From assembly GCA_033855845.1 (NCBI GenBank), contig JAWVFR010000078.1, forward strand, positions 10,013 through 74,012: 64,000 nt of DNA. Direction: 5' to 3'. Below, piece after piece: positions 1 to 64,000 of this stretch. A program made the translations under genes and the position numbers. Within the stretch, counting starts at the first letter, position 1. Every line of letters begins with the position of its first letter. This stretch comes from Solirubrobacteraceae bacterium. GTDB taxonomy: Bacteria > Actinomycetota > Thermoleophilia > Solirubrobacterales > Solirubrobacteraceae. The notes beneath the pieces are model-generated. The model did not search any database and was not told where the DNA came from. It saw only the letters and a list, made by a program, of their open reading frames with translations.

Positions 1-654
1 CCCGCCGCCGGATTCGCCGGCGTCAACGTGACGCTGCCCCACAAGGCCGCCGGGCTCGCGCTCGCCGACTCCGCCACCGAGGCCGCTCGGGCGATCGGCG
101 CCGCCAACAGCCTCACGTTCGCGGACGGCGCGATCGAGGCCGACAACACCGACGCGCCGGGATTCCTGGCCGCGCTCGACACGCCCGCGCAGGGCCTGCG
201 CGCCACCGTCCTGGGCGCCGGAGGCAGCGCGCGCGCCGTGGTGTGGGCCCTGCGCGAGGCGGGCGCCGCCGACGTCGCCGTGTGGAACCGCACCCCCGAG
301 CGCGCGCGGGCTCTGGCGGACGAGCTCGGCGCCCGCGCGGTGTCCGCCCCGGAGCCGGGCGACCTGCTGGTCAACTGCACCTCCGTGGGCCTGGACCCCG
401 GAGCCGACCCCTTCGAGCACCTCCCGCTGACGTCCGGCGACCTCGCCGGCTGGGGTCGCGTCGTCGACCTCGCCTACGCGGGCGACGGCGCCACCGCCTT
501 CCTGCGCGCGGCCCGCGAGGCCGGCGCGACGACCGTGGACGGGCTCGAGGTCCTGGTGCGCCAGGGGGCGCTCAGCTTCGAGCGCTGGACCGGGGTTCCC
601 GCTCCGCTGGACGCCATGCGCGCCGGGGCGGGCGTCCAGGCGCGCGGCGAGTAG
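1..654 (+). CDS. aroE: shikimate 5-dehydrogenase, 5' end cut by window edge
   Basis: Frame 1 is open from nt 1 and reads PAAGFAGVNVTLPHK (NVTxPHK motif), then VLGAGGSARAV (NADP glycine loop). Stop at 652-654. Confidence 0.85.
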   Translation, partial: PAAGFAGVNVTLPHKAAGLALADSATEAARAIGAANSLTFADGAIEADNTDAPGFLAALDTPAQGLRATVLGAGGSARAVVWALREAGAADVAVWNRTPERARALADELGARAVSAPEPGDLLVNCTSVGLDPGADPFEHLPLTSGDLAGWGRVVDLAYAGDGATAFLRAAREAGATTVDGLEVLVRQGALSFERWTGVPAPLDAMRAGAGVQARGE

Positions 655-807
655 GTCAAGCGCCGCCCGGCCGGGGCCGATGCAGACCGGGAGGTGGCCC
701 TCGATCGGTTCCGCACGCCAGGGCTTCAGTCCCAGGCCGAACCGCCCGATAGAGACGGAGAGAAATGCGTCTCCGGTCACGAGCGCGCGCCGCCCGCGAC
801 CACCGCC

Positions 808-2601
808 ATGGACTCCGAGAACCGGCCACATCTGCGGTCCGTCGACCACGGACCAGAGAGCGAGGGTGCCCTCGCTCGCAAGCCCCAGCCCGCGAAGGCC
901 AACCCGGGCATCACGGCGCCGAGCCGCCGCGGCGGCTCGGGCCGGTTCCTGACCGACGTCGTGGTGGAGATGGGCTTCGTGGACCGCCAGGCCGTCGACG
1001 CCGCCATCGACGCCGCCCGCACCGCGGGGCGCACCCCCGAGCAGGTCCTCCAGGAGCAGGGAAGCCTGACCCAGGACCAGGTGGCCCGCGCCGTGGCCGA
1101 GCGCTACGGCCTGGACCACCTGGACCTCAACGTCTTCACCATCGACATGGGCGCCGCGAACCTGATCAGCGCCTCCGCTGCCAAGCGCTACGAGGCGGTG
1201 CCGATCGCCTTCGTGGACGAGCGCACGCTGATGGTGGCGATGGTCGACCCCAGCAACGTGCTCGCGGTCGACGACATCGCGATCATGACCGGGCTGGAGG
1301 TGCGCCCGGCCGTCGCCTCACGGGAGGACGTCTCCGCCCTGATCTCTCGGCTGAACCGCCTGGACGACGTCGTCCAGGGCGTCGTGGAGGAGGAGGACGA
1401 GCAGCATCCCGCCGAGGTCGTCGACCTGCGCGAGTCCGCCGACGACGCGCCGGTCATCAAGCTCGTGCACTCGATCGTCGCCCAGGCCGTCGACCAGGGC
1501 GCATCGGACATCCACTTCGAGCCCGACGGCAGCGAGATGCGCGTGCGCTTCCGTGTGGACGGCATGCTGGCCAGTTCGGCCACGGTCCCGCGCCGGATGG
1601 TCCGCGGCGTCGTCTCGCGCATCAAGATCATGGCCGACCTCGACATCTCCGAGCGCCGCCTGCCCCAGGATGGCCGCGTGGGTCTGAACATCGAGGACAA
1701 GCACATCGACGTCCGCGTGGTCACGCTGCCCAGCGTCCATGGCGAGTCGGTGGTCATGCGCATCCTGGACAAGGACTCGGTGGTCGTCGACCTCGACAAG
1801 CTGGGGATGTCCCCGGACGAGCGCGACCGCTACGAGGACGGCTTCACCCAGGCCTACGGCGCGGTCCTGGCCACGGGCCCGACCGGCTCGGGCAAGTCGA
1901 CCACGCTGTACGCGGCGCTCCAGCACATCAACACCACCGACAAGAACATCATCACGATCGAGGACCCGGTCGAGTACCAGGTGGACGGGATCACGCAGGT
2001 GCAGGTCAACCCCAAGGCGGGGCTGACCTTCGCCAACGGGCTGCGCTCCATGATGCGCGCGGACCCCGACGTGATCATGGTGGGGGAGATCCGCGACTCC
2101 GAGACCGCGAAGATCGCGATCGAGTCGGCCCTCACCGGGCACCTCGTCCTCTCCACGCTGCACACCAACGACGCGCCGACGGCGATCACGCGGCTGCTGG
2201 AGATGGGCATCGAGCCCTTCCTGGTGGCGAGCGCCATCGACTGCGTGGTGGCCCAGCGCCTGGCGCGCACCCTGTGTCCGACCTGCAAGAAGCGCACGCT
2301 GATCCCCGCCGCGGTCCTGCGCGAGAGCGGCTTCACGGCCCAGTACGACCTGGAGGCCTACGAGCCCGCCGGCTGCGGTCGCTGCGGCCAGACGGGCTAC
2401 AAGGGCCGCACCGGCCTCTACGAGGTCATGAAAGTCAGCACCGAGGTCCGCGACCTGATCCTGGAGCGCGCGTCGGCCGACCGCATCGCCGCCGTGGCCG
2501 TCGAACAGGGCATGCGGCGCCTGCGCGACGACGGCCTGGAGAAGGCCCGCCAGGGCCGTACGTCCATCGCCGAAGTTGCACGAGTGACGGATTCCGGCTG
2601 A
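808..2601 (+). CDS. pilB: type IV pilus assembly ATPase PilB (GspE family)
   Basis: ORF 694-2601 has a T2SSE_N-like N-terminus, Walker A GPTGSGKSTT and a tetracysteine CPTC...CGRC. Start set at ATG 808 because codons 694-807 carry many A/T third positions, unlike the rest. GTG 694 is the alternative. Confidence 0.9.
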   Translation: MDSENRPHLRSVDHGPESEGALARKPQPAKANPGITAPSRRGGSGRFLTDVVVEMGFVDRQAVDAAIDAARTAGRTPEQVLQEQGSLTQDQVARAVAERYGLDHLDLNVFTIDMGAANLISASAAKRYEAVPIAFVDERTLMVAMVDPSNVLAVDDIAIMTGLEVRPAVASREDVSALISRLNRLDDVVQGVVEEEDEQHPAEVVDLRESADDAPVIKLVHSIVAQAVDQGASDIHFEPDGSEMRVRFRVDGMLASSATVPRRMVRGVVSRIKIMADLDISERRLPQDGRVGLNIEDKHIDVRVVTLPSVHGESVVMRILDKDSVVVDLDKLGMSPDERDRYEDGFTQAYGAVLATGPTGSGKSTTLYAALQHINTTDKNIITIEDPVEYQVDGITQVQVNPKAGLTFANGLRSMMRADPDVIMVGEIRDSETAKIAIESALTGHLVLSTLHTNDAPTAITRLLEMGIEPFLVASAIDCVVAQRLARTLCPTCKKRTLIPAAVLRESGFTAQYDLEAYEPAGCGRCGQTGYKGRTGLYEVMKVSTEVRDLILERASADRIAAVAVEQGMRRLRDDGLEKARQGRTSIAEVARVTDSG

Positions 2602-2648
2602 TCTGCCGATAAGACCCTGACCCCCCGGCCACCTACCCCTCCGAATCT

Positions 2649-3728
2649 ATGAACTTCGACTTCGCAGACGTCCTCATGGAAGTGCTCGAGCGCCGCGCCT
2701 CCGACCTGCACATCGCGGCCGGCGCGCCGCCCACCATCCGCATCCGCGGGCGCCTGGTCGCGCTCGAGGACTACCCCCGCCTGACCCCTTCGGACACGCG
2801 CGAGATCGTCTACTCGATCCTCGGCAACGACCAGCGCCAGCGGCTGGAGACCGACCTGCAGGTCGACCTGGCCTACGCCATCCCCGGGCGCGCGCGCTTC
2901 CGCGTCAACGCCTACTTCCAGCGGGGCGCCATCGGCGCCGCCTTCCGCCTGATCCCGGCGAACATCGCCGGCATCGACGAGCTGGGCCTGCCGCCGATCG
3001 TGCACGAGCTGACCAAGAAGCCCCGCGGCTTCGTGCTGTGCACCGGCCCCACCGGCTCCGGGAAGTCCACCAGCCTCGCGGCGATGATCAACGAGATCAA
3101 CGAGACCCGCGAGGAGCACATCATGACGGTGGAGGATCCGATCGAGTTCCTGCACCAGCACAAGAAGTGCCTGGTCAACCAGCGCGAGCTGGGCAGCGAC
3201 GCGATCACGTTCACCGACGCCCTGCGCGCCGCCCTGCGTCAGGACCCCGACGTCATCCTGGTCGGCGAGATGCGCGACCTGGAGACCATCTCCACCGCGC
3301 TGACCGCGGCCGAGACCGGCCACCTCGTCTTCGCGACCCTGCACACGCAGGACACGCCGCAGACGATCGACCGCATCATCGACGTGTTCCCGCCCCACCA
3401 GCAGCACCAGGTGCGCGTCCAGCTGTCGGTCGCCCTGCAGGGGATCATCACCCAGACCCTGCTGCCGACCGCCGATGGCGCGGGCCGCTGCCTGGCCGCC
3501 GAGGTGCTGGTGCCCACGCCGGCCATCCGCAACCTGATCCGCGAGGGCAAGACGCACCAGATCTACTCGGTCCTGCAGACCAGCGCGTCGGCCGGCATGC
3601 AGACCATGGACTCCTCGCTGGCCAACCTGGTCCGCACCGGCCGCATCACCCGGCAGCTGGCGGAGCAGCGTTCCACGACCCCGGACGAGCTGCGCCGCCT
3701 GCTGGGCGCGACTCCGATGGCCGCCTAG
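2649..3728 (+). CDS. pilT: twitching motility (retraction) ATPase PilT
   Basis: 359 aa with a typical PilT N-terminus (ASDLHI...PPxIRI), Walker A GPTGSGKSTS and DPDVILVGEMRD. Confidence 0.92.
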   Translation: MNFDFADVLMEVLERRASDLHIAAGAPPTIRIRGRLVALEDYPRLTPSDTREIVYSILGNDQRQRLETDLQVDLAYAIPGRARFRVNAYFQRGAIGAAFRLIPANIAGIDELGLPPIVHELTKKPRGFVLCTGPTGSGKSTSLAAMINEINETREEHIMTVEDPIEFLHQHKKCLVNQRELGSDAITFTDALRAALRQDPDVILVGEMRDLETISTALTAAETGHLVFATLHTQDTPQTIDRIIDVFPPHQQHQVRVQLSVALQGIITQTLLPTADGAGRCLAAEVLVPTPAIRNLIREGKTHQIYSVLQTSASAGMQTMDSSLANLVRTGRITRQLAEQRSTTPDELRRLLGATPMAA

Positions 3729-3744
3729 GCGCGGGAGCAGCGAC

Positions 3745-4953
3745 GTGGAGACCTACGTCTTCAAGGCGATGGACCTCACCGGCGCCCCGGCCAAGGGCGA
3801 GGTGGAGGCCGACTCCAAGCAGGCGGTCACCGAGCAGCTCAAGCAGCGCGGCCTGATCGTCCTGGACATCGACTCCAAGTCGAAGTCCAAGGAGATCAAC
3901 ATCGAGTTCATGCAGCGGGTCAAGCTGCGCGAGCTGGCGATCATGACCCGCCAGCTCTCGACGATGATCTCGTCGGGCATGACCATCCTGCGGGCGCTGA
4001 ACGTGCTCGAGGCGCAGACGCAGGGCAAGCTGCTGCGCGAGACGCTGATGGGCGTGCGCCGCGACGTGGAGGCCGGGCTGCCGCTGTCGGACGCCATGGG
4101 CCGCCACCCCAAGGTCTTCGGCCCGCTCTTCACCTCGATGATCCGGGCGGGGGAGACGGGCGGGATGCTCGAGGAGTCCCTGGTGCGGATCGCCGACCAG
4201 CTGGAGAAAGAGGACGCGCTGCGCCGCCAGGTGCGCGCGGCCATGGCCTACCCGGCCGTCGTCGTCACCTTCGCCGTGGGCGTGATGCTCGCGCTGGTGG
4301 CCTTCATCGTGCCGGTGTTCGCGAAGATCTTCAGCGAGTTCAAGGGCGAGCTCCCGACGCTGACCAAGCTCACGATGAACGCCTCCAGCTTCCTCACGGG
4401 CCGCTGGTACCTGGTCATCGCCGTCACCGGCGGCGCGATCTGGGCCTTCATCATGTGGAAGCAGTCCGAGTGGGGGCGTCCGCAATGGGACGCCTTCAAG
4501 CTCCGGCTGCCGCTGAAGATCGGCGACACCGTCCAGAAGATCGCCCTGGCGCGCTGGTCGCGCACGTTCTCGGCGCTGATCTCCTCGGGCGTCCCGATCC
4601 TCCAGGCGATCGAGATCACCGGCAAGACCGCCGGCAACGCGCTCGTGGAGCGCGCGATGGCCGACGTGACGGAGTCCGTCAAGCGCGGCGGCACGATCGC
4701 GGCGCCCCTGAAGAACGTGCCGGTGTTCCCGGCCATGACGGTCGACATGATCGCCGTGGGCGAGGAGACGGGCGCCCTGGACACGATGCTGTCCAAGACC
4801 GCCGACTTCTACGAGACCGAGGTCGAGGCCTCGGTCAAGGCCATCACCTCGATCCTCGAGCCGGCGATGATCATCGTCGTCGGCGGCATGGTCGGGTTCA
4901 TCGTGATCTCGATGTACCTGCCGATGTTCAAGGTCTACGACCAGATCAAGTAG
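3745..4953 (+). CDS. pilC: type IV pilus platform protein PilC (GspF family)
   Basis: 402 aa with two GspF-type repeats and three TM segments, directly after pilT. GTG start. Confidence 0.9.
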   Translation: METYVFKAMDLTGAPAKGEVEADSKQAVTEQLKQRGLIVLDIDSKSKSKEINIEFMQRVKLRELAIMTRQLSTMISSGMTILRALNVLEAQTQGKLLRETLMGVRRDVEAGLPLSDAMGRHPKVFGPLFTSMIRAGETGGMLEESLVRIADQLEKEDALRRQVRAAMAYPAVVVTFAVGVMLALVAFIVPVFAKIFSEFKGELPTLTKLTMNASSFLTGRWYLVIAVTGGAIWAFIMWKQSEWGRPQWDAFKLRLPLKIGDTVQKIALARWSRTFSALISSGVPILQAIEITGKTAGNALVERAMADVTESVKRGGTIAAPLKNVPVFPAMTVDMIAVGEETGALDTMLSKTADFYETEVEASVKAITSILEPAMIIVVGGMVGFIVISMYLPMFKVYDQIK

Positions 4954-4955
4954 CG

Positions 4956-4997
4956 CAGCGCGCTTCCGGGCGCGCTGAATGGCGTTCAGCCGTTTTT
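4956..4997 (+). terminator. intrinsic terminator after pilC
   Basis: Hairpin CAGCGCGC-ttccgg-GCGCGCTG (4956-4977), then CTGAA-tggcg-TTCAG followed by CCGTTTTT (T-run 4993-4997). Confidence 0.6.
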
Positions 4998-5091
4998 CAC
5001 CCTTGCCTTGAACCCCGCCGCGTCGTAGCTTCCCCGTGCCGCCGGCGGGACTGCCGCGCGGGACAAGAGCAGGGGAACTCAGGGGGGACAC

Positions 5092-5664
5092 GTGGTCGGG
5101 ATCAGGCGCTGGTCGAGTGCTGTCGTATGCGCAGCCGCTGTTGCCGCCGTGGTGGCGGTCGGGGCCGCGCCGGCGGCGGCTCACACGGGGGGCTCGAACT
5201 GCCAGGGCAACCTGGCGCAGTCGGGTGCGACCTACCAGGGAAGCTGCACGTTCCCCTTCCAGGGCTACCCGATCGGGATGGCGGCGGTCTACGAGCCCTC
5301 GTCTACGGACCCGACCCCGAAGCCGAGCCAGATCCACGCGGAGGTCCTGCTCAAGCCCGCCTTCGGGACGCCGCAGACGATCGCGATGGAGTGCTACGCG
5401 CCGGACCCGAACGCCGACGGCACGATCCCGAAGGTCTACGGGCCCATGCGCTGCCGCCGGGAGTACAACGCGCCCCAGGCCGATGCGCAGTTCACGCTGC
5501 CGGAGCCGTTCCCCGCGGAGATCGTGTCGATGCAGTGCAGCGCGCACAGCCACGCCACGTACTCGCGCCTCTACCCGCCGTCGGGGACGTTCGCGTGCTG
5601 GTCCACGAACGAGGCGCGCCAGGACCTCGAAGAGGACGGCGTCTTCGCGGCGATGGGCTTCTAG
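5092..5664 (+). CDS. secreted cysteine-rich protein, unknown function
   Basis: 190 aa with a signal peptide ending AAPAAA|HTGG and 8 Cys in the mature part. G-rich SD before GTG 5092. Its stop overlaps the next start (TAGTG). Confidence 0.6.
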   Translation: MVGIRRWSSAVVCAAAVAAVVAVGAAPAAAHTGGSNCQGNLAQSGATYQGSCTFPFQGYPIGMAAVYEPSSTDPTPKPSQIHAEVLLKPAFGTPQTIAMECYAPDPNADGTIPKVYGPMRCRREYNAPQADAQFTLPEPFPAEIVSMQCSAHSHATYSRLYPPSGTFACWSTNEARQDLEEDGVFAAMGF

Positions 5665-6149
5665 TGCGCCGCCTCGCCGCGACGGCCGCGGTGCTGCTCG
5701 CCGGGGCGATCGCCCCGGCGAGTGCGTCCGCGCACGAGCCGAATCCGTTCGAGACGCTCGGGTCGGCCGGCGTGACCGGCGTCGTGGTCTCCTACCCGTT
5801 CGAGCGCTACGCCCCGGAGCCGGTCCACGTGTCGCGCTCGCTCGGGCTGCGCTACGTCAACCTCGACATGGGTTGGCACAACGTCGTCGCGCTGGACGCG
5901 CGGCGCCCCGGCGGATCGGCGCCCTGGTGCAAGAACTACCCGGCCGATCCCGAGCAGCCCGGGGTCGAGCAGTGCCCGCTGTTCTGGACCCCGCTGCTGC
6001 CGCCCGGCGGGTCCGACCCCTCCTACGTCACCGACCGCAGGAGCGACCACATGGTCGAGGGCCTCCAGGACACGAAGGTCGGCCAGACGTACACCTACTA
6101 CTGCGAGATCCACCCGCTCATGAAGGGCACGATCGAGGTCGTCGAGTGA
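5664..6149 (+). CDS. secreted type-1 (blue) copper protein, amicyanin/plastocyanin-like cupredoxin
   Basis: GTG 5664 is in frame with ORF 4455-6149. Signal peptide ends ...ASASA|HEP. Upstream His in GWHNV; C-terminal YYCEIHPLMKGTIEVVE gives Cys-x2-His-x2-Met ligand spacing. Confidence 0.75.
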   Translation: MRRLAATAAVLLAGAIAPASASAHEPNPFETLGSAGVTGVVVSYPFERYAPEPVHVSRSLGLRYVNLDMGWHNVVALDARRPGGSAPWCKNYPADPEQPGVEQCPLFWTPLLPPGGSDPSYVTDRRSDHMVEGLQDTKVGQTYTYYCEIHPLMKGTIEVVE

Positions 6150-7618
6150 TGCGCCGGGCCCTTCCGGCGCTCGCCGCCGCCGCGGCCCTGCTCGCCGCCC
6201 CGGCCGCCGCGTCCGCCGCCTGCGATGCGCCCGCCAGCCCCGCCGGCGAGTGGCCCTCGTACGGCCGCGACCTCGCCAACAGCCGCGTCCAGCCCGACGA
6301 GCACGCGATCGGGAAGGACAACGCGGCGTCGCTGAGGCCCGCGTTCGTCTACCGCACGCCCGGCCCGATCAACGCGACGCCGGTGGTCGACGGGGGCTGC
6401 GTGTTCGTCGCCTCGCAGGGCGCCGGGGCCCAGGAGGCCCGCGTCGCGGCGATCGACGCCGGCACGGGGCAGGAGGTTTGGGCCTGGCAGTCGACCATCG
6501 GCACGCCGTCGTTCGGCGGGCCGGCGGTCTCCACGCCGGCGCTGTCGGGCAACCTTGTGATCACCCCCATCAACAAGAACGCGGCGCCGTTCCTGGTGGC
6601 GAACGACCGCTCGACCGGCGCCGAGGTGTGGCGCAGGAAGCTCGACGACCAGGCCAACAGCGGCGTCAACGCGAGCGCGGTCGCCTACGACGGGATGGTG
6701 GTCGCCGGCTTCTTCGGCAACGCCGACGCGGGCTCGCACGAGCGTGGAGGCTTCGTGATCGTCGACGCGGCCACCGGCCAGATCGTCAAGAAGACGTACG
6801 CCATCCCCGACGCCGACTTCGCCGCGGGCTACGAGGGAGCCGGCATCTGGTCGACCCCCGCGATCGACACGAGCACGGGGTACGCGTACGCGGGCACGTC
6901 GAACCCGCACAACCCGCACCGGGAGCACGCGCGGTCCAACGCGCTGATCAAGATCGACCTGAACCGGGGAAGCCCGACGTTCGGCGAGATCGTGGCCTCC
7001 TACAAGGGGGTCGGCGACACGGTCGTCCCAGGCGCGTCGCAGCAGCCCGTGTGCGAGACCAAGCCCGACGTCTACTACGCGTACTCGTTCAGCGCCACGT
7101 GCCTCGCCGCGGACCTCGACTTCGGCTCGTCGCCGAACCTGTTCGCCGTCGACGGTCAGAAGCGGATCGGCGACCTCCAGAAGTCCGGCGTCTACCACGT
7201 CGTCGACGCCGGGACCATGGCGGGCGTCTCGCGCACGCCGGTCGGCGCGGCGTGCTTCGCCTGCAACGCCGCGTCCGCGGCGTTCGCCTCCGGCCACGCG
7301 TACGTGGCGGGCGGGCCGCCCGGCGAGCTGGTCGCGATCGACGGCGCCAACGGCGTGCCGGCGTGGGCCGCCCCGATCGCGGGCGGCTTCACCTACAACC
7401 CCGTGAGCGTCGCCAACGGCGTGGTCTGGACCCAGGACTCGCAGGGGTTCCTGGACGCCTACGACCAGCGGACCGGCGCCGTGCTGGTCAAGCGCAACAT
7501 GCAGGGCGACACCGGCGCCTCGGTGCGGCAGACCACCACGAGCGGCGGCATCGCGATCGCCCGCAACACCTTGTACACGGCCGCGGCCTCATACCTGATC
7601 GCCTACCGGCCGGCCTAG
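6149..7618 (+). CDS. secreted PQQ-dehydrogenase-like beta-propeller protein
   Basis: ATG 6149 overlaps the preceding TGA (GTGATG). Signal peptide present. Motifs: EWPSYGRDLANSR, PVVDGGCVFV, AIDAGTGQEVW, GAGIWSTPAID..YAYAGTSNP, as in quinoprotein dehydrogenase propellers. Confidence 0.75.
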   Translation: MRRALPALAAAAALLAAPAAASAACDAPASPAGEWPSYGRDLANSRVQPDEHAIGKDNAASLRPAFVYRTPGPINATPVVDGGCVFVASQGAGAQEARVAAIDAGTGQEVWAWQSTIGTPSFGGPAVSTPALSGNLVITPINKNAAPFLVANDRSTGAEVWRRKLDDQANSGVNASAVAYDGMVVAGFFGNADAGSHERGGFVIVDAATGQIVKKTYAIPDADFAAGYEGAGIWSTPAIDTSTGYAYAGTSNPHNPHREHARSNALIKIDLNRGSPTFGEIVASYKGVGDTVVPGASQQPVCETKPDVYYAYSFSATCLAADLDFGSSPNLFAVDGQKRIGDLQKSGVYHVVDAGTMAGVSRTPVGAACFACNAASAAFASGHAYVAGGPPGELVAIDGANGVPAWAAPIAGGFTYNPVSVANGVVWTQDSQGFLDAYDQRTGAVLVKRNMQGDTGASVRQTTTSGGIAIARNTLYTAAASYLIAYRPA

Positions 7619-7654
7619 TCACCAGCAGGGGAACCCCATGGGAGGAAACAGGAA

Positions 7655-8470
7655 ATGAAGACCAGAATCGTTGCGCGCGGCGCACTGCTCGCGTCCGTTC
7701 TCACGCTCGCGCTCGCCCCGGCGGCGACGGCGCAGGAGGGCGTAGACCCGCAGAAGGCGGCCGAGACCGTCGTGGGCGCCGTGCAGAAGACGTTCGGCGG
7801 CGGCATCACCTCGCACAGCTACGACTGCCAGGAGGGCAGGCCCGCGGTGCAGGCGGTCGTCAACGGCGTCAAGGACTCGCTGAAGTACAGCTACCCGGAC
7901 ATCTCGACGATGGCCGCGCGCGGCTACGCGCCGTATCCGGACGCGTTCCTGCTCGGCCTGTCGGGCGGCCAGGGCCACTGGCTGAACCCCGGTTTCCTCG
8001 AGGACGGGCACATCATGGACCCGAAGCGTCCCGAGGGGATTCTCGTGGACCGCTACCAGCGGCCGATCGGCGTGATGTTCATCGCCGACGACCCGCACGT
8101 GCCGGGCCCGGACATGTACGTGGACGACGCGACGGGCGTTCCCTGCAACGGCTGGCACTACCACGGTGAGATCACGGCCGACGCCTACTGGTACGCCTAC
8201 AAGTACGGCTGGAGCGGTGACACGCAGACCGCCCTCGGCTCCGGCGACCTCAGCAAGCTCCAGCCGCCGGACCGCACGCCCGACCTGATGCACGTGTGGG
8301 CCTACGGGGCGGACGGCGTCGCGCCGGACGGCACGCAGCTGTTCAAGTACCAGTTCCAGCACGCCACGCCCCCGGCGAAGTACATGCCGCCGGCACCGGA
8401 CGTGACGGACCCGAACCAGGCCCGCTGCATCGTCGGCGGCTTCCGGCCTCCGGGCGCGAACCCCTGCTAG
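7655..8470 (+). CDS. secreted His/Trp-rich protein, unknown function
   Basis: 271 aa. SD GGGAGGAAACAGGAA precedes the ATG. Signal peptide ends ...APAATA|QEG. Contains GHW, GWHYHGE and MHVW motifs. No family recognised. Confidence 0.65.
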   Translation: MKTRIVARGALLASVLTLALAPAATAQEGVDPQKAAETVVGAVQKTFGGGITSHSYDCQEGRPAVQAVVNGVKDSLKYSYPDISTMAARGYAPYPDAFLLGLSGGQGHWLNPGFLEDGHIMDPKRPEGILVDRYQRPIGVMFIADDPHVPGPDMYVDDATGVPCNGWHYHGEITADAYWYAYKYGWSGDTQTALGSGDLSKLQPPDRTPDLMHVWAYGADGVAPDGTQLFKYQFQHATPPAKYMPPAPDVTDPNQARCIVGGFRPPGANPC

Positions 8471-8477
8471 CGAGCTA

Positions 8478-8510
8478 GGACCGAGGCCCCGCTCGGCGGG
8501 GCCTCGGTCC
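8478..8510 (+). terminator. GC-rich hairpin terminator
   Basis: Perfect 14-bp stem GGACCGAGGCCCCG / CGGGGCCTCGGTCC with a 5-nt loop, 8 nt after the stop at 8470. No T-run. Confidence 0.55.
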
Positions 8511-8546
8511 GACGCCGGCGCCCGCACGCGCTAGGCTCGCGCGCCC

Positions 8547-8732
8547 ATGGCCGTCGAGGAAACGCTCGACCCCGCCGAGTGCCGCGCCTGTCACGGCACC
8601 GGGAAGGTGGTCTCCATGCTGGGCGGCGAACGCCAGGACGTCGACTGCCCGTGGTGCGACGGTACCGGGCGCTTCATCCCCGAGCACGACGCTCAGGCGA
8701 AGTGGGGGGACCCGCCCCCCGCCGCCGCGTAG
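8547..8732 (+). CDS. small DnaJ-type zinc-finger protein
   Basis: 61 aa with two CxxCxGxG motifs (CRACHGTG, CPWCDGTG). Confidence 0.5.
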   Translation: MAVEETLDPAECRACHGTGKVVSMLGGERQDVDCPWCDGTGRFIPEHDAQAKWGDPPPAAA

Positions 8733-8739
8733 GCGGCGG

Positions 8740-9459
8740 TCACACCGCCACCGGGCCCGGCACCAGGACCGCCGGATCGTGCCCGGGCAGGACGTTCGCG
8801 CCGGCGTCGCGCAGGGCGCGCAGCCGCTCGGCGGACGCGGCCTGCGCGCCGTGGTCGGCGGCGAAGAGGGGGAACCGGTGGTCGTCCAGGCCGGACGCGA
8901 AGTGCGTGACGTCGCCGCCGATGACCAGTAGCTCGCCGACGAGGACCGACTGGTGGCCGGGCGTGTGCCCGGGCGTCAGCAGCAGCCGGACCGACCCGTC
9001 GCCGAGCAGGTCGTGGTCGCCGTCGACGAGTGTCACCTGCCGCTCGGCCGCCGCGTAGTCGGCGGGCAGGTAGAAGTTCTTCTCGACCCCGGCGGCGTCG
9101 TGGGCGGCCTCCCACTCTCGGCGCTGCACCACGATCGGAACCGACCCCGGGAGCAGCGCCAGCGCGCTCGCGTGGTCGAAGTGCAGGTGCGTCAGCACGA
9201 CCCGGGTGACCGTGGCCAGGTCCACCTGCTCGGCGACGCTGCGCTCGAGCTCGAGTCCGAAGCCGGCCAGCGAATCCGGCCGGCCGTAATGGCGCGCGGG
9301 GTCCGCGACCGCCGCGGGGTGCAGGCCGGTGTCGACCAGGATCCGCTCGCGCGCCGTCTCGATGACGTAGGCCGGGATCGGAAAGCGGATCCGGTGGTCG
9401 AGGTCATCGCCGCGGCGCCAGAGTCCGGCGGCGGCGGTGAGCCATCCCACGTCGAGCAT
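8740..9459 (-). CDS. MBL-fold metallo-hydrolase, N-acyl-homoserine-lactonase-like
   Basis: C-terminal 239 codons of ORF 8740-10431. Has the HxHxDH motif (THLHFDHAS) and later [11 protein letters not shown] at 9459; GTG 9471 is the alternative. Confidence 0.8.
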
Positions 9460-9531
9460 CTCGACCTTCACGACGGGAAACCTAGACCGGGCGGTGGTAT
9501 CGATCGCGACGCGTCCGATACGGTTTGCGAC

Positions 9532-10473
9532 ATGCGCATCGGTCTCGTCGCGGTGCCCGGCTGCTTCGACTCCGGCCTCACCGCATTGCTGGACGTCTTC
9601 GCCACGGCGGAGCGCCTGCGCGCGACGGTCGATCCCTCCATCGATCCGCTCGAGGTCCACACGGTCGGCAGCGCGACGAGGGTCACCACCGGCGCGGGTC
9701 TGACCCTGGCCATGGATCGCGTCCTCGGCGACGACTCCGCGCTCGCCGGCCTCGACGTGCTCGTCGTGCCCGGCCTGGGCTCGGCGACTCCCGCGGCCCT
9801 GGCCCAGGCCCTCGCGTCCCCGCACGTCCGGCGCCTGCGCAACCGGCTCGCGGCGGCCGGCGACGACCTGGCGCTCGCGGCCGCCTGCACCGGGACGTTC
9901 GTGCTCGCCGACGCCGGCCGGCTCGACGGTCGCGCGGCGACGACGACCTGGTGGCTGGCCGGCGAGTTCCGGCGGCTCTACCCGAAGGTCCGGCTGGAGA
10001 TGTCGCGCATGGTCGTCCACAGCGGGTCGGTCACCACGGCCGGCGCGGCGTTCGCGCACATCGACCTCGGCATGAGCCTCGTCTCCCGGGCCAGCCCGCA
10101 GCTGGCCGACGCGGCGGCTCGCTACCTGCTCGTGGACCAGCGTCCCACCGTCAGCCTGGAAGCGGCCGTGGGGCACCTCGCCGCGGCGGACTCGCTGGTC
10201 ACCGAGTTCGAGGACTGGATCCGGGAGAACCTGGCCGGGGACCTGACGATCGACGACGCCGCCGCGGCCATCGGCACCACGCGCAGGACCCTGGAGCGTC
10301 ACTGCCGCACGCGGACCGGCCTCACTCCGCACGACCTGGTCCAGCGCCTGCGCGTCGAACGGGCCAACCACCTGCGCCGGACGACCGGCCTCGGCTACGA
10401 CCAGATCGCGCCGCTGGTCGGATACCGGCACGGCACGACGCTGCGGGCCCTGCTGCGCCGGGGCGCCGCCTAG
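9532..10473 (+). CDS. GlxA-family transcriptional regulator (DJ-1/PfpI domain + AraC HTH)
   Basis: ATG 9532 is in frame with ORF 8953-10473. N-terminal class-I glutamine-amidotransferase-like fold and C-terminal AraC-type HTH. Divergent from the MBL gene. Confidence 0.85.
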
Positions 10474-10479
10474 CGGCGT

Positions 10480-12024
10480 CTAGCGGGGCGGGACCTGCTC
10501 GGTCTGGCGCACGACGCGCCAGGAGACCTGGACCGGGTCCAGGAACGACGGCGGCTCGCGGTAGCGCAGGCGGTCGTCGTAGTTGTAGGACTTCGTGTAG
10601 CCGGTGCCTCCGGAGCCGCCCGACGTTCCCACCGGGCCGCGGAACTTCTGCGCGATCGCCCCGGTGACGGTCAGGGTCCCCAGCCGGGCGCCGCAGTAGT
10701 AGTTGTCGACGATGAACGAGTGCTGAAGGGCGAGGATCGCGGCCTCCACGGTCACGTTCTGCATCGTCCCGGTCGAGTTCGAGCACGACTGGCCGTCGTT
10801 GCCGCTCACCGGGTGGTAGATCCGGACGAAGTTGTTGGCGATAAGGCCGACCAGCACGTCGCCGGACCGGGTGATGTCGCCGTTGACGATCACGTCGTTG
10901 TCGGCGGCGATGGTCACGCTGCGCGACGTGGAGCCGCGCACCCAGACGTCGCCGCACCCCGTGGGCGTCGTGTAGCTCTGCGCGATGTTGTAGCCGCTGG
11001 AGCCGCAGCTGCCGCTCTGCACGTAGATGATGCCGTTGGCCGGGATCGCCACCGTGGAGACGGCTCCCGTGGGGCCGGTGACGGTCATGTTCGCGCCGTT
11101 GAGGACGATCTTGGTCGTGCCGGTGAAGCGCGCGCCGGCCAGCGAGTTCAGCGTGGCGTTGGAGGGCGGCAGGGTCAGCGTGGGCGCCGACGTGGTCCAC
11201 GTCCCCACGAAGTTGGGCGTGACCGAGCCGCAGTTGGTGCGGTAGCCCGGGTCGGGGGCCGAGACCTCGACCACGTCCGCCCGTGAGCGTCCGAAGGTCG
11301 GCGCGCCGCAGGTCAGGATGTCGTCGTTGGTGTGGAAGGGCCCTGCGACCACGTCCTCGTTGGCGAACTGGATGCGCGAGCACGACGCGTTGCGTCCCTG
11401 CCGCCACCACTTCGCGCAGTTGGCGCTGGCCCAGGCGATGCTGCTGGAATCGCCGTAGGTGACCGGGTCGGCCGTCTCGAAGTCGGTGAAGTAGATGTAG
11501 TCGATGAACGAGCGGCGGCGGAAGGTGGCGATGATGCTGCGCTTGGACTTGCCCACTCGACCCGTGGTGCGGATCCGGACGGCGCCTGTGGCGTCGTCGA
11601 CCATCGAGGCCTGGGCCTGGGACTCCTGACATTGGGCGTACCCGTTGGCGGGCAGCAGCTCGGTCGTCCACTGCGCGGTGGTCCCCGACAGCGTGCGCCA
11701 GCTGCGCGGATCGGCTCCCGTGCCGTTCCACGGCTGGTTGACCGCGCTGGGCTCGCTCGCGTTGGGCGGCGGGACGTTCGTGCAGCGCGCCCAGTAGCCG
11801 TTGTCCTGGTTGAGGTGGTAGGTGTAGACGTTCAGGCCGGCCTCGGCGGCGGCGTAGGCGGCGCGGCGGTCCTGGTCGTTGCGGGCGAGCGAGATGTCGC
11901 CGTCGGACGCGGCGTAGGCGCCCGCGACCAGCAGGCCCCCGACCATCATCACGCCCATGACGGTGATCATCGCGAAGCCGCCGGACTCCCGGAGCCGGTC
12001 GCGCAGGCGGCGGATCACAGGCAT
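10480..12024 (-). CDS. PilX-like minor pilin / pilus tip protein (514 aa)
   Basis: N-terminus ESGGFAMITVMGVMMVGGLL plus AAYAAAEAGL, as in the PilX_N domain. Long Gly/Thr/Asn-rich C-terminal region. SD GGGAGG upstream. Confidence 0.7.
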   Translation of the reverse strand: MPVIRRLRDRLRESGGFAMITVMGVMMVGGLLVAGAYAASDGDISLARNDQDRRAAYAAAEAGLNVYTYHLNQDNGYWARCTNVPPPNASEPSAVNQPWNGTGADPRSWRTLSGTTAQWTTELLPANGYAQCQESQAQASMVDDATGAVRIRTTGRVGKSKRSIIATFRRRSFIDYIYFTDFETADPVTYGDSSSIAWASANCAKWWRQGRNASCSRIQFANEDVVAGPFHTNDDILTCGAPTFGRSRADVVEVSAPDPGYRTNCGSVTPNFVGTWTTSAPTLTLPPSNATLNSLAGARFTGTTKIVLNGANMTVTGPTGAVSTVAIPANGIIYVQSGSCGSSGYNIAQSYTTPTGCGDVWVRGSTSRSVTIAADNDVIVNGDITRSGDVLVGLIANNFVRIYHPVSGNDGQSCSNSTGTMQNVTVEAAILALQHSFIVDNYYCGARLGTLTVTGAIAQKFRGPVGTSGGSGGTGYTKSYNYDDRLRYREPPSFLDPVQVSWRVVRQTEQVPPR

Positions 12025-12689
12025 GACTGGCCTCCCGTCGGGTTCAGCGGATCGGCGCTGCGCACGTAGACGTCGTCCTGGAGCGTGGTGGAGTTGGTGT
12101 CGACCGTCGCGCGCTCCGGCCGCGCGGTGAAGGTCACCGCGATGCGCGCGGTGCGCCCGAGGTCGGTGCTGGACAGCGGTACCGGCAGCGCGACGTTGGC
12201 CCCGCGACCGCCCGAGGCGTCCAGGGCGTAGTAGCTGAAGACAGGCGTGGTGCCGGCCTGGCCGGCGTTGGTCAGCAGCGTGCGCGCCGTGCTCGGGGAG
12301 GAGGGGAAGGTGTAGTTGGGGAACGTCCCGGCGCCCGGGTAGACGGACTCGTCCAGCGTGCGCGTGGAGGACGAGTAGACGATCGAGCGACGCTCGGGCG
12401 GGCTGTTGCCTCCGCTGAGGTCGACCAGCAGCGTCACGCCGTTGGCGTCGCCCGCGGTCAGCGAGGCGCGACTGGCGCCGATGCAGACCTGCGAGCGCAG
12501 CGTGCGCACCACGCTCTCCATGGCCAGGCGGCCACGCTGGGAGGCGTCCGAGCGCTCGGCGGCCTCCCGGTTGGCGGTGAAGGCCCGGTCCAGGACGGCG
12601 AAGGCGGCCAACAGCAGGATGACGCCGATGAACATGCCGATGAGCAGCTCGGGCAGGGTCATGCCGTCCTGTCCGCGCAGCCTCGTCAT
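12015..12689 (-). CDS. prepilin-type minor pilin, PilW-like
   Basis: Class III signal MTRLRGQDG|MTLPELLIGMFIG with Glu at +5. Its start overlaps the upstream stop (ATGA at 12686-12689). Confidence 0.75.
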   Translation of the reverse strand: MTRLRGQDGMTLPELLIGMFIGVILLLAAFAVLDRAFTANREAAERSDASQRGRLAMESVVRTLRSQVCIGASRASLTAGDANGVTLLVDLSGGNSPPERRSIVYSSSTRTLDESVYPGAGTFPNYTFPSSPSTARTLLTNAGQAGTTPVFSYYALDASGGRGANVALPVPLSSTDLGRTARIAVTFTARPERATVDTNSTTLQDDVYVRSADPLNPTGGQSCL

Positions 12690-13999
12690 GCGCAGACTCC
12701 GCTCGTGGAGAGCGTCAGGGTGGTCGTCGCCGTGCCCGCGGCGGTGAAGTTGTTCACGGTGGCGAACGCTCGCCTGTTGTTGCCGTCGGCGCAGATGAAG
12801 TAGCGGCCGAAGGGATAGCCAGGGCTGGGCAGGGCGCCCGAGGCGTTGGTCAGCTGGGTCGGGTACGTGGATCCACACCCGCTGTCCAGCGGCGTGACGA
12901 AGACGCGCGCGTTCTGGAGCAGCACGCCGGAGCTGTTCTTGACCGCGAGGTTGACCGCCGGGACGCGCACCGTGACGTTGAAGGTGCCGCCGGGGGTGAC
13001 GGCCACCAGGCCCGCGTTGGCCGTGTAGTAGTTGGCGTCGTAGGTCGTCGGGTCGTTCGCGGCGCAGTCGCCGGCGAAGGTCCCATAGCCCCCCGTGAAC
13101 GGGTAGAGCGTCGCGAAGGAGATCGTGTTCGACGACGCCGGCCACGAGGACAGCGTGGTCGACTTGCGCCCGGGGGAGGGGAGGTTGGGGTTGGCCACGC
13201 TGGCCGCGCGCGCGGCGGCGGGCACCGGGTCGGCGCTGAGAACCTTGGTGGCGAAGCTGACGTTGATCGTGCTGGGTACCTCGAGCTCGATCGTGTCCAG
13301 CGTGGTGGCTCCGTCGACCACGTCGACGGAGTCGCTGATGTTCGAGCTCCCGGAGCGGTCGACGAGCCCCGTCGCGGCCACCGTGACCGTGTGCGTGGCG
13401 GCCGGGACCATGGGGAACACGGCGCAGCCGGCCTCGTTGGTGGTGTCCGACAGCGCCGTGGAGGGACCGGTGAGGTTGACGGTGAGCCCGGGGCGTGGAT
13501 TGCCCGCACGGTCGGTCACCAGGACGGCGAGCGTTCCCTGGCCCGGGGCGAAGGCGCCGTTGGGCGGGGTGAGCAGGCTGGTCGAGGTCACGGGGGATCC
13601 CGTCCGCCCGTCCACCGGGGTCACGGTGGACACGAGCTTGAGGTAGCTGGCCGCGCTGGAGTCGTTGGTGCAGCTGATCGTGCCGCTGCTGTCGCGCAGC
13701 CACTGCGTGCTCGAGGTGACCGTGTAGGGGACGCCGCCGACCGTCACGGTGCGCGTCTCGCGGAAGTTGGAGAGCGCGGTCGCCTTGAAGGAGCGCATGC
13801 GCTCCTGGTCCTGCTCGGCCAGGGTGGCCGCGATCGAGCGCACGCGGTTCTTGGTGGCCGTCTTGACGGCGCCCTCGACGCCGCTGAACACGGCGGTGCT
13901 GACCGCAGCGAGCGCGAGCGCCGCGAACATGACCTCGATGAGGATCCCGCCGCGCTGGCTGCGCAGCGACGGGCGCCGGATACGGGAGAAGGGACGCAT
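12686..13999 (-). CDS. large minor pilin, PilV-like, with CarboxypepD_reg-like Ig domains (437 aa)
   Basis: N-terminus SQRG|GILIEVMFAALALAAV (Glu +5) plus SIAATLAEQ. Internal LAVLVTDRAGNPRPGLTVNLTG...TNEAGCAVF resembles a carboxypeptidase-regulatory fold. Confidence 0.65.
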   Translation of the reverse strand: MRPFSRIRRPSLRSQRGGILIEVMFAALALAAVSTAVFSGVEGAVKTATKNRVRSIAATLAEQDQERMRSFKATALSNFRETRTVTVGGVPYTVTSSTQWLRDSSGTISCTNDSSAASYLKLVSTVTPVDGRTGSPVTSTSLLTPPNGAFAPGQGTLAVLVTDRAGNPRPGLTVNLTGPSTALSDTTNEAGCAVFPMVPAATHTVTVAATGLVDRSGSSNISDSVDVVDGATTLDTIELEVPSTINVSFATKVLSADPVPAAARAASVANPNLPSPGRKSTTLSSWPASSNTISFATLYPFTGGYGTFAGDCAANDPTTYDANYYTANAGLVAVTPGGTFNVTVRVPAVNLAVKNSSGVLLQNARVFVTPLDSGCGSTYPTQLTNASGALPSPGYPFGRYFICADGNNRRAFATVNNFTAAGTATTTLTLSTSGVCA

Positions 14000-14134
14000 G
14001 ACCTCGCGTGCGTATCGGCAGCCGTGCCTGGTTTCCTTGAGCGCGGCACGCCCGTGGGCGTCGGGAACTGGACGCCTGTTGGGCTGGACGGATGGGCTCT
14101 CAGAGAAGTCGCCGCATCTGCCGATGGGTCGCCC

Positions 14135-16843
14135 ATGTCACCGGGTGCCCGCCTCCGACTCGTCGTGCTGGCCGCCGCCGCCGTGGCGGCGCTGGCCGCC
14201 GCGCCCGCGGCCCAGGCCGACGTCCTGGTGAGCCACGTCGGGTCCACACTCACCGAGACCACCGGCAACGGGGACGGGCTGGTCGCCCCGGGCGAGGGCT
14301 TCGCCCTGACCGAGCGCATCGCGAACTCGGACTCGCTCGTGCCCTCGATGACCGGCGTGACGGGCACGCTCGCGTACGACCCCGGGACCACGGCCCAGGC
14401 CGGCCCCCCGCTGGTCAGCCTCGCCAACGTCTTCTCCAACTACCCGAACCTGGCCTTCGGCGCCCAGGGCGACAACCAGGCCTCCTACACCGGGACGCTC
14501 GCCAGCGCGGCGGAATGCGGGGTCAACCTGCCCTTCGTCCTGTCGGTCGCCAGCGACCAGGGACCGTCCACCGTCCCGTTCCAGGTCCGGACGGGCCTGG
14601 CCGGTCCGAGCGTGGCGTGGGACAGCGTCGACGTGCCCCACGCGATCCCCGACGGCGCCGCGACGCAGTCGAGCCTGGCTGTGTCGGCGGCCGGGCGCGT
14701 CAAGGACGTCCGGGTCCGCATTGGCTCGATCCCGCATACGCGCACGGGAGACGTGAAGATCGAGCTGGTCTCACCCAGCGGGGCCTCGGTCGTGCTGGTG
14801 AACGCGGAGGGCGGCAACGGCCAGGACTTCTCCAACACGACCTTCTCGGACTCCGCGGCCCAGACCATCGTCGGCGCCGCCGCGCCCTTCACCGGCACCT
14901 ACCGCCCCTTGGAGCCGCTGTCCAAGATGATCGGCCGCTCCCAGCAGGGCACGTGGTACCTGCGGGTCACCGATCAGGCGGCCGGCAACACCGGTCAGAT
15001 CGCCGCGTGGGGGGTGGACGTCCGCACCGCCGTTTGCAACGCCAACCCGATCGCCTCCTTCACCGCTACGCCCAACCCGGCCCTGCCGGGGCAGGCCATC
15101 GCGCTGGACGCCTCGGGCTCCGTCTCGCCGACCGGCACGATCGCCAAGTACGAGTGGGACGTGAACAACACCGGAACCTTCGTGGACCGGGGCACGGTCC
15201 CGACCCACTCGGCCACCTTCCCCACGCGCGGCAGCTATCCGGTCACGCTGCGGGTCACCGACGGCCTCGGCCGTCAGAGCACGAGCGTCGTGAACCTCAG
15301 CGTCACCGTGCCGCCGACCGCGGCGATGACCTCATCGCCGGCGTCGCCCCTCACCGCGGAGGACGTCACGCTGGACGCCTCGGGCTCCACCGACCCCGAC
15401 GGGCTCCCGATTGCCAAGTACGAGTGGGACCTGACCGGGACCGGCACGTTCACGCGCGACACGGGAACCACGCCCACGACGACGGTCCAGTTCGCCACTC
15501 CCGGCACCAAGACCGTGCGCGTGCGCGTGACCGACGTCGACGGCGCGACCGCGGTCGCGTCTCGCGACATCGTGGTGGCCAACCGTCCGCCGGTCGCCGC
15601 CCTGGCCGTGCCCACGCCCGCGGTGGTCGGGGTCCTGGCCACGTTCGACGCCGGAGCCTCCACGGACCCCGACGGGGCGATCGTGCGCTACGAGTGGGAC
15701 CTGGACGGCTCCGGCACCTACGCGACCGACACCGGCAACGTCTCCACCCTTCCGCACACCTTCAACGCGTCCGGCACGTACCCGATCGGCGTGCGGGTCA
15801 CCGACGACCAGGGCGTCGTGTCGACGATCGTGCAGCAGGTGGTCGCCACCCGCGCCCCGGTGCCCAGCTTCACCGCCTCGGCCAACCCGACGTCGCTCCA
15901 CCGGCCCGTCAGCTTCGACGCGACCGCCTCCGCCGATCCCGACGGCACCATCGCCCGCCACGAGTGGGACCTGGACGGCAACGGGACCTTCGAGACCGAC
16001 ACCGGCTCCAGCCCGCTGGCATCGCATGTCTACGACCAGAACGGGACCTACGCGGTCAAGCTGCGGGTGACGGACGACAAGGGCGCGCAGGCGCAGCACA
16101 CGGTCAACCTCGTGGCCGCCAACCTCGCTCCGACGCCCGCGCTCAGCGTCAATCCCGGGCGGGTGCCGGCGGGCCAGCCCGTCACCCTCGACGCCGGCGG
16201 CTCCAGCGACCCCGACGGCACGATCGTCAAGTACGAGTGGGACCTGGACGGCAACGGCACCTTCGAGAAGTCGACCGGCGCGACGTCCTCGCTCACACGG
16301 TCATATCCCAATCCCGGCGGCTTCACCGTCGGGGTGCGCATCACCGACAACGACGGTGCGACCCGCACGACCACGCAGTCGCTGACGGTCCTCGACGCGC
16401 CGGCCGGGGGCCCCGGCAGCGGGCCCGGCGGCTCGGACCCCGGCTCGGGCGGCTCCGGCGACCCGGGCGGCTTCCCGAGCGTTGCCACCGGGCCCCTCCG
16501 CGCCACGCTGAGCGGCAGCCCGCTGCAGCGGATCGCCGCCGTCACGCTGCGCGGACTGGCCGTGGGCTGCCAGGCCGACCGGGTCGCGACATGCGCCCTG
16601 GTGCTCGAGCTGCGGGCCGCGGATGCCCGCCGCCTGGGCCTGCGCACCGCGCGCACCATCGTCCTGGGCCGCGCCACGCTCTCCGTCCGCTCGGCCGGCA
16701 TCCGGACCGGGCGCGTGCGTCTCACCGCCTACGGCCGCTACGTCCTGCGGCGCGCACCGAAGGTGCTCGTGGTCATGCGCGCCACCGTGCGCGCCAGCGC
16801 GCTCTCGGTGCGCCTCTCGCGGACCTTCCTGCTGCGCCGCTAG
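14135..16843 (+). CDS. secreted proprotein-convertase P-domain + 5x PKD-domain protein (902 aa), candidate adhesin
   Basis: ATG 14135 is in frame with ORF 13391-16843. Signal peptide ends ...AAQA|DV. P-domain motifs: PHTRTGDVKIELVSPSG..GTWYLRVTD..G.IAAWGVDV. Five PKD repeats (YEWDLDGNGTFE), a G/S/P linker and an Arg-rich C-terminal domain. Confidence 0.8.
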   Translation: MSPGARLRLVVLAAAAVAALAAAPAAQADVLVSHVGSTLTETTGNGDGLVAPGEGFALTERIANSDSLVPSMTGVTGTLAYDPGTTAQAGPPLVSLANVFSNYPNLAFGAQGDNQASYTGTLASAAECGVNLPFVLSVASDQGPSTVPFQVRTGLAGPSVAWDSVDVPHAIPDGAATQSSLAVSAAGRVKDVRVRIGSIPHTRTGDVKIELVSPSGASVVLVNAEGGNGQDFSNTTFSDSAAQTIVGAAAPFTGTYRPLEPLSKMIGRSQQGTWYLRVTDQAAGNTGQIAAWGVDVRTAVCNANPIASFTATPNPALPGQAIALDASGSVSPTGTIAKYEWDVNNTGTFVDRGTVPTHSATFPTRGSYPVTLRVTDGLGRQSTSVVNLSVTVPPTAAMTSSPASPLTAEDVTLDASGSTDPDGLPIAKYEWDLTGTGTFTRDTGTTPTTTVQFATPGTKTVRVRVTDVDGATAVASRDIVVANRPPVAALAVPTPAVVGVLATFDAGASTDPDGAIVRYEWDLDGSGTYATDTGNVSTLPHTFNASGTYPIGVRVTDDQGVVSTIVQQVVATRAPVPSFTASANPTSLHRPVSFDATASADPDGTIARHEWDLDGNGTFETDTGSSPLASHVYDQNGTYAVKLRVTDDKGAQAQHTVNLVAANLAPTPALSVNPGRVPAGQPVTLDAGGSSDPDGTIVKYEWDLDGNGTFEKSTGATSSLTRSYPNPGGFTVGVRITDNDGATRTTTQSLTVLDAPAGGPGSGPGGSDPGSGGSGDPGGFPSVATGPLRATLSGSPLQRIAAVTLRGLAVGCQADRVATCALVLELRAADARRLGLRTARTIVLGRATLSVRSAGIRTGRVRLTAYGRYVLRRAPKVLVVMRATVRASALSVRLSRTFLLRR
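15038..16396 (+). repeat. five tandem PKD-domain coding repeats (270/273-nt period)
   Basis: The (T/C)ACGAGTGGGAC (Y/H-E-W-D) codons recur at 15149, 15419, 15689, 15959 and 16232. Confidence 0.85.
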
Positions 16844-17262
16844 AGCGGCGGCGCGTCGACCACGAGCCGCCCGATCACGCGGCCGGTGCCGCGCAGGCGG
16901 ATCGGGAACGTCCCGCCCCGCAGGGCGAAGAACTCGAACCGGGCCGGGGAGAACCGGTCCACGGGCTCGAACCGGCCCAGCCCCACGAGCTCCACCTCGT
17001 CGGGGCTCGGGGACTTCACCTGCAGGCGCAGGAGCGCTCCACGGCGCACGCGCACCACCGCGGGCCGGCGGGCGGCCGAGTCGATCGTGAACGCGGCTAC
17101 GGCGGCTCCGGGGACGGTCCCACCGGTCGCCCGGGGCGTGGTGGCGGTCGACGTGGTGGGGGCGTTGGTCATGCGGCCGCGGTCGCGCGGGGTCAGCGCG
17201 GCCGCCATCGCACCGGTGGCCAGCAGGACGGCAGCGAGGATCAGGAGCCGGCGACCGAGCAC
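16840..17262 (-). CDS. membrane-anchored hypothetical protein (possible ligand-less cupredoxin-like fold)
   Basis: 140 aa with an N-terminal TM/signal (LLILAAVLLATGAMAAAL), a Thr/Pro linker and a beta-rich C-terminus. GTG start. Its stop shares the CTAG with the convergent gene. Confidence 0.5.
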   Translation of the reverse strand: MLGRRLLILAAVLLATGAMAAALTPRDRGRMTNAPTTSTATTPRATGGTVPGAAVAAFTIDSAARRPAVVRVRRGALLRLQVKSPSPDEVELVGLGRFEPVDRFSPARFEFFALRGGTFPIRLRGTGRVIGRLVVDAPPL

Positions 17263-17382
17263 TCCTACAGCCTAGATGTCAGCCCTCCATGGACGAACGT
17301 CCGATGCGTGCAGGGGGATTTTGCGTCCAATCCCGTCAAGTTCTCCGCTACGGGTGCCGATTAGGTTGTCAGCCAGAGCCAA

Positions 17383-17460
17383 GGTGCCAAGGGCAAACCG
17401 TCCGCGAGGGCGGGACGCAAAGCCACGGTCCTCCCACCAAGAGGAAGCCGGGCTGCCACC
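17383..17460 (+). promoter_or_regulatory. c-di-GMP-I (GEMM) riboswitch-like aptamer in the pilin leader
   Basis: GGUGCCAAGGGCAAACC-GUCC-GCGA-GGGC-GGGACGCAAAGCC-ACGG-UCCUC-ccaccaa-GAGGA-AGCCGGGCUGCCACC. This shows the GGCAAACC and GGGACGCAAAGCC cores, a GNRA-capped stem, a second hairpin and a GGUG/CACC closing helix. It ends 92 nt before the pilin ATG. Confidence 0.75.
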
Positions 17461-17552
17461 AGGGTTCGTCGCAAGATCTCCGGCGGCATGGAGACCTGGG
17501 TCTGGTCATGAAGTTCCAGGCCAACTCTGGGTCCATCCAAAGGAGGATTCAA

Positions 17553-17969
17553 ATGCTGCATAAGCTCCGTAAGCGCATCGAGGACGAGAAGGGCTTCACC
17601 CTGATCGAGCTCCTCGTCGTCATTCTGATCATCGGCATCCTCGCCGCGATCGCCCTGCCGACCTTCCTTGGCCAGCGTGCCAAGGGCCAGGACTCCTCGG
17701 CCAAGTCGAACGCACGCAACATGGTGTCCCAGGTGGAGTCGTGCTACGCGACGACCCAGGACTACACCAAGTGCAATGTCGGTGACACGGCGATGGATAC
17801 CGGCGGGATCAGCAACACCACCGTGGCGCCCAACGCGACCGGTTACGTCGTGACTGCCACGTCGGACTCCAACAACACGTTCACGATCACGAAGTCGACG
17901 GCGGGCTTCGCTCGCACGTGCTCCTCCGCCGGCAATGCCAAGGGCGGCTGCAACGGCTCCAGCTGGTAG
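17553..17969 (+). CDS. pilA: major type IVa pilin
   Basis: SD AGGAGGA at 17541-17547 precedes ATG 17553. Sequence MLHKLRKRIEDEKG|FTLIELLVVILIIGILAAIALP is a classic prepilin cleavage/methylation site. Has two Cys pairs. 138 aa. Confidence 0.9.
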   Translation: MLHKLRKRIEDEKGFTLIELLVVILIIGILAAIALPTFLGQRAKGQDSSAKSNARNMVSQVESCYATTQDYTKCNVGDTAMDTGGISNTTVAPNATGYVVTATSDSNNTFTITKSTAGFARTCSSAGNAKGGCNGSSW

Positions 17970-17992
17970 CCGTACGCATCACGCAAATGTCG

Positions 17993-18024
17993 ACGGGGCG
18001 GGCCTTCGGGCCCGCCCCGTTCGC
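17993..18024 (+). terminator. intrinsic terminator after pilA
   Basis: 12-bp stem ACGGGGCGGGCC-ttcg-GGCCCGCCCCGT followed by TCGCGTTCT. Confidence 0.6.
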
Positions 18025-18061
18025 GTTCTGCGGCCGGTTCACCTTCTAGGCTCCTCGCGCC

Positions 18062-18811
18062 ATGGCCATCGCCCTCGCCGCCGTCGGCGGCCTGCTCCTC
18101 GGTTCGTTCTTCAACGTCGTGATCGCCCGCCTCCCGCGCGGCGAGTCCCTGGCCTCGCCGGGGTCGCGCTGCCCGCACTGCGGCCACGCGGTGCGCCCCT
18201 GGGACAACGTGCCGTTGCTCTCGTGGCTGGTGCTGCGCGGACGCTGCCGGGACTGCGGCGCGCCCATCTCCGTGCGCTACCCCCTGGTCGAGGCCCTCAC
18301 GGGGGCCCTGTGCGCCGCGGTGGTCGTGGCCAAGGGGCCCGACGAGGATGCGCTGCTGGGCCTGGCGCTGGTCCTGACGCTGGTGCCGGTGACGTTCATC
18401 GACCTCGACCACCGGATCATCCCCAACAAGATCCTGCTGCCCTCGGCCGTGGCCGCCGTGGCCATCCTGGCGGCGACGAACGCGGACAGGCTCCCCGAGC
18501 ACCTGATCGCCGGCACGGCGGCGGGGGCCTTCTTCCTGCTGGCCGTGCTGGCCTACCCGAGCGGGATGGGGATGGGGGACGTGAAGCTGGCCGCGGTGCT
18601 GGGCCTGTACCTGGGCCAGGAGGTGGCGCCGGCGCTCCTGGCGGCCCTGGTCGCCGGGACGCTCGTGGGCGGCGTGATCATCGCGCGCAAGGGCGCCGCC
18701 GAGGGACGCAAGACCGCGGTGCCGTTCGGGCCGTTCCTGGCCCTGGGCGCGCTCGTGGGCCTGTTCGCGGGCCCCGAGATCGTCGACTGGTACCGCCAGA
18801 CCTTCCTTTAG
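18062..18811 (+). CDS. pilD: prepilin peptidase (A24 family)
   Basis: 249 aa. N-terminal Zn-ribbon CPHCGH...CRDCG, multiple TM segments, and MGMGDVKL and FGPFLALG motifs. Confidence 0.9.
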   Translation: MAIALAAVGGLLLGSFFNVVIARLPRGESLASPGSRCPHCGHAVRPWDNVPLLSWLVLRGRCRDCGAPISVRYPLVEALTGALCAAVVVAKGPDEDALLGLALVLTLVPVTFIDLDHRIIPNKILLPSAVAAVAILAATNADRLPEHLIAGTAAGAFFLLAVLAYPSGMGMGDVKLAAVLGLYLGQEVAPALLAALVAGTLVGGVIIARKGAAEGRKTAVPFGPFLALGALVGLFAGPEIVDWYRQTFL

Positions 18812-18926
18812 GACGGCCCTCAGGCGGCCAGGACGCCCGTGCGGCGCTCAAGGTGGACGGACGAATGGTCGATGCCTCCCCCGTCGGGTGCTCCGAGCGT
18901 CCGGAACCCAACTCCCTCCCACCGTC

Positions 18927-20000
18927 ATGGCAAGCAAGCGCAACCGCACCGTCGTCGGGCTCGACATCGAGCCCAGCCACCTCGCCGCCGCCGAGGCGAT
19001 CGTCAACGGCCGCGTGGCCGTGCAGCGCGCCGCCGTCGGCCCGCTGGCGCCCGGCCTCATGCGCGACGGCGAGGTCACCGACGTGGACGGGCTGTCCGCC
19101 GCGCTGAAGGACTTCTTCGCCGCCCACAAGCTCCCCAAGCGGGTCCGCCTGGGCGTGGCCAACCAGCGCATCGTGGTCCGGACGATCGAGCTGCCGTTGC
19201 TGAACCCCGGCCCCGAGCTGGAGGCCGCCGTGCGGTTCCATGCGCAGGAGAACATCCCCATGCCGCTCGACCAGGCCGTCCTGGACTACCAGGTGACCGG
19301 CCGGGTGGACGGCGAGCAGGGCGAGCGGCTGCGCGTCGTGCTGGTCGCGGCCCGCCGCGACATGATCGACCGCCTGGTCCAGGCCGCCCGCGGCGCCGGA
19401 CTGCGCCCCGAGGGCATCGACCTCTCCGCCTTCGCCATGATCCGCGCCCTGACGGCCGGCAGCGCCGTGGCCCCCGTGGCCGGCGCGATCCCCGGAGGGA
19501 CGCTGTACGTGAACGTCGCCGGCATGACCAACCTGGCCATCGCCGCCGGGTCCGCGTGCCACTTCACCCGCGTCGCGGTGGTCGGGCTGGACACGATGAT
19601 CGGCGAGCTCGCCGAGCGTCGGGGCCTGACCCTGGAGCACGCCGAGCAGTGGCTCACGCACGTCGGCCTGCAGGCGCCCATCGAGGCGGTCGAGGGCGAC
19701 CCGGAGATCGTCACCGACGCCCGCGCCGTGCTGGCGGCGGGCGCGGACCGCATCGTCGACGAGATCCGCAACTCGCTGGACTTCTACGCCGGACAGGGCG
19801 CCTCGGTGATCGTCGAGCGCGCCGTGGTCACCGGGCCCGCCGTCGCCGTGCCCGGCTTCGTCGCCCAGCTGGGCGCCGGGGTCACGATCCCCGTCGAGGC
19901 CGGGATGGTGGCCGAGGCGCAGCCCGGGGCGCTGCACGGCGTGGACGCCGCGTGCGTCACCGTGGCCGCGGGCCTGTCCGTGGCGGAGGCCGCGTCATGA
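18927..20000 (+). CDS. pilM: type IV pilus assembly protein PilM
   Basis: Actin-like ATPase fold starting VVGLDIEPSHLAAAE. ATG 18927 preferred over GTG 18888 because the extra codons have low GC3. Confidence 0.85.
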   Translation: MASKRNRTVVGLDIEPSHLAAAEAIVNGRVAVQRAAVGPLAPGLMRDGEVTDVDGLSAALKDFFAAHKLPKRVRLGVANQRIVVRTIELPLLNPGPELEAAVRFHAQENIPMPLDQAVLDYQVTGRVDGEQGERLRVVLVAARRDMIDRLVQAARGAGLRPEGIDLSAFAMIRALTAGSAVAPVAGAIPGGTLYVNVAGMTNLAIAAGSACHFTRVAVVGLDTMIGELAERRGLTLEHAEQWLTHVGLQAPIEAVEGDPEIVTDARAVLAAGADRIVDEIRNSLDFYAGQGASVIVERAVVTGPAVAVPGFVAQLGAGVTIPVEAGMVAEAQPGALHGVDAACVTVAAGLSVAEAAS

Positions 20001-20770
20001 GGGCCGTCAACCTTCTCCCCGCCGACCAGCGCCGCGGCGGCAGCTCGCCGGGCCGCTCGGGCCCGGCCGTGTACGTCGTCCTGGGCGCGCTCGCCGCGCT
20101 GGTGGTCTTCGTCGGCGCCTACGTGCTGAGCGCCAACGAGGTCAACTCCAACCGCAGCCAGCTGGCCCAGGCCCAGCAGGAGGCCGCCGGCCTCGAGCAG
20201 CAGGCCGCCGCCTTCAAGCCCTACCACGAGTTCGCCAGCCTGAGCCAGACCCGCGTCCAGACCGTCAACCAGCTCGCGGACAGCCGCTTCGACTGGGAGC
20301 GCGTCATGCGCGAGCTCGCGCAGGCGCTGCCCGGCGACGTGTGGCTGACCTCGCTCACCGGCACCGTCGCTCCCGGCGTGAACCTCGAGGGCGCCTCCGG
20401 CGGCGCCGCGACCGGCTCGCTGCGCAGCGCGCTGCCCCTGCCCGCCGTGGAGATGGTCGGCTGCACCGAGAGCCAGGCCGCGGTCTCGCGCGTCATGGCC
20501 CGGCTGCGCACCCTCAACGGGGTCCAGCGGGTCTCCCTGGCCGCCTCGGAGAAGGCGGAGTCCACCGGCACCGCCGGCAACGCCGGCGCGTCCTCCACGG
20601 ACTGCCGCAACGGCAGCTCGAGCTTCCCGAAGTTCCAGATCGTCGTCTTCTTCACGGCGCCGAAGTCGACGCCGGGGGCCGCCACGGCCCCGGGCCAGGC
20701 CGCCGTCGCCACCCAGCCGACCGCCGCCCAGCCGGCGACCGCGCCGACCTCGACCGGGGGTGCCAAGTGA
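19997..20770 (+). CDS. pilN: PilN-like pilus assembly protein with Ala/Thr/Pro-rich tail
   Basis: ATGA overlap with the pilM stop. Sequence MRAVNLLPADQRR plus a single TM and a coiled coil, as in PilN. Confidence 0.8.
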   Translation: MRAVNLLPADQRRGGSSPGRSGPAVYVVLGALAALVVFVGAYVLSANEVNSNRSQLAQAQQEAAGLEQQAAAFKPYHEFASLSQTRVQTVNQLADSRFDWERVMRELAQALPGDVWLTSLTGTVAPGVNLEGASGGAATGSLRSALPLPAVEMVGCTESQAAVSRVMARLRTLNGVQRVSLAASEKAESTGTAGNAGASSTDCRNGSSSFPKFQIVVFFTAPKSTPGAATAPGQAAVATQPTAAQPATAPTSTGGAK

Positions 20771-21633
20771 CCAAGCGCGACCGCATCATGCTGATCGTCC
20801 TGGTCGCCGCCGGCCTGTTCGGAGGCTTCTACATGCTCGTGCTGAAGCCCAAGCGGGAGGAGGCCTCCCAGCTGGCCGGCCAGCTGCAGAGCGCGCAGGA
20901 CCGCGTGGCCAAGGCTCGCGCCGACCTGGCGACCGGCCAGCAGGCCCGCGCCACCTACGCGGCGAACTACGCCACTGTGGCCCGCCTGGGCAAGGCGGTC
21001 CCGACCGGTGACGACGTGCCCTCGCTCGTGTACCAGCTCGACACCACCGCCAAGGAGACCGGGGTGGACTTCCGCACCATGAAGCTCAGCTCGGGCAGCG
21101 GCACGCCCGCGCAGACCTCCCAGACCGCGGCCGCCGCGGCGACCTCGAACTCCGACCAGGCGGGCGCCGCCAAGCCGGGCACGGCCGCTCCCGCCGCCGG
21201 GACTCCGGCCGCCACTCCCGCGACCGGCACCCCGGCCACCCCCGCGGCGCCCACCCAGGCGGCCACCGCCTCGCTGCCCCCGGGCGCCGTGGTCGGCCCC
21301 GCCGGGCTGAGCACGATGCCGTTCTCCTTCACCTTCGAGGGCAGCTTTTTCCGCCTGTCCGACTTCCTCACGCGCATCGAGCGCTACATCCAGCCGCGCG
21401 GCTCGGCCGTGGACGTCAACGGCCGCCTGCTGCTGGTGGACGGCATCGCGCTCAACGCGGCCGCGGGCGGCTTCCCGCGCATGAAGGCCTCGATCGCCGC
21501 GACCGCGTACCTGCTGCCGGCCTCCCAGGGCCTGTTCGGCGGCGCCAGCCCCGGCGGCCCCTCGACCGTGACCTCCACTCCGGCCGCCAACGGCACGGGC
21601 GCCACGACCGCGCCCGCGGTGGTGACTCCGTGA
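20767..21633 (+). CDS. pilO: PilO-like pilus assembly protein with a low-complexity insert
   Basis: GTGA overlap with the pilN stop. N-terminal TM, a coiled coil, and a C-terminal FSFTFEGSFFRLSDFLTRIE domain as in PilO. Contains an Ala/Thr/Pro insert of about 65 aa. Confidence 0.7.
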   Translation: MTKRDRIMLIVLVAAGLFGGFYMLVLKPKREEASQLAGQLQSAQDRVAKARADLATGQQARATYAANYATVARLGKAVPTGDDVPSLVYQLDTTAKETGVDFRTMKLSSGSGTPAQTSQTAAAAATSNSDQAGAAKPGTAAPAAGTPAATPATGTPATPAAPTQAATASLPPGAVVGPAGLSTMPFSFTFEGSFFRLSDFLTRIERYIQPRGSAVDVNGRLLLVDGIALNAAAGGFPRMKASIAATAYLLPASQGLFGGASPGGPSTVTSTPAANGTGATTAPAVVTP

Positions 21634-22370
21634 GCGCCGTGCGCGACATCTGGGCCGACCTGGTCGACAAGCGGCTGTGGCCCCTGGCCATCGTCCTGGT
21701 CATCGCCCTCGTGGCGCTGCCCGTGCTGGTACTGAAGCCCGCTTCGTCCGCGGCTCCGACGCCACCCGCGCCCATCGCCGCCTCCCCCGACGGCACGCCC
21801 GTCGCGCAGCCCGCGGCGCTGGTGACCGATCCGGCGGCGATCGCCGAGGCGCGCTCCGGCGGGCCCGTCGACGGCAAGTTCAAGAACCCCTTCGCGCAGC
21901 AGCACGTCCCCAAGCCCAAGGCCCAGCCGACGTCCTCCGCCACCGCGTCGACCTCGAGCGCCACGGCGACCCCCGCGACCGGCACGGGCACGTCGTCGTC
22001 GGGCGGGTCGACCGGCAGCTCGACGCCGGCTCCCGCCGCCAAGCCCAAGCCGCGCGTACAGGTGACCAAGCTGCGAGTCCGCTTCGGCCCCTCCAGCGGC
22101 AAGCGCCCGCTGCGCGAGTTGGCGCCCGGCACCGCGCTGCCCAGCGTCAACGACCCGCTGCTCGTGTTCGTCGACGTCGACTCGCACGGCAAGGCGGAGT
22201 TCGTGGTCGCCTCGGAGGTGCAGCCGCAGGGCGACGGGCGCTGCACGCCCAGCCGCGCGATCTGCGCTCAGCTCTTCATGAAGTTCGGCGACACCGAGTT
22301 CCTGGACGTCACGCGGTCCAGCGGGACGGTCCAGTACCAGCTGGACGTGCTGGGCGTCGTCAAGCGCTGA
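21630..22370 (+). CDS. membrane-anchored protein at the PilP position, unknown family
   Basis: GTGA overlap with the pilO stop. N-terminal TM (LWPLAIVLVIALVALPVLVL), a Pro/Thr/Ser/Ala linker of about 110 aa, and a beta-rich C-terminal domain. Confidence 0.6.
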   Translation: MSAVRDIWADLVDKRLWPLAIVLVIALVALPVLVLKPASSAAPTPPAPIAASPDGTPVAQPAALVTDPAAIAEARSGGPVDGKFKNPFAQQHVPKPKAQPTSSATASTSSATATPATGTGTSSSGGSTGSSTPAPAAKPKPRVQVTKLRVRFGPSSGKRPLRELAPGTALPSVNDPLLVFVDVDSHGKAEFVVASEVQPQGDGRCTPSRAICAQLFMKFGDTEFLDVTRSSGTVQYQLDVLGVVKR

Positions 22371-22399
22371 CGCTCGCCCGGCCCTTAGTCTTGGCGCCC

Positions 22400-23563
22400 A
22401 TGGCGCTGCGTCTCATCACCGCGGGGGAATCGCACGGGCCCGGCCTGACGTGCATCGTCGAGGGCCTGCCCGCGGGCCTGGAGCTGTCCCCGGACGACCT
22501 CAACCGCGACATGGCTCGCCGGCAGCTGGGCCACGGCCGGGGCGGGCGCATGAAGATCGAGAAGGACTCCGCGCAGGTGACCGCCGGGGTTCGCCACGGG
22601 CGCACGCTGGGCAGCCCGGTGGCCCTGCAGGTGGCCAACCGCGACTACGCCAACTGGGAGGAGCGGATGAACCCGTGGCCGGTGGAGGCCGACGTGCCGG
22701 AGGTCCACCTGCCGCGCCCCGGCCACGCCGACCTGGTGGGCGCCCTGAAGTTCAAGCACTCCGACGTGCGCAACGTGCTCGAGCGCGCCAGCGCGCGCGA
22801 GACGGCCGCCCGGGTCGCGGGCGGCGGCCTGGCCAAGGCGCTCCTGCGCGCGCTGGGGGTGGAGGTGCGCTCCCACGTGGTGCGCATCGGCGGCGTCGCG
22901 GCGCCGGAGCGAGACGACCTGACGGTGGAGGACTTCGAGGGCGTCGACGACTCGCCCGTCCGCTGCCTGGACCCCGAGGCCGGCGCGGCGATGGTGGAGG
23001 AGATCAACCGGCTGCGCAAGGCCAACGAGTCCCTGGGCGGGATCTTCGAGGTGCGCGCCTTCGGCCTGGTCCCCGGCGTGGGGTCGCACGTGTCCTGGGA
23101 GGAGCGCCTGGACGGCCGCCTGGGCCAGGCGATCCTGTCCATCCACGCGATGAAGGGCGTCTCGGTTGGCCCGGGCTTCGAGATGGCGGCGCGCCCCGGG
23201 TCCGAGGTCCACGACGAGATCTTCTGGTCCGGCGAGCGCGGCTGGTTTCGCGAGACCAACCGCGCGGGCGGGGTGGAGGGCGGCATGACCACCGGCGAGC
23301 CGCTCGTCGTGGTGGGCGCCATGAAGCCGCTGCCCACGCTGACCAAGCCGCTGCGCTCGGTCGACACCGAGACCAAGGAGCCCGCGCCGGCGCTGCGCGA
23401 GCGCACCGACTCCACCACCGTCCCCGCGGCCGGCGTGGTGGGGGAGGCCATGGTCGCGCTGGTGCTGGCCGACGCCTACCTGGCGAAGTTCGGCGGCGAC
23501 CACATCGACGACGTGCGGGCCTCGCTGAACGCCTACCGGGAGCGCATCGATTGGCGGCGCTAG
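22400..23563 (+). CDS. aroC: chorismate synthase
   Basis: MALRLITAGESHGPGL..., GRGGRMKIE, RPGHAD, ERASARETAARVA. ATG 22400 is in frame with ORF 21677-23563. Confidence 0.93.
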   Translation: MALRLITAGESHGPGLTCIVEGLPAGLELSPDDLNRDMARRQLGHGRGGRMKIEKDSAQVTAGVRHGRTLGSPVALQVANRDYANWEERMNPWPVEADVPEVHLPRPGHADLVGALKFKHSDVRNVLERASARETAARVAGGGLAKALLRALGVEVRSHVVRIGGVAAPERDDLTVEDFEGVDDSPVRCLDPEAGAAMVEEINRLRKANESLGGIFEVRAFGLVPGVGSHVSWEERLDGRLGQAILSIHAMKGVSVGPGFEMAARPGSEVHDEIFWSGERGWFRETNRAGGVEGGMTTGEPLVVVGAMKPLPTLTKPLRSVDTETKEPAPALRERTDSTTVPAAGVVGEAMVALVLADAYLAKFGGDHIDDVRASLNAYRERIDWRR

Positions 23564-23576
23564 CGGTCCGCGGGTC

Positions 23577-25106
23577 ATGAGGCCGTCGCTGGTCTTCGCC
23601 GGCTTCATGGGGGCCGGGAAGACGACGGCCGCCCGCGCCGCGGGGCAGGCTCTGGGCAAGGATGCGGTCGACACCGACGAGCGCCTGGCCTGGGCGCTGG
23701 ACGAGCCGCTGGCGGAGTTCTTCGACCGCGAGGGCGAGGCCGCGTTCCGGGCGCGCGAGGAGGAGGTCGTGCTGGAGGCGCTGGAGGGCGCGGCGGGCGC
23801 GCCCGTGGCGCTGGGGGGCGGCGCGCTGGGCTCCGAGCGCGTGCGCGAGGCGCTGCAGCCACACACCGTCGTGTGGCTGGAGGTGGACCCCGAGACGGCC
23901 TGGACGCGGGCGAGCTCCCAGGGCGGCCGTCCGCTGGCCCGTGACCGCGACGCCTTCGAGGCCCTGCACGCGCAGCGCCTGCCCGCCTACGAGCGCGCCG
24001 CCGACGCGATCCTGCCCGACAGCGATCCCGCGGTGGTGCGGGCGGCGCTGCCCTACCTGCTCGCCCTGGCCGACGCGCCCGCCGGCACGCGGCTGGTGTG
24101 GGCGCGCAGCGCCTCGGGCGACTACCCGGTCCTGGCCGGGCCGGCGCTGCTGGAGACCGGCTGGTTCCCGGTCGCCGGCCGGCGCTTCGCGGTGAGCGAC
24201 CGCAACGTCTGGGACCTGCACGGCCGCCACCTGGAGCCGGTCGCGGGGAGCGTGCTGGTGGAGCCGGGGGAGACGTCCAAGACGCTGGCGTCGGCGGAGC
24301 TCGTGTGGCGCGCGCTGGCCCAGCAGGGGGCCACCCGCGACGACCTCGTGGTGGCGCTGGGCGGCGGCGTGGTCGGGGACCTGGCCGGCTTCTGCGCCGC
24401 CACCTACCAGCGCGGCGTGCGGGTGGTCCACGTCCCGACCACGCTGGTGGCGCAGGTCGACTCGGCCTACGGCGGCAAGACCGGCGTCGACATCCCCGAG
24501 GCCAAGAACTACGTCGGGGCCTACCACCAGCCGTCGGCGGTCCTGGTCGACCCCGCGGCCCTGCTCACGCTTCCCCCGGAGGAGCTGGCGGCGGGTTACG
24601 CCGAGGTGGTGAAGACCGCGCTGATCGCCGGCGGGCCGCTGTGGGAGCGCGTCCGCGACGGGGCCGGAGGCGCCGCCCAGCCCGACGTGGTCCTGGCCTG
24701 CGCGCGCACCAAGCTCGCCGTGGTGGCGCAGGACGAGCGCGACGCGGGCCGCCGTCAGGTCCTCAACCTCGGCCACACGGTCGGCCACGCGATCGAGACC
24801 GCCGCGGGCTACGGCCGCTACCGCCACGGCGAGGCGGTGGCGCTGGGCCTGCTGGCCGCGCTGCGGCTGTCCGGGCAGGACGACCTGCGCGACCAGATCG
24901 CCGAGCTGATGGCCGCGCACGGGCTTCCCGCGCGCCTGGAGGGCGTGGAGCCCGCGGCCGTCCTGGAGGCGGTGGGCCGCGACAAGAAGCGCCGCGCGGA
25001 GGGCCCGGTGCCCTTCGTCCTCGTCCACGCGCCCGGCGACGTGCGCGAGGGCGCCGCGGTGGCCGAGGACGACGTCCTCGCCGCCGTGCGAGAGTTGTGC
25101 ACGTGA
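23577..25106 (+). CDS. aroKB: bifunctional shikimate kinase / 3-dehydroquinate synthase (fusion)
   Basis: N-terminal GFMGAGKTT Walker A (shikimate kinase). From about residue 165, dehydroquinate synthase motifs GGGVVGDLAGF, VPTTLVAQVDSAYGGKTGV and LNLGHTVGHA. One continuous 509-aa frame. Confidence 0.9.
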   Translation: MRPSLVFAGFMGAGKTTAARAAGQALGKDAVDTDERLAWALDEPLAEFFDREGEAAFRAREEEVVLEALEGAAGAPVALGGGALGSERVREALQPHTVVWLEVDPETAWTRASSQGGRPLARDRDAFEALHAQRLPAYERAADAILPDSDPAVVRAALPYLLALADAPAGTRLVWARSASGDYPVLAGPALLETGWFPVAGRRFAVSDRNVWDLHGRHLEPVAGSVLVEPGETSKTLASAELVWRALAQQGATRDDLVVALGGGVVGDLAGFCAATYQRGVRVVHVPTTLVAQVDSAYGGKTGVDIPEAKNYVGAYHQPSAVLVDPAALLTLPPEELAAGYAEVVKTALIAGGPLWERVRDGAGGAAQPDVVLACARTKLAVVAQDERDAGRRQVLNLGHTVGHAIETAAGYGRYRHGEAVALGLLAALRLSGQDDLRDQIAELMAAHGLPARLEGVEPAAVLEAVGRDKKRRAEGPVPFVLVHAPGDVREGAAVAEDDVLAAVRELCT

Positions 25107-25552
25107 TGCGCAACCGCGTGGAGGTCATGCACGGCGTGAACCTGGGCGAGCTGGCCCGGCGCGATCCCGAGCAGTACGGCGGCATCACCTTCACCCAGCT
25201 CGAGCAGCAGATCGGGGAGTACGCGCGCGAGCTGGGCCTGACCGTCCAGTTCTTCCAGACCAACCACGAGGGCGAGTTCGTCGAGCGGCTGCACAAGCTC
25301 GACGGCCTGTCGGACGGGATCGTGCTGAACCCCGGCGCCTGGACCCACTACTCCTGGGCCATCCACGACGCGCTGGAGCTGTCCGGCCTGCCCGCGGTGG
25401 AGGTCCATCTGTCCGACGTCACCGTCCGCGAGGCGTGGCGGCGCACCTCCGTGATCGGCGACCTGTGCATCGCCAGCGTGGTGGGCAAGGGCGTGCAGGG
25501 CTACCACGACGCGCTCGCGCGCCTGCACACCGAGCTCAGCCAGCGCGACTAG
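25106..25552 (+). CDS. aroQ: type II 3-dehydroquinate dehydratase
   Basis: VMHGVNLGELARRDPEQYG, QTNHEGEFVE, LNPGAWTHYS, VEVHLSDV. The ATG overlaps the preceding TGA. Confidence 0.92.
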   Translation: MRNRVEVMHGVNLGELARRDPEQYGGITFTQLEQQIGEYARELGLTVQFFQTNHEGEFVERLHKLDGLSDGIVLNPGAWTHYSWAIHDALELSGLPAVEVHLSDVTVREAWRRTSVIGDLCIASVVGKGVQGYHDALARLHTELSQRD

Positions 25553-26790
25553 GCCGCGCGCGCGTCCGGGCGCCGGACGAGCGTGGGGAGGTGCCGGCCA
25601 GCGGCCGCGCTCAGCGGACGGGCCAGGCGGGCGAAGCGGTCCGGCGCGAGCAGGCGCAGGCTCAGCGCCGCGGCCAGGGGGAGCGCCCACGCCAGGTAGG
25701 ACACCGCCTGCACGTCGGGCGTCAGCCAGCGCGGGAGCAGGTCGAAGGTCGTCCAGACCGCGAGGGTGGCGGCCGCGCTGAGCAGCGGCAGGCCGCGGCG
25801 GGCGTGGACCTCCCAGGCCACCAGCGCCAGCAGGAAGGGCAGCGCGTAGTAGCCGGTGTTCCACGGGTCCAGCAGGCAGCGCAGCAGGAACGCGAGCGCG
25901 AGCGCCAGGAGCGCGTCGGGCATCCGCGGGCGCCGGCGTCCGGCGTAGGCCCAGGCCGCGAACAGCAGCGCACCCGCGCCGAGGATGATGGGACGGCTGA
26001 GGGGAGACAGCCAGACCGGGGCGGCGCGCCATCCGTCGGGCTTGGCGCCCTGGAGGCCCTGGACGACCTGGCCGGTGTCCCCGAGCGGCCACCAGACCTG
26101 CCAGGGCTGGAAGATCCCGCTGGTGTGCGTGGCGCCCTCCACGGTCCCCGCGGGGATGGAGAGCAGCATCGGGGCCAGCACGGCTCCCGCGGTGCCCGCG
26201 GCGACGAGCGCGGCGCGCAGGTGGCGCCGGGGCAGGACCAGCGCCACCGGAGCCACGGCCAGCACGGCCCACGGCTTGTTGGCGACGGCGAGGCCCAGGA
26301 GCAAGCCGCTCAGCGCCGCGCGGTCGCGGGACGCGGCCAGCACGGCGCCGACGCACAGCGCGCCGCCCAGCAGCTCCTCCGGGTGCCCGACCTGGAGCGC
26401 CAGCAGCGTGACCGGGTTGGCGACGCACACCAGGAGCGCGAGTCGTCGCGCCGCGAGCCCGCGACCGGCCTCGCGCATGCGGGCATCGAGCACGAGTCCC
26501 AGGACGACGCCGGCCAGCAGGCAGGGCAGCGCGGCGGCGCGGTAGACGGACAGCGCACCGCCGCCCCACAGGTCCGGGACCAGGGCGGCCGGCGCGCGCA
26601 GGATCAGCGAGCCGCCGTAGGCGGGAAGGGCGCTGAGGAAGGCGCCGAGGTCTCCGCCGGACAGCGCCGTGTACGCGGGCAGGGCCTCGTACTCGTAGTC
26701 GTTGAAGGCGAACTCCCGCAGGCCGAGCCAGCCGAGCAGCACGGCTCCCGCGAGTGCGATCGTGACGGCGGTCCAGTCGGGGCGTCGCAC
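25549..26790 (-). CDS. polytopic membrane protein, GT-C/DUF2029-like glycosyltransferase (tentative)
   Basis: 413 aa with at least 9 hydrophobic segments. Sits on the opposite strand between aroQ and pepQ, like the membrane protein at this position in mycobacteria. Confidence 0.65.
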   Translation of the reverse strand: MRRPDWTAVTIALAGAVLLGWLGLREFAFNDYEYEALPAYTALSGGDLGAFLSALPAYGGSLILRAPAALVPDLWGGGALSVYRAAALPCLLAGVVLGLVLDARMREAGRGLAARRLALLVCVANPVTLLALQVGHPEELLGGALCVGAVLAASRDRAALSGLLLGLAVANKPWAVLAVAPVALVLPRRHLRAALVAAGTAGAVLAPMLLSIPAGTVEGATHTSGIFQPWQVWWPLGDTGQVVQGLQGAKPDGWRAAPVWLSPLSRPIILGAGALLFAAWAYAGRRRPRMPDALLALALAFLLRCLLDPWNTGYYALPFLLALVAWEVHARRGLPLLSAAATLAVWTTFDLLPRWLTPDVQAVSYLAWALPLAAALSLRLLAPDRFARLARPLSAAAGRHLPTLVRRPDARAA

Positions 26791-26817
26791 CCCCCTGATA
26801 TCGGCATCGCGGCCGCT

Positions 26818-27924
26818 ATGCTCGACCCCATGGCGGCGTCAGCGAGGCGGGCCGATGCAGTGGCCGGCCTGGCGGCCGAGCGCGACCTCGACGCCCTGCT
26901 GGTCCGCGAGCCCGTGAACCTGCGCTGGCTCACCGGTTTCACGGGGACCAACGGCCTCGCCGTGGTCGAGGCCCGGCCCGGCGGCGGGCGCCATTTCGTC
27001 ACCGACTTCCGCTACGTCGAGCAGGCCGGGCAGGAGGTGGCGGACTTCGAGCGCCACCGGGGCGAGCGCGACCTGCTCGACGGGCTCGCGGACGTCCTGC
27101 CCTCCGAGCGGCCGCTGCGCCTGGGCTTCGACGACGCGCACGTGTCGGTGCGCGACCACCGGCGCCTGCGCGAGGCGCTGGAGGGCGTGGAGCTGGTGGC
27201 GGCGGGCGGCCTGGTCGAGCGGCTGCGCGCCGTGAAGGACCCCGAGGAGCTGGGGCGCATCCGCGCCGCTGCGGCCCTGGCCGACGACGCGCTGCGGGCG
27301 GTGCTGGAGCAGGGACTGGCCGGGCGGACCGAGGCCGAGGTGGCACTGCAGCTGGAGAGCGAGATGCGCCGGCGCGGCGCGCAGCAGGCCAGCTTCCCGC
27401 CGATCGTGGCGGCCGGGCCGCACGGCGCGCTGCCCCACGCCGAGCCGCGCGACGTCCCGATCCCCGAGCACGCGCTGGTGGTCGTGGACTGGGGGGCACA
27501 GCTCGACGGCTACTGCTCGGACTGCACGCGCACCTTCGCCACCGGTGAGGTGGACGCCGAGGCCCAGGACGTCTACGCGCTGGTGCTGCGCGCCCAGCTC
27601 GCCGGCCTGGACGCCGTGCGGCCCGGCGTCACCGGGCGCGAGGCCGACGCGACGGCGCGGGCGATCATCGAGGAGGCCGGCCACGGGGAGCGCTTCGGTC
27701 ACGGGCTGGGACACGGCGTGGGGCTGGAGGTGCACGAGGCGCCGCGGCTGTCGAAGGCGGGCGAGGACGCCCTGGAGGCCGGGAACGTCGTCACGGTGGA
27801 GCCGGGCGTCTACCTGCCCGGCCGCCTGGGCGTGCGGATCGAGGACCTGGTCGTGGTCACGGACGACGGCCGCGAGGTGCTCAGCTCCCATCCCAAGGAG
27901 CTGGTCTCGGTCGCCGCCGTCTGA
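26818..27924 (+). CDS. pepQ: Xaa-Pro aminopeptidase (M24B)
   Basis: Creatinase-like N-domain; VKDPEELGRIR, DGYCSDCTRTF, HGLGHGVGLEVHE, VEPGVY, RIED. ATG 26818 is in frame with ORF 25435-27924. Confidence 0.88.
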   Translation: MLDPMAASARRADAVAGLAAERDLDALLVREPVNLRWLTGFTGTNGLAVVEARPGGGRHFVTDFRYVEQAGQEVADFERHRGERDLLDGLADVLPSERPLRLGFDDAHVSVRDHRRLREALEGVELVAAGGLVERLRAVKDPEELGRIRAAAALADDALRAVLEQGLAGRTEAEVALQLESEMRRRGAQQASFPPIVAAGPHGALPHAEPRDVPIPEHALVVVDWGAQLDGYCSDCTRTFATGEVDAEAQDVYALVLRAQLAGLDAVRPGVTGREADATARAIIEEAGHGERFGHGLGHGVGLEVHEAPRLSKAGEDALEAGNVVTVEPGVYLPGRLGVRIEDLVVVTDDGREVLSSHPKELVSVAAV

Positions 27925-27977
27925 GCGCGCTCGTGCAGGGAGTGCGGCCGCGCCGGCCGGTCCGTATCCTCGCCGCG

Positions 27978-28988
27978 ATGCATCAGCTTCCGATGTCGAT
28001 CGCCCGCCGGTCCCTTGTCTGGCTCGTCCTGCTCGGCGCCCTGGCGGCGCCCGCCGGGGCCGCCGGTCCGGCGCCCGCGTCGCCGGAGCGCACGGCTGCG
28101 CCCGGGGTGACCGTCGGAGGCGTGCCGGTGGGAGGACTCACCGCCGCGCAAGTCTCCGAGGTGGTGCGCGAGCAGGTGGCCAAGCCGCTGGGCCGGCGCC
28201 TGGTGGTAGCCGTGGGCGCGCGGCGCTTCTCGATCCTCCCGCGCGACGAGGGGGTGACCATCAAGCTCGACCTGCTGGTGGCCCGGGCGATGCGCGCCGC
28301 CGCCGGGCAGGACGTCGCGGTCGTCCCCACCCAGCGTGCGGGCGCGGCCCCGCGGCTGGTGGAGCGCATCCGCCAGGAGGTGTTCCGGTCGCCCGTGAAC
28401 TCCCGGGTCGCGATCTCCATCCGCCGCGTGCGCGCCACGCCGGCCCGCAACGGGCGCGCGCTGGACCGGCCCGGGGCGCTGCGCTTCGCGATCGCCGCCG
28501 CGCTGCGCTCGTGGACGGCGCCGCGCTTCCTGCGCGGCCACACCCGGCCCGTCCGGCCGCGGATCGGCCCGCGACTCCTGCGGGCGATCACCGGTCCGAT
28601 CGTCACCGTCTCGCGCTCCGAGCGCCGCGCGCGCCTGTTCAACCACCTGCGCCTGATCCGCACCTACCGCGTGGCGGTCGGCCAGCCGGCCTGGCCCACG
28701 CCGACCGGGTTGTTCCACGTGCGCTCCAAGGTGGTCAACCCCGCATGGTCGGTCCCCAACTCCTCGTGGGCCGGGAGCCAGGCGGGGCAGACGATCCCCG
28801 GCGGCGCCTCGGGCAACCCGCTGGTCGCGCGCTGGATCGGGATCACCGGATCCGTCGGCTTCCACGGCACCGACAACCCGTGGTCGATCGGGTCCGCGGC
28901 CTCGCACGGCTGCATCCGCATGTACCCCGGAGACGTGATCCGCCTGTACGCCTGGGTGCACATCGGCACCCCGGTGCTGGTCCGCTAG
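27978..28988 (+). CDS. L,D-transpeptidase (YkuD domain)
   Basis: Signal/TM segment, then a C-terminal YkuD domain with catalytic SHGCIRM. Start is ATG 27978; 27933 and 27993 are alternatives. Confidence 0.85.
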   Translation: MHQLPMSIARRSLVWLVLLGALAAPAGAAGPAPASPERTAAPGVTVGGVPVGGLTAAQVSEVVREQVAKPLGRRLVVAVGARRFSILPRDEGVTIKLDLLVARAMRAAAGQDVAVVPTQRAGAAPRLVERIRQEVFRSPVNSRVAISIRRVRATPARNGRALDRPGALRFAIAAALRSWTAPRFLRGHTRPVRPRIGPRLLRAITGPIVTVSRSERRARLFNHLRLIRTYRVAVGQPAWPTPTGLFHVRSKVVNPAWSVPNSSWAGSQAGQTIPGGASGNPLVARWIGITGSVGFHGTDNPWSIGSAASHGCIRMYPGDVIRLYAWVHIGTPVLVR

Positions 28989-29563
28989 CGGCGCAGCTGC
29001 TTGATCCGCAGGCCGCGGCCGGAGTCCTCGATCAGGGCGGCCAGGCGCCGCTCGCGGGTCTCGGGCCGCTTGGCGCTCACCACGAGGTGCAGGGCGGTCC
29101 GGCGATAGCCCGGCGGCTGGGACTGGAAGAACTCCCAGGCGGCGGCGTCCGCCTGGAATCGCTGTTCCTCCTCGGCGGTCAGGCGCGCGTCCTGCGCGCG
29201 CTCGTGGGAGTAGACACCGGTGCGCTCGGGCACGCGGGCCTCGAAGGCGCGCAGCCCGGCCGGGCGCATGCGGCCCTGCGCGGTCAGGTCGGCCACGCGG
29301 GCCACGTTGACGGCGCTCCAGATGCTGCGGGCGCGCCGCGGTGTGAAGCGGATGCTGTAGCGCTCGGCGTCCACGCGCCGGCGCACGCCGTCGATCCAGC
29401 CGAAGCACAGCGCCTCGTCCACGGCCTGGGCCCAGGTGAGGCTCGGGCGGCCGGTGCCCTTGCGATGGAAGCCGACGAGCAGCTCCGAGGCCGACTCGTG
29501 GTGGCGCTCCAGCCAGGCGCGGAACTCCTCGGGATGGGCGAAGAAGACCGGCTCGTCAGGCAC
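28985..29563 (-). CDS. YdeI/OmpD-associated family protein
   Basis: FRAWLERHH...LLVGFHRKGTG.PSLTWAQAVDEALCFGWIDG..RR.D is typical of the YdeI (OmdA) family. Confidence 0.8.
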   Translation of the reverse strand: MPDEPVFFAHPEEFRAWLERHHESASELLVGFHRKGTGRPSLTWAQAVDEALCFGWIDGVRRRVDAERYSIRFTPRRARSIWSAVNVARVADLTAQGRMRPAGLRAFEARVPERTGVYSHERAQDARLTAEEEQRFQADAAAWEFFQSQPPGYRRTALHLVVSAKRPETRERRLAALIEDSGRGLRIKQLRR

Positions 29564-30128
29564 GGGCAGCGGCCGCCGCCTCCTCGAGGCGGTCGTCTCC
29601 CCAGAAAGCCTGGCCGCCGGTCACCACGGCCGGCACGCCCAGGACTCCCGCGGCGTGGGCCTCGTCCGTGGCGGCGCGCAGCTGGTCCTTGACGTCCTGG
29701 CCGGCGGCGGCCTCCAGCGCCGCGCCGGGGTCCATCCCGGCGCCGGAGAAGAACCGCTCGAGCTGCTCCGGAGCGCTGGGGTCGAGCCCCTCGACGTAGT
29801 ACGCGCGAAACGCGGGCACGGCGAATTGCGCGGCGCGTCCCGCGTTGGCGGCCACCGTCGCGGCCCGTCCCAGGTTGGCCGGTGCCTGCGGCCAGGCCTG
29901 GGGCCATCTGACCGGCGGCAGCCCGTAGCGCGCGGCACGCTCCTCGATCTCGGCCATCCGCGCCTCGCGCTCGTCGCCCAGGAACCAGGAGGTGCGGCCG
30001 TTGATCTTCATCAGGCCCGGCAGGAAGATCGGCCGCCACTCCGCCTCCGGGAGCACCCCGTCGATGCGCTCCGCGGCCAGCCAGGCGTAGGCCGAGGCTT
30101 GGTCGTAGTAGAAGACGGGCGGGGCCAC
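29556..30128 (-). CDS. DsbA-family 2-hydroxychromene-2-carboxylate isomerase-like protein
   Basis: Thioredoxin-fold protein of HCCA-isomerase type (FYYDQASAYAW, GVLGVPAVVTGGQAFWGDDRL). No CxxC motif. Confidence 0.75.
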   Translation of the reverse strand: MAPPVFYYDQASAYAWLAAERIDGVLPEAEWRPIFLPGLMKINGRTSWFLGDEREARMAEIEERAARYGLPPVRWPQAWPQAPANLGRAATVAANAGRAAQFAVPAFRAYYVEGLDPSAPEQLERFFSGAGMDPGAALEAAAGQDVKDQLRAATDEAHAAGVLGVPAVVTGGQAFWGDDRLEEAAAAARA

Positions 30129-30137
30129 GATGCGACT

Positions 30138-31103
30138 CTAGACCGCGGCGCTGTGGGTGTGCCAGTAGAGCAGCGGGCCCTCGCCGGGCAGCCCGGCGAG
30201 CGCCGCGGCCAGGGCCTTGCCGGTGTAGACGTCCTCCAGTTCCAGATCCGCTTCCCGGGCCGCCAGGCCGATGGCCTCGCGGCCCTCGGGGGTCGGGTGG
30301 CCGTAGCCGGCGCCCATGAACCCCGCGACCACCTGCACCTCGGCGGGCGCGACGTCCTGGACCGCCGCGCCGCGATCGGCCAGCAAGCGCAGCGTGCGCC
30401 CGGCCAGCTTCAGGACCACCTTCTCGGAGAGCTTGAGCTTGTCGTTGACCAGCACCGCATAGACCCGGGTCTGCAGGCCGGCCAGGCGCAGGCCGGCCAC
30501 CAGCCCGGCGGCGCTGCCCCCGGAGCCCAGCGCCAGGACGATCGCCTCGGGCTCGGGCAGCTCCCCGGCCCGCACCTGCTCGCCCAGCTCCAGCGCCGCC
30601 TCCACGAAGCCCACAGCGCCCACCGCCGAGGACCCGCCCGGCGGCACGCGGTAGGGCCGGTAGCGGGCCAGCAGGTAGGGGAGGGCGAGGACGGTGCGCG
30701 CGGTGGTGTGCGTGAAGTGGAGCCGGGCCCCGCTGGCCCGCAGGCGCTCGAGCTGAGCCGCGACGTGCTCGTCCACGGGCTGGTCCACCAGGGCCAGGAC
30801 GCAGTCCATTCCCAGCTCGCGCGCGTAGAGGGCGGTGGCCAGGCCGTGGTTGGTCCCCAGGCCGCCGAAGCTCAGGACGGTCCGCGATCCCCGGGACCGG
30901 GCGTCCCCGAGGATCCACTCCAGCTTGCGCGGCTTGTTGCCGCCCCACAGCGGCGCCGAGCGCGCGTCGTCCTTGACCCACAACTCGCGACCTCGCTCCA
31001 GGCCGCTCAGCCGCCGTACGGGAGTCGGAAGGTCGCACAGCTCCGCGCGGGGGAGGGTGCTCGCGAGCGCGGGGAACCGGGCGTGGAGGAGCGAGCCGCT
31101 CAC
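30138..31103 (-). CDS. PLP-dependent ACC deaminase / D-cysteine desulfhydrase family protein
   Basis: LPTPV, WGGNKPRKLEWIL (PLP lysine motif), GGLGTNH, GSGGSAAGL. Confidence 0.85.
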   Translation of the reverse strand: MSGSLLHARFPALASTLPRAELCDLPTPVRRLSGLERGRELWVKDDARSAPLWGGNKPRKLEWILGDARSRGSRTVLSFGGLGTNHGLATALYARELGMDCVLALVDQPVDEHVAAQLERLRASGARLHFTHTTARTVLALPYLLARYRPYRVPPGGSSAVGAVGFVEAALELGEQVRAGELPEPEAIVLALGSGGSAAGLVAGLRLAGLQTRVYAVLVNDKLKLSEKVVLKLAGRTLRLLADRGAAVQDVAPAEVQVVAGFMGAGYGHPTPEGREAIGLAAREADLELEDVYTGKALAAALAGLPGEGPLLYWHTHSAAV

Positions 31104-31152
31104 GGGTGGCGCAGGCTATCCGCCCGCAAGCGCGGCCATGCGAAACTGACCC

Positions 31153-32418
31153 ATGAGCCCGATCAAGCCGACGGTCCAGGTTGTGGGCCGCCGAGACGAG
31201 CCCGTCGACCACCGGCTGCGCGACTTCCTCACGCGGATCGCGCAGCCGTACGAGTGGCTGGAGGCCGACTCGCCCGCGGCGCAGGAGCTGCTGGCCCGCC
31301 TCGGCCTGTCCGATCCGCCCCTGCCCGTCCTGGTGGACGGGGACGAGGTGCACACCGGCCTCACCGTGGAGCGGCTCGTCGAGGCCTGGCGGCACGACGC
31401 GGCTCCCGCGCGGGAGTACTACGACTTCGCGATCGTCGGCGCCGGCCCCGCGGGGCTCGCCGCCGCGGTGTACGGCGCCTCGGACGGCCTGTCCACGATC
31501 GTGCTGGAGAGCGACGTCCCCGGCGGCCAGGCCACCCACACGTCGCTGATCGAGAACTTCTTCGGTTTCCCCGACGGGATCGGAGGCGCCGAGTTGGCCC
31601 GGATGGCCGGCCGCCAGGCCGAGCGCTTCGGGGCCGAGGTGATGGTCCGGCGCGGCGTGCTCGGCAGCCGTCTCACCGCGGCGGGCGAGGCGATCCTCGA
31701 GGTCGACGGCGGCTTCGAGATCACCGCGTCGGTCGTCCTCGCCGCGCCGGGGATGACGTGGCGGCGGCTCGACGTCGAGGGTGTCGACGAGCTCCTGGAC
31801 CGCGGCGTCTACTACGGGGCCGGCCGCAGCGAGGCCGCCCGCTGCGGGGGCGACGACGTCGTGGTCATCGGCGCCGGCAACTCCGCCGGCCAGGCCGTCC
31901 TCAACCTGTCCCATGCGGGCGCGCGGGTCAAGCTGGTCGTGCGCGGCGACCGCCTCGGCAAGACGATGTCCGCGTACCTGGTGGACCGGGTCGAACGCGA
32001 TCCGGGCATCGACGTGCGGCTGCGCACGCAGGTGACGGTGGTCCACCAGCGCGACGGTCACCTGGGCGCGGTGACGCTCACGAACGCGGACGGCGACACC
32101 GAGACGCTGCCCGCGCTCGCCCTGTTCATCTGCATCGGCGGCCGGCCCCGGACCGCGTGGGCGCCCGAGACCCACGTCGAGCTGGACCCGGCCGGCTACA
32201 TCCTCACCGGCCCCGACCTCCTGCGCGAAGGCCGGCGCCCGGACGGCTGGGAGCTGGACCGCGACCCCCTGGCCCTGGAGACCACCGTGCCGGGACTGTT
32301 CGCGGCCGGCGACGCGCGCCACGGCTCGACCAAGCGGGTCGCGGGCGCCGTGGGCGAGGGGTCGATGGCCGCCGCCCTCGCGTTCCGCCGGCTGGCGGAG
32401 CTGGGCATCGCGGCTTAG
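31153..32418 (+). CDS. FAD-dependent thioredoxin-reductase-like oxidoreductase with N-terminal thioredoxin-fold domain
   Basis: About 95-aa N-domain without Cys, then IVGAGPAGLAAAVY (FAD), VIGAGNSAGQA (NAD(P)H) and GLFAAGDAR. No CxxC redox pair seen. Confidence 0.8.
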   Translation: MSPIKPTVQVVGRRDEPVDHRLRDFLTRIAQPYEWLEADSPAAQELLARLGLSDPPLPVLVDGDEVHTGLTVERLVEAWRHDAAPAREYYDFAIVGAGPAGLAAAVYGASDGLSTIVLESDVPGGQATHTSLIENFFGFPDGIGGAELARMAGRQAERFGAEVMVRRGVLGSRLTAAGEAILEVDGGFEITASVVLAAPGMTWRRLDVEGVDELLDRGVYYGAGRSEAARCGGDDVVVIGAGNSAGQAVLNLSHAGARVKLVVRGDRLGKTMSAYLVDRVERDPGIDVRLRTQVTVVHQRDGHLGAVTLTNADGDTETLPALALFICIGGRPRTAWAPETHVELDPAGYILTGPDLLREGRRPDGWELDRDPLALETTVPGLFAAGDARHGSTKRVAGAVGEGSMAAALAFRRLAELGIAA

Positions 32419-32424
32419 GCGGCG

Positions 32425-32628
32425 TCACACGCGGGCATAGCGGAACTTCCCGCGCACGTGCGCGGCGAAGAACTTGCCGTGGGACTCGGCCCGCATCAGC
32501 TCCTCGTGGACCCGCTCAGGAACGTCGAAGTACCGGTAGACGCCACCGCTGGTGAACTCGATCTCCAGCGTCGAGTCCTCATAGCCCACCTGGGCGATGG
32601 CTTTGGATCTGACCGGCACCCGCTCCAT
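32425..32628 (-). CDS. KTSC domain protein
   Basis: 67 aa: VRSKAIAQVGYEDSTLEIEFTSGGVYRYFDVPERVHEELMRAESHGKFF matches the KTSC pattern. Confidence 0.7.
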   Translation of the reverse strand: MERVPVRSKAIAQVGYEDSTLEIEFTSGGVYRYFDVPERVHEELMRAESHGKFFAAHVRGKFRYARV

Positions 32629-32663
32629 CGGTCCTCCGATCGCTCAGGGTACCCTTCGCCGCC

Positions 32664-33224
32664 GTGATCTCGACCAACCAGTTCAAGAATGGCAATCACA
32701 TCGACGTGGAGGGGACGATCTTCAAGATCGTCGAGTTCCAGCACGTCAAGCCGGGCAAGGGGGGCGCGTTCGTGCGCACGAAGCTGCGCCGGTCCTCCGA
32801 CGGCGCGGTGATCGACCGGACGTTCCGGGCCGGGGAGAAGTTCCGCTCAGTGCGGACCGAGGCGCGCAAGATGCAGTTCCTCTACGCGGACGGGACCGAC
32901 GCGCACTTCATGGACTCCCAGTCCTACGAGCAGATGGCGATCCCGGAGGCCACGCTGGCCGAGCCGCTGCGCTGGCTCAAGCCCTCCGACGACGTCGACG
33001 TCCTCTTCATCGACGACCAGCCCGCCGACCTCCAGCTGCCCAGCGCGGTCAACCTCCAGGTCACGCAGACCGAGCCGGGCGTGAAGGGCGACACCGCGTC
33101 CGGCGGCGGCAACAAGCCCGCCACGCTCGAGACCGGAGCCACCATCCAGGTCCCCCTCTTCATCGAAGAGGGCGAGTCGATCCGCGTCGACACCCGCTCC
33201 GGCGAGTACGTCTCGCGGGCCTGA
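32664..33224 (+). CDS. efp: elongation factor P
   Basis: ISTNQFKNGNHIDVEG..FKIVEFQHVKPGKGGAFVRTKLR. 186 aa. Confidence 0.95.
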   Translation: MISTNQFKNGNHIDVEGTIFKIVEFQHVKPGKGGAFVRTKLRRSSDGAVIDRTFRAGEKFRSVRTEARKMQFLYADGTDAHFMDSQSYEQMAIPEATLAEPLRWLKPSDDVDVLFIDDQPADLQLPSAVNLQVTQTEPGVKGDTASGGGNKPATLETGATIQVPLFIEEGESIRVDTRSGEYVSRA

Positions 33225-33275
33225 CGTAACAAACCGCGCCCGCGCCGCAACCCCCGGCGCCCCATCCTGGGGTGG

Positions 33276-34220
33276 GTGGACGACGAGATCGCGATAAGGC
33301 CCCATAGTGGGGCAAAATCACGATCGGACCTGGAGATCCTGGCGCTGGCGGAGGCTCAGCATGGGCTCGTTTCCCGCGTGCAGCTGCTGCGGATCGGGCT
33401 TGGCCGGCGGGCCCTGCAGTACCGGTTGAGGACCGGGCGGCTGGTGGCGGTCCGGCGCGGCGTCTACGCGGTCGGCCACCGGCCCTCGACGGTCGCCGCT
33501 CGCTGGATGACGGCGGTGCTTGCGGTGGGAGAGGACGCGGTGCTGAGCCATCGCTCCGCGGCCGCACTCTTGGGTCTCAGGATGACGGCACGCGCGCAGA
33601 TCGACGTCACCGTTCCGCGCCGGCTGCACGCCTCGCCCGGCATCCACCTCCACCGAACCGCGCTGGCGCCAGACGAAACCGGCCGTCACGACGGGATCCC
33701 CGTCACCACCGCCGCCCGCACCCTCCTCGACCTCGCCGCCACCCTCGACCGTCACCGCCTGAAGCGAGCCCTCGAGCAGGCGGAGATGCTGCGCCTGACC
33801 GACCAGACCTCCCTCCAAACCCTCACAACCCGCCACGCCCACCGTCCCGGCACCCCCGCACTGAGCCAACTCCTCGATGCCGGAGCCCTGGACCAGGCCC
33901 CGACCCGCAGCGAGCTCGAGGACCGCTTCCTCGCCTTCCTCGACGCCCACCGGCTGCCGCGACCGACGACCAACGCGACGATCCGCACCGGCCAAAGCAC
34001 CATCGAGGTCGACTTCCTCTGGCCCCATGCCCGCCTGATCGCCGAGCTCGACGGCCACACATTCCACGGCCACCGCCAGGCCTTCGAGCGCGACCGCCTC
34101 CGAGACCGCCGGCTCCAGACGGAGGGGTGGCGCGTCATCCGGATCACCTGGCGCCAGCTGCACCGCGAGCCCGAAGCCCTCGCCGCCGACCTGAGGCTCC
34201 TCCTGAGGCGGACTGACTAA
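33276..34220 (+). CDS. DUF559 / Vsr-like endonuclease-domain protein with AbiEi-like N-terminus
   Basis: GLVSRVQLLRIGLGRRALQYRLRTGRLVAVRRGVYAVG. C-terminal IEVDFLWP...IAELDG..FH......D..RD..L...GW.V.R.TW. Low-GC 5' flank. Confidence 0.75.
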   Translation: MDDEIAIRPHSGAKSRSDLEILALAEAQHGLVSRVQLLRIGLGRRALQYRLRTGRLVAVRRGVYAVGHRPSTVAARWMTAVLAVGEDAVLSHRSAAALLGLRMTARAQIDVTVPRRLHASPGIHLHRTALAPDETGRHDGIPVTTAARTLLDLAATLDRHRLKRALEQAEMLRLTDQTSLQTLTTRHAHRPGTPALSQLLDAGALDQAPTRSELEDRFLAFLDAHRLPRPTTNATIRTGQSTIEVDFLWPHARLIAELDGHTFHGHRQAFERDRLRDRRLQTEGWRVIRITWRQLHREPEALAADLRLLLRRTD

Positions 34221-34232
34221 CCTCGAAGCCGG

Positions 34233-34634
34233 ATGCGCAGGCGCGATCAGCGGCGGGCGGCGGTGTTCGCCCTCTATCAGCAGGACGCCACGGGGCAGGC
34301 GCTCGACGACGCGCTGCCCCGCGACGCCCACGCCTTCACGCGGGCGCTCGCGCACGGGGTCGACGAGCACCGGGAGGAGCTCGACGGACTGATCGAGCGC
34401 CACGCCGAGGGGTGGTCCGTCGACCGGATCGCGCCGCTGGAGCGGGCGATCCTGCGCACCGCCCTGTACGAGCTGCTGCATCCCGGCGACATCCCCGGTG
34501 AGACTCCCATCCCGCCCGAGGGAGCGATCGACGAGGCGGTGGAGACCGCGAAGACCTTCTGCGGCGCCCAGGCCCCGGGGTTCGTCAACGGCATCCTGGG
34601 CGCCGTCCTGCGCGACGCTCGCGCCGCCGGGTGA
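34233..34634 (+). CDS. nusB: transcription antitermination factor NusB
   Basis: RRAAVFALYQ, LERAILR.ALYEL, DEAVETAK.F and FVNGILG motifs. 133 aa. Confidence 0.9.
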   Translation: MRRRDQRRAAVFALYQQDATGQALDDALPRDAHAFTRALAHGVDEHREELDGLIERHAEGWSVDRIAPLERAILRTALYELLHPGDIPGETPIPPEGAIDEAVETAKTFCGAQAPGFVNGILGAVLRDARAAG

Positions 34635-34956
34635 GGCAGCACTGGCTCAAGGCGCTGGGGTCGGCCACCTCGCCGCTGCCCGACGCGTGGCTGGAGGACG
34701 GCGGCGCGCAGCGGCGGCTCGGCCGCACCGGCTTCCCGCGCCGGCCGCGCATGGAGCCCGGCGACCGCCTCGTCTACTACGCCTAGGTGTGGCGCCGGGT
34801 CTTCGCCGTCGCCGAGGTCCTCGAGCCCTCACCAACGCCCCGCCGGTCGAGGCCATCGGGATCGCGCCGCGCTCGATGAGCCAGCAGTCCCACATCCGGC
34901 TGCGTCCCGAGCAGTACGAGCCCGCGGTCGAGGTCCTGGCCTCAGTGGCGGCGTAG
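34631..34956 (+). pseudogene. decayed gene of unknown family (in-frame TAG plus frameshift)
   Basis: The GTG 34631 frame reads ...RMEPGDRLVYYA then TAG (34784-34786) then VWRRVFAVAEVLEP. A protein-like tail continues in another frame (PVEAIGIAPRSMSQQSHIRLRPEQYEPAVEVL, stop 34956). Confidence 0.4.
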
Positions 34957-34968
34957 GATCACCATCGC

Positions 34969-35169
34969 ATGACCGAATCCGCAGACCTCGACGTGCTGGT
35001 GGGCGACCTGGAGAAGGCCGCCGCCCAGCTGCGCTCCGGGGAGCTCGACCCCGACGGCGCGGCCGCGCTGGTGGACGAGTGCGCCCGCCTGGCCTCGCGC
35101 GCCGCGGCCGAGCTGGACCGCCAAGCCCGCGCGGCCGAGCCGCCGCCCGGCCAGGACTCCCTCCTGTAG
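34969..35169 (+). CDS. xseB: exodeoxyribonuclease VII small subunit
   Basis: 66 aa, helical, with LVGDLEKAAAQLRSGELDPDGAAALVDEC. Directly abuts the polyprenyl synthase gene, as in the E. coli xseB-ispA-dxs operon. Confidence 0.75.
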   Translation: MTESADLDVLVGDLEKAAAQLRSGELDPDGAAALVDECARLASRAAAELDRQARAAEPPPGQDSLL

Positions 35170-36051
35170 ATGAGCGACTCCGGCTATCCCGACGAGCTGC
35201 GGCTCGAGGTCGAGCGCTACCTGGAGACGCTGCGCTTCGCCCGCGAGCCGGCCACCACGGGCCTGGAGGAGGCGATGCGTTACAGCCTCCTGGCGGGTGG
35301 CAAGCGCATCCGCCCGGTCCTGGCGCTGGCCACGGCCCGAGCCGTCGGCCGCGACCCGCGGACGGTCATGCCCCTGGCCGCGGCCATCGAGCTGATCCAC
35401 ACCTACTCGCTGATCCACGACGACCTTCCGGCGATGGACGACGACGACCTGCGCCGCGGCGAGCCGACCTGCCACCGCAAGTTCGGCGAGGACGTGGCCA
35501 TCCTGGCGGGCGACGGCCTGTACGCGGAGGCGTTCCGACTCGTGCTCACCGAGCAGGAGGGGGACCCCGACCGCATCCTGGCCGCCGTCCGCGAGCTGGC
35601 CGCCGCCACGGGCGTGGACGGGATGGTCGGCGGCCAGTACCTGGACGTGGCCGACAGCGCGCCCGGCGGCGCGGACGGCCTGCGCCGGCTGCACGAGCTC
35701 AAGACCGGGCGACTGATCGGGGCGTCCGTCGAGTGCGTGCTGGTACTCGGCGACACCAGTGGACCTGCGACAATCGCCTACCGTGCCTTCGCCGCCGAGC
35801 TCGGCGTGCTGTTTCAGATCGTGGACGACATCCTGGACGTAACCGGAACCGACGCCGACCTCGGCAAGCCCGCCCGCTCAGACGAGCGACACGGCAAGCG
35901 TACGTACGTCACGGAGTTCGGCCTGGAGGGCGCCCGGTCGCTGGCCGGGGAGTCCCACGCCAAGGCGAGCGCCGCGCTGCAGGCGGCCGCCGCCGGCCGC
36001 GCCGTCGAGCTCCGGCAGATCACCGACTTCATCTACACCCGCACCTCGTGA
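35170..36051 (+). CDS. ispA: polyprenyl (farnesyl/geranylgeranyl) diphosphate synthase
   Basis: GGKRIRP, first DDxxD in LIHDDLPAMDDDDLRRG, second in FQIVDDILD. Confidence 0.88.
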   Translation: MSDSGYPDELRLEVERYLETLRFAREPATTGLEEAMRYSLLAGGKRIRPVLALATARAVGRDPRTVMPLAAAIELIHTYSLIHDDLPAMDDDDLRRGEPTCHRKFGEDVAILAGDGLYAEAFRLVLTEQEGDPDRILAAVRELAAATGVDGMVGGQYLDVADSAPGGADGLRRLHELKTGRLIGASVECVLVLGDTSGPATIAYRAFAAELGVLFQIVDDILDVTGTDADLGKPARSDERHGKRTYVTEFGLEGARSLAGESHAKASAALQAAAAGRAVELRQITDFIYTRTS

Positions 36052-38000
36052 CCCAGCCACCCCCGAAGCTCCTCGACGCCATCGACGGCCCCGCCGACCT
36101 CCACGGCCTGTCCGACGACGAGCTCCAGCAGGTGGCGCAGGAGGTCCGCGAGCAGATCATCGACACGATCGGCGAGATCGGCGGCCATTTCGGCGCCAAC
36201 CTCGGAGCCTGCGAGCTGGCCGTCGCGGTCCACTCGGTCCTGGACAGCCCGCGCGACAAGGTCCTGTGGGACGTCGGTCACCAGGCCTATCCCCACAAGG
36301 TGCTCACCGGCCGGCGCGACCGGCTGGACACGATCCGCAAGTACGGGGGCCTGGCGCCCTTCTGCTCGATCGAGGAGTCCGAGCACGACATCATGGGTGC
36401 CGGCCACGCCTCGACCTCGATCGGCTACGCGGTGGGGCTCAAGCAGGCCATGCGAATGGGCCAGGGCGAGGACGGCCGGGTGGTCGCGGTCATCGGCGAT
36501 GGCGCCATGACCGGCGGCGTGGCCTTCGAGGCCGTCCACCTGGCCGGGGGTCTGGGGACGCCGTTCGTGGTGATCCTCAACGACAACGGGATGTCGATCG
36601 CGCCCAACGTCGGCGCGCTGTCGCGCTACTTCAACCGCGTGCGCCTGAACCCCAAGCTGTGGAAGGCGCGCGAGGGCGTGGAGGGCGGGCTGACGAAGCT
36701 CCCTGGCGGCATCGGCGCGCGCTTCGAGCAGTTCGGCCCCCACTTCAAGGAATCGATCAAGGCCTTCTGGGCCCCGGGCCTGTGGTGGGAGGAGCTGGAC
36801 TTCGCGTACATGGGCGTCGTGGACGGCCATGACGTCCGCGCGGTGCGCAGCGCGCTGAAGGAGGCCCTGGCGGCGGACCGTCCCGTCGTCCTGCACGTCG
36901 CCACGGTCAAGGGCAAAGGTTTCGCCCCCGCCGAGGAGGGCGACCTCGAAGGCATGGAGAAATGGCACGCCGCCAAGCCCAACTCCATCGCAAACGGCGC
37001 GCCCGCGGCGGCGGTCAAGGCGCCCAAGCCGGTCAAGCCCGCGCCGCCCCAGTACACGACGGTCTTCGGGCAGGCCCTGGTCGACGAGTGCCGGCGCGAC
37101 CCGCGCGTGGTCGGGATCACGGCGGCCATGAACTCCGGCACCGGGCTGAACATCCTCGAGAAGGAGATGCCCGAGCGCTACTTCGACGTGGGGATCGCGG
37201 AGCAGAACGCCGTGCTGTTCGCGGCCGGCATGGCGCTCCAGGGCGTCAAGCCGGTATGCGCGATCTACTCGACCTTCCTCCAGCGCGCGTTCGACCAGAT
37301 CGTCCACGACGTGGCACTGCAGTCGCTGCCGGTGGTGTTCGCGATGGACCGCGCCGGGCTGGTCGGCGACGACGGCCCCACGCACCACGGCGCCTTCGAC
37401 ATCGCCTACCTGCGCCCACTGCCCAACATGACGCTGATGGCTCCGCGCGACGAGGCCATGCTTCTTCACATGCTGCGCACCGCGGTGCAGCACGAGGGCG
37501 GCCCCGTCGCCCTGCGCTACCCCCGCGGCGAGGCGGCCGGCGTGGCGCTGCCGCCGCAGCCCCAGGCGATCGAGATCGGGACCGGCGAGGTCCTGCGCGA
37601 GGGGAACCGCGTGGCCGTCGTCGGCTACGGGAGCGGCGTGGGGAAGGGGCTGGAGGCCGCCGATCTGCTGGCCGAGCGCGGCCTGGAGGTCACCGTGGCC
37701 GACGCGCGTTTCGCGAAGCCGATCGATACCGCCCTGATGGCCCAGCTCGCGGCCGAGCACGAGCTGCTCGTGACCGTGGAGGAGGGCGTGCTGATGGGCG
37801 GCTTCGGCTCCGCCGTGTGGGAGGCGCTTTCCGAGGCCGGCCCGACGCCGCGGATCCTGCGCGTGGGCCTGCCCGATCGCTACGTCACCCACGGCAAGCC
37901 GGCGCTCCTGCACGAGGAGGTCGGCTTCACGGGCGAGAAGATCGCCCAGCGCATCGAGGCCGCGGTGCTGGACCCGCGGTCGGCCCTGGCCGGGGCGTAG
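36048..38000 (+). CDS. dxs: 1-deoxy-D-xylulose-5-phosphate synthase
   Basis: GTGA overlap start. GGHFGANLG, WDVGHQAYPHK, GDGAMTGG, IAEQNAV, DRAGLVGDDGPTHHG. Confidence 0.95.
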   Translation: MTQPPPKLLDAIDGPADLHGLSDDELQQVAQEVREQIIDTIGEIGGHFGANLGACELAVAVHSVLDSPRDKVLWDVGHQAYPHKVLTGRRDRLDTIRKYGGLAPFCSIEESEHDIMGAGHASTSIGYAVGLKQAMRMGQGEDGRVVAVIGDGAMTGGVAFEAVHLAGGLGTPFVVILNDNGMSIAPNVGALSRYFNRVRLNPKLWKAREGVEGGLTKLPGGIGARFEQFGPHFKESIKAFWAPGLWWEELDFAYMGVVDGHDVRAVRSALKEALAADRPVVLHVATVKGKGFAPAEEGDLEGMEKWHAAKPNSIANGAPAAAVKAPKPVKPAPPQYTTVFGQALVDECRRDPRVVGITAAMNSGTGLNILEKEMPERYFDVGIAEQNAVLFAAGMALQGVKPVCAIYSTFLQRAFDQIVHDVALQSLPVVFAMDRAGLVGDDGPTHHGAFDIAYLRPLPNMTLMAPRDEAMLLHMLRTAVQHEGGPVALRYPRGEAAGVALPPQPQAIEIGTGEVLREGNRVAVVGYGSGVGKGLEAADLLAERGLEVTVADARFAKPIDTALMAQLAAEHELLVTVEEGVLMGGFGSAVWEALSEAGPTPRILRVGLPDRYVTHGKPALLHEEVGFTGEKIAQRIEAAVLDPRSALAGA

Positions 38001-38014
38001 CCCTTCCAACAAAA

Positions 38015-38042
38015 GAAACGACCCGCCGAGGCGGGCCGTTTC
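38015..38042. terminator. hairpin between convergent dxs and the membrane-protein gene
   Basis: GAAACGACCCGCC-gag-GGCGGGCCGTTTC (one mismatch), 15 nt after the dxs stop. Confidence 0.5.
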
Positions 38043-38098
38043 TAGGGAGGAGAGATGTTGCTATGTGATGGGGCTGTGATCGATGAGGGAAGCTTGGG

Positions 38099-38464
38099 TC
38101 ACGCCCGCGCGCTGTAGCGCGTCGTGAGATTGAGGGCCGCCTGGAGGAAGGATGCGCCCGCGAACACGGCCGCGGCGGTCACGTCGCCGGCCAGGCCGAG
38201 CACCAGCGCGGCGCCGAGGAGGCCGATCGCGATGCCGCGATCGAAGGCGAAGTGGGCGGCGATGTGAATGCTGCGGCTGTCCTGGTCGGCGGTGGACAGG
38301 GCCAGTCCGACGATCAGGGCGCCGATGGCGACCGCGGCCACCAGGCCGGCGGCGCCGAAGCCGAGCACGAAGGGGGCGACCATGAGTGTCAGCCCGCCCA
38401 GCAGCTCGAGGACGGCGTGGGTGGGGAGGGAGATGAGTCGAAGTGCGGTCATCGCGAAACCCAT
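38099..38464 (-). CDS. small polytopic membrane protein
   Basis: Four hydrophobic segments. Start taken at ATG 38464 (MGFAMTAL...); 38452 and 38506 are alternatives. Confidence 0.55.
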   Translation of the reverse strand: MGFAMTALRLISLPTHAVLELLGGLTLMVAPFVLGFGAAGLVAAVAIGALIVGLALSTADQDSRSIHIAAHFAFDRGIAIGLLGAALVLGLAGDVTAAAVFAGASFLQAALNLTTRYSARA

Positions 38465-38536
38465 ACTGGCTGACTGGCCAGTCAACGTCTGTGATGCCGG
38501 GCACACTGGGCCGGGGCCCTGGAGGCCCCGAAGGGG

Positions 38537-38773
38537 CTAGTCGCGCGACGCGACCTTGCGGACGATCGTCCGCAGGCGGGCGCGGTCGTGCGCCGTGAAC
38601 GCCGAGGGGCCACCGGGCGCCTTGCGGACGATCCGCAGCAGGTCGTCCTGCTCGCGCTTGCTCAGGCGGTCCCAGCGCTTGCGGCCCTCCTGGGCGACCT
38701 GCACCGCCACCGTGAGGACCGTGACCCACGGAACGGCGCGCCCGCGGGCGATCAGGGAGGGAAGCTTCGCCAT
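38537..38773 (-). CDS. hypothetical protein
   Basis: 78-aa ORF with one hydrophobic segment and a basic C-terminal half. No family recognised. Confidence 0.45.
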   Translation of the reverse strand: MAKLPSLIARGRAVPWVTVLTVAVQVAQEGRKRWDRLSKREQDDLLRIVRKAPGGPSAFTAHDRARLRTIVRKVASRD

Positions 38774-38814
38774 CGAGCGTGGAAGGGTAGCGGGCAGCCG
38801 GTAGCGTTCCCGCC

Positions 38815-39615
38815 ATGGCCAGGGCGACGAAGGTGCGGCTGGACACGCTGCTCGCCCGGCGCGGGGTGTTCGATTCGCGCAGCCGGGCCGCCGCCTCCGT
38901 CCTGGCGGGCGAGGTGCACCTGGGCGCCGAGCGCCGCCGCGCCGACAAGCCGGGTCAGCTGGTGGCCGAGGACGTGCCGGTCCAGGTGGCCCAGGCGCCG
39001 GAATTCGTGTCGCGCGGCGGGCGCAAGCTGGCCAACGCGCTGGATGCCACCGGCCTGGACCCGGCCGGGCGCCGCGCGCTGGACGTGGGCGCCTCCACCG
39101 GCGGCTTCACGGACTGCCTGCTCCAGCGCGGTGCCACCCACGTCGTCGCGCTGGACGTGGCGTACGGCGAGCTGCACTGGGACCTGCGCAACGACTCGCG
39201 CGTGACGGTCGTGGAGCGCGCCAACGCCCGCCACCTGGAGCCCGGCCAGCTGCCCTACGCCCCTGACCTGGTGGTCCTGGACGTCTCCTTCATCTCCGCC
39301 GCGAAGGTCCTGCCTGCCGTGCTGGGGTGCACCGCGCCGTCCTGGGACGCGCTCGTGATGGTCAAGCCGCAGTTCGAGGCCGGGCGCGAGCACGTGGGCA
39401 AGGGCGGGGTCGTCCGCGACGCCGGCGCGCGCCGGGCCGCGCTGGTGAGCGTGGCGCAGGCCGCGCGGGGCCTGGGCGCGAGCGTGCTGGGCTTCGCGTC
39501 CTCGGGCCTCCCGGGCCCCAAGGGCAACCTGGAGACCTTCGTGTGGCTGGCGGAGGGCGGACGGTCCGGCGACCGGGAGGACCTCGAGGCCGCGGCCCGC
39601 GAGGTGGAGCCGTGA
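38815..39615 (+). CDS. tlyA: TlyA-family rRNA 2'-O-methyltransferase (S4 + FtsJ domains)
   Basis: RLDTLLARRG (S4), FVSRGG.KL, LDVGASTGGFTDCLLQRGA, VKPQFE. Confidence 0.9.
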   Translation: MARATKVRLDTLLARRGVFDSRSRAAASVLAGEVHLGAERRRADKPGQLVAEDVPVQVAQAPEFVSRGGRKLANALDATGLDPAGRRALDVGASTGGFTDCLLQRGATHVVALDVAYGELHWDLRNDSRVTVVERANARHLEPGQLPYAPDLVVLDVSFISAAKVLPAVLGCTAPSWDALVMVKPQFEAGREHVGKGGVVRDAGARRAALVSVAQAARGLGASVLGFASSGLPGPKGNLETFVWLAEGGRSGDREDLEAAAREVEP

Positions 39616-40466
39616 GCGCGCTGCGGATAGCCGTCCTCACGCACCGCCGGCCCGAGCAGATCGCCGGCGCCTTCGACACCCTGCGGCGCCTGGCGGCCGA
39701 GGCGGGCGCCGTCCTGCGCCTCGACGAAGAGGAGATGCGCAAGCACGGCGCCCGGAACGGCGAGCCGGGCATCGAGGCGGCCGAGCTGGGCGCCGAGGCC
39801 GACCTGTGCGTCGTGCTCGGCGGCGACGGCACGATCCTCACCGCCCTGGGCCTGTACGCGGAAACCGGGACCCCCGTGTTCGCGGTCAACTTCGGCGAGG
39901 TCGGCTTCCTGGCCACCGTCGACCCCGATCAGCTGGAGGACGGGCTGCGCCGGGCGCTGGCCGGCGACTTCGATCGCATGGAGCTGCCCGCGATGCACGT
40001 GCGCCTGGGCGACCGCGTGTACCGCGCGATCAACGACGTCTCCTTCCACCGCAAGCAGGGGCTGCGCGTCGCGGACCTGTCCTACACGATCGGCGAGGAC
40101 GAGATCGGGCGGGTCCGCTGCGACGGGCTTGTGGTGTCCACGCCGGCCGGGTCCACCGGCTACAACCTGGCCAACGGAGGCCCGGTGATGGCGTGGGGCG
40201 TGGAGGGCTACGTCGTCTCCTTCATCGCCCCGCACTCGCTCACCGCGCGGACCCTGGTCGTGGCCCCCAACGACACGCTCACCGTGCGCAACTGCTCGCG
40301 CGACGAGTCCGCCGACGTGACCGTGGACGGGCGGGTGGCCTGCGAGCTGGCCGCGGGCGACGGCCTCGGATTGACCTTCGTCGACCGCCAGGCCGTGCTC
40401 GCCCAGCTGCCCGGGGCGACCTTCTACCACCGCCTGCGCGAGAAGTTCGGCCGGCTGGCGTTCTGA
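39612..40466 (+). CDS. nadK: NAD kinase
   Basis: GTGA overlap start. VLGGDGT(I)L, NFG.VGFL, DGL(V)VSTP(A)GSTGY. Confidence 0.92.
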   Translation: MSALRIAVLTHRRPEQIAGAFDTLRRLAAEAGAVLRLDEEEMRKHGARNGEPGIEAAELGAEADLCVVLGGDGTILTALGLYAETGTPVFAVNFGEVGFLATVDPDQLEDGLRRALAGDFDRMELPAMHVRLGDRVYRAINDVSFHRKQGLRVADLSYTIGEDEIGRVRCDGLVVSTPAGSTGYNLANGGPVMAWGVEGYVVSFIAPHSLTARTLVVAPNDTLTVRNCSRDESADVTVDGRVACELAAGDGLGLTFVDRQAVLAQLPGATFYHRLREKFGRLAF

Positions 40467-40471
40467 GCGCG

Positions 40472-40503
40472 CCGGGGGCGGGGCGCGATCGCCCCGCCCC
40501 CGG
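40472..40503. terminator. perfect GC palindrome hairpin after nadK
   Basis: CCGGGGGCGGGGCG-cgat-CGCCCCGCCCCCGG, 5 nt after the nadK stop. Confidence 0.5.
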
Positions 40504-40659
40504 TCGCAACACCTAGCGCCGGATGAGGATGAACCGGTCCCGGGTGGCGCGCAGCGCGGCATCGAGGACGAGCGGCCGGCGGCGCTCGGGCCCGAGGTGG
40601 GCGGCGCGGGGCCGCCCGGAGGCGGACGGTGTGCCGGCGCGCGCCATCCGCTGACGGGA

Positions 40660-41318
40660 CTACCCGGGCTGCGGGCGTCGCCCAGAATCAGGGGGCGTAC
40701 GATCGACGGCGCCTTCGGGAGCATTCCGTGGTCGAGGCGCTCGACGAGCAGCGGTGACGCCTCCAGCGTCGCCGGCGTGTCGCGATTGCAGTGGCAGCCG
40801 GCGCCCATGAAGCGCCAGGGCCGCTCCAGGCGGTCCTGCCAGCGCGCGACGCGGGGATCGTCGGAGCGGACGTGCTCCAGGAACAGAAGGTGGCCCCCGG
40901 GGCGCAGGACGCGGTTCACCTCGGCGAGGGTCCGGGCCGGGTCGTCCACGGTGCACAGCACGAGGGTCCCGACCACGGTGTCGAAGCGGTCGTCCGGGAA
41001 TGGGAGCCGCTCGGCCGGGGACTCGACCACCTCCACCGCCCGGGCCTCGGCGGACGCGCGCTCGCGCAGGCGCCGGGCCATGTGCTCGCTGGGCTCGGTG
41101 AGGACCAGCTCCGTGACCGCGGCCGGGTAGAGGTCGAGGTTGAGGCCGGTGCCCGCGCCCAGCTCCAGCGTGGCGCCCTCGGCCTCGGACAGCAGCTCGC
41201 GGCGGCGATCGCGCAGGCCCGCGTCCTCGGTGCCGGCGAGCATGCGGTCGTAGAGGGCGGCGAACCCTCGTCCCCAGGTGGCCTCGTAGACGCGGCCCAC
41301 CCGCCGAGCCTCCCACAA
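40660..41318 (-). CDS. class I SAM-dependent methyltransferase; 3' end unresolved (no in-frame stop, possible frameshift)
   Basis: LELGAGTGLN (motif I), PFPDDRFD, LRPGGHLLFLEH. Homology-like sequence ends near 40690, but the frame stays open to 39255, antisense through nadK and tlyA. A TAG lies in the +1 frame at 40660-40662. Confidence 0.55.
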
Positions 41319-41400
41319 ACGCCCCCCGGACTGTCACGAGAGACCCGCGGTGAGCGGTTTCGGTGCCGGTCCGTCGGACGCCGCTGGTACACCGTCGCCC

Positions 41401-43077
41401 GTGCTCAACGAACTGCGCGTGGAGAACCTGTTGCTGATCGAGCGGGCCGAACTGCGGCTCGCGCCCGGCCTGAACGTCCTCACGGGCGAAACGGGGGCGG
41501 GGAAGACCGTGCTGGCCCACGCCCTGGACCTGCTGCTGGGGGGCCGCGCGCGCAGCGGGATCGTGCGCCCGGGCGCCCGGGAGGCGTGGGTGGAGGGGGC
41601 GTTCGAGCTGACGGACGCGCTGCGCGAGGAGCTGGGGGAGCGCCTGCCGCAGGACGCCGAGGAGCTGGTGCTGGCCCGGCGCGTGAGCGCGGAGGGCCGC
41701 ACGCGCGCGTACCTGAACGGGCGGTCCACCGGCGCGGGCGAGCTGCGCGACCTCGCCGCCGGGCTGATCGCCTTCTACGGGCAGCACGAGCACCGCAAGC
41801 TGACGCTGGCCTCGGCCCAGCTGGACGTGCTGGACGGGTTCTGCGGGCCGGCGCAGCAGGAGCGCCGGGCGGCGTACTCGCAGGCGTGGGCCCGTGCGCG
41901 CGACCTGCGCGCCGAGCTGGCCGAGCTGCGCGCTCGGGCCGGGGCGCGCGACCGCGAGCTCGACCTGCTGCTGTTCGAGCTCGAGGAGATCGAGGTCGCG
42001 GCCCCGGACGAGTCCGAGGAGCGCGAGCTCGCGGCCGAGCGCGACCGGCTGCGCCACCTGGAGGGCCTGCGCGCCGCCGCGCTGGCCGGGGCCGAGGCGG
42101 TGTCGCCCGAGTCGGGCGGTACGGGCGCGGCGTCGCTGCTAGCGGCGGCGTCGCGGGAGCTGGATGCGCTGGCGGGGGTGGACGCACGGCTGGACGCGCT
42201 GGCCGAGCGCGTCCGCGCCGCGCAGCTGGAGCTGGAGGACGCCGGGGCGGAGTTGCGCTCCTACGAGCAGGAGATCGAGGGCGCGCCGGGCCGCCTGGAG
42301 GAGGTCGAGGAGCGCCTCGCCGGGCTCGACCGGCTGCGGCGCAAGCACGGCGGGACGATCGCGGCGGTGCTCGAGCACGCGGAGCGCTGCCGCGAGCGCC
42401 GCGACGAGCTGACCGGGGCCGAGGAGGCGATCGAGGAGGCCCAGGGCCGCCTGGATGCGGCCGAGGCGCAGCTGGCCCAGCTGGCGGGCGCGCTGGGCGA
42501 CGCGCGGCGCGAGGCGGCCCCGCGCCTGGCCGAGGCGGTGCGGGCGCGGCTGGGGGAGCTGGCGATGGAGGGCGCCTCGTTCGAGGTCGCGCTCACCCCG
42601 CGCGAGGAGCCGGCCGCCACCGGCGCCGAGTCCGTCGAGCTGCTGATCGCCCCCAATCCCGGCGTGCCCGCGGCGCCGCTGCGCGAGATCGCCTCCGGCG
42701 GCGAGCTCTCGCGCGTGATGCTGGCGCTGACCGGTGTCGCCGCCGAGGCCGGGCCGGCCGCCGCGGAGGCCCCGCTCCTGGTGTTCGACGAGATCGACGC
42801 GGGCATCGGGGGCCACACCGCGCGCGCCGTCGGCGAGCGGCTGCGGGCCCTGGCCCGGGGACGGCGTGTCCTGTGCATCACGCACCTGCCCCAGGTCGCC
42901 TCCCTGGCCGACCGCCACTTCCGCATCGAGAAGGACACGGCCGCCGACCCCGCCCGGGCCACGGTCGAGGAGGTCACCGGCGGCTCGGTGGTGGAGGAGC
43001 TGGTCCGCATGCTCGGCGCCGACGAGGACGACGCGGGTGCACGCAAGCACGCAAAGGAGCTGCTCAAGGCCGCGTAG
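41401..43077 (+). CDS. recN: DNA repair protein RecN
   Basis: LNELRVENLLLIERAEL, GETGAGKT, long coiled coils, C-terminal SGGELSR and LVFDEIDAGIGG. GTG 41401 preferred; GTG 41350 is the alternative. Confidence 0.9.
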   Translation: MLNELRVENLLLIERAELRLAPGLNVLTGETGAGKTVLAHALDLLLGGRARSGIVRPGAREAWVEGAFELTDALREELGERLPQDAEELVLARRVSAEGRTRAYLNGRSTGAGELRDLAAGLIAFYGQHEHRKLTLASAQLDVLDGFCGPAQQERRAAYSQAWARARDLRAELAELRARAGARDRELDLLLFELEEIEVAAPDESEERELAAERDRLRHLEGLRAAALAGAEAVSPESGGTGAASLLAAASRELDALAGVDARLDALAERVRAAQLELEDAGAELRSYEQEIEGAPGRLEEVEERLAGLDRLRRKHGGTIAAVLEHAERCRERRDELTGAEEAIEEAQGRLDAAEAQLAQLAGALGDARREAAPRLAEAVRARLGELAMEGASFEVALTPREEPAATGAESVELLIAPNPGVPAAPLREIASGGELSRVMLALTGVAAEAGPAAAEAPLLVFDEIDAGIGGHTARAVGERLRALARGRRVLCITHLPQVASLADRHFRIEKDTAADPARATVEEVTGGSVVEELVRMLGADEDDAGARKHAKELLKAA

Positions 43078-43087
43078 ACTTGGGCCC

Positions 43088-44269
43088 GTGGCCGTCTCTG
43101 GGACTACAGGCGAGCCTGCGGCAGGTTCGGCCGGCGCCGTTCGCGAGGTGGCGGGCATCGCGCGCCTCGGCAAGCGCACGAAGCGGCTGGTCAAGCGCCT
43201 GCGTCGCGGGGACATCGCCATCATCGATCACCTCGACCTCGACCGTGTCTCGGCCGAGGACCTGATCGCGTGCGGCGTGGAGGCCGTGGTCAACTGCGCG
43301 CTGTCGACGAGCGGGCGCTATCCCAACGCCGGGCCGCTGCTGCTGGTGCAGGCGGGGATCCACCTCGTGGACGCGCCCGGTGCGCCGCTGTTCGACCTGC
43401 TCGACGAGGGGGACCCGATCGTGCTGCGTGGCGGCGAGATCCTCCGCCACGGCCAGGTCGTCGCCCGCGGCGACCTGCAGGACCCCAAGACCGTCCAGGA
43501 CCTCACCGACCAGCGCCGGCGCGAGATCGGCGAGGCGCTGGAGGCCTTCGCGCACAACACCGTCGAGCACATGGTTCAGGAGAAGGAGCTGCTGGCCGGC
43601 AAGCTCGAGCTGCCCCAGTTCGCGACCGAGTTCCGCGACCGCACCGCGCTGGTGGTCGTGCGCGGGGTGGACCACAAGCGCGACATCAAGGCCCTGCGGC
43701 CCTACATCCGCGACACGCGGCCCGCGCTCGTGGGCGTGGACGGCGGCGCCGACGCCCTCATCGAGGAGGGCTTCAAGCCGGACATGATCGTGGGGGACAT
43801 GGACTCGGCCACGGAGGCCACGCTGCGCAGCGGGGCCGAGCTGGTCGTCCACGCCTACCCCGACGGGCGCGCGCCGGGCCGCGAGGCCGTGGAGCGCCTG
43901 GGCCTGCCCTACAAGATCGTCCCCGCCCCGGCCACCAGCCAGGACGTCGCGATGCTGATCGCCGCGGAGAAGGGCGCGTCGCTGATCGTGTCCGTCGGCT
44001 CGCACTTCAACCTGGTCGAGTTCCTGGACAAGAACCGCCGGGGCATGTCGTCCACGTTCCTGACCCGCCTGCGGATCGGCGAGATCCTGGTGGACGCCAA
44101 GGGTGTGAGCCGGCTCTACCGTCCGCAGCCCGGCTCGGCCCCGATGCTCCTGCTGCTGGTTGTGGGCGTGCTGCTCTTCACCGCGGTGATCCTCGCCACG
44201 CCGGGACTGCGCGAGGTGGCCGACCTGCTGTGGCTCAAGCTCAGGGTCCTGCTGGGCATGGACCTCTAG
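43088..44269 (+). CDS. steA: SteA-like cytokinetic-ring-associated protein (thiamine pyrophosphokinase-like domain, C-terminal TM)
   Basis: RTKRLVKRLRRGDIAIIDHLDLDRVSAEDL, SGRYPNAGP, GVDGGAD, IVGDMDS. Located after recN, as in mycobacteria. Confidence 0.8.
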   Translation: MAVSGTTGEPAAGSAGAVREVAGIARLGKRTKRLVKRLRRGDIAIIDHLDLDRVSAEDLIACGVEAVVNCALSTSGRYPNAGPLLLVQAGIHLVDAPGAPLFDLLDEGDPIVLRGGEILRHGQVVARGDLQDPKTVQDLTDQRRREIGEALEAFAHNTVEHMVQEKELLAGKLELPQFATEFRDRTALVVVRGVDHKRDIKALRPYIRDTRPALVGVDGGADALIEEGFKPDMIVGDMDSATEATLRSGAELVVHAYPDGRAPGREAVERLGLPYKIVPAPATSQDVAMLIAAEKGASLIVSVGSHFNLVEFLDKNRRGMSSTFLTRLRIGEILVDAKGVSRLYRPQPGSAPMLLLLVVGVLLFTAVILATPGLREVADLLWLKLRVLLGMDL

Positions 44270-44284
44270 GCTCTCCGGCCGCAC

Positions 44285-45133
44285 ATGTTCGACTTCCGCT
44301 ACCACGCGCTCTCGCTCGTCTCCGTCTTCATGGCGCTGATGATCGGCCTGCTCCTGGGCGTCGCCATCGGCGACCAGGGCCTGGTCTCCAGCGCCGAGCG
44401 CAACGTCCGCGATTCGCTGCGCGGCGACGTCCGCAAGGCCAACGCCCGGTCGGCCAAGCTCGCCCGCGAGCTGCGCGACCGGGCGGCCTTCGAGGACGCG
44501 CTCTACCCGCTGCTGGTGGAGAACCGCCTGGCCGGACGGCGCATCGGGCTCGTCGGCCTCGGGGATCTGCCCGACAGCACGATCCAGCAGGTCCGCCAGG
44601 CCCTGGAGGGCTCCGGCGGGCGCCTGGGCGGCGTCGCCGTCATCGCCGAGCCCCCGCCCGAGGGCGCGGCCTCGGCGACCAAGGGCGCCGGCAAGCCACC
44701 GGTCCCCGCCGACTACACGCGCCTGGGCCGCGACCTGGGCGCGGCGCTGGTGAAGGGAGGCCGCGCCGTGCGCCAGTACCGCTCGGTCCTGACCTCCTTC
44801 AGCGGGCGCCTGGACGCCCTGGACGGCGTCATCGTGTTCCACGCCCCGCGCACGACCCAGGGCGACGACGCCACCCGCACCGAGGCGTTCGAATCCGGTC
44901 TCCTGGAGGGCCTGCAGGCCGGCGACCGCGCCCGCGTGGCCGGGGTGGAGGAGAGCTCCACCGATCCGTCGCAGGTGGCCTGGTTCAAAGACCACCGCCT
45001 CTCCAGCGTGGACAACATCGACTCGCTGGCCGGCAAGGCCGCGCTCGTCTTCGTCCTGCTGGGCGCGAACGGCGCCTACGGCCAGAAGGACTCGGCGCAG
45101 GCGCTGCTGCCCACCGCCGGGGCCACCCCGTAG
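44285..45133 (+). CDS. MctB/SteB-like copper-transporter-family membrane protein
   Basis: MFDFRYHALSLVSVFMALMIGLLLGVAIG is the hallmark N-terminus of this family. Synteny with recN-steA. Confidence 0.75.
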   Translation: MFDFRYHALSLVSVFMALMIGLLLGVAIGDQGLVSSAERNVRDSLRGDVRKANARSAKLARELRDRAAFEDALYPLLVENRLAGRRIGLVGLGDLPDSTIQQVRQALEGSGGRLGGVAVIAEPPPEGAASATKGAGKPPVPADYTRLGRDLGAALVKGGRAVRQYRSVLTSFSGRLDALDGVIVFHAPRTTQGDDATRTEAFESGLLEGLQAGDRARVAGVEESSTDPSQVAWFKDHRLSSVDNIDSLAGKAALVFVLLGANGAYGQKDSAQALLPTAGATP

Positions 45134-45167
45134 CCCCATCCGCCGCGCCCGCGTCTAGGCTCGCCCC

Positions 45168-45995
45168 GTGCCGGCTCTGCCGCTGATCGTCTCCGCCGCG
45201 GTGGCGCTCCTGATCGCGCCCGCGATGCTGCGGACCCTGGGCGACAGCCGGCTGGCCATGGCCAACTACCGCGGCGTCACGCTGCCCTTCCCGGCCGGCA
45301 CCGTGGTCGTGGCCGCGGCCGCGCTGGCCGCCGGCCCGCTGGCCCTGATCCAGGAGCTGGGGGTCGCCGACGACGTGCTGTCGCCCGACCTGCGCGCGGT
45401 CGCGGTCTACTGCTTCGGCGTCGCCGCCCTCGGGCTGCTGGACGACGCGCTGGGCGGGGAGCCGCGCGGGTGGCGCGGGCACGGCGCCGCGGTCCTGCGC
45501 GGCGGGATCAGCACCGGGGCCCTGAAGGCGGCGGGCTCGCTGGGCCTGGCGCTGTACGCGCTCTCGGGCCTGGGCCTGGGCGGCGGCGAGTACCTGCTGG
45601 CGGTGGCCGTGCTGGTCCTGTGCACCAACCTGTTCAACCTCCTCGACCTGCGGCCCGGGCGCTCGGCGAAGGCCTTCGTCCTGCTGGGAGCCGGCCTCAC
45701 GCTCGGCACCTGGGACGTCGACGTGCTGTGGACCCTGGGCCTGTTCGCCGGCGCCGCGGTGGTGGTCGGGGCCTTCGACCTGCGCGAGCGCGCGATGCTC
45801 GGCGACACCGGCTCCAACCTGCTCGGGGCGCTCGCCGGCCTGTGGATCGTCCTCGCGCTGGGCACCGTGGGGCAGGCGATCGCCCTCGCGGTCGTCCTGG
45901 CGATCACGATCTATGGGGAATTTCGGTCAATCTCCTCACTCGTCGAACGGGCTCCGCTGCTGCGCCAGCTAGACTCGTTCGGCAGACCTGCATGA
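45168..45995 (+). CDS. MraY/WecA-like (GT4) polyprenyl-phosphate glycosyl-phosphate transferase family membrane protein (tentative)
   Basis: Polytopic, with [18 protein letters not shown] and GDTGSNLLG motifs. GTG start. Its stop overlaps the pyrG start. Confidence 0.6.
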
Positions 45996-47662
45996 CCCCT
46001 GACAGTCGCCCGCAGACCCGTTTCATCTTCGTCACCGGCGGCGTCGTCTCCTCGCTTGGGAAGGGCATCGCGGCGTCGTCGATCGGCCGGCTGCTGGTGG
46101 CCCGGGGCCTGAACGTGCAGCTGCAGAAGTTCGATCCCTACATCAACGTGGACCCGGGGACGATGTCCCCGTACCAGCACGGCGAGGTCTTCGTGACCGA
46201 GGATGGCGCCGAGGCCGACCTCGACCTCGGGCACTACGAGCGCTTCACGGACGCCAACACGTCGCGCGCCTCCAACGTCACGGCCGGAGCCGTCTACAAC
46301 AGCGTGATCCGCCGCGAGCGGCGCGGCGACTACCTGGGCGGGACCGTCCAGGTCGTCCCGCACATCACGGACGAGATCAAGCAGCGCATCCGCGTCGTGG
46401 CCGAGTCCAGCGACGTCGACTTCGTGATCACCGAGATCGGCGGCACGGTGGGCGACATCGAGTCGCTGCCGTTCCTGGAGGCGATCCGCCAGTTCCCCGT
46501 CGACGTGGGCCGCAACCGCTGCATGTACATCCACCTGACGCTGGTGCCCTACATCGGCCACGCCGGCGAGCTGAAGACCAAGCCCACGCAGCACTCGGTC
46601 AACGAGCTGCGGCGCATCGGCATCGCGCCGGACATGCTGGTCTGCCGCTCGGAGGGCAGTCTCAACATGGAGATCCGGCGCAAGATCGGGCTCTTCGCCT
46701 CGCTGCCCGACGAGGCGATCGTCTCCGCGCGCGACGTGGACAACATCTACAAGGTGCCGCTCGTCTTCCGCGACGAGGGCGTCGACGACTTCGTGCTCCA
46801 GCACTTCAATGCGGAGGCCCCGGCGCCCGACCTGGGCTCCTGGGAGGAGCTCACGCGCCGCGCCGACGAGGCCGAGCAGCCCGTGCGCATCGCGCTGGTG
46901 GGCAAGTACGTCCAGCTCGAGGACGCCTACCTGTCGGTGGTGGAGGCCCTGCGCCACTCCGGGTTCCTGCACGGCGCCCGGGTGGAGATCGACTGGGTCG
47001 ACTCCGAGAAGCTGGACCCGGCCTCCGCGGGCGAGCGGCTCGCCGACGCGGACGGGATCCTGATTCCCGGCGGCTTCGGCGGCCGCGGGATCGAGGGGAA
47101 GATCGCCGCCGCGCGGGTGGCGCGCGAGAACGAGGTGCCCTACCTGGGCATCTGCCTGGGGATGCAGATCGCGGTCTGCGAGTTCGCGCGCCACGCGGCC
47201 GGGATGGAGGGCGCCAACTCCACCGAGTTCGACCCCGAGACGCCGTTCGCCGTGATCGACCTGCTGCCCGAGCAGAAGGAGGTCGCCGACATGGGCGGCA
47301 CCATGCGCCTGGGGGCCGACCCGATCAAGCTCCACGACGACACGCGGGTGCGCGAGATCTACGACGAGGCCGTGGTCTACGAGCGCCACCGCCACCGTTA
47401 CGAGGTCAACAACATGCTGCGCAAGCGCCTGGAGTCGGCGGGCATGCGCTTCTCGGGCACCTCGCCCGACGAGCGGCTGGTCGAGGTGGTCGAGCTGCCG
47501 CGCGAGGCCCATCCCTTCTTCGTGGCCTCCCAGTACCACCCGGAGTTCAAGTCGCGGCCCGACCGCCCGGCGCCGCTGTTCCGCGAGTTCGTGGCGGCCG
47601 CTTTCGAGCGTGCGCAGGGCCGGGCGCCCGAGGGCGAGCCCTCGGTCAGCCGCGCCGAGTGA
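45992..47662 (+). CDS. pyrG: CTP synthase
   Basis: [65 protein letters not shown]. Confidence 0.96.
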
Positions 47663-48792
47663 GCGTCACCGGGGCGCAGCGGCGCCGCGTCAACGACCTG
47701 TTCGCGGAGCTGTGCCGGATCGAGTCGCCCTTCGGCCGCGAGCGCGCGTGCGGCGAGCGGGTGGCCGGCGAGCTGCGCGGGATGGGGCTGGACGTGCAGG
47801 AGGACGGCGCCGGCCCCGAGGCGGGGTCCGAATGCGGGAACCTGCTGGCCCGGGTCCCCGGCCCGGAGGGTGCGCCCACGGTGCTGCTGTGCGCCCACCT
47901 GGACACCGTCGTGCCCCAGGCGCCGATCGAGCCCGTCTTGGACGAGGGGGTGTGGCGCAACGCGAACGCCGGGATCCTGGGGGCCGACAACAAGGCCGCG
48001 GTGGCGGTCATGCTCGAGGTCGCGCGCGACGCGGTGGAGCGCGGCGCCCCCGCGGGCCTGGAGCTGCTGTTCACCGTCTGCGAGGAGAACGCGCTGCGCG
48101 GGGCCAAGGCCTTCGACCGCGCCCGCCTGCGCGCCGACTGCGGCTACGTGTTCGACCACGCGACTCCCATCGGCGAGGTGGTCATGGCCTCGCCCACGTA
48201 CTTCCGCCTGGACGCCGACTTCCACGGCGCCTCCGCCCACGCGGGGATCCGCCCGGAGGACGGGCGCAGCGCGATCGCCGCCGCGGCCGCCGCCGTCGCC
48301 GCCATGCGCCTGGGCCGCCTGGACCCGGAGACCACGGCCAACGTCGGGCGCATCGAGGGCGGCAGCGCCTCGCTGAACGTGGTCCCCGACCGCTGCCGGA
48401 TCGAGGCCGAGGCTCGCTCGCTGGACGACACGCGCGTGGAGACGGCGATGGCGGAGATGGTGGACCGCGTCCACGACGGCGCCAACGCGCACGAGTGCGA
48501 CGTGGACGTCTCCGTGGAGTGCCTGTTCCGCGGCTACCGTGAGAAGGGGTCCTCGCCCGCCGTGATCGCCGCCGAGGCCGCCCTGCGCGCCGCGGGCCAC
48601 GAGCCGCGGCGCATCGTCACCGGCGGCGGGTCGGACGCGAACGTCCTGCACCACGCCGGCCTGCCGTGCGTGAACCTGGCCAACGGGACGCTGGCCAACC
48701 ACCAGCCCGACGAGCGGGTGGCCGCCGTGGCGCTGGAGGAGATGCTGGACGTCGCGCTGCGCCTGCCCGCGGAGGTCGCGGCGGCGTGCTGA
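47659..48792 (+). CDS. M20-family metallopeptidase (peptidase T-like)
   Basis: GTGA overlap with pyr[33 protein letters not shown]. Confidence 0.85.
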
Positions 48793-49802
48793 CCCTGCGC
48801 CGCGGCACGGTCGTGTCTGCCGACCCGCCCGAGGGCGGCTGGCAGCGCATGCGGGTGGAGGTGGCGGGCGAGGAGCGCGCCGCCCACGCCGACGTCGGCC
48901 TGATCGGCGCGAGCGAGCCGGGCGACGACGTCGTGGTGAACACCGCCGCCATGGACCTCGGGCTGGGCTCCGGGGGGTTCGACCTCGTCCACGTGAATCT
49001 CTCGAGGGGCCTGGACGGCGCGGGCACGCCCGGCGCGCACGTGATGAAGCTCAACTACACGAGCCTCCAGCACGCCGTGCACCCCGTGGAGGGCCCGCAG
49101 CTGGCCGTGCCGCTGATGCGCCCGGCCGGGGTGTTCGGCCTGCACGGGCAGCTGGCGCCGCTGTGCTGGGCTCTGGCCAAGGGCCGCCCCGGCGTACGAG
49201 TGGGCTACGTGCAGACCGCCGGCGGCGCGCTGCCCGGCGCGATGTCGCGCGTGGTGAGCGAGTTGCGCGAGCGCGGACTGCTGGCGGCCCACGTCACCGC
49301 CGGGCCGGCCTACGGCGGCGAGGGCGAGGCGATCTCCACCGCCGGCGCGATCCACCACGGCGTGCGCGACGACGGCTGGGAGGCCGTGGTCTGCGGGCCC
49401 GGGCCGGGGATCCTGGGGTCGGCCTCCGCGCTGGGCCACGGGGGGATGGAGGCGCTGGACACCGCGCACGCCGCGCTGACCCTGGGCTGCCCGACCGTGC
49501 TGGTGGCGCGGATGTCCTCCGGCGACCCGCGCGAGCGCCATCGCGGCATCTCCCACCACACGCTGACCGTGCTGGACCTGCTGCTGGAGCCGGCCATCGT
49601 CGCCCTCCCGGCGGGAGCGGACCCCGAGCTCCCGGACGACTACCGCCACGACGTGCGCCGGGTGCCGGTGGACCTTCCCGGCTACGAGTCCAGCGGCCTG
49701 CCCGCCCGCACGATGGGCCGCGACCTGCGCGAGGACCCCGCGTTCTTCGCCGCCGCCCTGGCGGCCGGCACGGCGCTGGCGCAGCTGGCGGGGCCGGCGT
49801 GA
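48786..49802 (+). CDS. DUF3866-like protein, unknown function
   Basis: GTG 48786 overlaps the M20 stop by 7 nt. GGFDLVHVN, MKLNYTSLQ, VCGPGPGILGS..ALGHGG. Family assignment is from memory. Confidence 0.65.
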   Translation: MLTLRRGTVVSADPPEGGWQRMRVEVAGEERAAHADVGLIGASEPGDDVVVNTAAMDLGLGSGGFDLVHVNLSRGLDGAGTPGAHVMKLNYTSLQHAVHPVEGPQLAVPLMRPAGVFGLHGQLAPLCWALAKGRPGVRVGYVQTAGGALPGAMSRVVSELRERGLLAAHVTAGPAYGGEGEAISTAGAIHHGVRDDGWEAVVCGPGPGILGSASALGHGGMEALDTAHAALTLGCPTVLVARMSSGDPRERHRGISHHTLTVLDLLLEPAIVALPAGADPELPDDYRHDVRRVPVDLPGYESSGLPARTMGRDLREDPAFFAAALAAGTALAQLAGPA

Positions 49803-50299
49803 GGATCCGCCCGGCCCAGCGCGACGACGCGGCCGGGATCGCCGAGATCTACAACCAGGGCATCGAGGAGCGCGGCGCCACCTTCCGCACCGAGCCGCGG
49901 TCCCCGGAGCAGATCGTCGGCTGGCTGGCCCAGCGCGGGCCGCTGCTGGTGGCCGAGGAGGACGGGGCGCTCATCGGCTGGGCCAGCGTCAGCGAGTACG
50001 GCGACCGCGACATCTACGGCCCGGTGGGGGAGTTCGGCATCTACGTCGCCCGCGAGGCGCGCGGGCGCGGTGTGGGCCGCGCGCTGCTGGAGGCGCTGTG
50101 CGACGCCGCGGAGCGCGACGGGCGCTACAAGCTGGTGGGCAAGATCTTCCCTGAGAACCAGGGCAGCCTGGCGCTGTGCCGGGCCCTGGGGTTCCGCGAG
50201 GTGGGACTGCATCGGCGCCACGGCATGCTGGAGGGACGCTGGCGCGACGTCATGGTGGTCGAGCGCCTGCTCGGCCCGGCCCGGGAGGAGGGCGGCTAG
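49799..50299 (+). CDS. GNAT N-acetyltransferase, phosphinothricin-acetyltransferase-like
   Basis: GTGA overlap start. IRPAQ..DAAGIAEIYNQGIE...ATF, ARGRGVGRALLEAL. Confidence 0.85.
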   Translation: MRIRPAQRDDAAGIAEIYNQGIEERGATFRTEPRSPEQIVGWLAQRGPLLVAEEDGALIGWASVSEYGDRDIYGPVGEFGIYVAREARGRGVGRALLEALCDAAERDGRYKLVGKIFPENQGSLALCRALGFREVGLHRRHGMLEGRWRDVMVVERLLGPAREEGG

Positions 50300-50836
50300 A
50301 TGTTCGAGCGGCTGGAGTCCGAGACGGTCTGGGAGGGGCACATCGCACGCATCCGCCGCGAGCGCTGGCGCGAGGCCGACGGCGAGGTGGTGGAGCGCGA
50401 GGTGATCGCCCATCCCGGCGCCGTGGGCATCCTGGCCTGGGACGACGAGCGGGTGTGGCTGGTGCGCCAGCCGCGCGAGGCGGTGGGCGACCCGGCGCTG
50501 CTGGAGATCCCGGCGGGCAAGCTGGACGTGGAGGGCGAGCCGCCGGAGGAGACCGCCCGGCGCGAGCTGGCCGAGGAGATCGGCAAGCGGGCGGAGCGCT
50601 GGGTGCAGATCGCGCGCTTCTACACCAGCCCCGGATTCACCGACGAGGAGGTGACCCTGTACTGCGCGCGGGGCCTGACGGACGTCGAGGACTTCGAGCC
50701 CGATCCCTCCGAGCGGATCGAGATCGTCCCCTGGCCCCTGGAGCGCCTCCAGGACGCCATCGACGAGTGCCGCGACTCCAAGTCGCTGATCGCGCTGATG
50801 TGGCTACGCGACGAGCGCCGCCGGGCGGGCGCCTGA
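50300..50836 (+). CDS. NUDIX hydrolase, ADP-ribose pyrophosphatase-like
   Basis: Nudix box GKLDVEGEPPEETARRELAEEIG. Starts immediately after the GNAT stop. Confidence 0.88.
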   Translation: MFERLESETVWEGHIARIRRERWREADGEVVEREVIAHPGAVGILAWDDERVWLVRQPREAVGDPALLEIPAGKLDVEGEPPEETARRELAEEIGKRAERWVQIARFYTSPGFTDEEVTLYCARGLTDVEDFEPDPSERIEIVPWPLERLQDAIDECRDSKSLIALMWLRDERRRAGA

Positions 50837-50854
50837 GCGCCCGCCCGGCCCGCT

Positions 50855-52021
50855 TCAGACTCTGCCCGCGACCTGCCGCTGCTGGCGGGCCAGTGCGTCG
50901 ACGAGCACCGCGGCGAGGAGCACGCCGCCGGTGACCATGTACTTCACCGACGTCTCGAGCGCCAGCAGGTCCATCCCGTTGGAGATGGAGCCGATGACCA
51001 GCGCGCCGAGCAGCGCGCTCCACACGGTGCCGCGCCCGCCGAACAGGCTCGTGCCGGCGATGACCGGCCCCGCGATGGCCAGGAGCAGCAGGTCGCTGCC
51101 GCCGGAGGACTGGTTGACCGCGAGCAGGCGCGAGGCCTGCATGATCCCGCCGACCGCCGCCATGCTGCCGGCGATGACGAACACCGCGATCCGGATCCGG
51201 TTCACGTTGATCCCGGCTCGCCGCGCGGCCTCGGCGTTGCCACCGACCGCGTACATGTGGCGGCCGAACCGCGTCCGCGTGGCGATGTACTGGAACAGCA
51301 CCACGAACCCGAGGAGGATCAGCGCGGCCAGCGGCACGCCGCGGTCGGAGTTCAGGACCGCGACCGTGGCCACGATCGCCGCGGCCACCGCGCCGACCCG
51401 GAAGAGGAGCAGCCCGATTCCGGCCGCGGGCAGCCCCGCGCTCATGCGCCGCCGGCGCGCGTCCAGCGATACGAGCGCGTAGGCGACGATGCCGATCGCC
51501 GCCATGATCCAACCCACATTCGCGCTGTAGAACGTGCTGGTCAGCCCCGTGATCTTGGGGTCGGTGATGTTCACCGTGCCGGTGGCCCCGAGCACCTTGA
51601 GCAGCGCGCCCTGCCAGATCAGCAGGCCGGCCAGGGTGACCACGAACGACGGTATCCCGAACCGGGTGAACAGGAATCCCTGCGCCAGCCCGATCGTCGC
51701 GCCGGCCACGACGCCGGCGGCGATCGCGGCGTAGGGGCTCCAGCCGTTCTTGACGTTCAGGACGGCCACGACCCCGGCGCACAGCCCGCTCACGGCACCG
51801 ACCGACAGGTCGATCTCGCCCAGCAGCAGCACGTAGACGATGCCGATCGAGATCAGCCCGATCGCGGTGATCTGCAGGACCAGGTTGGTGAGGTTGACCG
51901 CGGTGAGGAACCGGCTCTCCTGGACCTGGAAGATGGCCCAGATGAGCGCGATGGCGAGGATGACGCGGATCTCCGCGAGGTCCCCGCGCACGAAGCGGCG
52001 GATGAAGTCGCGGGGGCTCAT
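50855..52021 (-). CDS. sugar ABC transporter permease (CUT2, XylH-like)
   Basis: MSPRDFIRR..., 10 or more TM segments, and a GNAEAARRAGINV motif. ATG 52021 overlaps the ATPase stop (ATGA). Confidence 0.88.
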   Translation of the reverse strand: MSPRDFIRRFVRGDLAEIRVILAIALIWAIFQVQESRFLTAVNLTNLVLQITAIGLISIGIVYVLLLGEIDLSVGAVSGLCAGVVAVLNVKNGWSPYAAIAAGVVAGATIGLAQGFLFTRFGIPSFVVTLAGLLIWQGALLKVLGATGTVNITDPKITGLTSTFYSANVGWIMAAIGIVAYALVSLDARRRRMSAGLPAAGIGLLLFRVGAVAAAIVATVAVLNSDRGVPLAALILLGFVVLFQYIATRTRFGRHMYAVGGNAEAARRAGINVNRIRIAVFVIAGSMAAVGGIMQASRLLAVNQSSGGSDLLLLAIAGPVIAGTSLFGGRGTVWSALLGALVIGSISNGMDLLALETSVKYMVTGGVLLAAVLVDALARQQRQVAGRV

Positions 52022-52815
52022 GCCTGGCCTCCCGTCGCCGGGGCGGCGTCGCCGCCGTTGGCGCCCGTCGCGCCGGTGATGGCGCCCACGACCTTGTCGT
52101 GGGACACGTCCGCGGCGTTGAAGTTCCCCGCCTCGCGCCCCAGGCGCAGGACGTAGATCCGGTCGGCCACCTCGAACACGTCGCCCAGGTTGTGGCTGAT
52201 CATCACGACCCCCAGCCCCCGCTCGCGCAGGCGCTTGACCAGGGCCAGCACCATCGCGGTCTGGCGGACGCCCAGCGCGGCCGTGGGCTCGTCGAGCATC
52301 ACGACCTTGGGCTCGCCCAGCAGCGAGCGGGCGATGGCGACCTGCTGGCGCTGGCCGCCGGACATGGTCCCGACCTCCGCCCGGACGTCGGTGATGGTCA
52401 CGGCCAGGTTCTCCAGCAGCTCGTGCGAGCGCTGCTCCATGTCGGTCTCGTCGAGCTGATGTGTGAGCGAGCCGACGCCGGACGCCAGCTCCTCGCGACC
52501 GAGGAAGAGGTTCTCCACCACGTCGAGGTTGTCGCAGAGCGCGAGGTCCTGGTAGACGGTCGCGATGCCGAGGTCGGTGGCGTCGGAGGGCGTGTGGATG
52601 CTCACCGGCCGCCCTTCGAACAGGACCTCGCCGCCGTCGACCGCGTGGATCCCGGCGATGGCCTTGACCAGCGTCGACTTGCCCGCTCCGTTGTCGCCCA
52701 CGAGCGCGACCACCTCGGCGGGGCGCACCTCGAAGTCGACGTCGCTGAGCGCCTCCACGGGCCCGAAGCTCTTGCTGACGCCTCGCAGGGCGAGCAGAGA
52801 TCCGTTCTGGTTCAT
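52018..52815 (-). CDS. sugar ABC transporter ATP-binding protein (single ABC domain)
   Basis: MNQNGSLLALRGVSKSFG, Walker A GDNGAGKST, signature MSGGQRQ, Walker B VVMLDEPTA. SD GGAGAGAGGA lies upstream. Confidence 0.9.
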   Translation of the reverse strand: MNQNGSLLALRGVSKSFGPVEALSDVDFEVRPAEVVALVGDNGAGKSTLVKAIAGIHAVDGGEVLFEGRPVSIHTPSDATDLGIATVYQDLALCDNLDVVENLFLGREELASGVGSLTHQLDETDMEQRSHELLENLAVTITDVRAEVGTMSGGQRQQVAIARSLLGEPKVVMLDEPTAALGVRQTAMVLALVKRLRERGLGVVMISHNLGDVFEVADRIYVLRLGREAGNFNAADVSHDKVVGAITGATGANGGDAAPATGGQA

Positions 52816-52882
52816 TGCAGACGTCCTCTCTCCGGCGCCGGGACCGGCGGCGCCCCACGCGCCGCCGGCCTCGACTGATGGC

Positions 52883-53983
52883 TTACTTGATGCCCGCCGC
52901 CGTGCAGGCGGAGGCGTACGCACCGGTGCACACCTGTGCAGCGGTCCAGTACCCGTCCTTGATGACCGTGTCCTTGATGTTGGCCTTGGTCACCGCGGTG
53001 ATCGGGTGGGTGGACGTCGGCACCTTCTTCTTGCCGTTGTCCTCCGTGGTCGGCGTCAGGTTCTGCGGCACCGACTTGCCCTGGGCCAGCAGGACCGCGA
53101 TCTCGGCGGCCCGGTCGGCGAGCGGCTTGACGGCCTTGTAGACCGTCATGTACTGCTCACCGGCGAGGATGCGCTGAATCGCGGCCAGCTCGGCGTCCTG
53201 GCCCGTCGTCGGCTTGGTGCTCGGCTTGATGCCGGCGCCCTTCATGGCCGCGATCGCGCCGCCCGCCACGCCGTCGTTGGCGCCGTAGACGCCCGCGAAA
53301 CCGTTCGCACCCACGGCCGTGATCGCCTGCTGCATCTCGGTCTGGGCCTTGTCCGGGCTCCAGTCCGGGGTGTCGTACTGCTTGGCGATCTTCACGCCGG
53401 CCGCGGTGAGCGCCGCCGTCGCCCCGCCCTTGAACAGCTTGGCGTTGTTGTCGGTCGGGGCCCCGTTGATCATCACGATGGGGCCGGTGGGCTTGCCGTC
53501 GGTCTTGAGCTTGTCCGCCAGGGCCTGGCCCTGGATGGTGCCGACCTTGCGGCTGTCGAACTGGACGTAGTACTGGATGTCCGCGCCGGTGATCAGGCGG
53601 TCATAGCTGATGACCGGGACCTTCTGCTGGTTGGCGCGAGCCACGATCGCGCCCGCCGAGGCGGCGTCGACCGGATCGAGGACGAGGACCTTGGCGCCCT
53701 TGGTGAGGGCTGCCTCCGCCTGCTGCTGCTGCTTGGCGGCGTCCTGGTCGGCGTTGCTGTAGATGATCTGGCAGCTGGAACACAGCGCCGTCACCTTCTT
53801 GGTGAAGAGCGGGCGATCCTGGGACTCGTAGCGCGCGGTCTTCGTCTCGGGCAGCAGCAGGGCGATCGTGCCGCCGCCGCCACCGCCGCTCTTGCTCTTG
53901 CTCCCGCACGCGGAGACGACGAGGGCGAGCGCGAGCATTGCGACCACGGCGAGACCTGCTCGCCGGCCGATGAGATGGGGCAT
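52883..53983 (-). CDS. sugar (xylose-type) ABC transporter substrate-binding lipoprotein
   Basis: Lipobox LVVSAC, then a periplasmic-binding-protein type I fold (VLVLDPVD, VISYDR, NGAPTDNNA). Strong SD AAGGAGGAAGAGGAGGAA. Confidence 0.88.
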   Translation of the reverse strand: MPHLIGRRAGLAVVAMLALALVVSACGSKSKSGGGGGGTIALLLPETKTARYESQDRPLFTKKVTALCSSCQIIYSNADQDAAKQQQQAEAALTKGAKVLVLDPVDAASAGAIVARANQQKVPVISYDRLITGADIQYYVQFDSRKVGTIQGQALADKLKTDGKPTGPIVMINGAPTDNNAKLFKGGATAALTAAGVKIAKQYDTPDWSPDKAQTEMQQAITAVGANGFAGVYGANDGVAGGAIAAMKGAGIKPSTKPTTGQDAELAAIQRILAGEQYMTVYKAVKPLADRAAEIAVLLAQGKSVPQNLTPTTEDNGKKKVPTSTHPITAVTKANIKDTVIKDGYWTAAQVCTGAYASACTAAGIK

Positions 53984-54114
53984 AGGTTCCTCCTCTTCCT
54001 CCTTCAGGAGCCCTGATCATCAACGATTCCGGCCTGCCTGTGGGGTTCTTTTCGACGGATGGCTGAACGCGGCCTTGCAGCGGCAAGGAGCCTCGGCGGC
54101 CGGGCCGAACCTCA

Positions 54115-55080
54115 ATGGGCATGGCGACCGCCCCGAGCCACCCGGCCACCCGGCCGTTCAGCGAGCTCATGCTCGACTTCCTGGCCTACCTGGAGCTGGA
54201 GCGCGGGCTGTCGCGCAACACGCTGGAGGCCTACCGCTCCGACCTCATGCAGTTCTCCGTCTTCCTGGAGCACGAGCGGACCGGCGCTCTGGACGTCCAG
54301 GCCCGCGACCTGCGCAAGTTCGTCACCGAGCTGGCCACCGGGGCCGAGGGCCGCCCGCCGGTGGCGCCGGCCACCGTGCAGCGCAAGGTGGCCTGCCTGC
54401 GCTCCTTCTACCGCCACCTGCGCCGCGAGGAGATCCTCGACCACGACCCGACGGCCGACCTGCGCGCGCCCAAGCGCTCGCAGCGCCTGCCTCACGTCCT
54501 CACGCGTGGAGAAGTTCAACAACTACTGGGAGCCCCGAGCGGCACCGAGCCCGCCGCCCTGCGCGACCGGGCGATGCTGGAGATCATGTACGCGTGCGGC
54601 CTGCGCGCGTCGGAGGCGGTGGGGCTGGACGTGGGGGACGTCGACCTGGAGGCCGGCATCCTGCGCGCGCGGGGGAAGGGCAACAAGGAGCGGCTGGTCC
54701 CGATCGGGCGCGAGGCGGTGGGCGCCCTGCGCGCCTACGTGTCGCGCGGACGGCCGCGCCTGGTGGGCGACCGCGACGAGAGCCGGCTGTTCGTCAACCA
54801 CCGCGGCGGCGGGCTCACCCGCCAGGGCCTCTACAAGATCGTCCAGCGCCACGCGCGGACCGCGGGCCTGGCCGACAAGATGAGCCCCCACACGCTGCGC
54901 CATACCTTCGCCACGCACCTGCTGGCCGGTGGCTGCGACCTGCGCTCGGTGCAGGAGATGCTGGGCCACGCGGACATCGCGACCACGCAGATCTACACCC
55001 ATCTGTCCGCCGAGCGCCTGCGCGACGTCTACTTCGAAGCCCACCCGCGCGCGTCGCGTTCGCCCTCCGGTCGCGCCTGA
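54115..55080 (+). CDS. xerD: tyrosine recombinase XerD (chromosome dimer resolution)
   Basis: LELERGLS.NTL.AY..DL; catalytic R...HTLRHTFATHLL..G.DLR.VQE.LGHADI.TTQIYTH. Position after pyrG/nudix matches actinobacterial xerD. Confidence 0.88.
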   Translation: MGMATAPSHPATRPFSELMLDFLAYLELERGLSRNTLEAYRSDLMQFSVFLEHERTGALDVQARDLRKFVTELATGAEGRPPVAPATVQRKVACLRSFYRHLRREEILDHDPTADLRAPKRSQRLPHVLTRGEVQQLLGAPSGTEPAALRDRAMLEIMYACGLRASEAVGLDVGDVDLEAGILRARGKGNKERLVPIGREAVGALRAYVSRGRPRLVGDRDESRLFVNHRGGGLTRQGLYKIVQRHARTAGLADKMSPHTLRHTFATHLLAGGCDLRSVQEMLGHADIATTQIYTHLSAERLRDVYFEAHPRASRSPSGRA

Positions 55081-55093
55081 CAGAATCGCGGCC

Positions 55094-55669
55094 GTGCGCC
55101 GCCTCACGCCGCTCCTCCTGGCCGCCCTGGCGGCCCTCGCCGCCGGCTGCGGGAACGAGCGCCAGCGGGCCCCGGACACGGCCGGCGCGGCCCCGCCCGC
55201 GGGGAAGCGCACGGTGGAGCTGCGCCGCTACGGCGTCACCTTCGTGCGCCCCGCGAACTGGGGCCTGGCCGATCCCAAGCCGCCGCAGATCGGCGCCCTG
55301 ACCTCGGGCCCGGTCGCGGTCATCCTGTGGCGCTACCCGCGCGAGGAGCGGCTGCCGGTCTCTTCGAGCGAGCTGGAGCGCGCGCGCAGCGCGCTGGTCG
55401 CCGCCGCCCGGGCGCGGGACGCCTCGCTGAAGGTCCTGCACACGCGCGTGGTGCGGGTGGACGGGGTTCCCGGAGTCGAGGTGGTCGCCACGGAGAAGAT
55501 CGGCATCGCCCGCCGCCAGGTGCGCTCCACGCATCTCTACGCGCACGGCGGCGAGCTGGTGGTCGACGCCTACGCGCCCCCGTCGGAGTTCCCGAAGGTG
55601 GACCGCGCCGTGTTCGGGCCGCTCCTGCGGTCGCTGCGCCTCAGCCGGCCGGCGCCGCGCGCCTCGTGA
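55094..55669 (+). CDS. lipoprotein, unknown function
   Basis: GTG 55094 is in frame with ORF 54929-55669. Lipobox LAALAAGC. 191 aa. Confidence 0.6.
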   Translation: MRRLTPLLLAALAALAAGCGNERQRAPDTAGAAPPAGKRTVELRRYGVTFVRPANWGLADPKPPQIGALTSGPVAVILWRYPREERLPVSSSELERARSALVAAARARDASLKVLHTRVVRVDGVPGVEVVATEKIGIARRQVRSTHLYAHGGELVVDAYAPPSEFPKVDRAVFGPLLRSLRLSRPAPRAS

Positions 55670-56817
55670 GCCGACGCGCGTTCGTCGTCGTTCTGGACGC
55701 GTGCGGGGTCGGGGCGCTGCCCGACGCGGACAACTACGGCGACGCGGACGCCGACACGCTCGGCCACCTCGCGCAGGCGGTCGGCGGCCTGGACCTGCCG
55801 GTGCTGGGCGGCCTCGGCCTGGGCCGTGTGGCCGCGCTGGCCGGGGTCGCGCCGGCCGCCGATCCGGTCCTGCACGGGCGCCTGCATCCGCTGGGGCCGG
55901 GCAAGGAGTCCACCACCGGACACTGGGAGCTGATGGGAGTGGTGCCCGCGGCGCCGCTGCCCAGCTATCCCGACGGCTTCCCGCCCGACCTCGCCGCGCG
56001 CCTGACCGAGGCCACCGGGCGCGGGCAGCTGTGCAACGCTGCCGCCAACGGGGTGGAGGCCATCGTGCGCTTCGGGGCCGAGCACCTGCGCACGGGCGAG
56101 CTGATCGTCTATACGTCCGTGGACTCGGTGCTCCAGATCGCCGCCCACGTGGACGTCCTGCCCACCGAGGACCTGTACGCGGCCTGCGCCGCGGCGCGGG
56201 AGGTGATGCAGGGGGAGCACGCCGTCGGCCGGGTGATCGCGCGTCCCTTCCAGGGCACGCCCGGAGCCTTCACCCGCACCCACGGGCGCCGCGACTTCTC
56301 CCTGCCGCCGCCGTCGCGCTCCTACCTCGACGAGCTGGGCGCCGCCGGGGTGCCGGTGCACGCTGTGGGCAAGGTCGACCAGCTGTTCGCCGGGGTGGGA
56401 GTGGACCGTTCCCACCCGGGTCCCACGAACCCGATCGCGATCGAGTCCACCGACCGCCTGCTGGACGAGCTCGAAGCGGGCCTGGTGTTCGTCAACCTGG
56501 TGGAGACCGACCAGGTCTACGGGCACCGCAAGGACGTACCGGGCTTCGAACGGGCGCTGCGGCAGATCGACCTGGCGGTCGGCTCCTGGCTGGAGCGCCT
56601 GCGCGAGGAGGACCTGCTCGTCCTCACCGCCGACCACGGCTGCGACCCGACCACGCCCGGCACCGACCACACGCGCGAGCACGCTCCGCTGCTGGCCGTC
56701 TTCCCGGGCCACGGCGGGCGGCGCCACGACGGGCCGCTGGCCGACGTGGGGGCGTCGGTGCTGCGCTGGCTGGCCGGGCGCGACGCCGACCTTCCGGGGA
56801 CCTCCTTCCTGGCTTGA
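55666..56817 (+). CDS. deoB: phosphopentomutase
   Basis: GTGA overlap start. VVLDACGVGALPDA..YGD, GKESTTGHWE, TADHGCDPT..GTDHTRE. Confidence 0.9.
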   Translation: MSRRAFVVVLDACGVGALPDADNYGDADADTLGHLAQAVGGLDLPVLGGLGLGRVAALAGVAPAADPVLHGRLHPLGPGKESTTGHWELMGVVPAAPLPSYPDGFPPDLAARLTEATGRGQLCNAAANGVEAIVRFGAEHLRTGELIVYTSVDSVLQIAAHVDVLPTEDLYAACAAAREVMQGEHAVGRVIARPFQGTPGAFTRTHGRRDFSLPPPSRSYLDELGAAGVPVHAVGKVDQLFAGVGVDRSHPGPTNPIAIESTDRLLDELEAGLVFVNLVETDQVYGHRKDVPGFERALRQIDLAVGSWLERLREEDLLVLTADHGCDPTTPGTDHTREHAPLLAVFPGHGGRRHDGPLADVGASVLRWLAGRDADLPGTSFLA

Positions 56818-56900
56818 CCGGGCCGCCGGAAAGGCGTAGAACCACGAAGTCGAGCGAAGGAGGACGGATGGCTCGCAAGGTTGCCGAGGCCGCGGTGGGT

Positions 56901-57045
56901 CCTGAACAGCAGCATCGAGGGTGGGTCCGGGCGTGAAGTGAGGCACCGTCCTGCATAGGCATCGGATACCGACCTCTAGGTAGGACAGTGGCGCCGATTT
57001 GGGCGCCCCGGCGGTTCGGGCCCTCCCTCGATGCCGCTGTTGAGG
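56901..57045. repeat. 29-bp imperfect inverted repeat enclosing about 87 nt with two internal hairpins; candidate structured RNA
   Basis: 56901-56929 (CCTGAACAGCAGCATCGAGGGTGGGTCCG) pairs with 57017-57045 (CGGGCCCTCCCTCGATGCCGCTGTTGAGG) at 25 of 29 positions. Inner hairpins GTCCT...AGGAC (56948-56986) and GGCGCC-gatttg-GGCGCC (56990-57007). Confidence 0.5.
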
Positions 57046-57127
57046 CCTAGCCTAGTCCAGACGCACGCAACCGGACGGCGCCGCGCCCCCCGGGCGCGCC
57101 GCCCGCCGGCTGCGATACTCGCTCGCC

Positions 57128-57964
57128 GTGCCCGAGCTGCCCGAGGTCGAGACGATCCGCCGTCGCCTCGCGCCGCGGGTGGAGGGACGGGTCCTTCGGC
57201 GAGTGGAGATCTCCGACCCGCGCTGGACGCGCCCGCGCGCGCCCGCCGAGGTGGAGGACGCGCTGCGCGGGCGCCGCGTGGAGCGCCTGGGGCGCCGCGG
57301 CAAGTACCTGGTGTGGGAGCTGGAGGACGAGGTGTTCCTGCTCCAGCACCTGCGCATGACCGGCGCCGTCCTGTACGACCCGCCGACCGACCCGGCCCAC
57401 GCCCGCGTGCGCATCGCGCTGGACGACGGGCACCGCCTGGTCTACGACGACCCGCGGCGCTTCGGCACCGGCGAGCTGGCCCTGGGCGGTCCCGCGCTGG
57501 ACGCCTTCCTGGCGGCGCGGCTGGGGCCCGAGCCCTTCGACCCGGAGTTCACGCCCGAGCTCCTGCGCACGCTCGGTCGGAGCAGCCGCGCCCCGGTCAA
57601 GGCCTTCCTGCTCGACCAGCGGCGCATCGCCGGCGTCGGGAACATCTACGCCGACGAGGCCCTCTTCCGGGCCGGAGTCCATCCGCTGCGCGAGGCGCGC
57701 AAGCTGTCGCGCGCCCAGTGGGAAGCGCTGCACGGCGCGGTGATCGACGCCCTTCGCGCGGGCATCGCCGCCGACGGCGCCTCCATCGACGACTACCGCG
57801 ACCCCGACGGCGTCCAGGGGTCCTTCCAGGACGAGTTCCTAGTCCACCGCCGCGCCGGCGAGCCCTGCCCAAACTGCGGAACACCCGTGCGAAAGCTCGT
57901 CGCCGCCGGCCGCGGCACCTACGTGTGCGAGCGCTGCCAACCCCGCCCCCGCCGACGACTGTGA
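57128..57964 (+). CDS. mutM: formamidopyrimidine-DNA glycosylase
   Basis: (M)PELPEVETIRR, DPRRFG, LLDQ..IAGVGNIYADE, C-terminal zinc finger CPNCG...CERCQ. Confidence 0.93.
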   Translation: MPELPEVETIRRRLAPRVEGRVLRRVEISDPRWTRPRAPAEVEDALRGRRVERLGRRGKYLVWELEDEVFLLQHLRMTGAVLYDPPTDPAHARVRIALDDGHRLVYDDPRRFGTGELALGGPALDAFLAARLGPEPFDPEFTPELLRTLGRSSRAPVKAFLLDQRRIAGVGNIYADEALFRAGVHPLREARKLSRAQWEALHGAVIDALRAGIAADGASIDDYRDPDGVQGSFQDEFLVHRRAGEPCPNCGTPVRKLVAAGRGTYVCERCQPRPRRRL

Positions 57965-57996
57965 CGTTTTGGGGGCCAGGACCCCCAAAACGTCAC
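57961..57996. terminator. perfect 15-bp hairpin overlapping the mutM stop, bidirectional
   Basis: GTGACGTTTTGGGGG-ccagga-CCCCCAAAACGTCAC. Lies between convergent mutM and the HAD gene. Confidence 0.6.
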
Positions 57997-58020
57997 AACG
58001 AAGCCAGCCAGGCCCGACCC

Positions 58021-58680
58021 TCACCCCTGACCGGCCGCCGTTATCGCGGCCGGATCAAGCTCGGCGAGGGAGCTGAGCACCACCCCGGCCCGGCCCAAAA
58101 GCGCAGGCGACGGCGGAAACTCCACATTAGGGATCGCCACCACCGCCAGCCCCGCCGCGGCCGCAGACGAGATCCCCGGCCCGGAGTCCTCCACGGCCAC
58201 GGCCCGCCCGGCCGCGACACCCAGCCGCCGCACAGCCTCCAAATACACATCCGGCGCCGGCTTGCCGCGCTCCACCTCCTCCGACGACACCGTCACCGCG
58301 AACGCCTCGGACCACCCGGCCTCAGACAGCACGCGGTCGATGATCTCGCGGTTGGACGACGAGGCCAGCCCCAGCGGCCAGCGGGCCGCCAGCCGCTCCA
58401 CCGCCTCGCCGGCGCCCGGCAGCAGCGGCAGCTCGCGCTCGTAGCCCTCCACCATCAGGCGCACGACCTCGGCGTTGATCTCGCCCTCCGCCAGCGGCAC
58501 GCCGAGCTCGGAGCGCATGTACGCGGCCCACTCGGGCGAGCTCATGCCGAGCATCGCGCCGGTCGCCTCGTCCTTCCAGCGCCCGCCGTGTTCCCGTGTC
58601 AGGCGCCGCTTGGCGTCGCTCCACGCCCGTTCGGAGTCCAGCAGCAGGCCGTCGAGGTCGAAGACGACCGCCTCGACCAC
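58021..58680 (-). CDS. HAD-IA family hydrolase (beta-phosphoglucomutase-like)
   Basis: VVFDLDGLLLDSE (motif I), SSS.. (motif II), GKPAPDVY, VEDS..G. Confidence 0.85.
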   Translation of the reverse strand: MVEAVVFDLDGLLLDSERAWSDAKRRLTREHGGRWKDEATGAMLGMSSPEWAAYMRSELGVPLAEGEINAEVVRLMVEGYERELPLLPGAGEAVERLAARWPLGLASSSNREIIDRVLSEAGWSEAFAVTVSSEEVERGKPAPDVYLEAVRRLGVAAGRAVAVEDSGPGISSAAAAGLAVVAIPNVEFPPSPALLGRAGVVLSSLAELDPAAITAAGQG

Positions 58681-58686
58681 GGCGGG

Positions 58687-58941
58687 TCAGGCGGCGAGCA
58701 GCTCGCTGAGGCGGCCGCTCTCGTCGGCGGCGCGCAGGTCATCCAGGCCGCCGACGGCCACGTCGCCGATGACGATCTGGGGGAAGGTCATGAGGCCGGT
58801 CCGCTGGGCCAGCTCCGCGCGTCCGACCGGGTCCTTTGCCAGATTGACCTCCTCGTAGCGGGCGCCGTGGCGCTCGAGGATCCCCTTGGCGACGCCGCAG
58901 CGGCCGCACGGGTCGGTCGTGTAGACGATGACTTCACTCAT
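58687..58941 (-). CDS. glutaredoxin
   Basis: 84 aa. VIVYTTDPCGRCGVAK (CxxC), TFPQIVIGD..VGG.DDL. Confidence 0.85.
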   Translation of the reverse strand: MSEVIVYTTDPCGRCGVAKGILERHGARYEEVNLAKDPVGRAELAQRTGLMTFPQIVIGDVAVGGLDDLRAADESGRLSELLAA

Positions 58942-58958
58942 GCTTCATAAAAGGTAGC

Positions 58959-59675
58959 GTGGCCGGGTCCCTGAAGACGGAGGCGGTCGTCCTGCGCTCC
59001 ATCCGCTACGGCGAGGGCGACCGGGTCCTGCACCTCTACACCCCAGGCCTCGGCCGGGTCGCGGCCATCGCCAAAGGGGCGCGCAAGTCGCGCAGCCGCT
59101 TCGGGGGGCGCCTGGAGCCCTTCTTCCGCCTGCGCCTGGTGCTCTACGAGGGCCGCGGGGACCTGCTCACCGTCACCGCGGCCGAGACCGTGGCCGCGTA
59201 TCCGCGCCTGCGCGAGAACGGCACCGCGCTGGACACCGCGGCCCGGGCCTGCGACGCCGTGTCGCGGCTGTTCGAGACCGGCGACCCCAACCCCGCCGTG
59301 TTCCACCTGCTCTGCAACGAGCTGGCTCTGCTGGACGGCGCGCCCGCTCGGGCCGGGCGCGCGAACCAGCTCGCCTTCCGCCTCAAGCTCCTGCTGGCGG
59401 CCGGCCTGGCTCCGCAGCTGGACGCCTGCGCGTCCTGCGGCGAGCGCGATGGCCTCGTTGGGTTCTCGGGCGCCGCCGGCGGGGTGGTGTGCGCGGCCTG
59501 CGAGGCCTCCGCCTTCCCGCTGGAGGCCGACGCGCACGAGTTCCTGGTGCAGGCGCTGGGCCGCCCCCTGGCCCAGTCCCCCGAGGCCGCCGAGCCCATC
59601 CTGCGCCAGGCCGAGCGGGCGATCGGCGACACGCTCGAGCACCACGCGCACGTGAGGTGGCGACCGGCGGCCTGA
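58959..59675 (+). CDS. recO: DNA repair protein RecO
   Basis: EAVVLRSIRYGEGDRVLHLYT...G, KGARKSRSRF, zinc motif CASCG...CAAC. Confidence 0.88.
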   Translation: MAGSLKTEAVVLRSIRYGEGDRVLHLYTPGLGRVAAIAKGARKSRSRFGGRLEPFFRLRLVLYEGRGDLLTVTAAETVAAYPRLRENGTALDTAARACDAVSRLFETGDPNPAVFHLLCNELALLDGAPARAGRANQLAFRLKLLLAAGLAPQLDACASCGERDGLVGFSGAAGGVVCAACEASAFPLEADAHEFLVQALGRPLAQSPEAAEPILRQAERAIGDTLEHHAHVRWRPAA

Positions 59676-59722
59676 GAGCCCGCGTCAGGCGGCGGGTCGC
59701 GGACGGACATAGAATCGCTGAC

Positions 59723-62355
<2,633 letters not shown>

Positions 62356-62371
<16 letters not shown>

Positions 62372-63366
62372 GCACGACGTCCGTGGCCTCCGGCTTCGCC
62401 GCGCGGGTGCGGGAGGCCGAGGAGTCGCTGTCTCCGCTCGCCGCGCGCTCGTACCCGGCGGCACGCGCGCGGCCCGAGGAGGACTGCTCGCTGCGCACCC
62501 CCTTCCAGCGCGACCGCGACCGCATCGTGCACTCCAAGGCGTTCCGGCGGCTGAAGGCCAAGACGCAGGTGTTCGTCGCGCCTCAGGGCGACCACTACCG
62601 CACGCGCCTGACCCACACGCTGGAGGTCACCCAGGTCTCGCGCACGGTGGCGAGGGCGCTGAGCCTGAACGAGGACCTGGCCGAGGCGATCGGCCTGGGC
62701 CACGACCTCGGGCACCCGCCGTTCGGCCACATCGGCGAGGCGGTGCTCGACGCCTGCGCGCGCGAGCGCTACGGCACCGGCTTCCGCCACTACGAGCACT
62801 CCCTGCGCGTGGTCGACGTGCTGGAGGACCTCAACCTCTGCGCGGCCGTGCGCGACGGGATCCTGTGCCATTCCGGCCGGGCGCCGCAGCCGGCGACGCT
62901 GGAGGGCGCGATAGTCCGCCTGGTGGACCGGATCGCCTACATCAACCACGACATCGACGACGCCCTGCGCGCCGGGGTCCTGTCGCCCGGCGACCTGCCG
63001 GCGCAGGACATCGCGGTGCTGGGCGACCGCGGGTCGTCGCGCATCGACACGCTGGTGCACGACCTGGTCGAGCACTCGCAGGCCGCGGGCGCGATCGTCC
63101 AGGGCGAGGAGGTGGGCGGGGCCATGGACCGGCTGCGCACCTTCATGTTCGACCGCGTCTACCTGGCGCCCGAGGCGCGGCGCGAGCACGCCCGCATCGA
63201 GGCGATCCTGCGCGCCCTGTTCGACCACTACGTCGCCAACCCGCCGCCCGGCCTCCAGGACGCGAGCCCGGCCGAGCGCGTGATCGACTGGCTGGCCGGC
63301 ATGACCGACGGCTTCTGCATCCGCGAGTTCGAGGCACTGAGCGTGCCCCGGTCCTTCGCTCCCTGA
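62356..63366 (+). CDS. dgt: dGTPase-like HD-domain triphosphohydrolase
   Basis: RTPFQRDRDRI.HS.AFRRL..KTQVF, RTRLTHTLEV.QV.R, GHDLGHPPFGH, HDIDD. Overlaps the ppdK end by 16 nt and precedes dnaG, as in actinobacteria. Confidence 0.88.
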
Positions 63367-64000
63367 TGGCCCGCTACACCGACGAGTCCAAGGAGCGCGT
63401 GCGCGACGCGGTGGACATGGTCAACCTGGTCTCCGCCCGCACGGAGCTGCGCCGCGCCGGCGCCAACCGCTACGAGGGGCTGTGCCCGTTCCACGACGAG
63501 CGGACCCCGTCGTTCGGGATCGACCCGGTCAAGAAGGTCTACCACTGCTTCGGCTGCGGGGTCGGGGGCGACGCGTTCCGCTTCGTGCAGGAGACCGAGG
63601 GCCTGGACTTCGGCGGCGCCCTGGAGCTGCTGGCCGACCGTTACGGGGTCGAGCTGCAGCGCGAGCAGGAGGATCCGCAGGCCGCCGCGCGCCGCCAGCG
63701 GCGGGAGCGGCTCCAGGGCCTGCTGGAGCGCACGGCCGACTACTACGCGCGCTACCTGTGGGAGGCCGCGGAGGCGCAGGACGCGCGGGAGTATCTGGCC
63801 GGCCGCGGGCTGCAGGAGGAGACGCTGCGGCGCTTTCGCGTCGGGTACGCGCCCAAGCCGTGGGACCACATGGTCAAGCGCTGGCGGATGGGCGGGTTCT
63901 CCGAGCCCGAGCTGCTGGCCGTGGGCCTGGTCAAGCGCGGGCGCCAGCGCAGCGGGATCTACGACCCGTTTCGCGGGCGCCTGATTTTTCCTTTGACCGA
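63366..64000 (+). CDS. dnaG: DNA primase, 3' end beyond window
   Basis: The ATG overlaps the dgt TGA. Zinc finger CPFHDERTPSF......YHCFGCG.GGD. The frame is open to the window end. Confidence 0.93.
   Translation, partial: MARYTDESKERVRDAVDMVNLVSARTELRRAGANRYEGLCPFHDERTPSFGIDPVKKVYHCFGCGVGGDAFRFVQETEGLDFGGALELLADRYGVELQREQEDPQAAARRQRRERLQGLLERTADYYARYLWEAAEAQDAREYLAGRGLQEETLRRFRVGYAPKPWDHMVKRWRMGGFSEPELLAVGLVKRGRQRSGIYDPFRGRLIFPLT

Follow-up and report, generated by a model that had tools for sequence, protein, structure and literature searches.

A rare four-gene operon of Solirubrobacterales encoding an exported PQQ alcohol-dehydrogenase-like propeller, a predicted blue-copper protein and two unannotated partners

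The described systems closest to the locus presented here are the pairs of methylamine dehydrogenase with amicyanin and of PQQ alcohol dehydrogenases with azurin or a cytochrome c; like them, the operon combines an exported propeller dehydrogenase homologue with a small, predicted blue-copper protein, encoded by adjacent genes. A domain with type-1 copper is often paired with a domain holding a catalytic copper, as in nitrite reductases and multicopper oxidases, and fungal PQQ pyranose dehydrogenase supplies electrons to LPMOs. The present operon differs from the quinoprotein–cupredoxin pairs in having two additional, unannotated obligate partners and a monoderm host (to our knowledge, the host lineage has no outer membrane). 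In methylamine dehydrogenase, the heavy chain is a 7-blade propeller, whereas the propeller found here is of the PQQ alcohol-dehydrogenase type, and the operon contains neither a TTQ light subunit nor MauG. Nor do families of methylamine dehydrogenase subunits or MauG appear among the gene products covered by listing or scanning in the window (the whole 64-kb stretch of DNA analysed) and in related loci.

Four open reading frames, g1 to g4, are present on the + strand exactly where an earlier note on this DNA had placed them. The signal peptides proposed there are recognized in alignments of the four proteins and their homologues, each with a basic n-region, an h-region rich in Ala, Leu and Val, and a cleavage site of the AxA type (cleavage sites were called by eye).

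4968–4990, + strand: terminator-like hairpin with a T-run, 3′ of pilC, which sets the operon apart from pilBTC (sequence scan)
4991–5091, + strand: non-coding sequence upstream of the operon; a G-rich stretch for ribosome binding lies directly 5′ of the GTG start
5092–5664, + strand: g1, a 190-aa exported protein
5664–6149, + strand: g2, a 161-aa exported protein, predicted cupredoxin
6149–7618, + strand: g3, a 489-aa exported protein, predicted beta-propeller of the PQQ alcohol-dehydrogenase superfamily
7641–7646, + strand: GGGAGG, ribosome-binding site of g4
7655–8470, + strand: g4, a 271-aa exported protein

The first three genes are coupled, as already observed: TAG and GTG have one base in common at the g1/g2 junction (5662–5666), and so do TGA and ATG at the g2/g3 junction (6147–6151). 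Between g3 and g4, there are 36 nt, and the GGGAGG lies within this gap. No sigma-70 consensus is found in the upstream region 4991–5091. The GC3 of g1 to g4 is 0.94–0.98, close to that of the host gene pilC (0.99), and the four are thus real, native-looking genes.

On homology, the product of g3 is predicted to be a full-length propeller of the PQQ alcohol-dehydrogenase superfamily, although about 100 aa shorter than the classical enzymes, a difference in length that was correctly noted before. The comparison with genuine PQQ alcohol dehydrogenases in hhalign gives a probability of 99.1% (E 6.7e-19, 382 columns, residues 23–450), and the N-terminal 200 residues align to them with E-values of 6e-16 to 1.6e-12. 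BamB (YfgL) has PQQ_2-type repeats in common with g3. Its matches are weak and confined to one blade pair (residues 377–453), and BamB identity was rejected (44 and 41 bits vs. cut-offs of 423 for NF008351 and 285 for TIGR03300). A clustering with BamB-like scaffolds, named in the earlier note as evidence against a quinoprotein, is not observed because the matches to PQQ alcohol dehydrogenases are full-length and far stronger (E 1.6e-12 vs. 3.7e-4 among PDB profile matches).

The following positions of g3 are used in the comparison of the active sites.

6923–6928, + strand: codons of E259-H260 (invariant), which take the place of the G-D-N metal-ligand motif in the MAFFT alignment (as R-E259-H260)
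7118–7120, + strand: codon of D324 (in DLDFG), candidate catalytic Asp in the MAFFT alignment
7253–7264, + strand: codons of C369-F-A-C372, a family-specific invariant CxxC adjoining the conserved Asn373

W234, K345 and N373 of g3 align to conserved W, K/R and N of PQQ alcohol dehydrogenases, which we take to be PQQ-contact positions. The catalytic Asp303 (in W-D-F) falls on the invariant D324-F325 with MAFFT and on Y312-S313-F314 with hhalign. The Cys after the g3 signal peptide is not part of a conserved lipobox. In PQQ dehydrogenases, the Ca/Ln ligands are Glu177 and Asn261 in MxaF numbering (PMC8028316). In the alignment with g3 (at 25–29% identity, where shifts of 1–2 residues are possible), the column of the Glu ligand falls on N191-A192-D193 and the G-D-N motif on R-E259-H260. 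The Cys-Cys ring is absent, with the reference CC aligned to F-G-G in 5/5 full-length family members (MAFFT). Of the quinoprotein propeller recognized earlier, the full-length homology is therefore retained, but not the Cys-Cys ring or the Glu/Asn positions for Ca.

These data bear on the earlier note's proposal in its most literal form, in which g3 would be a true PQQ/Ca (or lanthanide) enzyme of the classical methanol/ethanol type that passes electrons to amicyanin, and g1 and g4 would be accessory proteins like MxaI or MxaJ. The extent of the homology, the alignment of the N-terminal 200 residues and the loop spacing of g2 (see below) would agree with such an enzyme, but g3 reaches 61 bits vs. 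a cut-off of 480 for the methanol/ethanol family (TIGR03075), a homology at the superfamily level only, and g2 reaches 14.6 bits vs. 110.2 for the amicyanin equivalog TIGR02657. The missing 100 aa or so and the changes at the ring and ligand positions point the same way. Further, tblastn across the 64 kb of the window and all related loci (with ≤10 kb of flank to either side of the latter) detects no pqq genes, the model of g4 matches no fold in the PDB, periplasmic-binding-protein folds such as MxaJ/XoxJ included, and a monoderm has no periplasm in the classical sense. We consider this assignment very unlikely.

The nearest annotated relatives of g3 are "PQQ-binding-like beta-propeller repeat proteins" of Streptomyces and Paraburkholderia (30%–34% identity over about 330 residues, E about 1e-22). 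Like g3, they are devoid of the Cys-Cys ring and contain DFDFG..PNL and QKSGVY. Unlike g3, they are about 50 aa longer, do not have the EH, SHE and CxxC motifs and occur alone, without cupredoxin, g1 or g4. One of them is on the Streptomyces plasmid pSGRIFU1, beside a lankacidin-type PKS cluster and pqqABCDE, which is the setting of a published quinoprotein dehydrogenase (cited in PMC12301235). Judging by gene context, the plasmid protein probably corresponds to that enzyme of S. rochei (Yamauchi et al. 2018).

The g2 protein is, as judged from its sequence, a divergent type-1 copper cupredoxin with two regions of putative copper ligands.

5877–5879, + strand: codon of His72 (in WH[ND]V), the upstream putative copper ligand
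6102–6122, + strand: codons of C147-E-I-H150-P-L-M153, the amicyanin-type C-x2-H-x2-M loop

The full set of type-1 ligands attributed to it earlier is indeed present, H72, C147, H150 and M153 being invariant in 7/7 homologues and kept in the fused forms described below. The amicyanin spacing of the loop is likewise confirmed, with CEIHPLM aligned to CTPHPFM of amicyanin chains. In contrast to amicyanin, g2 has 161 aa, with an insert of roughly 50 aa that would bear a disulfide (there is a conserved additional Cys pair, C89 and C104), and it is often fused to another domain. With the Pfam model Copper-bind (PF00127), g2 of the window scores 19.1 bits (cut-off 21.2), with only the C-terminal loop matched; fused homologues score 16.5–20.2 bits with the full domain covered. 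A search of the PDB with the g2 profile returns almost exclusively cupredoxins (E 0.02–0.7). The near-significant matches are azurin, amicyanin, plastocyanin and the cupredoxin domain of nitrite reductase, and no others. These matches include the cupredoxin extension at the C-terminus of nitrite reductases.

The g1 protein lacks annotation and is a His-rich exported protein. It had been described as an 8-Cys protein; it has seven Cys, one inside the signal peptide and six in the mature part, all six invariant among homologues. Its four His (His31, H82, H152 and H154) are invariant as well.

5182–5184, + strand: codon of His31, predicted residue 1 of mature g1 (AAA|H), invariant in 10/10 homologues and in the fused forms
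5545–5553, + strand: codons of H152-S153-H154, an invariant HxH motif (homologue alignment)

An N-terminal His after cleavage had been suggested for both g1 and the cupredoxin. The suggestion is upheld for g1; among the g2 proteins, only that of the window and its 94% twin have such a His. One polypeptide comprises g1 and the cupredoxin in about half of the loci (L004, L012, L013 and P0049), with the arrangement g1-g1-cupredoxin in L005 and L007. The fold of g1 was taken from a model of one natural fusion, P0049, in which g1 is predicted to be a disulfide-rich jelly-roll beta-sandwich. The cupredoxin part of this model is of medium confidence (pLDDT about 53–81), and a cupredoxin fold is absent among the 50 matches listed for the model, which are all jelly-roll or CBM-like.

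Like LPMOs, CopC and the CuB site of pMMO PmoB (histidine-brace proteins) and like the N-terminal-His metalloproteins found by "signal strapping" (PMC12537917), g1 has a His as predicted residue 1. This His is invariant in g1, as are its internal His, including an HxH. At the pMMO CuB site, an additional His takes part in coordination (PMC12537917). In g1, H82, H152 and H154 are candidates for the second His of a putative brace. However, the predicted fold differs, a six-Cys jelly-roll resembling carbohydrate-binding modules, and g1 is related neither by sequence nor by Pfam family to LPMO, CopC, DUF4198 or DUF6702. The g1-cupredoxin and g1-g1-cupredoxin fusions follow the same design logic as copper nitrite reductase and multicopper oxidases, but g1 is not a cupredoxin domain and the type-2/type-3 copper motifs of those enzymes are absent.

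The frequent fusion, the invariant His and the brace principle together raise the possibility that g1 and the cupredoxin form an LPMO-like two-copper enzyme. The type-1 copper would be the entry port and a copper at the N-terminal His and HxH the catalytic site; O2 or H2O2 would be activated against a wall or environmental polymer with electrons from the propeller dehydrogenase, and g4 would be an extra metalloprotein. A similarity of the g1 fold to CBM61, CBM16, CBM4 and CBM22 speaks for it as well, but the matches are weak (E about 2e-3, TM 0.37–0.47), and the model, of low confidence in its N-terminal segment, leaves a clustering of the His putative. In the tandem forms, the second copy of g1 retains its His although, without processing of the protein, this residue cannot be N-terminal. 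Nor is the module linked to glycoside hydrolases or polysaccharide loci. Such an enzyme appears rather improbable to us.

The g4 protein, likewise His-rich and without family annotation, contains the GWHYHGE reported before, as NGWHYHGE.

8153–8164, + strand: codons of W167-H168-Y169-H170

H108, W167-H168-x-H170 and H213 are invariant in the unannotated g4 superfamily (111 clusters, with all four His maintained), and E127, D122 and P123 are nearly so. The model of g4 is confident, with a pLDDT of 81 and a pTM of 0.76, and its fold has no counterpart in the PDB. In both g1 and g4, the metal sites are putative, being deduced from conservation.

The operon is rare and has so far been seen only in Solirubrobacterales soil bacteria (Thermoleophilia, Actinomycetota). 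The order g1(-g2)-g3-g4 recurs in 11 or more independent loci from metagenomes or MAGs (L001, L002, L003, L004, L005/6, L007/8, L011, L012, L013, L014/15, L103 and L104). Every related locus with enough flank has all four genes together in this order, so that the co-occurrence called for earlier is found. The flanking genes are unrelated between loci, and the pilus position of the operon is thus incidental; the insertion after pilBTC, which the earlier note left unexplained, has no conserved pilus neighbourhood behind it, and the hairpin at 4968–4990 separates the operon from pilC.

In L001, the gene of a metal-sensing repressor of the CsoR/RcnR family ends directly upstream of the operon. This neighbour would suit a function in copper capture, trafficking or homeostasis, in which g1 and g4 would pass metal on, g2 would be a buffer or chaperone and g3 a non-catalytic scaffold. 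Secreted proteins with an N-terminal His do include metal-capturing "anglerases" and sequestrases (PMC12537917), the relatives of g4 are small secreted proteins or lipoproteins that keep the four invariant His (one with a His-rich tail), and g3 has neither the Cys-Cys ring nor canonical ligands for Ca. The CsoR neighbour is, however, confined to that one locus, with PucR-like or no adjoining regulators elsewhere, and in none of the loci is there a link to a transporter, P-type ATPase or CopC/CopD gene. Moreover, g3 is the most conserved protein of the module (66%–74% identity between loci vs. 49%–67% for the others), which is unusual for a scaffold, and it retains the full-length dehydrogenase homology, and electron carriers typically have such a complete type-1 site, axial Met included. 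We regard a homeostasis function as unlikely.

Tentatively, we read the four genes as a self-contained Sec-exported operon of Solirubrobacterales whose products most likely build a redox module, located in the cell wall or at the outward-facing side of the membrane. The transfer of electrons from a dehydrogenase to a blue-copper protein is partly supported. In the scheme that we infer (copper binding, the cofactor of g3, whether PQQ or other, the electron direction, the substrate and what g1 and g4 do included), g3, as a shortened 8-blade propeller, would be the substrate-oxidising subunit and g2 the single-electron carrier. The g1 protein would work physically with the cupredoxin, probably by providing a second site for metal (copper) or by docking the carrier; its N-terminal His, a natural metal chelate, favours a metal role. 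The g4 protein would be a further metal-binding partner, which might accept or donate electrons or else insert metal. The module has no linked c-type cytochrome or membrane electron acceptor. In other lineages, remote members of the g4 superfamily occur directly after unrelated cupredoxin genes in 4/43 informative loci.

The operon consists of four consecutive plus-strand genes, called here g1 to g4, 3′ of pilBTC in a window with a GC content of about 70%:

4968–4990: terminator-like hairpin with a T-run, 3′ of pilC
5092–5664, plus strand: g1, ORF of 190 aa (predicted jelly-roll with six Cys)
5664–6149, plus strand: g2, ORF of 161 aa (predicted cupredoxin)
6149–7618, plus strand: g3, ORF of 489 aa (PQQ-type propeller)
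7655–8470, plus strand: g4, ORF of 271 aa (putative four-His metalloprotein)

The earlier note had located these ORFs correctly, with one-base overlaps between stop and start at g1/g2 (TAG and GTG, 5662–5666) and at g2/g3 (TGA and ATG, 6147–6151); a 36-nt spacer with GGGAGG precedes g4. GC3 is 0.94–0.98 in the four genes and alike in the neighboring pilC, so that we consider them real genes with native codon usage. Because of the hairpin 3′ of pilC, independent transcription of the operon is probable. The alignments reveal in the N-termini of the four products, and of all homologs, a basic n-region followed by a core rich in Ala, Leu, and Val and by an AxA-type site; the four products are thus predicted to be exported.

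The reading that we favor, tentatively, is an exported redox module, in which g3 would be the dehydrogenase-like catalytic subunit, g2 a one-electron carrier, g1 a tethered partner (probably with a second copper site), and g4 a further metalloprotein. In this reading, cofactors, substrate, and electron direction are inferred. A cupredoxin and a PQQ-type propeller are known kinds of proteins, here in a known logic; to these the module adds an active site that has diverged and two families without annotation, of which one (g4) has no fold match in the PDB. From the earlier interpretation, we retain the synteny, the ligands for copper, and the homology to dehydrogenases, but neither the classical cofactor residues nor the membership in the amicyanins nor the link to the pilus. 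A search for this protein combination found no description in the searchable literature.

The module families are very rare: among 5.8 billion protein clusters, there are six relatives of g2, nine of g1, and 35 of g4. The co-occurrence anticipated for the four genes is borne out, with an identical gene order on every contig with enough flank. Four separate genes occur in the window and in five related metagenome or MAG loci (L001, L002, L003, L014/15, and L103; L003 and L002 are truncated within g3 and g4, respectively). The first gene fuses g1 with the cupredoxin in L004, L012, and L013 (P0049 is another such fusion protein) and is a g1–g1–cupredoxin fusion in L005/6 and L007/8. L011 and L104 are truncated within g3. 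In a scan of 185,579 species-representative genomes, we observed only one complete copy (in an uncultured Conexibacter MAG) and one g4 remnant (in a Solirubrobacteraceae MAG), and the module therefore appears confined to the Solirubrobacterales. The flanking genes vary between all related loci, so that the position of the module in the window, between pilBTC and minor-pilin genes, is incidental. With these differing flanks and the hairpin after pilC, we reject a link in function between the module and the type IV pilus locus. The window, for its part, belongs to the chromosomal core and contains aroE, pilBTC, the module, a Zn-ribbon protein, an MBL-fold protein, an AraC/DJ-1 regulator, minor pilins, pilD, pilM, aroK/aroB, efp, and nusB.

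In g2, the residues H72 (in WH[ND]V), C147, H150, and M153 are invariant among homologs, as is an extra Cys pair (C89 and C104) that lies in an insert some 50 residues long. PDB sequence and profile searches return mainly cupredoxins with weak E-values (0.02–0.8), namely azurin, amicyanin, plastocyanin, and the cupredoxin domains of nitrite reductase, with matches that extend over the His segment as well as the C-terminal loop. The CEIHPLM loop aligns with CTPHPFM of amicyanin. The Pfam Copper-bind score is 19.1 bits (cut-off, 21.2), and neither the amicyanin nor the plastocyanin equivalog comes anywhere near its cut-off. Given these weak scores together with the conserved ligands and the loop alignment, g2 is called a divergent type-1 copper cupredoxin, as predicted from sequence, with the loop spacing of amicyanin: the ligand set and the spacing first noticed are kept, but it is not an amicyanin.

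Of the four module proteins, the propeller g3 is the best conserved (66%–74% identity between loci). In PDB sequence and profile searches, its first ∼200 residues align to PQQ alcohol dehydrogenases (E of 6e-16 and 1.6e-12), with only weak matches to BamB, restricted to residues 377–453. The profile–profile comparison (hhalign) with three annotated dehydrogenases of the PQQ methanol/ethanol family gives a probability of 99.1% and an E-value of 6.7e-19 over residues 23–450; two large deletions in g3, together about 100 aa, lie between residues 366 and 393. The residues of g3 were mapped by alignment with genuine PQQ enzymes (ligand numbering of the methanol dehydrogenase MxaF from PMC8028316). 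The position of the Cys–Cys ring is Gly–Gly in g3, the column of the Ca-binding Glu falls on N191-A192-D193, and that of the G-D-N motif is an invariant R-E259-H260. The catalytic Asp of W-D-F aligns by MAFFT with the invariant D324-F325 and by hhalign with Y312-S313-F314. Specific to the g3 family are S-H197-E198, H254, H350, and a CxxC (C369–C372). Further, W234 aligns with the floor Trp, K345-S-G-V-Y-H with K/R-N-G-F-F-Y, and N373 with the Asn of H-N-W, which in the genuine enzymes are PQQ-contact positions. Thus, g3 is clearly dehydrogenase-like rather than BamB-like, with a predicted metal site unlike the classical one; the dehydrogenase reading of the earlier note stands, without its classical cofactor residues. 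A classical PQQ/Ca dehydrogenase working with an amicyanin would share the homology and the loop spacing, but with such substitutions at the cofactor positions and the scores of g2 we hold it to be very unlikely. A module for metal trafficking, with the propeller as a scaffold, would suit the putative metal sites of the other proteins; the homology of g3 to dehydrogenases over most of its length is set against it, and we consider it unlikely.

The nearest annotated relatives of g3 are “PQQ-binding-like beta-propeller repeat proteins” (30%–34% identity, E of about 1e-22). One of them adjoins lankacidin-type PKS genes on plasmid pSGRIFU1 of Streptomyces griseofuscus, which also carries pqqABCDE. 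In S. rochei, lankacidin synthesis is reported to end with a step by a quinoprotein dehydrogenase (reference in PMC12301235), to which the pSGRIFU1 protein may correspond. The pSGRIFU1 relative also lacks the Cys–Cys ring, and the absence of the ring in g3 is therefore compatible with PQQ. The search for pqq genes suggested at the outset found none in the 64-kb window or in any related locus. A lipoprotein anchor of g3 via Cys25 was discarded because there is no conserved lipobox; pairing of Cys25 with C84 is likelier. In the Conexibacter-like branch of the fused clade (propellers at L005:8382–9965 and L007:2602–4209; g4 relatives P0033–P0037), propeller and g4 end in basic tails rich in Ala, Arg, and Lys, which may anchor them to anionic wall polymers. 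The clade of the window is without those tails.

There is no Pfam, NCBIfam, or PDB sequence or profile match for g1. The natural fusion P0049, modeled with a combined alignment, has a pLDDT of 70–86 across g1, which is predicted as an all-beta jelly-roll; the fold search with this model yields weak matches to carbohydrate-binding modules and TNF-like domains (E of about 2e-3, TM of 0.37–0.47). All four His residues of g1 (H31, H82, and H152-S-H154) are invariant, as are W170 and six Cys in the mature part (the seventh of the seven Cys, first counted as eight, is in the signal peptide). H31 is the predicted residue 1 of the mature protein. Regardless of the fold, an N-terminal His chelates metals via amine and imidazole; in pMMO, one additional coordinating His is present at the CuB site (PMC12537917). 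The His pattern of g1 fits a candidate N-terminal-His metal site, in a model with a low-confidence N-terminus. The N-terminal His expected after cleavage is invariant in g1 but not in the cupredoxin, and a second Cu site via the latter is rejected because that His is not conserved. The repeated fusion implies that g1 and the cupredoxin act together. An LPMO-like design, with g1–g2 as the oxidative enzyme and g3 as its reductant, would agree with the fusion and the His pattern; neither LPMO nor CopC is present among the 50 fold matches listed for the fusion (only generic jelly-roll, CBM, or TNF-like folds), and we regard this design as rather improbable. In the first genes of L005 (6769–8382) and L007 (989–2602), two tandem g1 copies precede the cupredoxin (with a DNA identity of 100% in L005, across at least 300 nt, and of 85% in L007). 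The strongly basic Arg/Lys/Ala linker between the copies ends in KKK\|H or RGSV\|H and may be processed, which would expose a second N-terminal His.

The model of g4, built from 33 sequences, is confident (pLDDT 81, pTM 0.76) but has no match in a fold search against the PDB (best E of 1.1, TM of about 0.1), and a fold of the periplasmic-binding-protein type (MxaJ/XoxJ-like), absent from that search, is rejected. PDB sequence and profile searches return only COQ9, at chance level. An exhaustive profile search gives 111 cluster representatives, 11 of them at E ≤ 1e-30, mostly of 200–300 residues; the aligned ones have N-termini like those of signal peptides or lipoproteins, and one member comes from a haloarchaeal MAG. 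No Pfam, NCBIfam, or source name covers the g4 part of these relatives, the sole Pfam/NCBIfam match being WG repeats in one multidomain protein. Across the superfamily, H108, W167-H168-x-H170, and M141 are invariant, and H213, E127, D122, and P123 nearly so, which points to a putative metal site with four His. In 80 metagenome loci of remote members, we found no neighbors of the propeller, g1, or g2 families; a recurrent ArnT-like neighbor was dismissed as an artifact of an out-of-frame ORF. In four of the 43 remote loci with enough upstream DNA, the directly upstream gene ends in an unrelated cupredoxin domain (C-x2-H-x4-M, within H..GY[FY]C-x2-H-x4-M), one of them above the Pfam cut-off, on marine and sediment contigs:

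L023:298–2310, cupredoxin-ending gene
L036:998–1468, cupredoxin-ending gene
L065:4181–5800, cupredoxin-ending gene
L100:313–1062, cupredoxin-ending gene

With this adjacency, the g4-type fold recurs next to blue-copper proteins outside the module. The four loci are kin to one another and may represent one lineage rather than independent events. The two long genes have a common N-terminal region (in L065, with a weak SurA-like Pfam match below cut-off). Another remote g4-like protein (C-terminal part of L044:4588–6672) has a His/Gly/Asp-rich tail (…HDHAEHGDAHAGHAGHEG…HGGHGG), a composition typical of metal-binding tails. In a Solirubrobacteraceae MAG (L010:8001–8360), only the C-terminal half of a g4 homolog is kept, with no propeller upstream, suggestive of a decayed module copy; it adjoins an ORF with FG-GAP-like repeats (DFDGDG-type in translation) resembling the FG-GAP/beta-helix neighbor in L014.

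A more specific version of the redox module, which we judge improbable, would be a secreted copper oxidative system, so far unrecognized, of monoderm soil Actinomycetota. There, the cofactor-divergent PQQ-like propeller would reduce the tethered type-1 Cu cupredoxin, which would feed a new Cu center of histidine-brace type (N-terminal His and HxH) on the CBM-like jelly-roll; g4, a four-His metalloprotein of a previously unseen fold, would be a fourth, dedicated component, and its superfamily, with one member from a haloarchaeal MAG, would be a recurrent partner of bacterial cupredoxins. The Solirubrobacterales are without a periplasm. If the favored model is true, this abundant and poorly studied soil lineage adds a quinoprotein-like dehydrogenase/blue-copper electron-transfer system, and two families without Pfam or NCBIfam annotation are defined, the jelly-roll with an invariant N-terminal His and the four-His protein, whose relatives in other lineages also adjoin cupredoxins. 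Without the Cys–Cys ring and with His replacing the Ca-binding Asn, g3 is a natural test of divergence in the active site of PQQ dehydrogenases. The natural fusions and the small operon make the module directly testable by expression.

Among the neighbors in related loci, L001 has upstream of the g1 homolog (ending about 110 nt before it) the last 46 residues of a metal-sensing repressor of the CsoR/RcnR family, with an H-x3-C motif (L001:2–142; PF02583, 24.3 bits vs. a cut-off of 22.8). A PucR-like regulator is upstream of the module in L005 and L013. In four fused-clade loci, large RTX (HemolysinCabind) repeat proteins are encoded downstream from g4 on the same strand:

L005:13578–15506, same strand, RTX-repeat gene (separated from g4 by an alkaline ceramidase gene)
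L007:5361–8591, same strand, RTX-repeat gene
L011:2465–3970, same strand, RTX-repeat gene
L013:7547–10633, same strand, RTX-repeat gene

The window has no RTX-repeat neighbor. In L104 (2482–4179), a gene for a 565-aa propeller of the lactonase/SMP-30/NHL type follows g4 on the same strand; it was seen once and is a faint hint of sugar-lactone chemistry.

In the window, further genes lie 3′ of the operon:

8547–8732: ORF of 61 aa, directly 3′ of the operon, with two CxxCxGxG zinc-finger motifs (DnaJ central-domain type, below Pfam cut-off), not conserved in related loci
8740–10473: divergent pair between operon and minor-pilin genes, metallo-beta-lactamase-fold protein (minus) and DJ-1/PfpI-AraC (GlxA-like) regulator (plus)
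10480–13999, minus strand: three minor-pilin-like genes, adjoining the next gene
14150–16843: large exported protein with a proprotein-convertase P-domain and five PKD domains
18062–18811: prepilin peptidase, after the PKD/P-domain gene
18888–20000: pilM, after the prepilin peptidase

An AbiEi-antitoxin/DUF559 (REase_MTES_1575) gene (33276–34220) lies between efp (32664–33224) and nusB (34233–34634), two genes that are usually adjacent.

Follow-up and report, generated by a model that had tools for sequence, protein, structure and literature searches.

Does the leader of a major type IV pilin gene in a Solirubrobacteraceae bacterium carry an RNA sensor of c-di-GMP, and at which step would such a sensor act on pilin synthesis? 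Actinobacterial type IV pili are little studied, and what is known about their regulation comes mainly from work on RsiG and WhiG in Rubrobacter. There, the cluster of type IV pilus genes is transcribed from WhiG-type promoters and the c-di-GMP-RsiG-WhiG system controls those pili; Thermoleophilia carry a single-motif RsiG together with WhiG (PMC8325347). On the RNA side, lists of GEMM-associated genes have included pilus and flagellar genes since 2007 (PMC1950547). Our literature searches found no c-di-GMP riboswitch on an actinobacterial pilin, and the word 'riboswitch' is absent both from PMC8325347 and from a 2026 follow-up preprint. We analyzed a stretch of 64 kb, hereafter the window, in which an aptamer resembling a c-di-GMP-I (GEMM) riboswitch had been predicted in front of a pilin gene; the features discussed below are collected in Table 1.

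Table 1. Features of the pilA leader and of the surrounding pilus locus, in positions of the window
Feature	Position	Strand	Basis or remark
Second sigma-28-type promoter match	14012..14040	-	TCAA-N17-GCCGATAC
Conserved GCGTCCA box	17323..17329	+	directly 5' of the -35 element
Sigma-28 (FliA/WhiG)-type promoter, predicted	17336..17363	+	TCAA-N16-GCCGATTA; motif match and conservation
Conserved 5' leader GCCAGAGCC	17372..17380	+	at or adjoining the predicted transcription start
c-di-GMP-I (GEMM-I) aptamer	17383..17461	+	RF03167 covariance-model match
GGUUC, P1-extension partner	17463..17467	+	duplex prediction with leader GAGCC
Two linker hairpins	17477..17520	+	minimum-free-energy folds
SD-sequestering hairpin, predicted	17525..17552	+	folding; analog in 72/72 leaders
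pilA, type IV pilin gene (138 aa)	17553..17969	+	PF07963 N_methyl, E = 3.2e-09
13-bp G+C-rich hairpin with UUCG loop, after pilA	17992..18021	+	folding energy
pilD, prepilin peptidase gene	18062..18811	+	PF06750 and PF01478
pilM (followed by pilN, pilO)	18888-20000	+	PF11104

The pilin gene and the aptamer in its leader

The gene behind the aptamer had been taken for a type IV pilin, and this is what it encodes: besides the match to PF07963, its product has the leader MLHKLRKRIEDEK followed by GFTLIELLVV..., and the gene lies inside a complete type IV pilus locus in the order pilB, pilT, pilC, then pilA, pilD, pilM, pilN and pilO. pilA is also called on the identical JGI contig Ga0467037_0002381, which has PilN and T2SSM matches as well. 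As to the terminator with which the pilin gene had been credited, a very stable hairpin does follow pilA: the folding energy of the 81-nt stretch around it is -51.7 kcal/mol (z = -5.25), a value that 0/200 shuffles reach. It probably serves as a terminator or stabiliser, though its U-tract is poor; lacking a T-run, it goes uncalled in a consensus terminator scan. A further suggestion, that the N-terminal domain of PilB might hold an MshEN-type c-di-GMP site, was not borne out. The domain has the MshEN fold by Pfam, but the binding motif, taken as a tandem of the 24-residue RLGxx(L/V/I)(L/V/I)xxG(L/V/I)(L/V/I)xxxxLxxxLxxQ or its relaxed form, is absent from PilB even in the relaxed form, the best register agreeing at 8/11 positions and missing Arg, Gly and Gln.

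A cmscan search against Rfam gave a single riboswitch match in the whole window, on the plus strand and with the GEMM-I fold. The best family is RF03167 (c-di-GMP-I-GGC; clan CL00126), with 66.6 bits (gathering score 59) and E = 1.5e-13, and the match covers model positions 1-80 of 80; it is far beyond chance. The original prediction of a GEMM-I-like aptamer is therefore upheld by a full-length match within the clan, although the family displayed is RF03167 and not the expected RF01051 (gathering score 35 bits). One further CL00126 family also reaches at least its own gathering score on the aptamer, and lower scores are masked by clan competition, which displays only the best family of the clan. 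In a permissive covariance-model scan (E <= 10) of both strands of 17263-17600, zero matches fell outside clan CL00126, c-di-GMP-II (RF01786), proposed as a control, had none on either strand, and the minus strand had no aptamer match.

The helices agree with those anticipated. P1 is the proposed GGUG:CACC closure (17383-86 paired with 17457-60), the first hairpin is capped by a GCGA tetraloop at 17404-17407, and after an AAA linker (17419-17421) the second hairpin, present as described (CGG-UCCUC-CCACCAA-GAGGA-(AG)-CCG), occupies 17421-17454. The string AAGGGCAAACC-GUCC-GCGA-GGGC-GGGACGCAAAGCC also stands where it had been read, its span being 17389-17424 and not 17389-17423. The aptamer helices reappear in the unconstrained minimum-free-energy fold, and among 63 homologues compensatory changes are found in 6/19 consensus pairs; in P1, for instance, GGUG/CACC is replaced by GCAG/CUGC in two leaders (L053 and L062).

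The element shares with Vc2 and RF01051 the two-hairpin fold closed by P1, the blocks GGCAAACC, GGGACGCAAAGCC and AGCCGGGCU, the G/A/C contact trio, the AAA linker, a GNRA-type tetraloop and the 5' UTR position. It differs from them in its short, G+C-rich second hairpin without a tetraloop receptor (the GYRA-loop subtype), in its place directly before the gene for the major pilin in a type IV pilus locus of an actinobacterium, and in its long (91 nt), terminator-free platform. The AAA linker and the GYRA tetraloop without receptor agree with the published description of the GEMM fold, which comprises two hairpins, an AAA linker and a GYRA tetraloop lacking a tetraloop receptor (PMC1950547).

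The ligand pocket and the class of the aptamer

The ligand-contact bases of Vc2 are G20, A47 and C92 (PMC4744006). Their equivalents in the window, read from the RF03167 alignment, are G17392, A17419 and C17456, that is, the G, A and C of c-di-GMP-I. The RF03167 consensus has G10, G37 and C75, model position 37 being the A47 equivalent; the label 'GGC' is said to come from Weinberg et al. 2017 as a name for the three contact positions, which accords with this consensus. Since RF03167 is the top-scoring Rfam family, above its gathering score, the element could be read as a GGC variant with an altered pocket, which would bind another ligand or bind c-di-GMP poorly. We consider this quite improbable. 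The window shares helix lengths and composition with RF03167, its best-scoring model, but A17419 replaces the G that defines the variant at position 37, whereas G17392 and C17456 are identical in both classes and do not discriminate. Moreover, A is found in 126/126 matches to a pattern permitting A or G at the A47-equivalent position. On many further aptamers that carry A and come from unrelated phyla, RF03167 likewise scores above RF01051, and RF01051 is the family given for the sister leaders L112 and L170 (59.6 and 60.6 bits against its gathering score of 35); what decides the family is therefore overall shape and composition and not the pocket.

A 3',3'-cGAMP sensor of the kind found in Geobacter (GEMM-Ib riboswitches) would share both fold and clan with this element. 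The cGAMP specificity of GEMM-Ib reportedly accompanies an A at the G20-equivalent position (Kellenberger/Nelson 2015), whereas position 17392 is G and not A, and we give this reading hardly any credence. Because the window has the canonical A at the diagnostic position (17419), within the trio G17392/A17419/C17456, we file the aptamer as ordinary c-di-GMP-I: judged by its sequence, it is a canonical class I c-di-GMP riboswitch aptamer, an ordinary member of the known class, and we infer that the pilA leader would bind c-di-GMP. There is also a lesson for annotation, as the RF03167 'GGC variant' model beats its parent on many aptamers with canonical pockets; automated labels of 'variant ligand specificity' should therefore be checked at the diagnostic base.

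Conservation of the riboswitch-pilin unit and its promoter

The riboswitch-pilin unit is conserved. Among metagenome contigs of this aptamer subtype, 76/80 have a GFTLIEL pilin beginning 63-92 nt after the aptamer, and the remaining 4/80 end <=125 nt after it. GTDB genomes contribute 13 such aptamers (at 11 loci) in front of pilins. Pilin-linked aptamers occur in several Solirubrobacterales and in other Actinomycetota MAGs, and two loci (L041 and L078) hold two tandem riboswitch-pilin units each. Against the reading that the element resembles an aptamer by decay or chance and plays no part in regulation stand the E-value of 1.5e-13, the covariation of the stems, a pre-pilin position strictly kept in at least 76 contigs and the tandem duplication of the unit. 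We regard this reading as barely tenable, and the conservation data effectively refute it.

A classical sigma-70 promoter scan of the leader region was negative. Searching instead for sigma-28/WhiG-type promoters, taken as TAAA-N15-17-GCCGATAA with <=2 mismatches upstream of a gene, we found a match upstream of pilA, with the predicted -35 element TCAA at 17336-17339, a 16-nt spacer and the -10 element GCCGATTA at 17356-17363 (2/12 mismatches to TAAA-N16-GCCGATAA). An equally good match occurs in 5/5000 random 43-nt windows of this sequence, and only 4 sigma-28-type matches of this quality are present on both strands of the 64 kb. Over 72 leaders the consensus is T.Aa-N15/16-G(Y)CGATA(C/A), in which CGA is invariant and the distance to the aptamer is fixed. 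In the genome-derived set, a sigma-28-like match (<=3 mismatches) accompanies 10/13 pilin-linked aptamers vs 10/108 others. No RsiG, GGDEF or sigma-factor motifs were found in the window.

What is new here, as read from motif and alignment, is a riboswitch-pilin unit behind a conserved sigma-28/WhiG-type promoter motif. [quoted passage not shown] The supplement of PMC8325347 contains no promoter sequences as text. Upstream of the promoter, a (C/T)GT(C/T)(C/G)A box (GCGTCCA in the window) precedes the start of the -10 element by 31-33 nt in 45/71 homologous leaders, and an imperfect palindrome, TGGACGAACGTCCG, is found at 17290-17303; this region may be a candidate binding site for a factor.

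The expression platform and the level of control

The 5' leader GCCAGAGCC is conserved in almost all leaders and can pair in two ways. Its GAGCC (17376-17380) can lengthen P1 with GGUUC as the 3' partner, and the extension appears with a compensatory change as GAACC:GGUUC in L146 and as GAGCC:GGCUC in many leaders. Its GCCAGA is complementary to boxes in the platform, namely UCUGGU (17501-17506), where the family has a conserved UCUGGC box, and CUCUGG (17525-17530); the best leader:platform duplex falls on the UCUGGC box in 61/72 leaders. RNAalifold predicts a leader:platform helix on an anchored alignment and recovers the aptamer alone when whole leaders are simply aligned with MAFFT, so that anchoring is needed for this helix. 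Its core consists of two invariant 6-mers and its flanking positions show no significant covariation, and it is therefore kept as a candidate only. Of the two linker hairpins, UCUCC/GGAGA (17477-17494) and CCUGG/CCAGG (17495-17520), the second contains the UCUGGU box; stable linker hairpins 3' of P1 are found in most leaders.

The Shine-Dalgarno sequence AGGAGGA lies at 17541-17547, as predicted, before the ATG at 17553, which begins 91 nt after the aptamer and not 92 nt as first counted. An anti-SD, GGGUCCAUCC (17529-17538), pairs with GGAGGAUUC (17542-17550) in a local hairpin of -10.3 kcal/mol in which 6/6 SD bases are paired; an equally good fold is obtained for 2% of the shuffled-upstream controls. 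In 72/72 leaders an analogous hairpin engages at least 3 of 6 SD bases, that of the window being the strongest, and in full-length folds of the window leader the unpaired probability of the SD is 0.04-0.05. An intrinsic-terminator scan found no terminator-like stem plus T-run between aptamer and ATG, in line with the original prediction, which had also proposed that folding might reveal sequestration of the SD. The SD is indeed buried in its local hairpin, but the models give no aptamer-dependent change: in equilibrium folding with the aptamer enforced vs forbidden, the mean unpaired probability is 0.38 vs 0.39, and 67/72 leaders are unchanged. The idea that the leader pairs with the UCUGGC box and thereby opens the SD was dropped, as blocking the box in 63 platforms left SD accessibility unaffected in the folding model.

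We think it likely that pilA mRNA carries at its 5' end a canonical c-di-GMP-I riboswitch with translation initiation as its likeliest output. Transcription would start from the sigma-28/WhiG-type promoter, probably ~10-13 nt upstream of P1 to judge from the motif. With the start just 5' of P1, the aptamer would be made first and could bind c-di-GMP while the remaining 91 nt are transcribed. As the leader lacks an intrinsic terminator and a conserved hairpin holds the ribosome-binding site, control of translation initiation is, on these predicted structures, the most likely mechanism; any change in Rho-dependent termination or mRNA decay would follow from it secondarily. Modelled pairings suggest a plausible path of coupling between aptamer and platform, in which GCCAGAGCC either extends P1 (GAGCC:GGUUC) or pairs with the UCUGGC/CUCUGG boxes next to the anti-SD.

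A real riboswitch could also act mainly on transcription elongation, by Rho-dependent or U-tract-independent termination within the 91-nt platform, or on mRNA half-life through the access of an RNase to the 5' end, the SD hairpin then being a constitutive or protein-responsive feature. The SD hairpin is in fact independent of the aptamer in the folding models, prediction places the transcript's 5' end either inside the P1 extension or leaves it free, and in most leaders stable linker hairpins come after P1. The common form of the SD hairpin, GAUCC-CUAGGA-GGAUC, moreover shows GGA in its loop like CsrA-type sites, a comparison of our own. However, no terminator-like site was found, nor any conserved hairpin overlapping the 3' half of the aptamer, and we consider this combined alternative rather unlikely, though not negligible, next to translational control.

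A similar arrangement is known from the pilA1 leader of C. difficile, where a c-di-GMP riboswitch (Cdi2_4) likewise precedes a type IV pilin gene in a single-membrane bacterium. The C. difficile pilA1 element is of class II (RF01786) and is a transcriptional ON switch working through a terminator, whereas the aptamer of the window is of class I, with no RF01786 match, and its leader has no terminator. As to the sign of the response, we slightly favor repression when c-di-GMP is high, a sign that would fit the sequestration of WhiG by RsiG-(c-di-GMP).

It is conceivable, although we would put it somewhat short of an even chance, that c-di-GMP gates the pilin twice, first through RsiG-(c-di-GMP) sequestering WhiG at initiation and then through the class I riboswitch on the nascent mRNA, which would begin about 10 nt downstream of the transcription start. 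If this is true and both sensors have the same sign, they would form a coherent double lock on pilin synthesis; if the riboswitch is instead an ON switch with an affinity far above that of RsiG, pilin would be made only in an intermediate band of c-di-GMP. Such a gene would be a clean natural system for studying how two sensors of one messenger, a protein and an RNA, are combined. The locus would also add a conserved RNA-level c-di-GMP sensor directly before the major pilin across a soil-abundant lineage, and it suggests that published WhiG-dependent pilus transcripts may hold a second, overlooked c-di-GMP checkpoint.

The pairing of promoter and riboswitch recurs elsewhere. At a Rubrobacter marinus locus (L071), whose sequence reaches 158 nt past the aptamer, the promoter has the perfect consensus, and the pairing is also found at pilins in several Actinomycetota MAGs, at CAP-domain proteins and at a GGDEF cyclase. 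Its presence at several gene types suggests, by motif, a shared WhiG/riboswitch regulon in basal Actinomycetota. Within the window, the second sigma-28-type match precedes a minus-strand operon running from 13999 down to ~10480, the ATG at 13999 lying 13 nt after the -10 element; it encodes an Ig-like protein, an N_methyl minor pilin and a PilX_N-like protein.

The aptamer in the pilA leader

A GEMM-I element is present in the leader of the major type IV pilin gene pilA, as the original prediction proposed, and the class of the riboswitch is an ordinary one. The sole riboswitch match in the 64 kb lies at 17383-17461 on the forward strand (cmscan at gathering threshold, Rfam 15). The expected GEMM-I fold (Rfam clan CL00126) is confirmed, while the best-scoring family is not RF01051 (c-di-GMP-I) but the c-di-GMP-I-GGC variant RF03167, which scores 66.6 bits (gathering score 59) with E = 1.5e-13 and 80 of 80 model positions aligned. 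Besides RF03167, one further family of the clan reaches its own gathering score, and two appear in a permissive scan at E <= 10. Because that scan (17263-17600, both strands) adds only CL00126 matches and none outside the clan, there is no hit for the c-di-GMP-II control and none on the minus strand.

The conserved block AAGGGCAAACC-GUCC-GCGA-GGGC-GGGACGCAAAGCC has the predicted sequence and occupies 17389-17424, one base more than had been claimed. The closing helix P1 (GGUG 17383-86 with CACC 17457-60) and the second hairpin (CGG-UCCUC-CCACCAA-GAGGA-AG-CCG) are also there as described, and P1 and both hairpins are recovered in the unconstrained minimum-free-energy fold of 17375-17575. In 63 homologues compensatory changes are seen at 6 of 19 consensus pairs; P1 is GGUG/CACC in most of them and GCAG/CUGC in two (L053, L062).

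In its printed alignment, positions 10, 37 and 75 of the RF03167 model are conserved as G, G and C; they lie directly before the first inner helix, directly after it and directly before the 3' strand of P1. Their counterparts in Vc2 (G20, A47 and C92) contact c-di-GMP (PMC4744006). The trio found here, G17392, A17419 and C17456, is canonical, and GGC-variant identity is unlikely, since the RF03167 consensus has G where the element carries A17419. This G at the A47-equivalent position is reported to be what gives the variant its name (Weinberg et al. 2017). The position is A in 126 of 126 listed matches, including the one studied here, although the search pattern allowed A or G. Among 20 related loci scanned, RF03167 wins on many A-carrying aptamers of unrelated lineages (Omnitrophota L010, Rubrobacter L071, Actinomycetota L026), and two members of the pilin-leader family (L112, L170) go to RF01051 (59.6 and 60.6 bits; gathering score 35). 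What the label tracks is therefore G+C content and the lengths of the helices rather than the binding pocket. Near-identical family members switch between the two labels; the loci compared include L010, L023, L026, L071, L112 and L170. Annotation with RF03167 thus calls for caution, the "GGC variant" model outscoring its parent on many canonical-A aptamers. A cGAMP-type (GEMM-Ib) pocket is argued against by G17392, GEMM-Ib specificity going with A at the G20-equivalent position. On its sequence, the element is classed with the ordinary c-di-GMP-I aptamers, in the GYRA-loop subtype without tetraloop receptor, a subtype found, like the near-invariant AAA linker, in the GEMM description (PMC1950547).

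The riboswitch-pilin unit and its neighbourhood

Sequence comparison strongly supports the view that aptamer and pilA form one functional unit. A DNA-pattern scan of 185,579 species genomes gave at least 120 loci, with at least 13 pilin-linked aptamers (G-F-T-L-I-E-L motif within 700 nt downstream) in at least 11 loci, including Solirubrobacterales (L041, L061, L078, L089), Actinomycetota MAGs (L026, L053, L062, L112, L114) and Acidimicrobiaceae (L069); L041 and L078 have two tandem riboswitch-pilin units each. With a stricter pattern, in which the CCACC 3' strand of P1 was required, 80 metagenome contigs were retrieved; the pilin starts 63-92 nt past the aptamer in 76 of them, and the other four end within 125 nt. 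In the two Solirubrobacterales MAGs with tandem units, promoter, riboswitch and pilin are duplicated (1160-1237 and 2019-2096 in L041; 835-915 and 1609-1689 in L078), and the leaders are nearly identical inside each MAG.

In C. difficile, pilA1 is under a class II c-di-GMP riboswitch; a c-di-GMP riboswitch precedes a pilin there too, but the aptamer studied here is class I. Moreover, GEMM-I has been tied to pilus and flagellar genes since its discovery, with cpaA, pilM, pilO, pilQ and pulF listed (PMC1950547). A class I aptamer before a pilin is therefore not a new kind of arrangement.

Gene neighbourhood of the element
Feature	Position	Strand	Remarks
aroE	1-654	+	
pilB	655-2601	+	MshEN fold plus T2SSE
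pilT	2613-3728	+	
pilC	to 4953	+	
Operon: Ig-like protein, N_methyl minor pilin, PilX_N-like protein	13999 to about 10480	-	
Large PKD/P-domain protein	ending 16843	+	
Small divergent ORF	16840-17262	-	
Intergenic region holding the element	17263-17552	+	290 nt
pilA	17553-17969	+	138 aa, PF07963
13-bp hairpin	17992-18021	+	z = -5.25
pilD	18062-18811	+	
pilM, then pilN, pilO	18888-20000 and on	+	
aroC, fused aroK-aroB	beyond pilO, 21677-25106	+	

The sequence has 73% G+C, and JGI metagenome contig Ga0467037_0002381 carries an identical stretch. Among named relatives, the closest are MAGs that bear the label Solirubrobacterales or Solirubrobacteraceae; the gene order pilA-pilD-pilM is the same in the relatives L041 and L078, PilD being 63% identical to its L041 counterpart and PilM 53% identical to that of L078. 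These relationships make the organism a probable representative of the Thermoleophilia. Shikimate-pathway genes flank the pilus cluster on both sides. The hairpin directly 3' of pilA is G+C-rich, with a UUCG loop, and is followed by CGCGUUCU instead of a U-tract; it is likely a terminator or 3' stabiliser, and would leave pilA largely monocistronic.

Leader structure and possible output

As originally predicted, AGGAGGA stands at 17541-47, ahead of the ATG, and a terminator-like site is absent between aptamer and ATG. Folding places the Shine-Dalgarno (SD) sequence inside a local hairpin, GGGUCCAUCC (17529-38) with GGAGGAUUC (17542-50), of -10.3 kcal/mol and with 6 of 6 SD bases paired, equalled by only 2% of shuffled-upstream controls. 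At least three of the six SD bases are paired in all 72 leaders (mean -5.2 against -2.8 kcal/mol in controls), GAUCC-C(U)AGGA-GGAUC being the hairpin in most relatives. This anatomy, an SD hairpin and no terminator-like site, points to control at translation initiation, as judged from predicted folds. In equilibrium modelling, SD/AUG accessibility is unchanged whether the aptamer is enforced or forbidden (mean SD unpaired probability 0.38 vs 0.39) and whether a conserved UCUGGC box in the platform, between aptamer and ATG, is free or blocked (0.41 vs 0.38); control through Rho-dependent termination or mRNA decay is a serious alternative.

For translational control, a plausible coupling path to the SD would be provided by two alternative pairings of the leader. 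The mRNA 5'-terminal GCCAGAGCC (17372-80) is almost invariant; leader GAGCC can lengthen P1 via GGUUC (17463-67), with a compensatory GAACC:GGUUC in one relative (L146), and leader GCCAGA is the exact complement of the UCUGGC box, represented here by UCUGGU (17501-06) and also CUCUGG (17525-30), which adjoins the anti-SD. The top leader:platform duplex falls on this box in 61 of 72 leaders, and the helix is predicted by RNAalifold on an anchored alignment of 44 leaders. Support for this helix is weak on two counts: its core of six pairs never varies, and covariation in its flanks is not above that of shuffled controls, 258 and 366 of 2000 of which do as well as the real data.

The common SD hairpin, such as GAUCC-CUAGGA-GGAUC just ahead of the AUG in L041, shows A-GGA in its loop. 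Such a loop is reminiscent of the CsrA-type sites found on flagellin leaders that depend on sigma-28.

A WhiG-type promoter and a possible second c-di-GMP layer

The original prediction also called for PilB to be checked for an MshEN-type c-di-GMP site. The fold is present (Pfam, residues 151-235), but the 24-residue binding motif, as defined by Wang et al. (PMC5013675), is absent even in relaxed form. In the best register, FLTDVVVEMGFVDRQAVDAAIDAA at residue 98, the hydrophobic scaffold is retained, but Arg, Gly and Gln, the contact residues, are missing. The MshEN route is therefore unlikely to put the extension ATPase under direct c-di-GMP control here. Before this register PilB has an N-terminal extension of about 95 residues rich in Pro, Ala, Arg and Glu, the true start codon being uncertain.

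When the upstream regions of 72 non-identical leaders were aligned, an invariant CGA within G(Y)CGATA(C/A) was found, with T.Aa 15-16 nt before it and 27-31 nt from the end of this -10 box to GGCAAACC. By sequence, the motif matches the flagellar sigma-28 consensus, TAAA-N15-GCCGATAA. The match here is TCAA-N16-GCCGATTA (17336-17363, +; 2 of 12 mismatches), about 20 nt ahead of the aptamer. Of random equal-size windows of this sequence, only 5 in 5000 hold an equally good one, and the whole window has only four on both strands. Among the matches listed, 10 of 13 pilin-linked genome-derived aptamers come with a sigma-28-like match, against only 10 of 108 others, with perfect consensus in L026, L062 and Rubrobacter marinus L071. 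From the promoter position, transcription is predicted to start near 17370-17373, about 10-13 nt before P1, which is where it would be expected if the mRNA begins with the riboswitch.

The type IV pilus cluster of Rubrobacter radiotolerans is driven by promoters of exactly this type, whose start sites have been mapped and which require WhiG; RsiG, when bound to c-di-GMP, sequesters WhiG. Together with WhiG, single-motif RsiG is also reported in the Thermoleophilia Conexibacter, Patulibacter and Thermoleophilum (PMC8325347). A 2026 preprint describes WhiG control of type IV pili in further actinobacterial families (PMC12871210). The motif found here fits the published WhiG-dependent pilus promoters; no RsiG motif lies within the 64 kb. 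The word riboswitch is absent from both texts, and in the searchable literature we found no description of a tight lineage-wide riboswitch-pilA unit in Thermoleophilia-like actinobacteria, of its pairing with a WhiG-type promoter, or of the recurrence of this pairing in R. marinus and before CAP-domain and GGDEF cyclase genes; all three appear undescribed. Such a pairing would let c-di-GMP act on pilA both via the anti-sigma factor and via RNA, and this testable two-layer control, together with the RF03167 caveat, is the main significance of the locus.

Rubrobacter is the genus for which WhiG control of pili was demonstrated; on the R. marinus chromosome, a c-di-GMP-I aptamer (L071:159-241, -) has a perfect TAAA-N16-GCCGATAA 25 nt upstream of its GGCAAACC core; the locus covers 158 nt past the aptamer. 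Solirubrobacteraceae MAGs (L013, 2538-3258; L046; L066) have aptamers of this kind, with sigma-28-like promoters, ahead of secreted CAP-domain (PF00188) proteins; in an Acidimicrobiaceae MAG (L048, 3521-5097), what follows such a pair is a GGDEF diguanylate cyclase.

A second match, TCAA-N17-GCCGATAC (14012-14040, -), lies directly before the minor-pilin operon, 13 nt ahead of its ATG; a transcript from it would be almost leaderless. At the pilB/pilT junction (2585-2612, +) stands a perfect GCCGATAA -10 box whose -35 is poor (TGAC). It ends a single base ahead of the annotated start of the pilT ORF and may be due to chance, or the true pilT start may lie further downstream. Just upstream of the pilA -35, an imperfect palindrome, TGGACGAACGTCCG (17290-17303, +), and a GCGTCCA box (17323-17329, +) could be a site for a further regulator; a CGTCCA-like box stands 31-33 nt ahead of the -10 box start in 45 of 71 homologous leaders.
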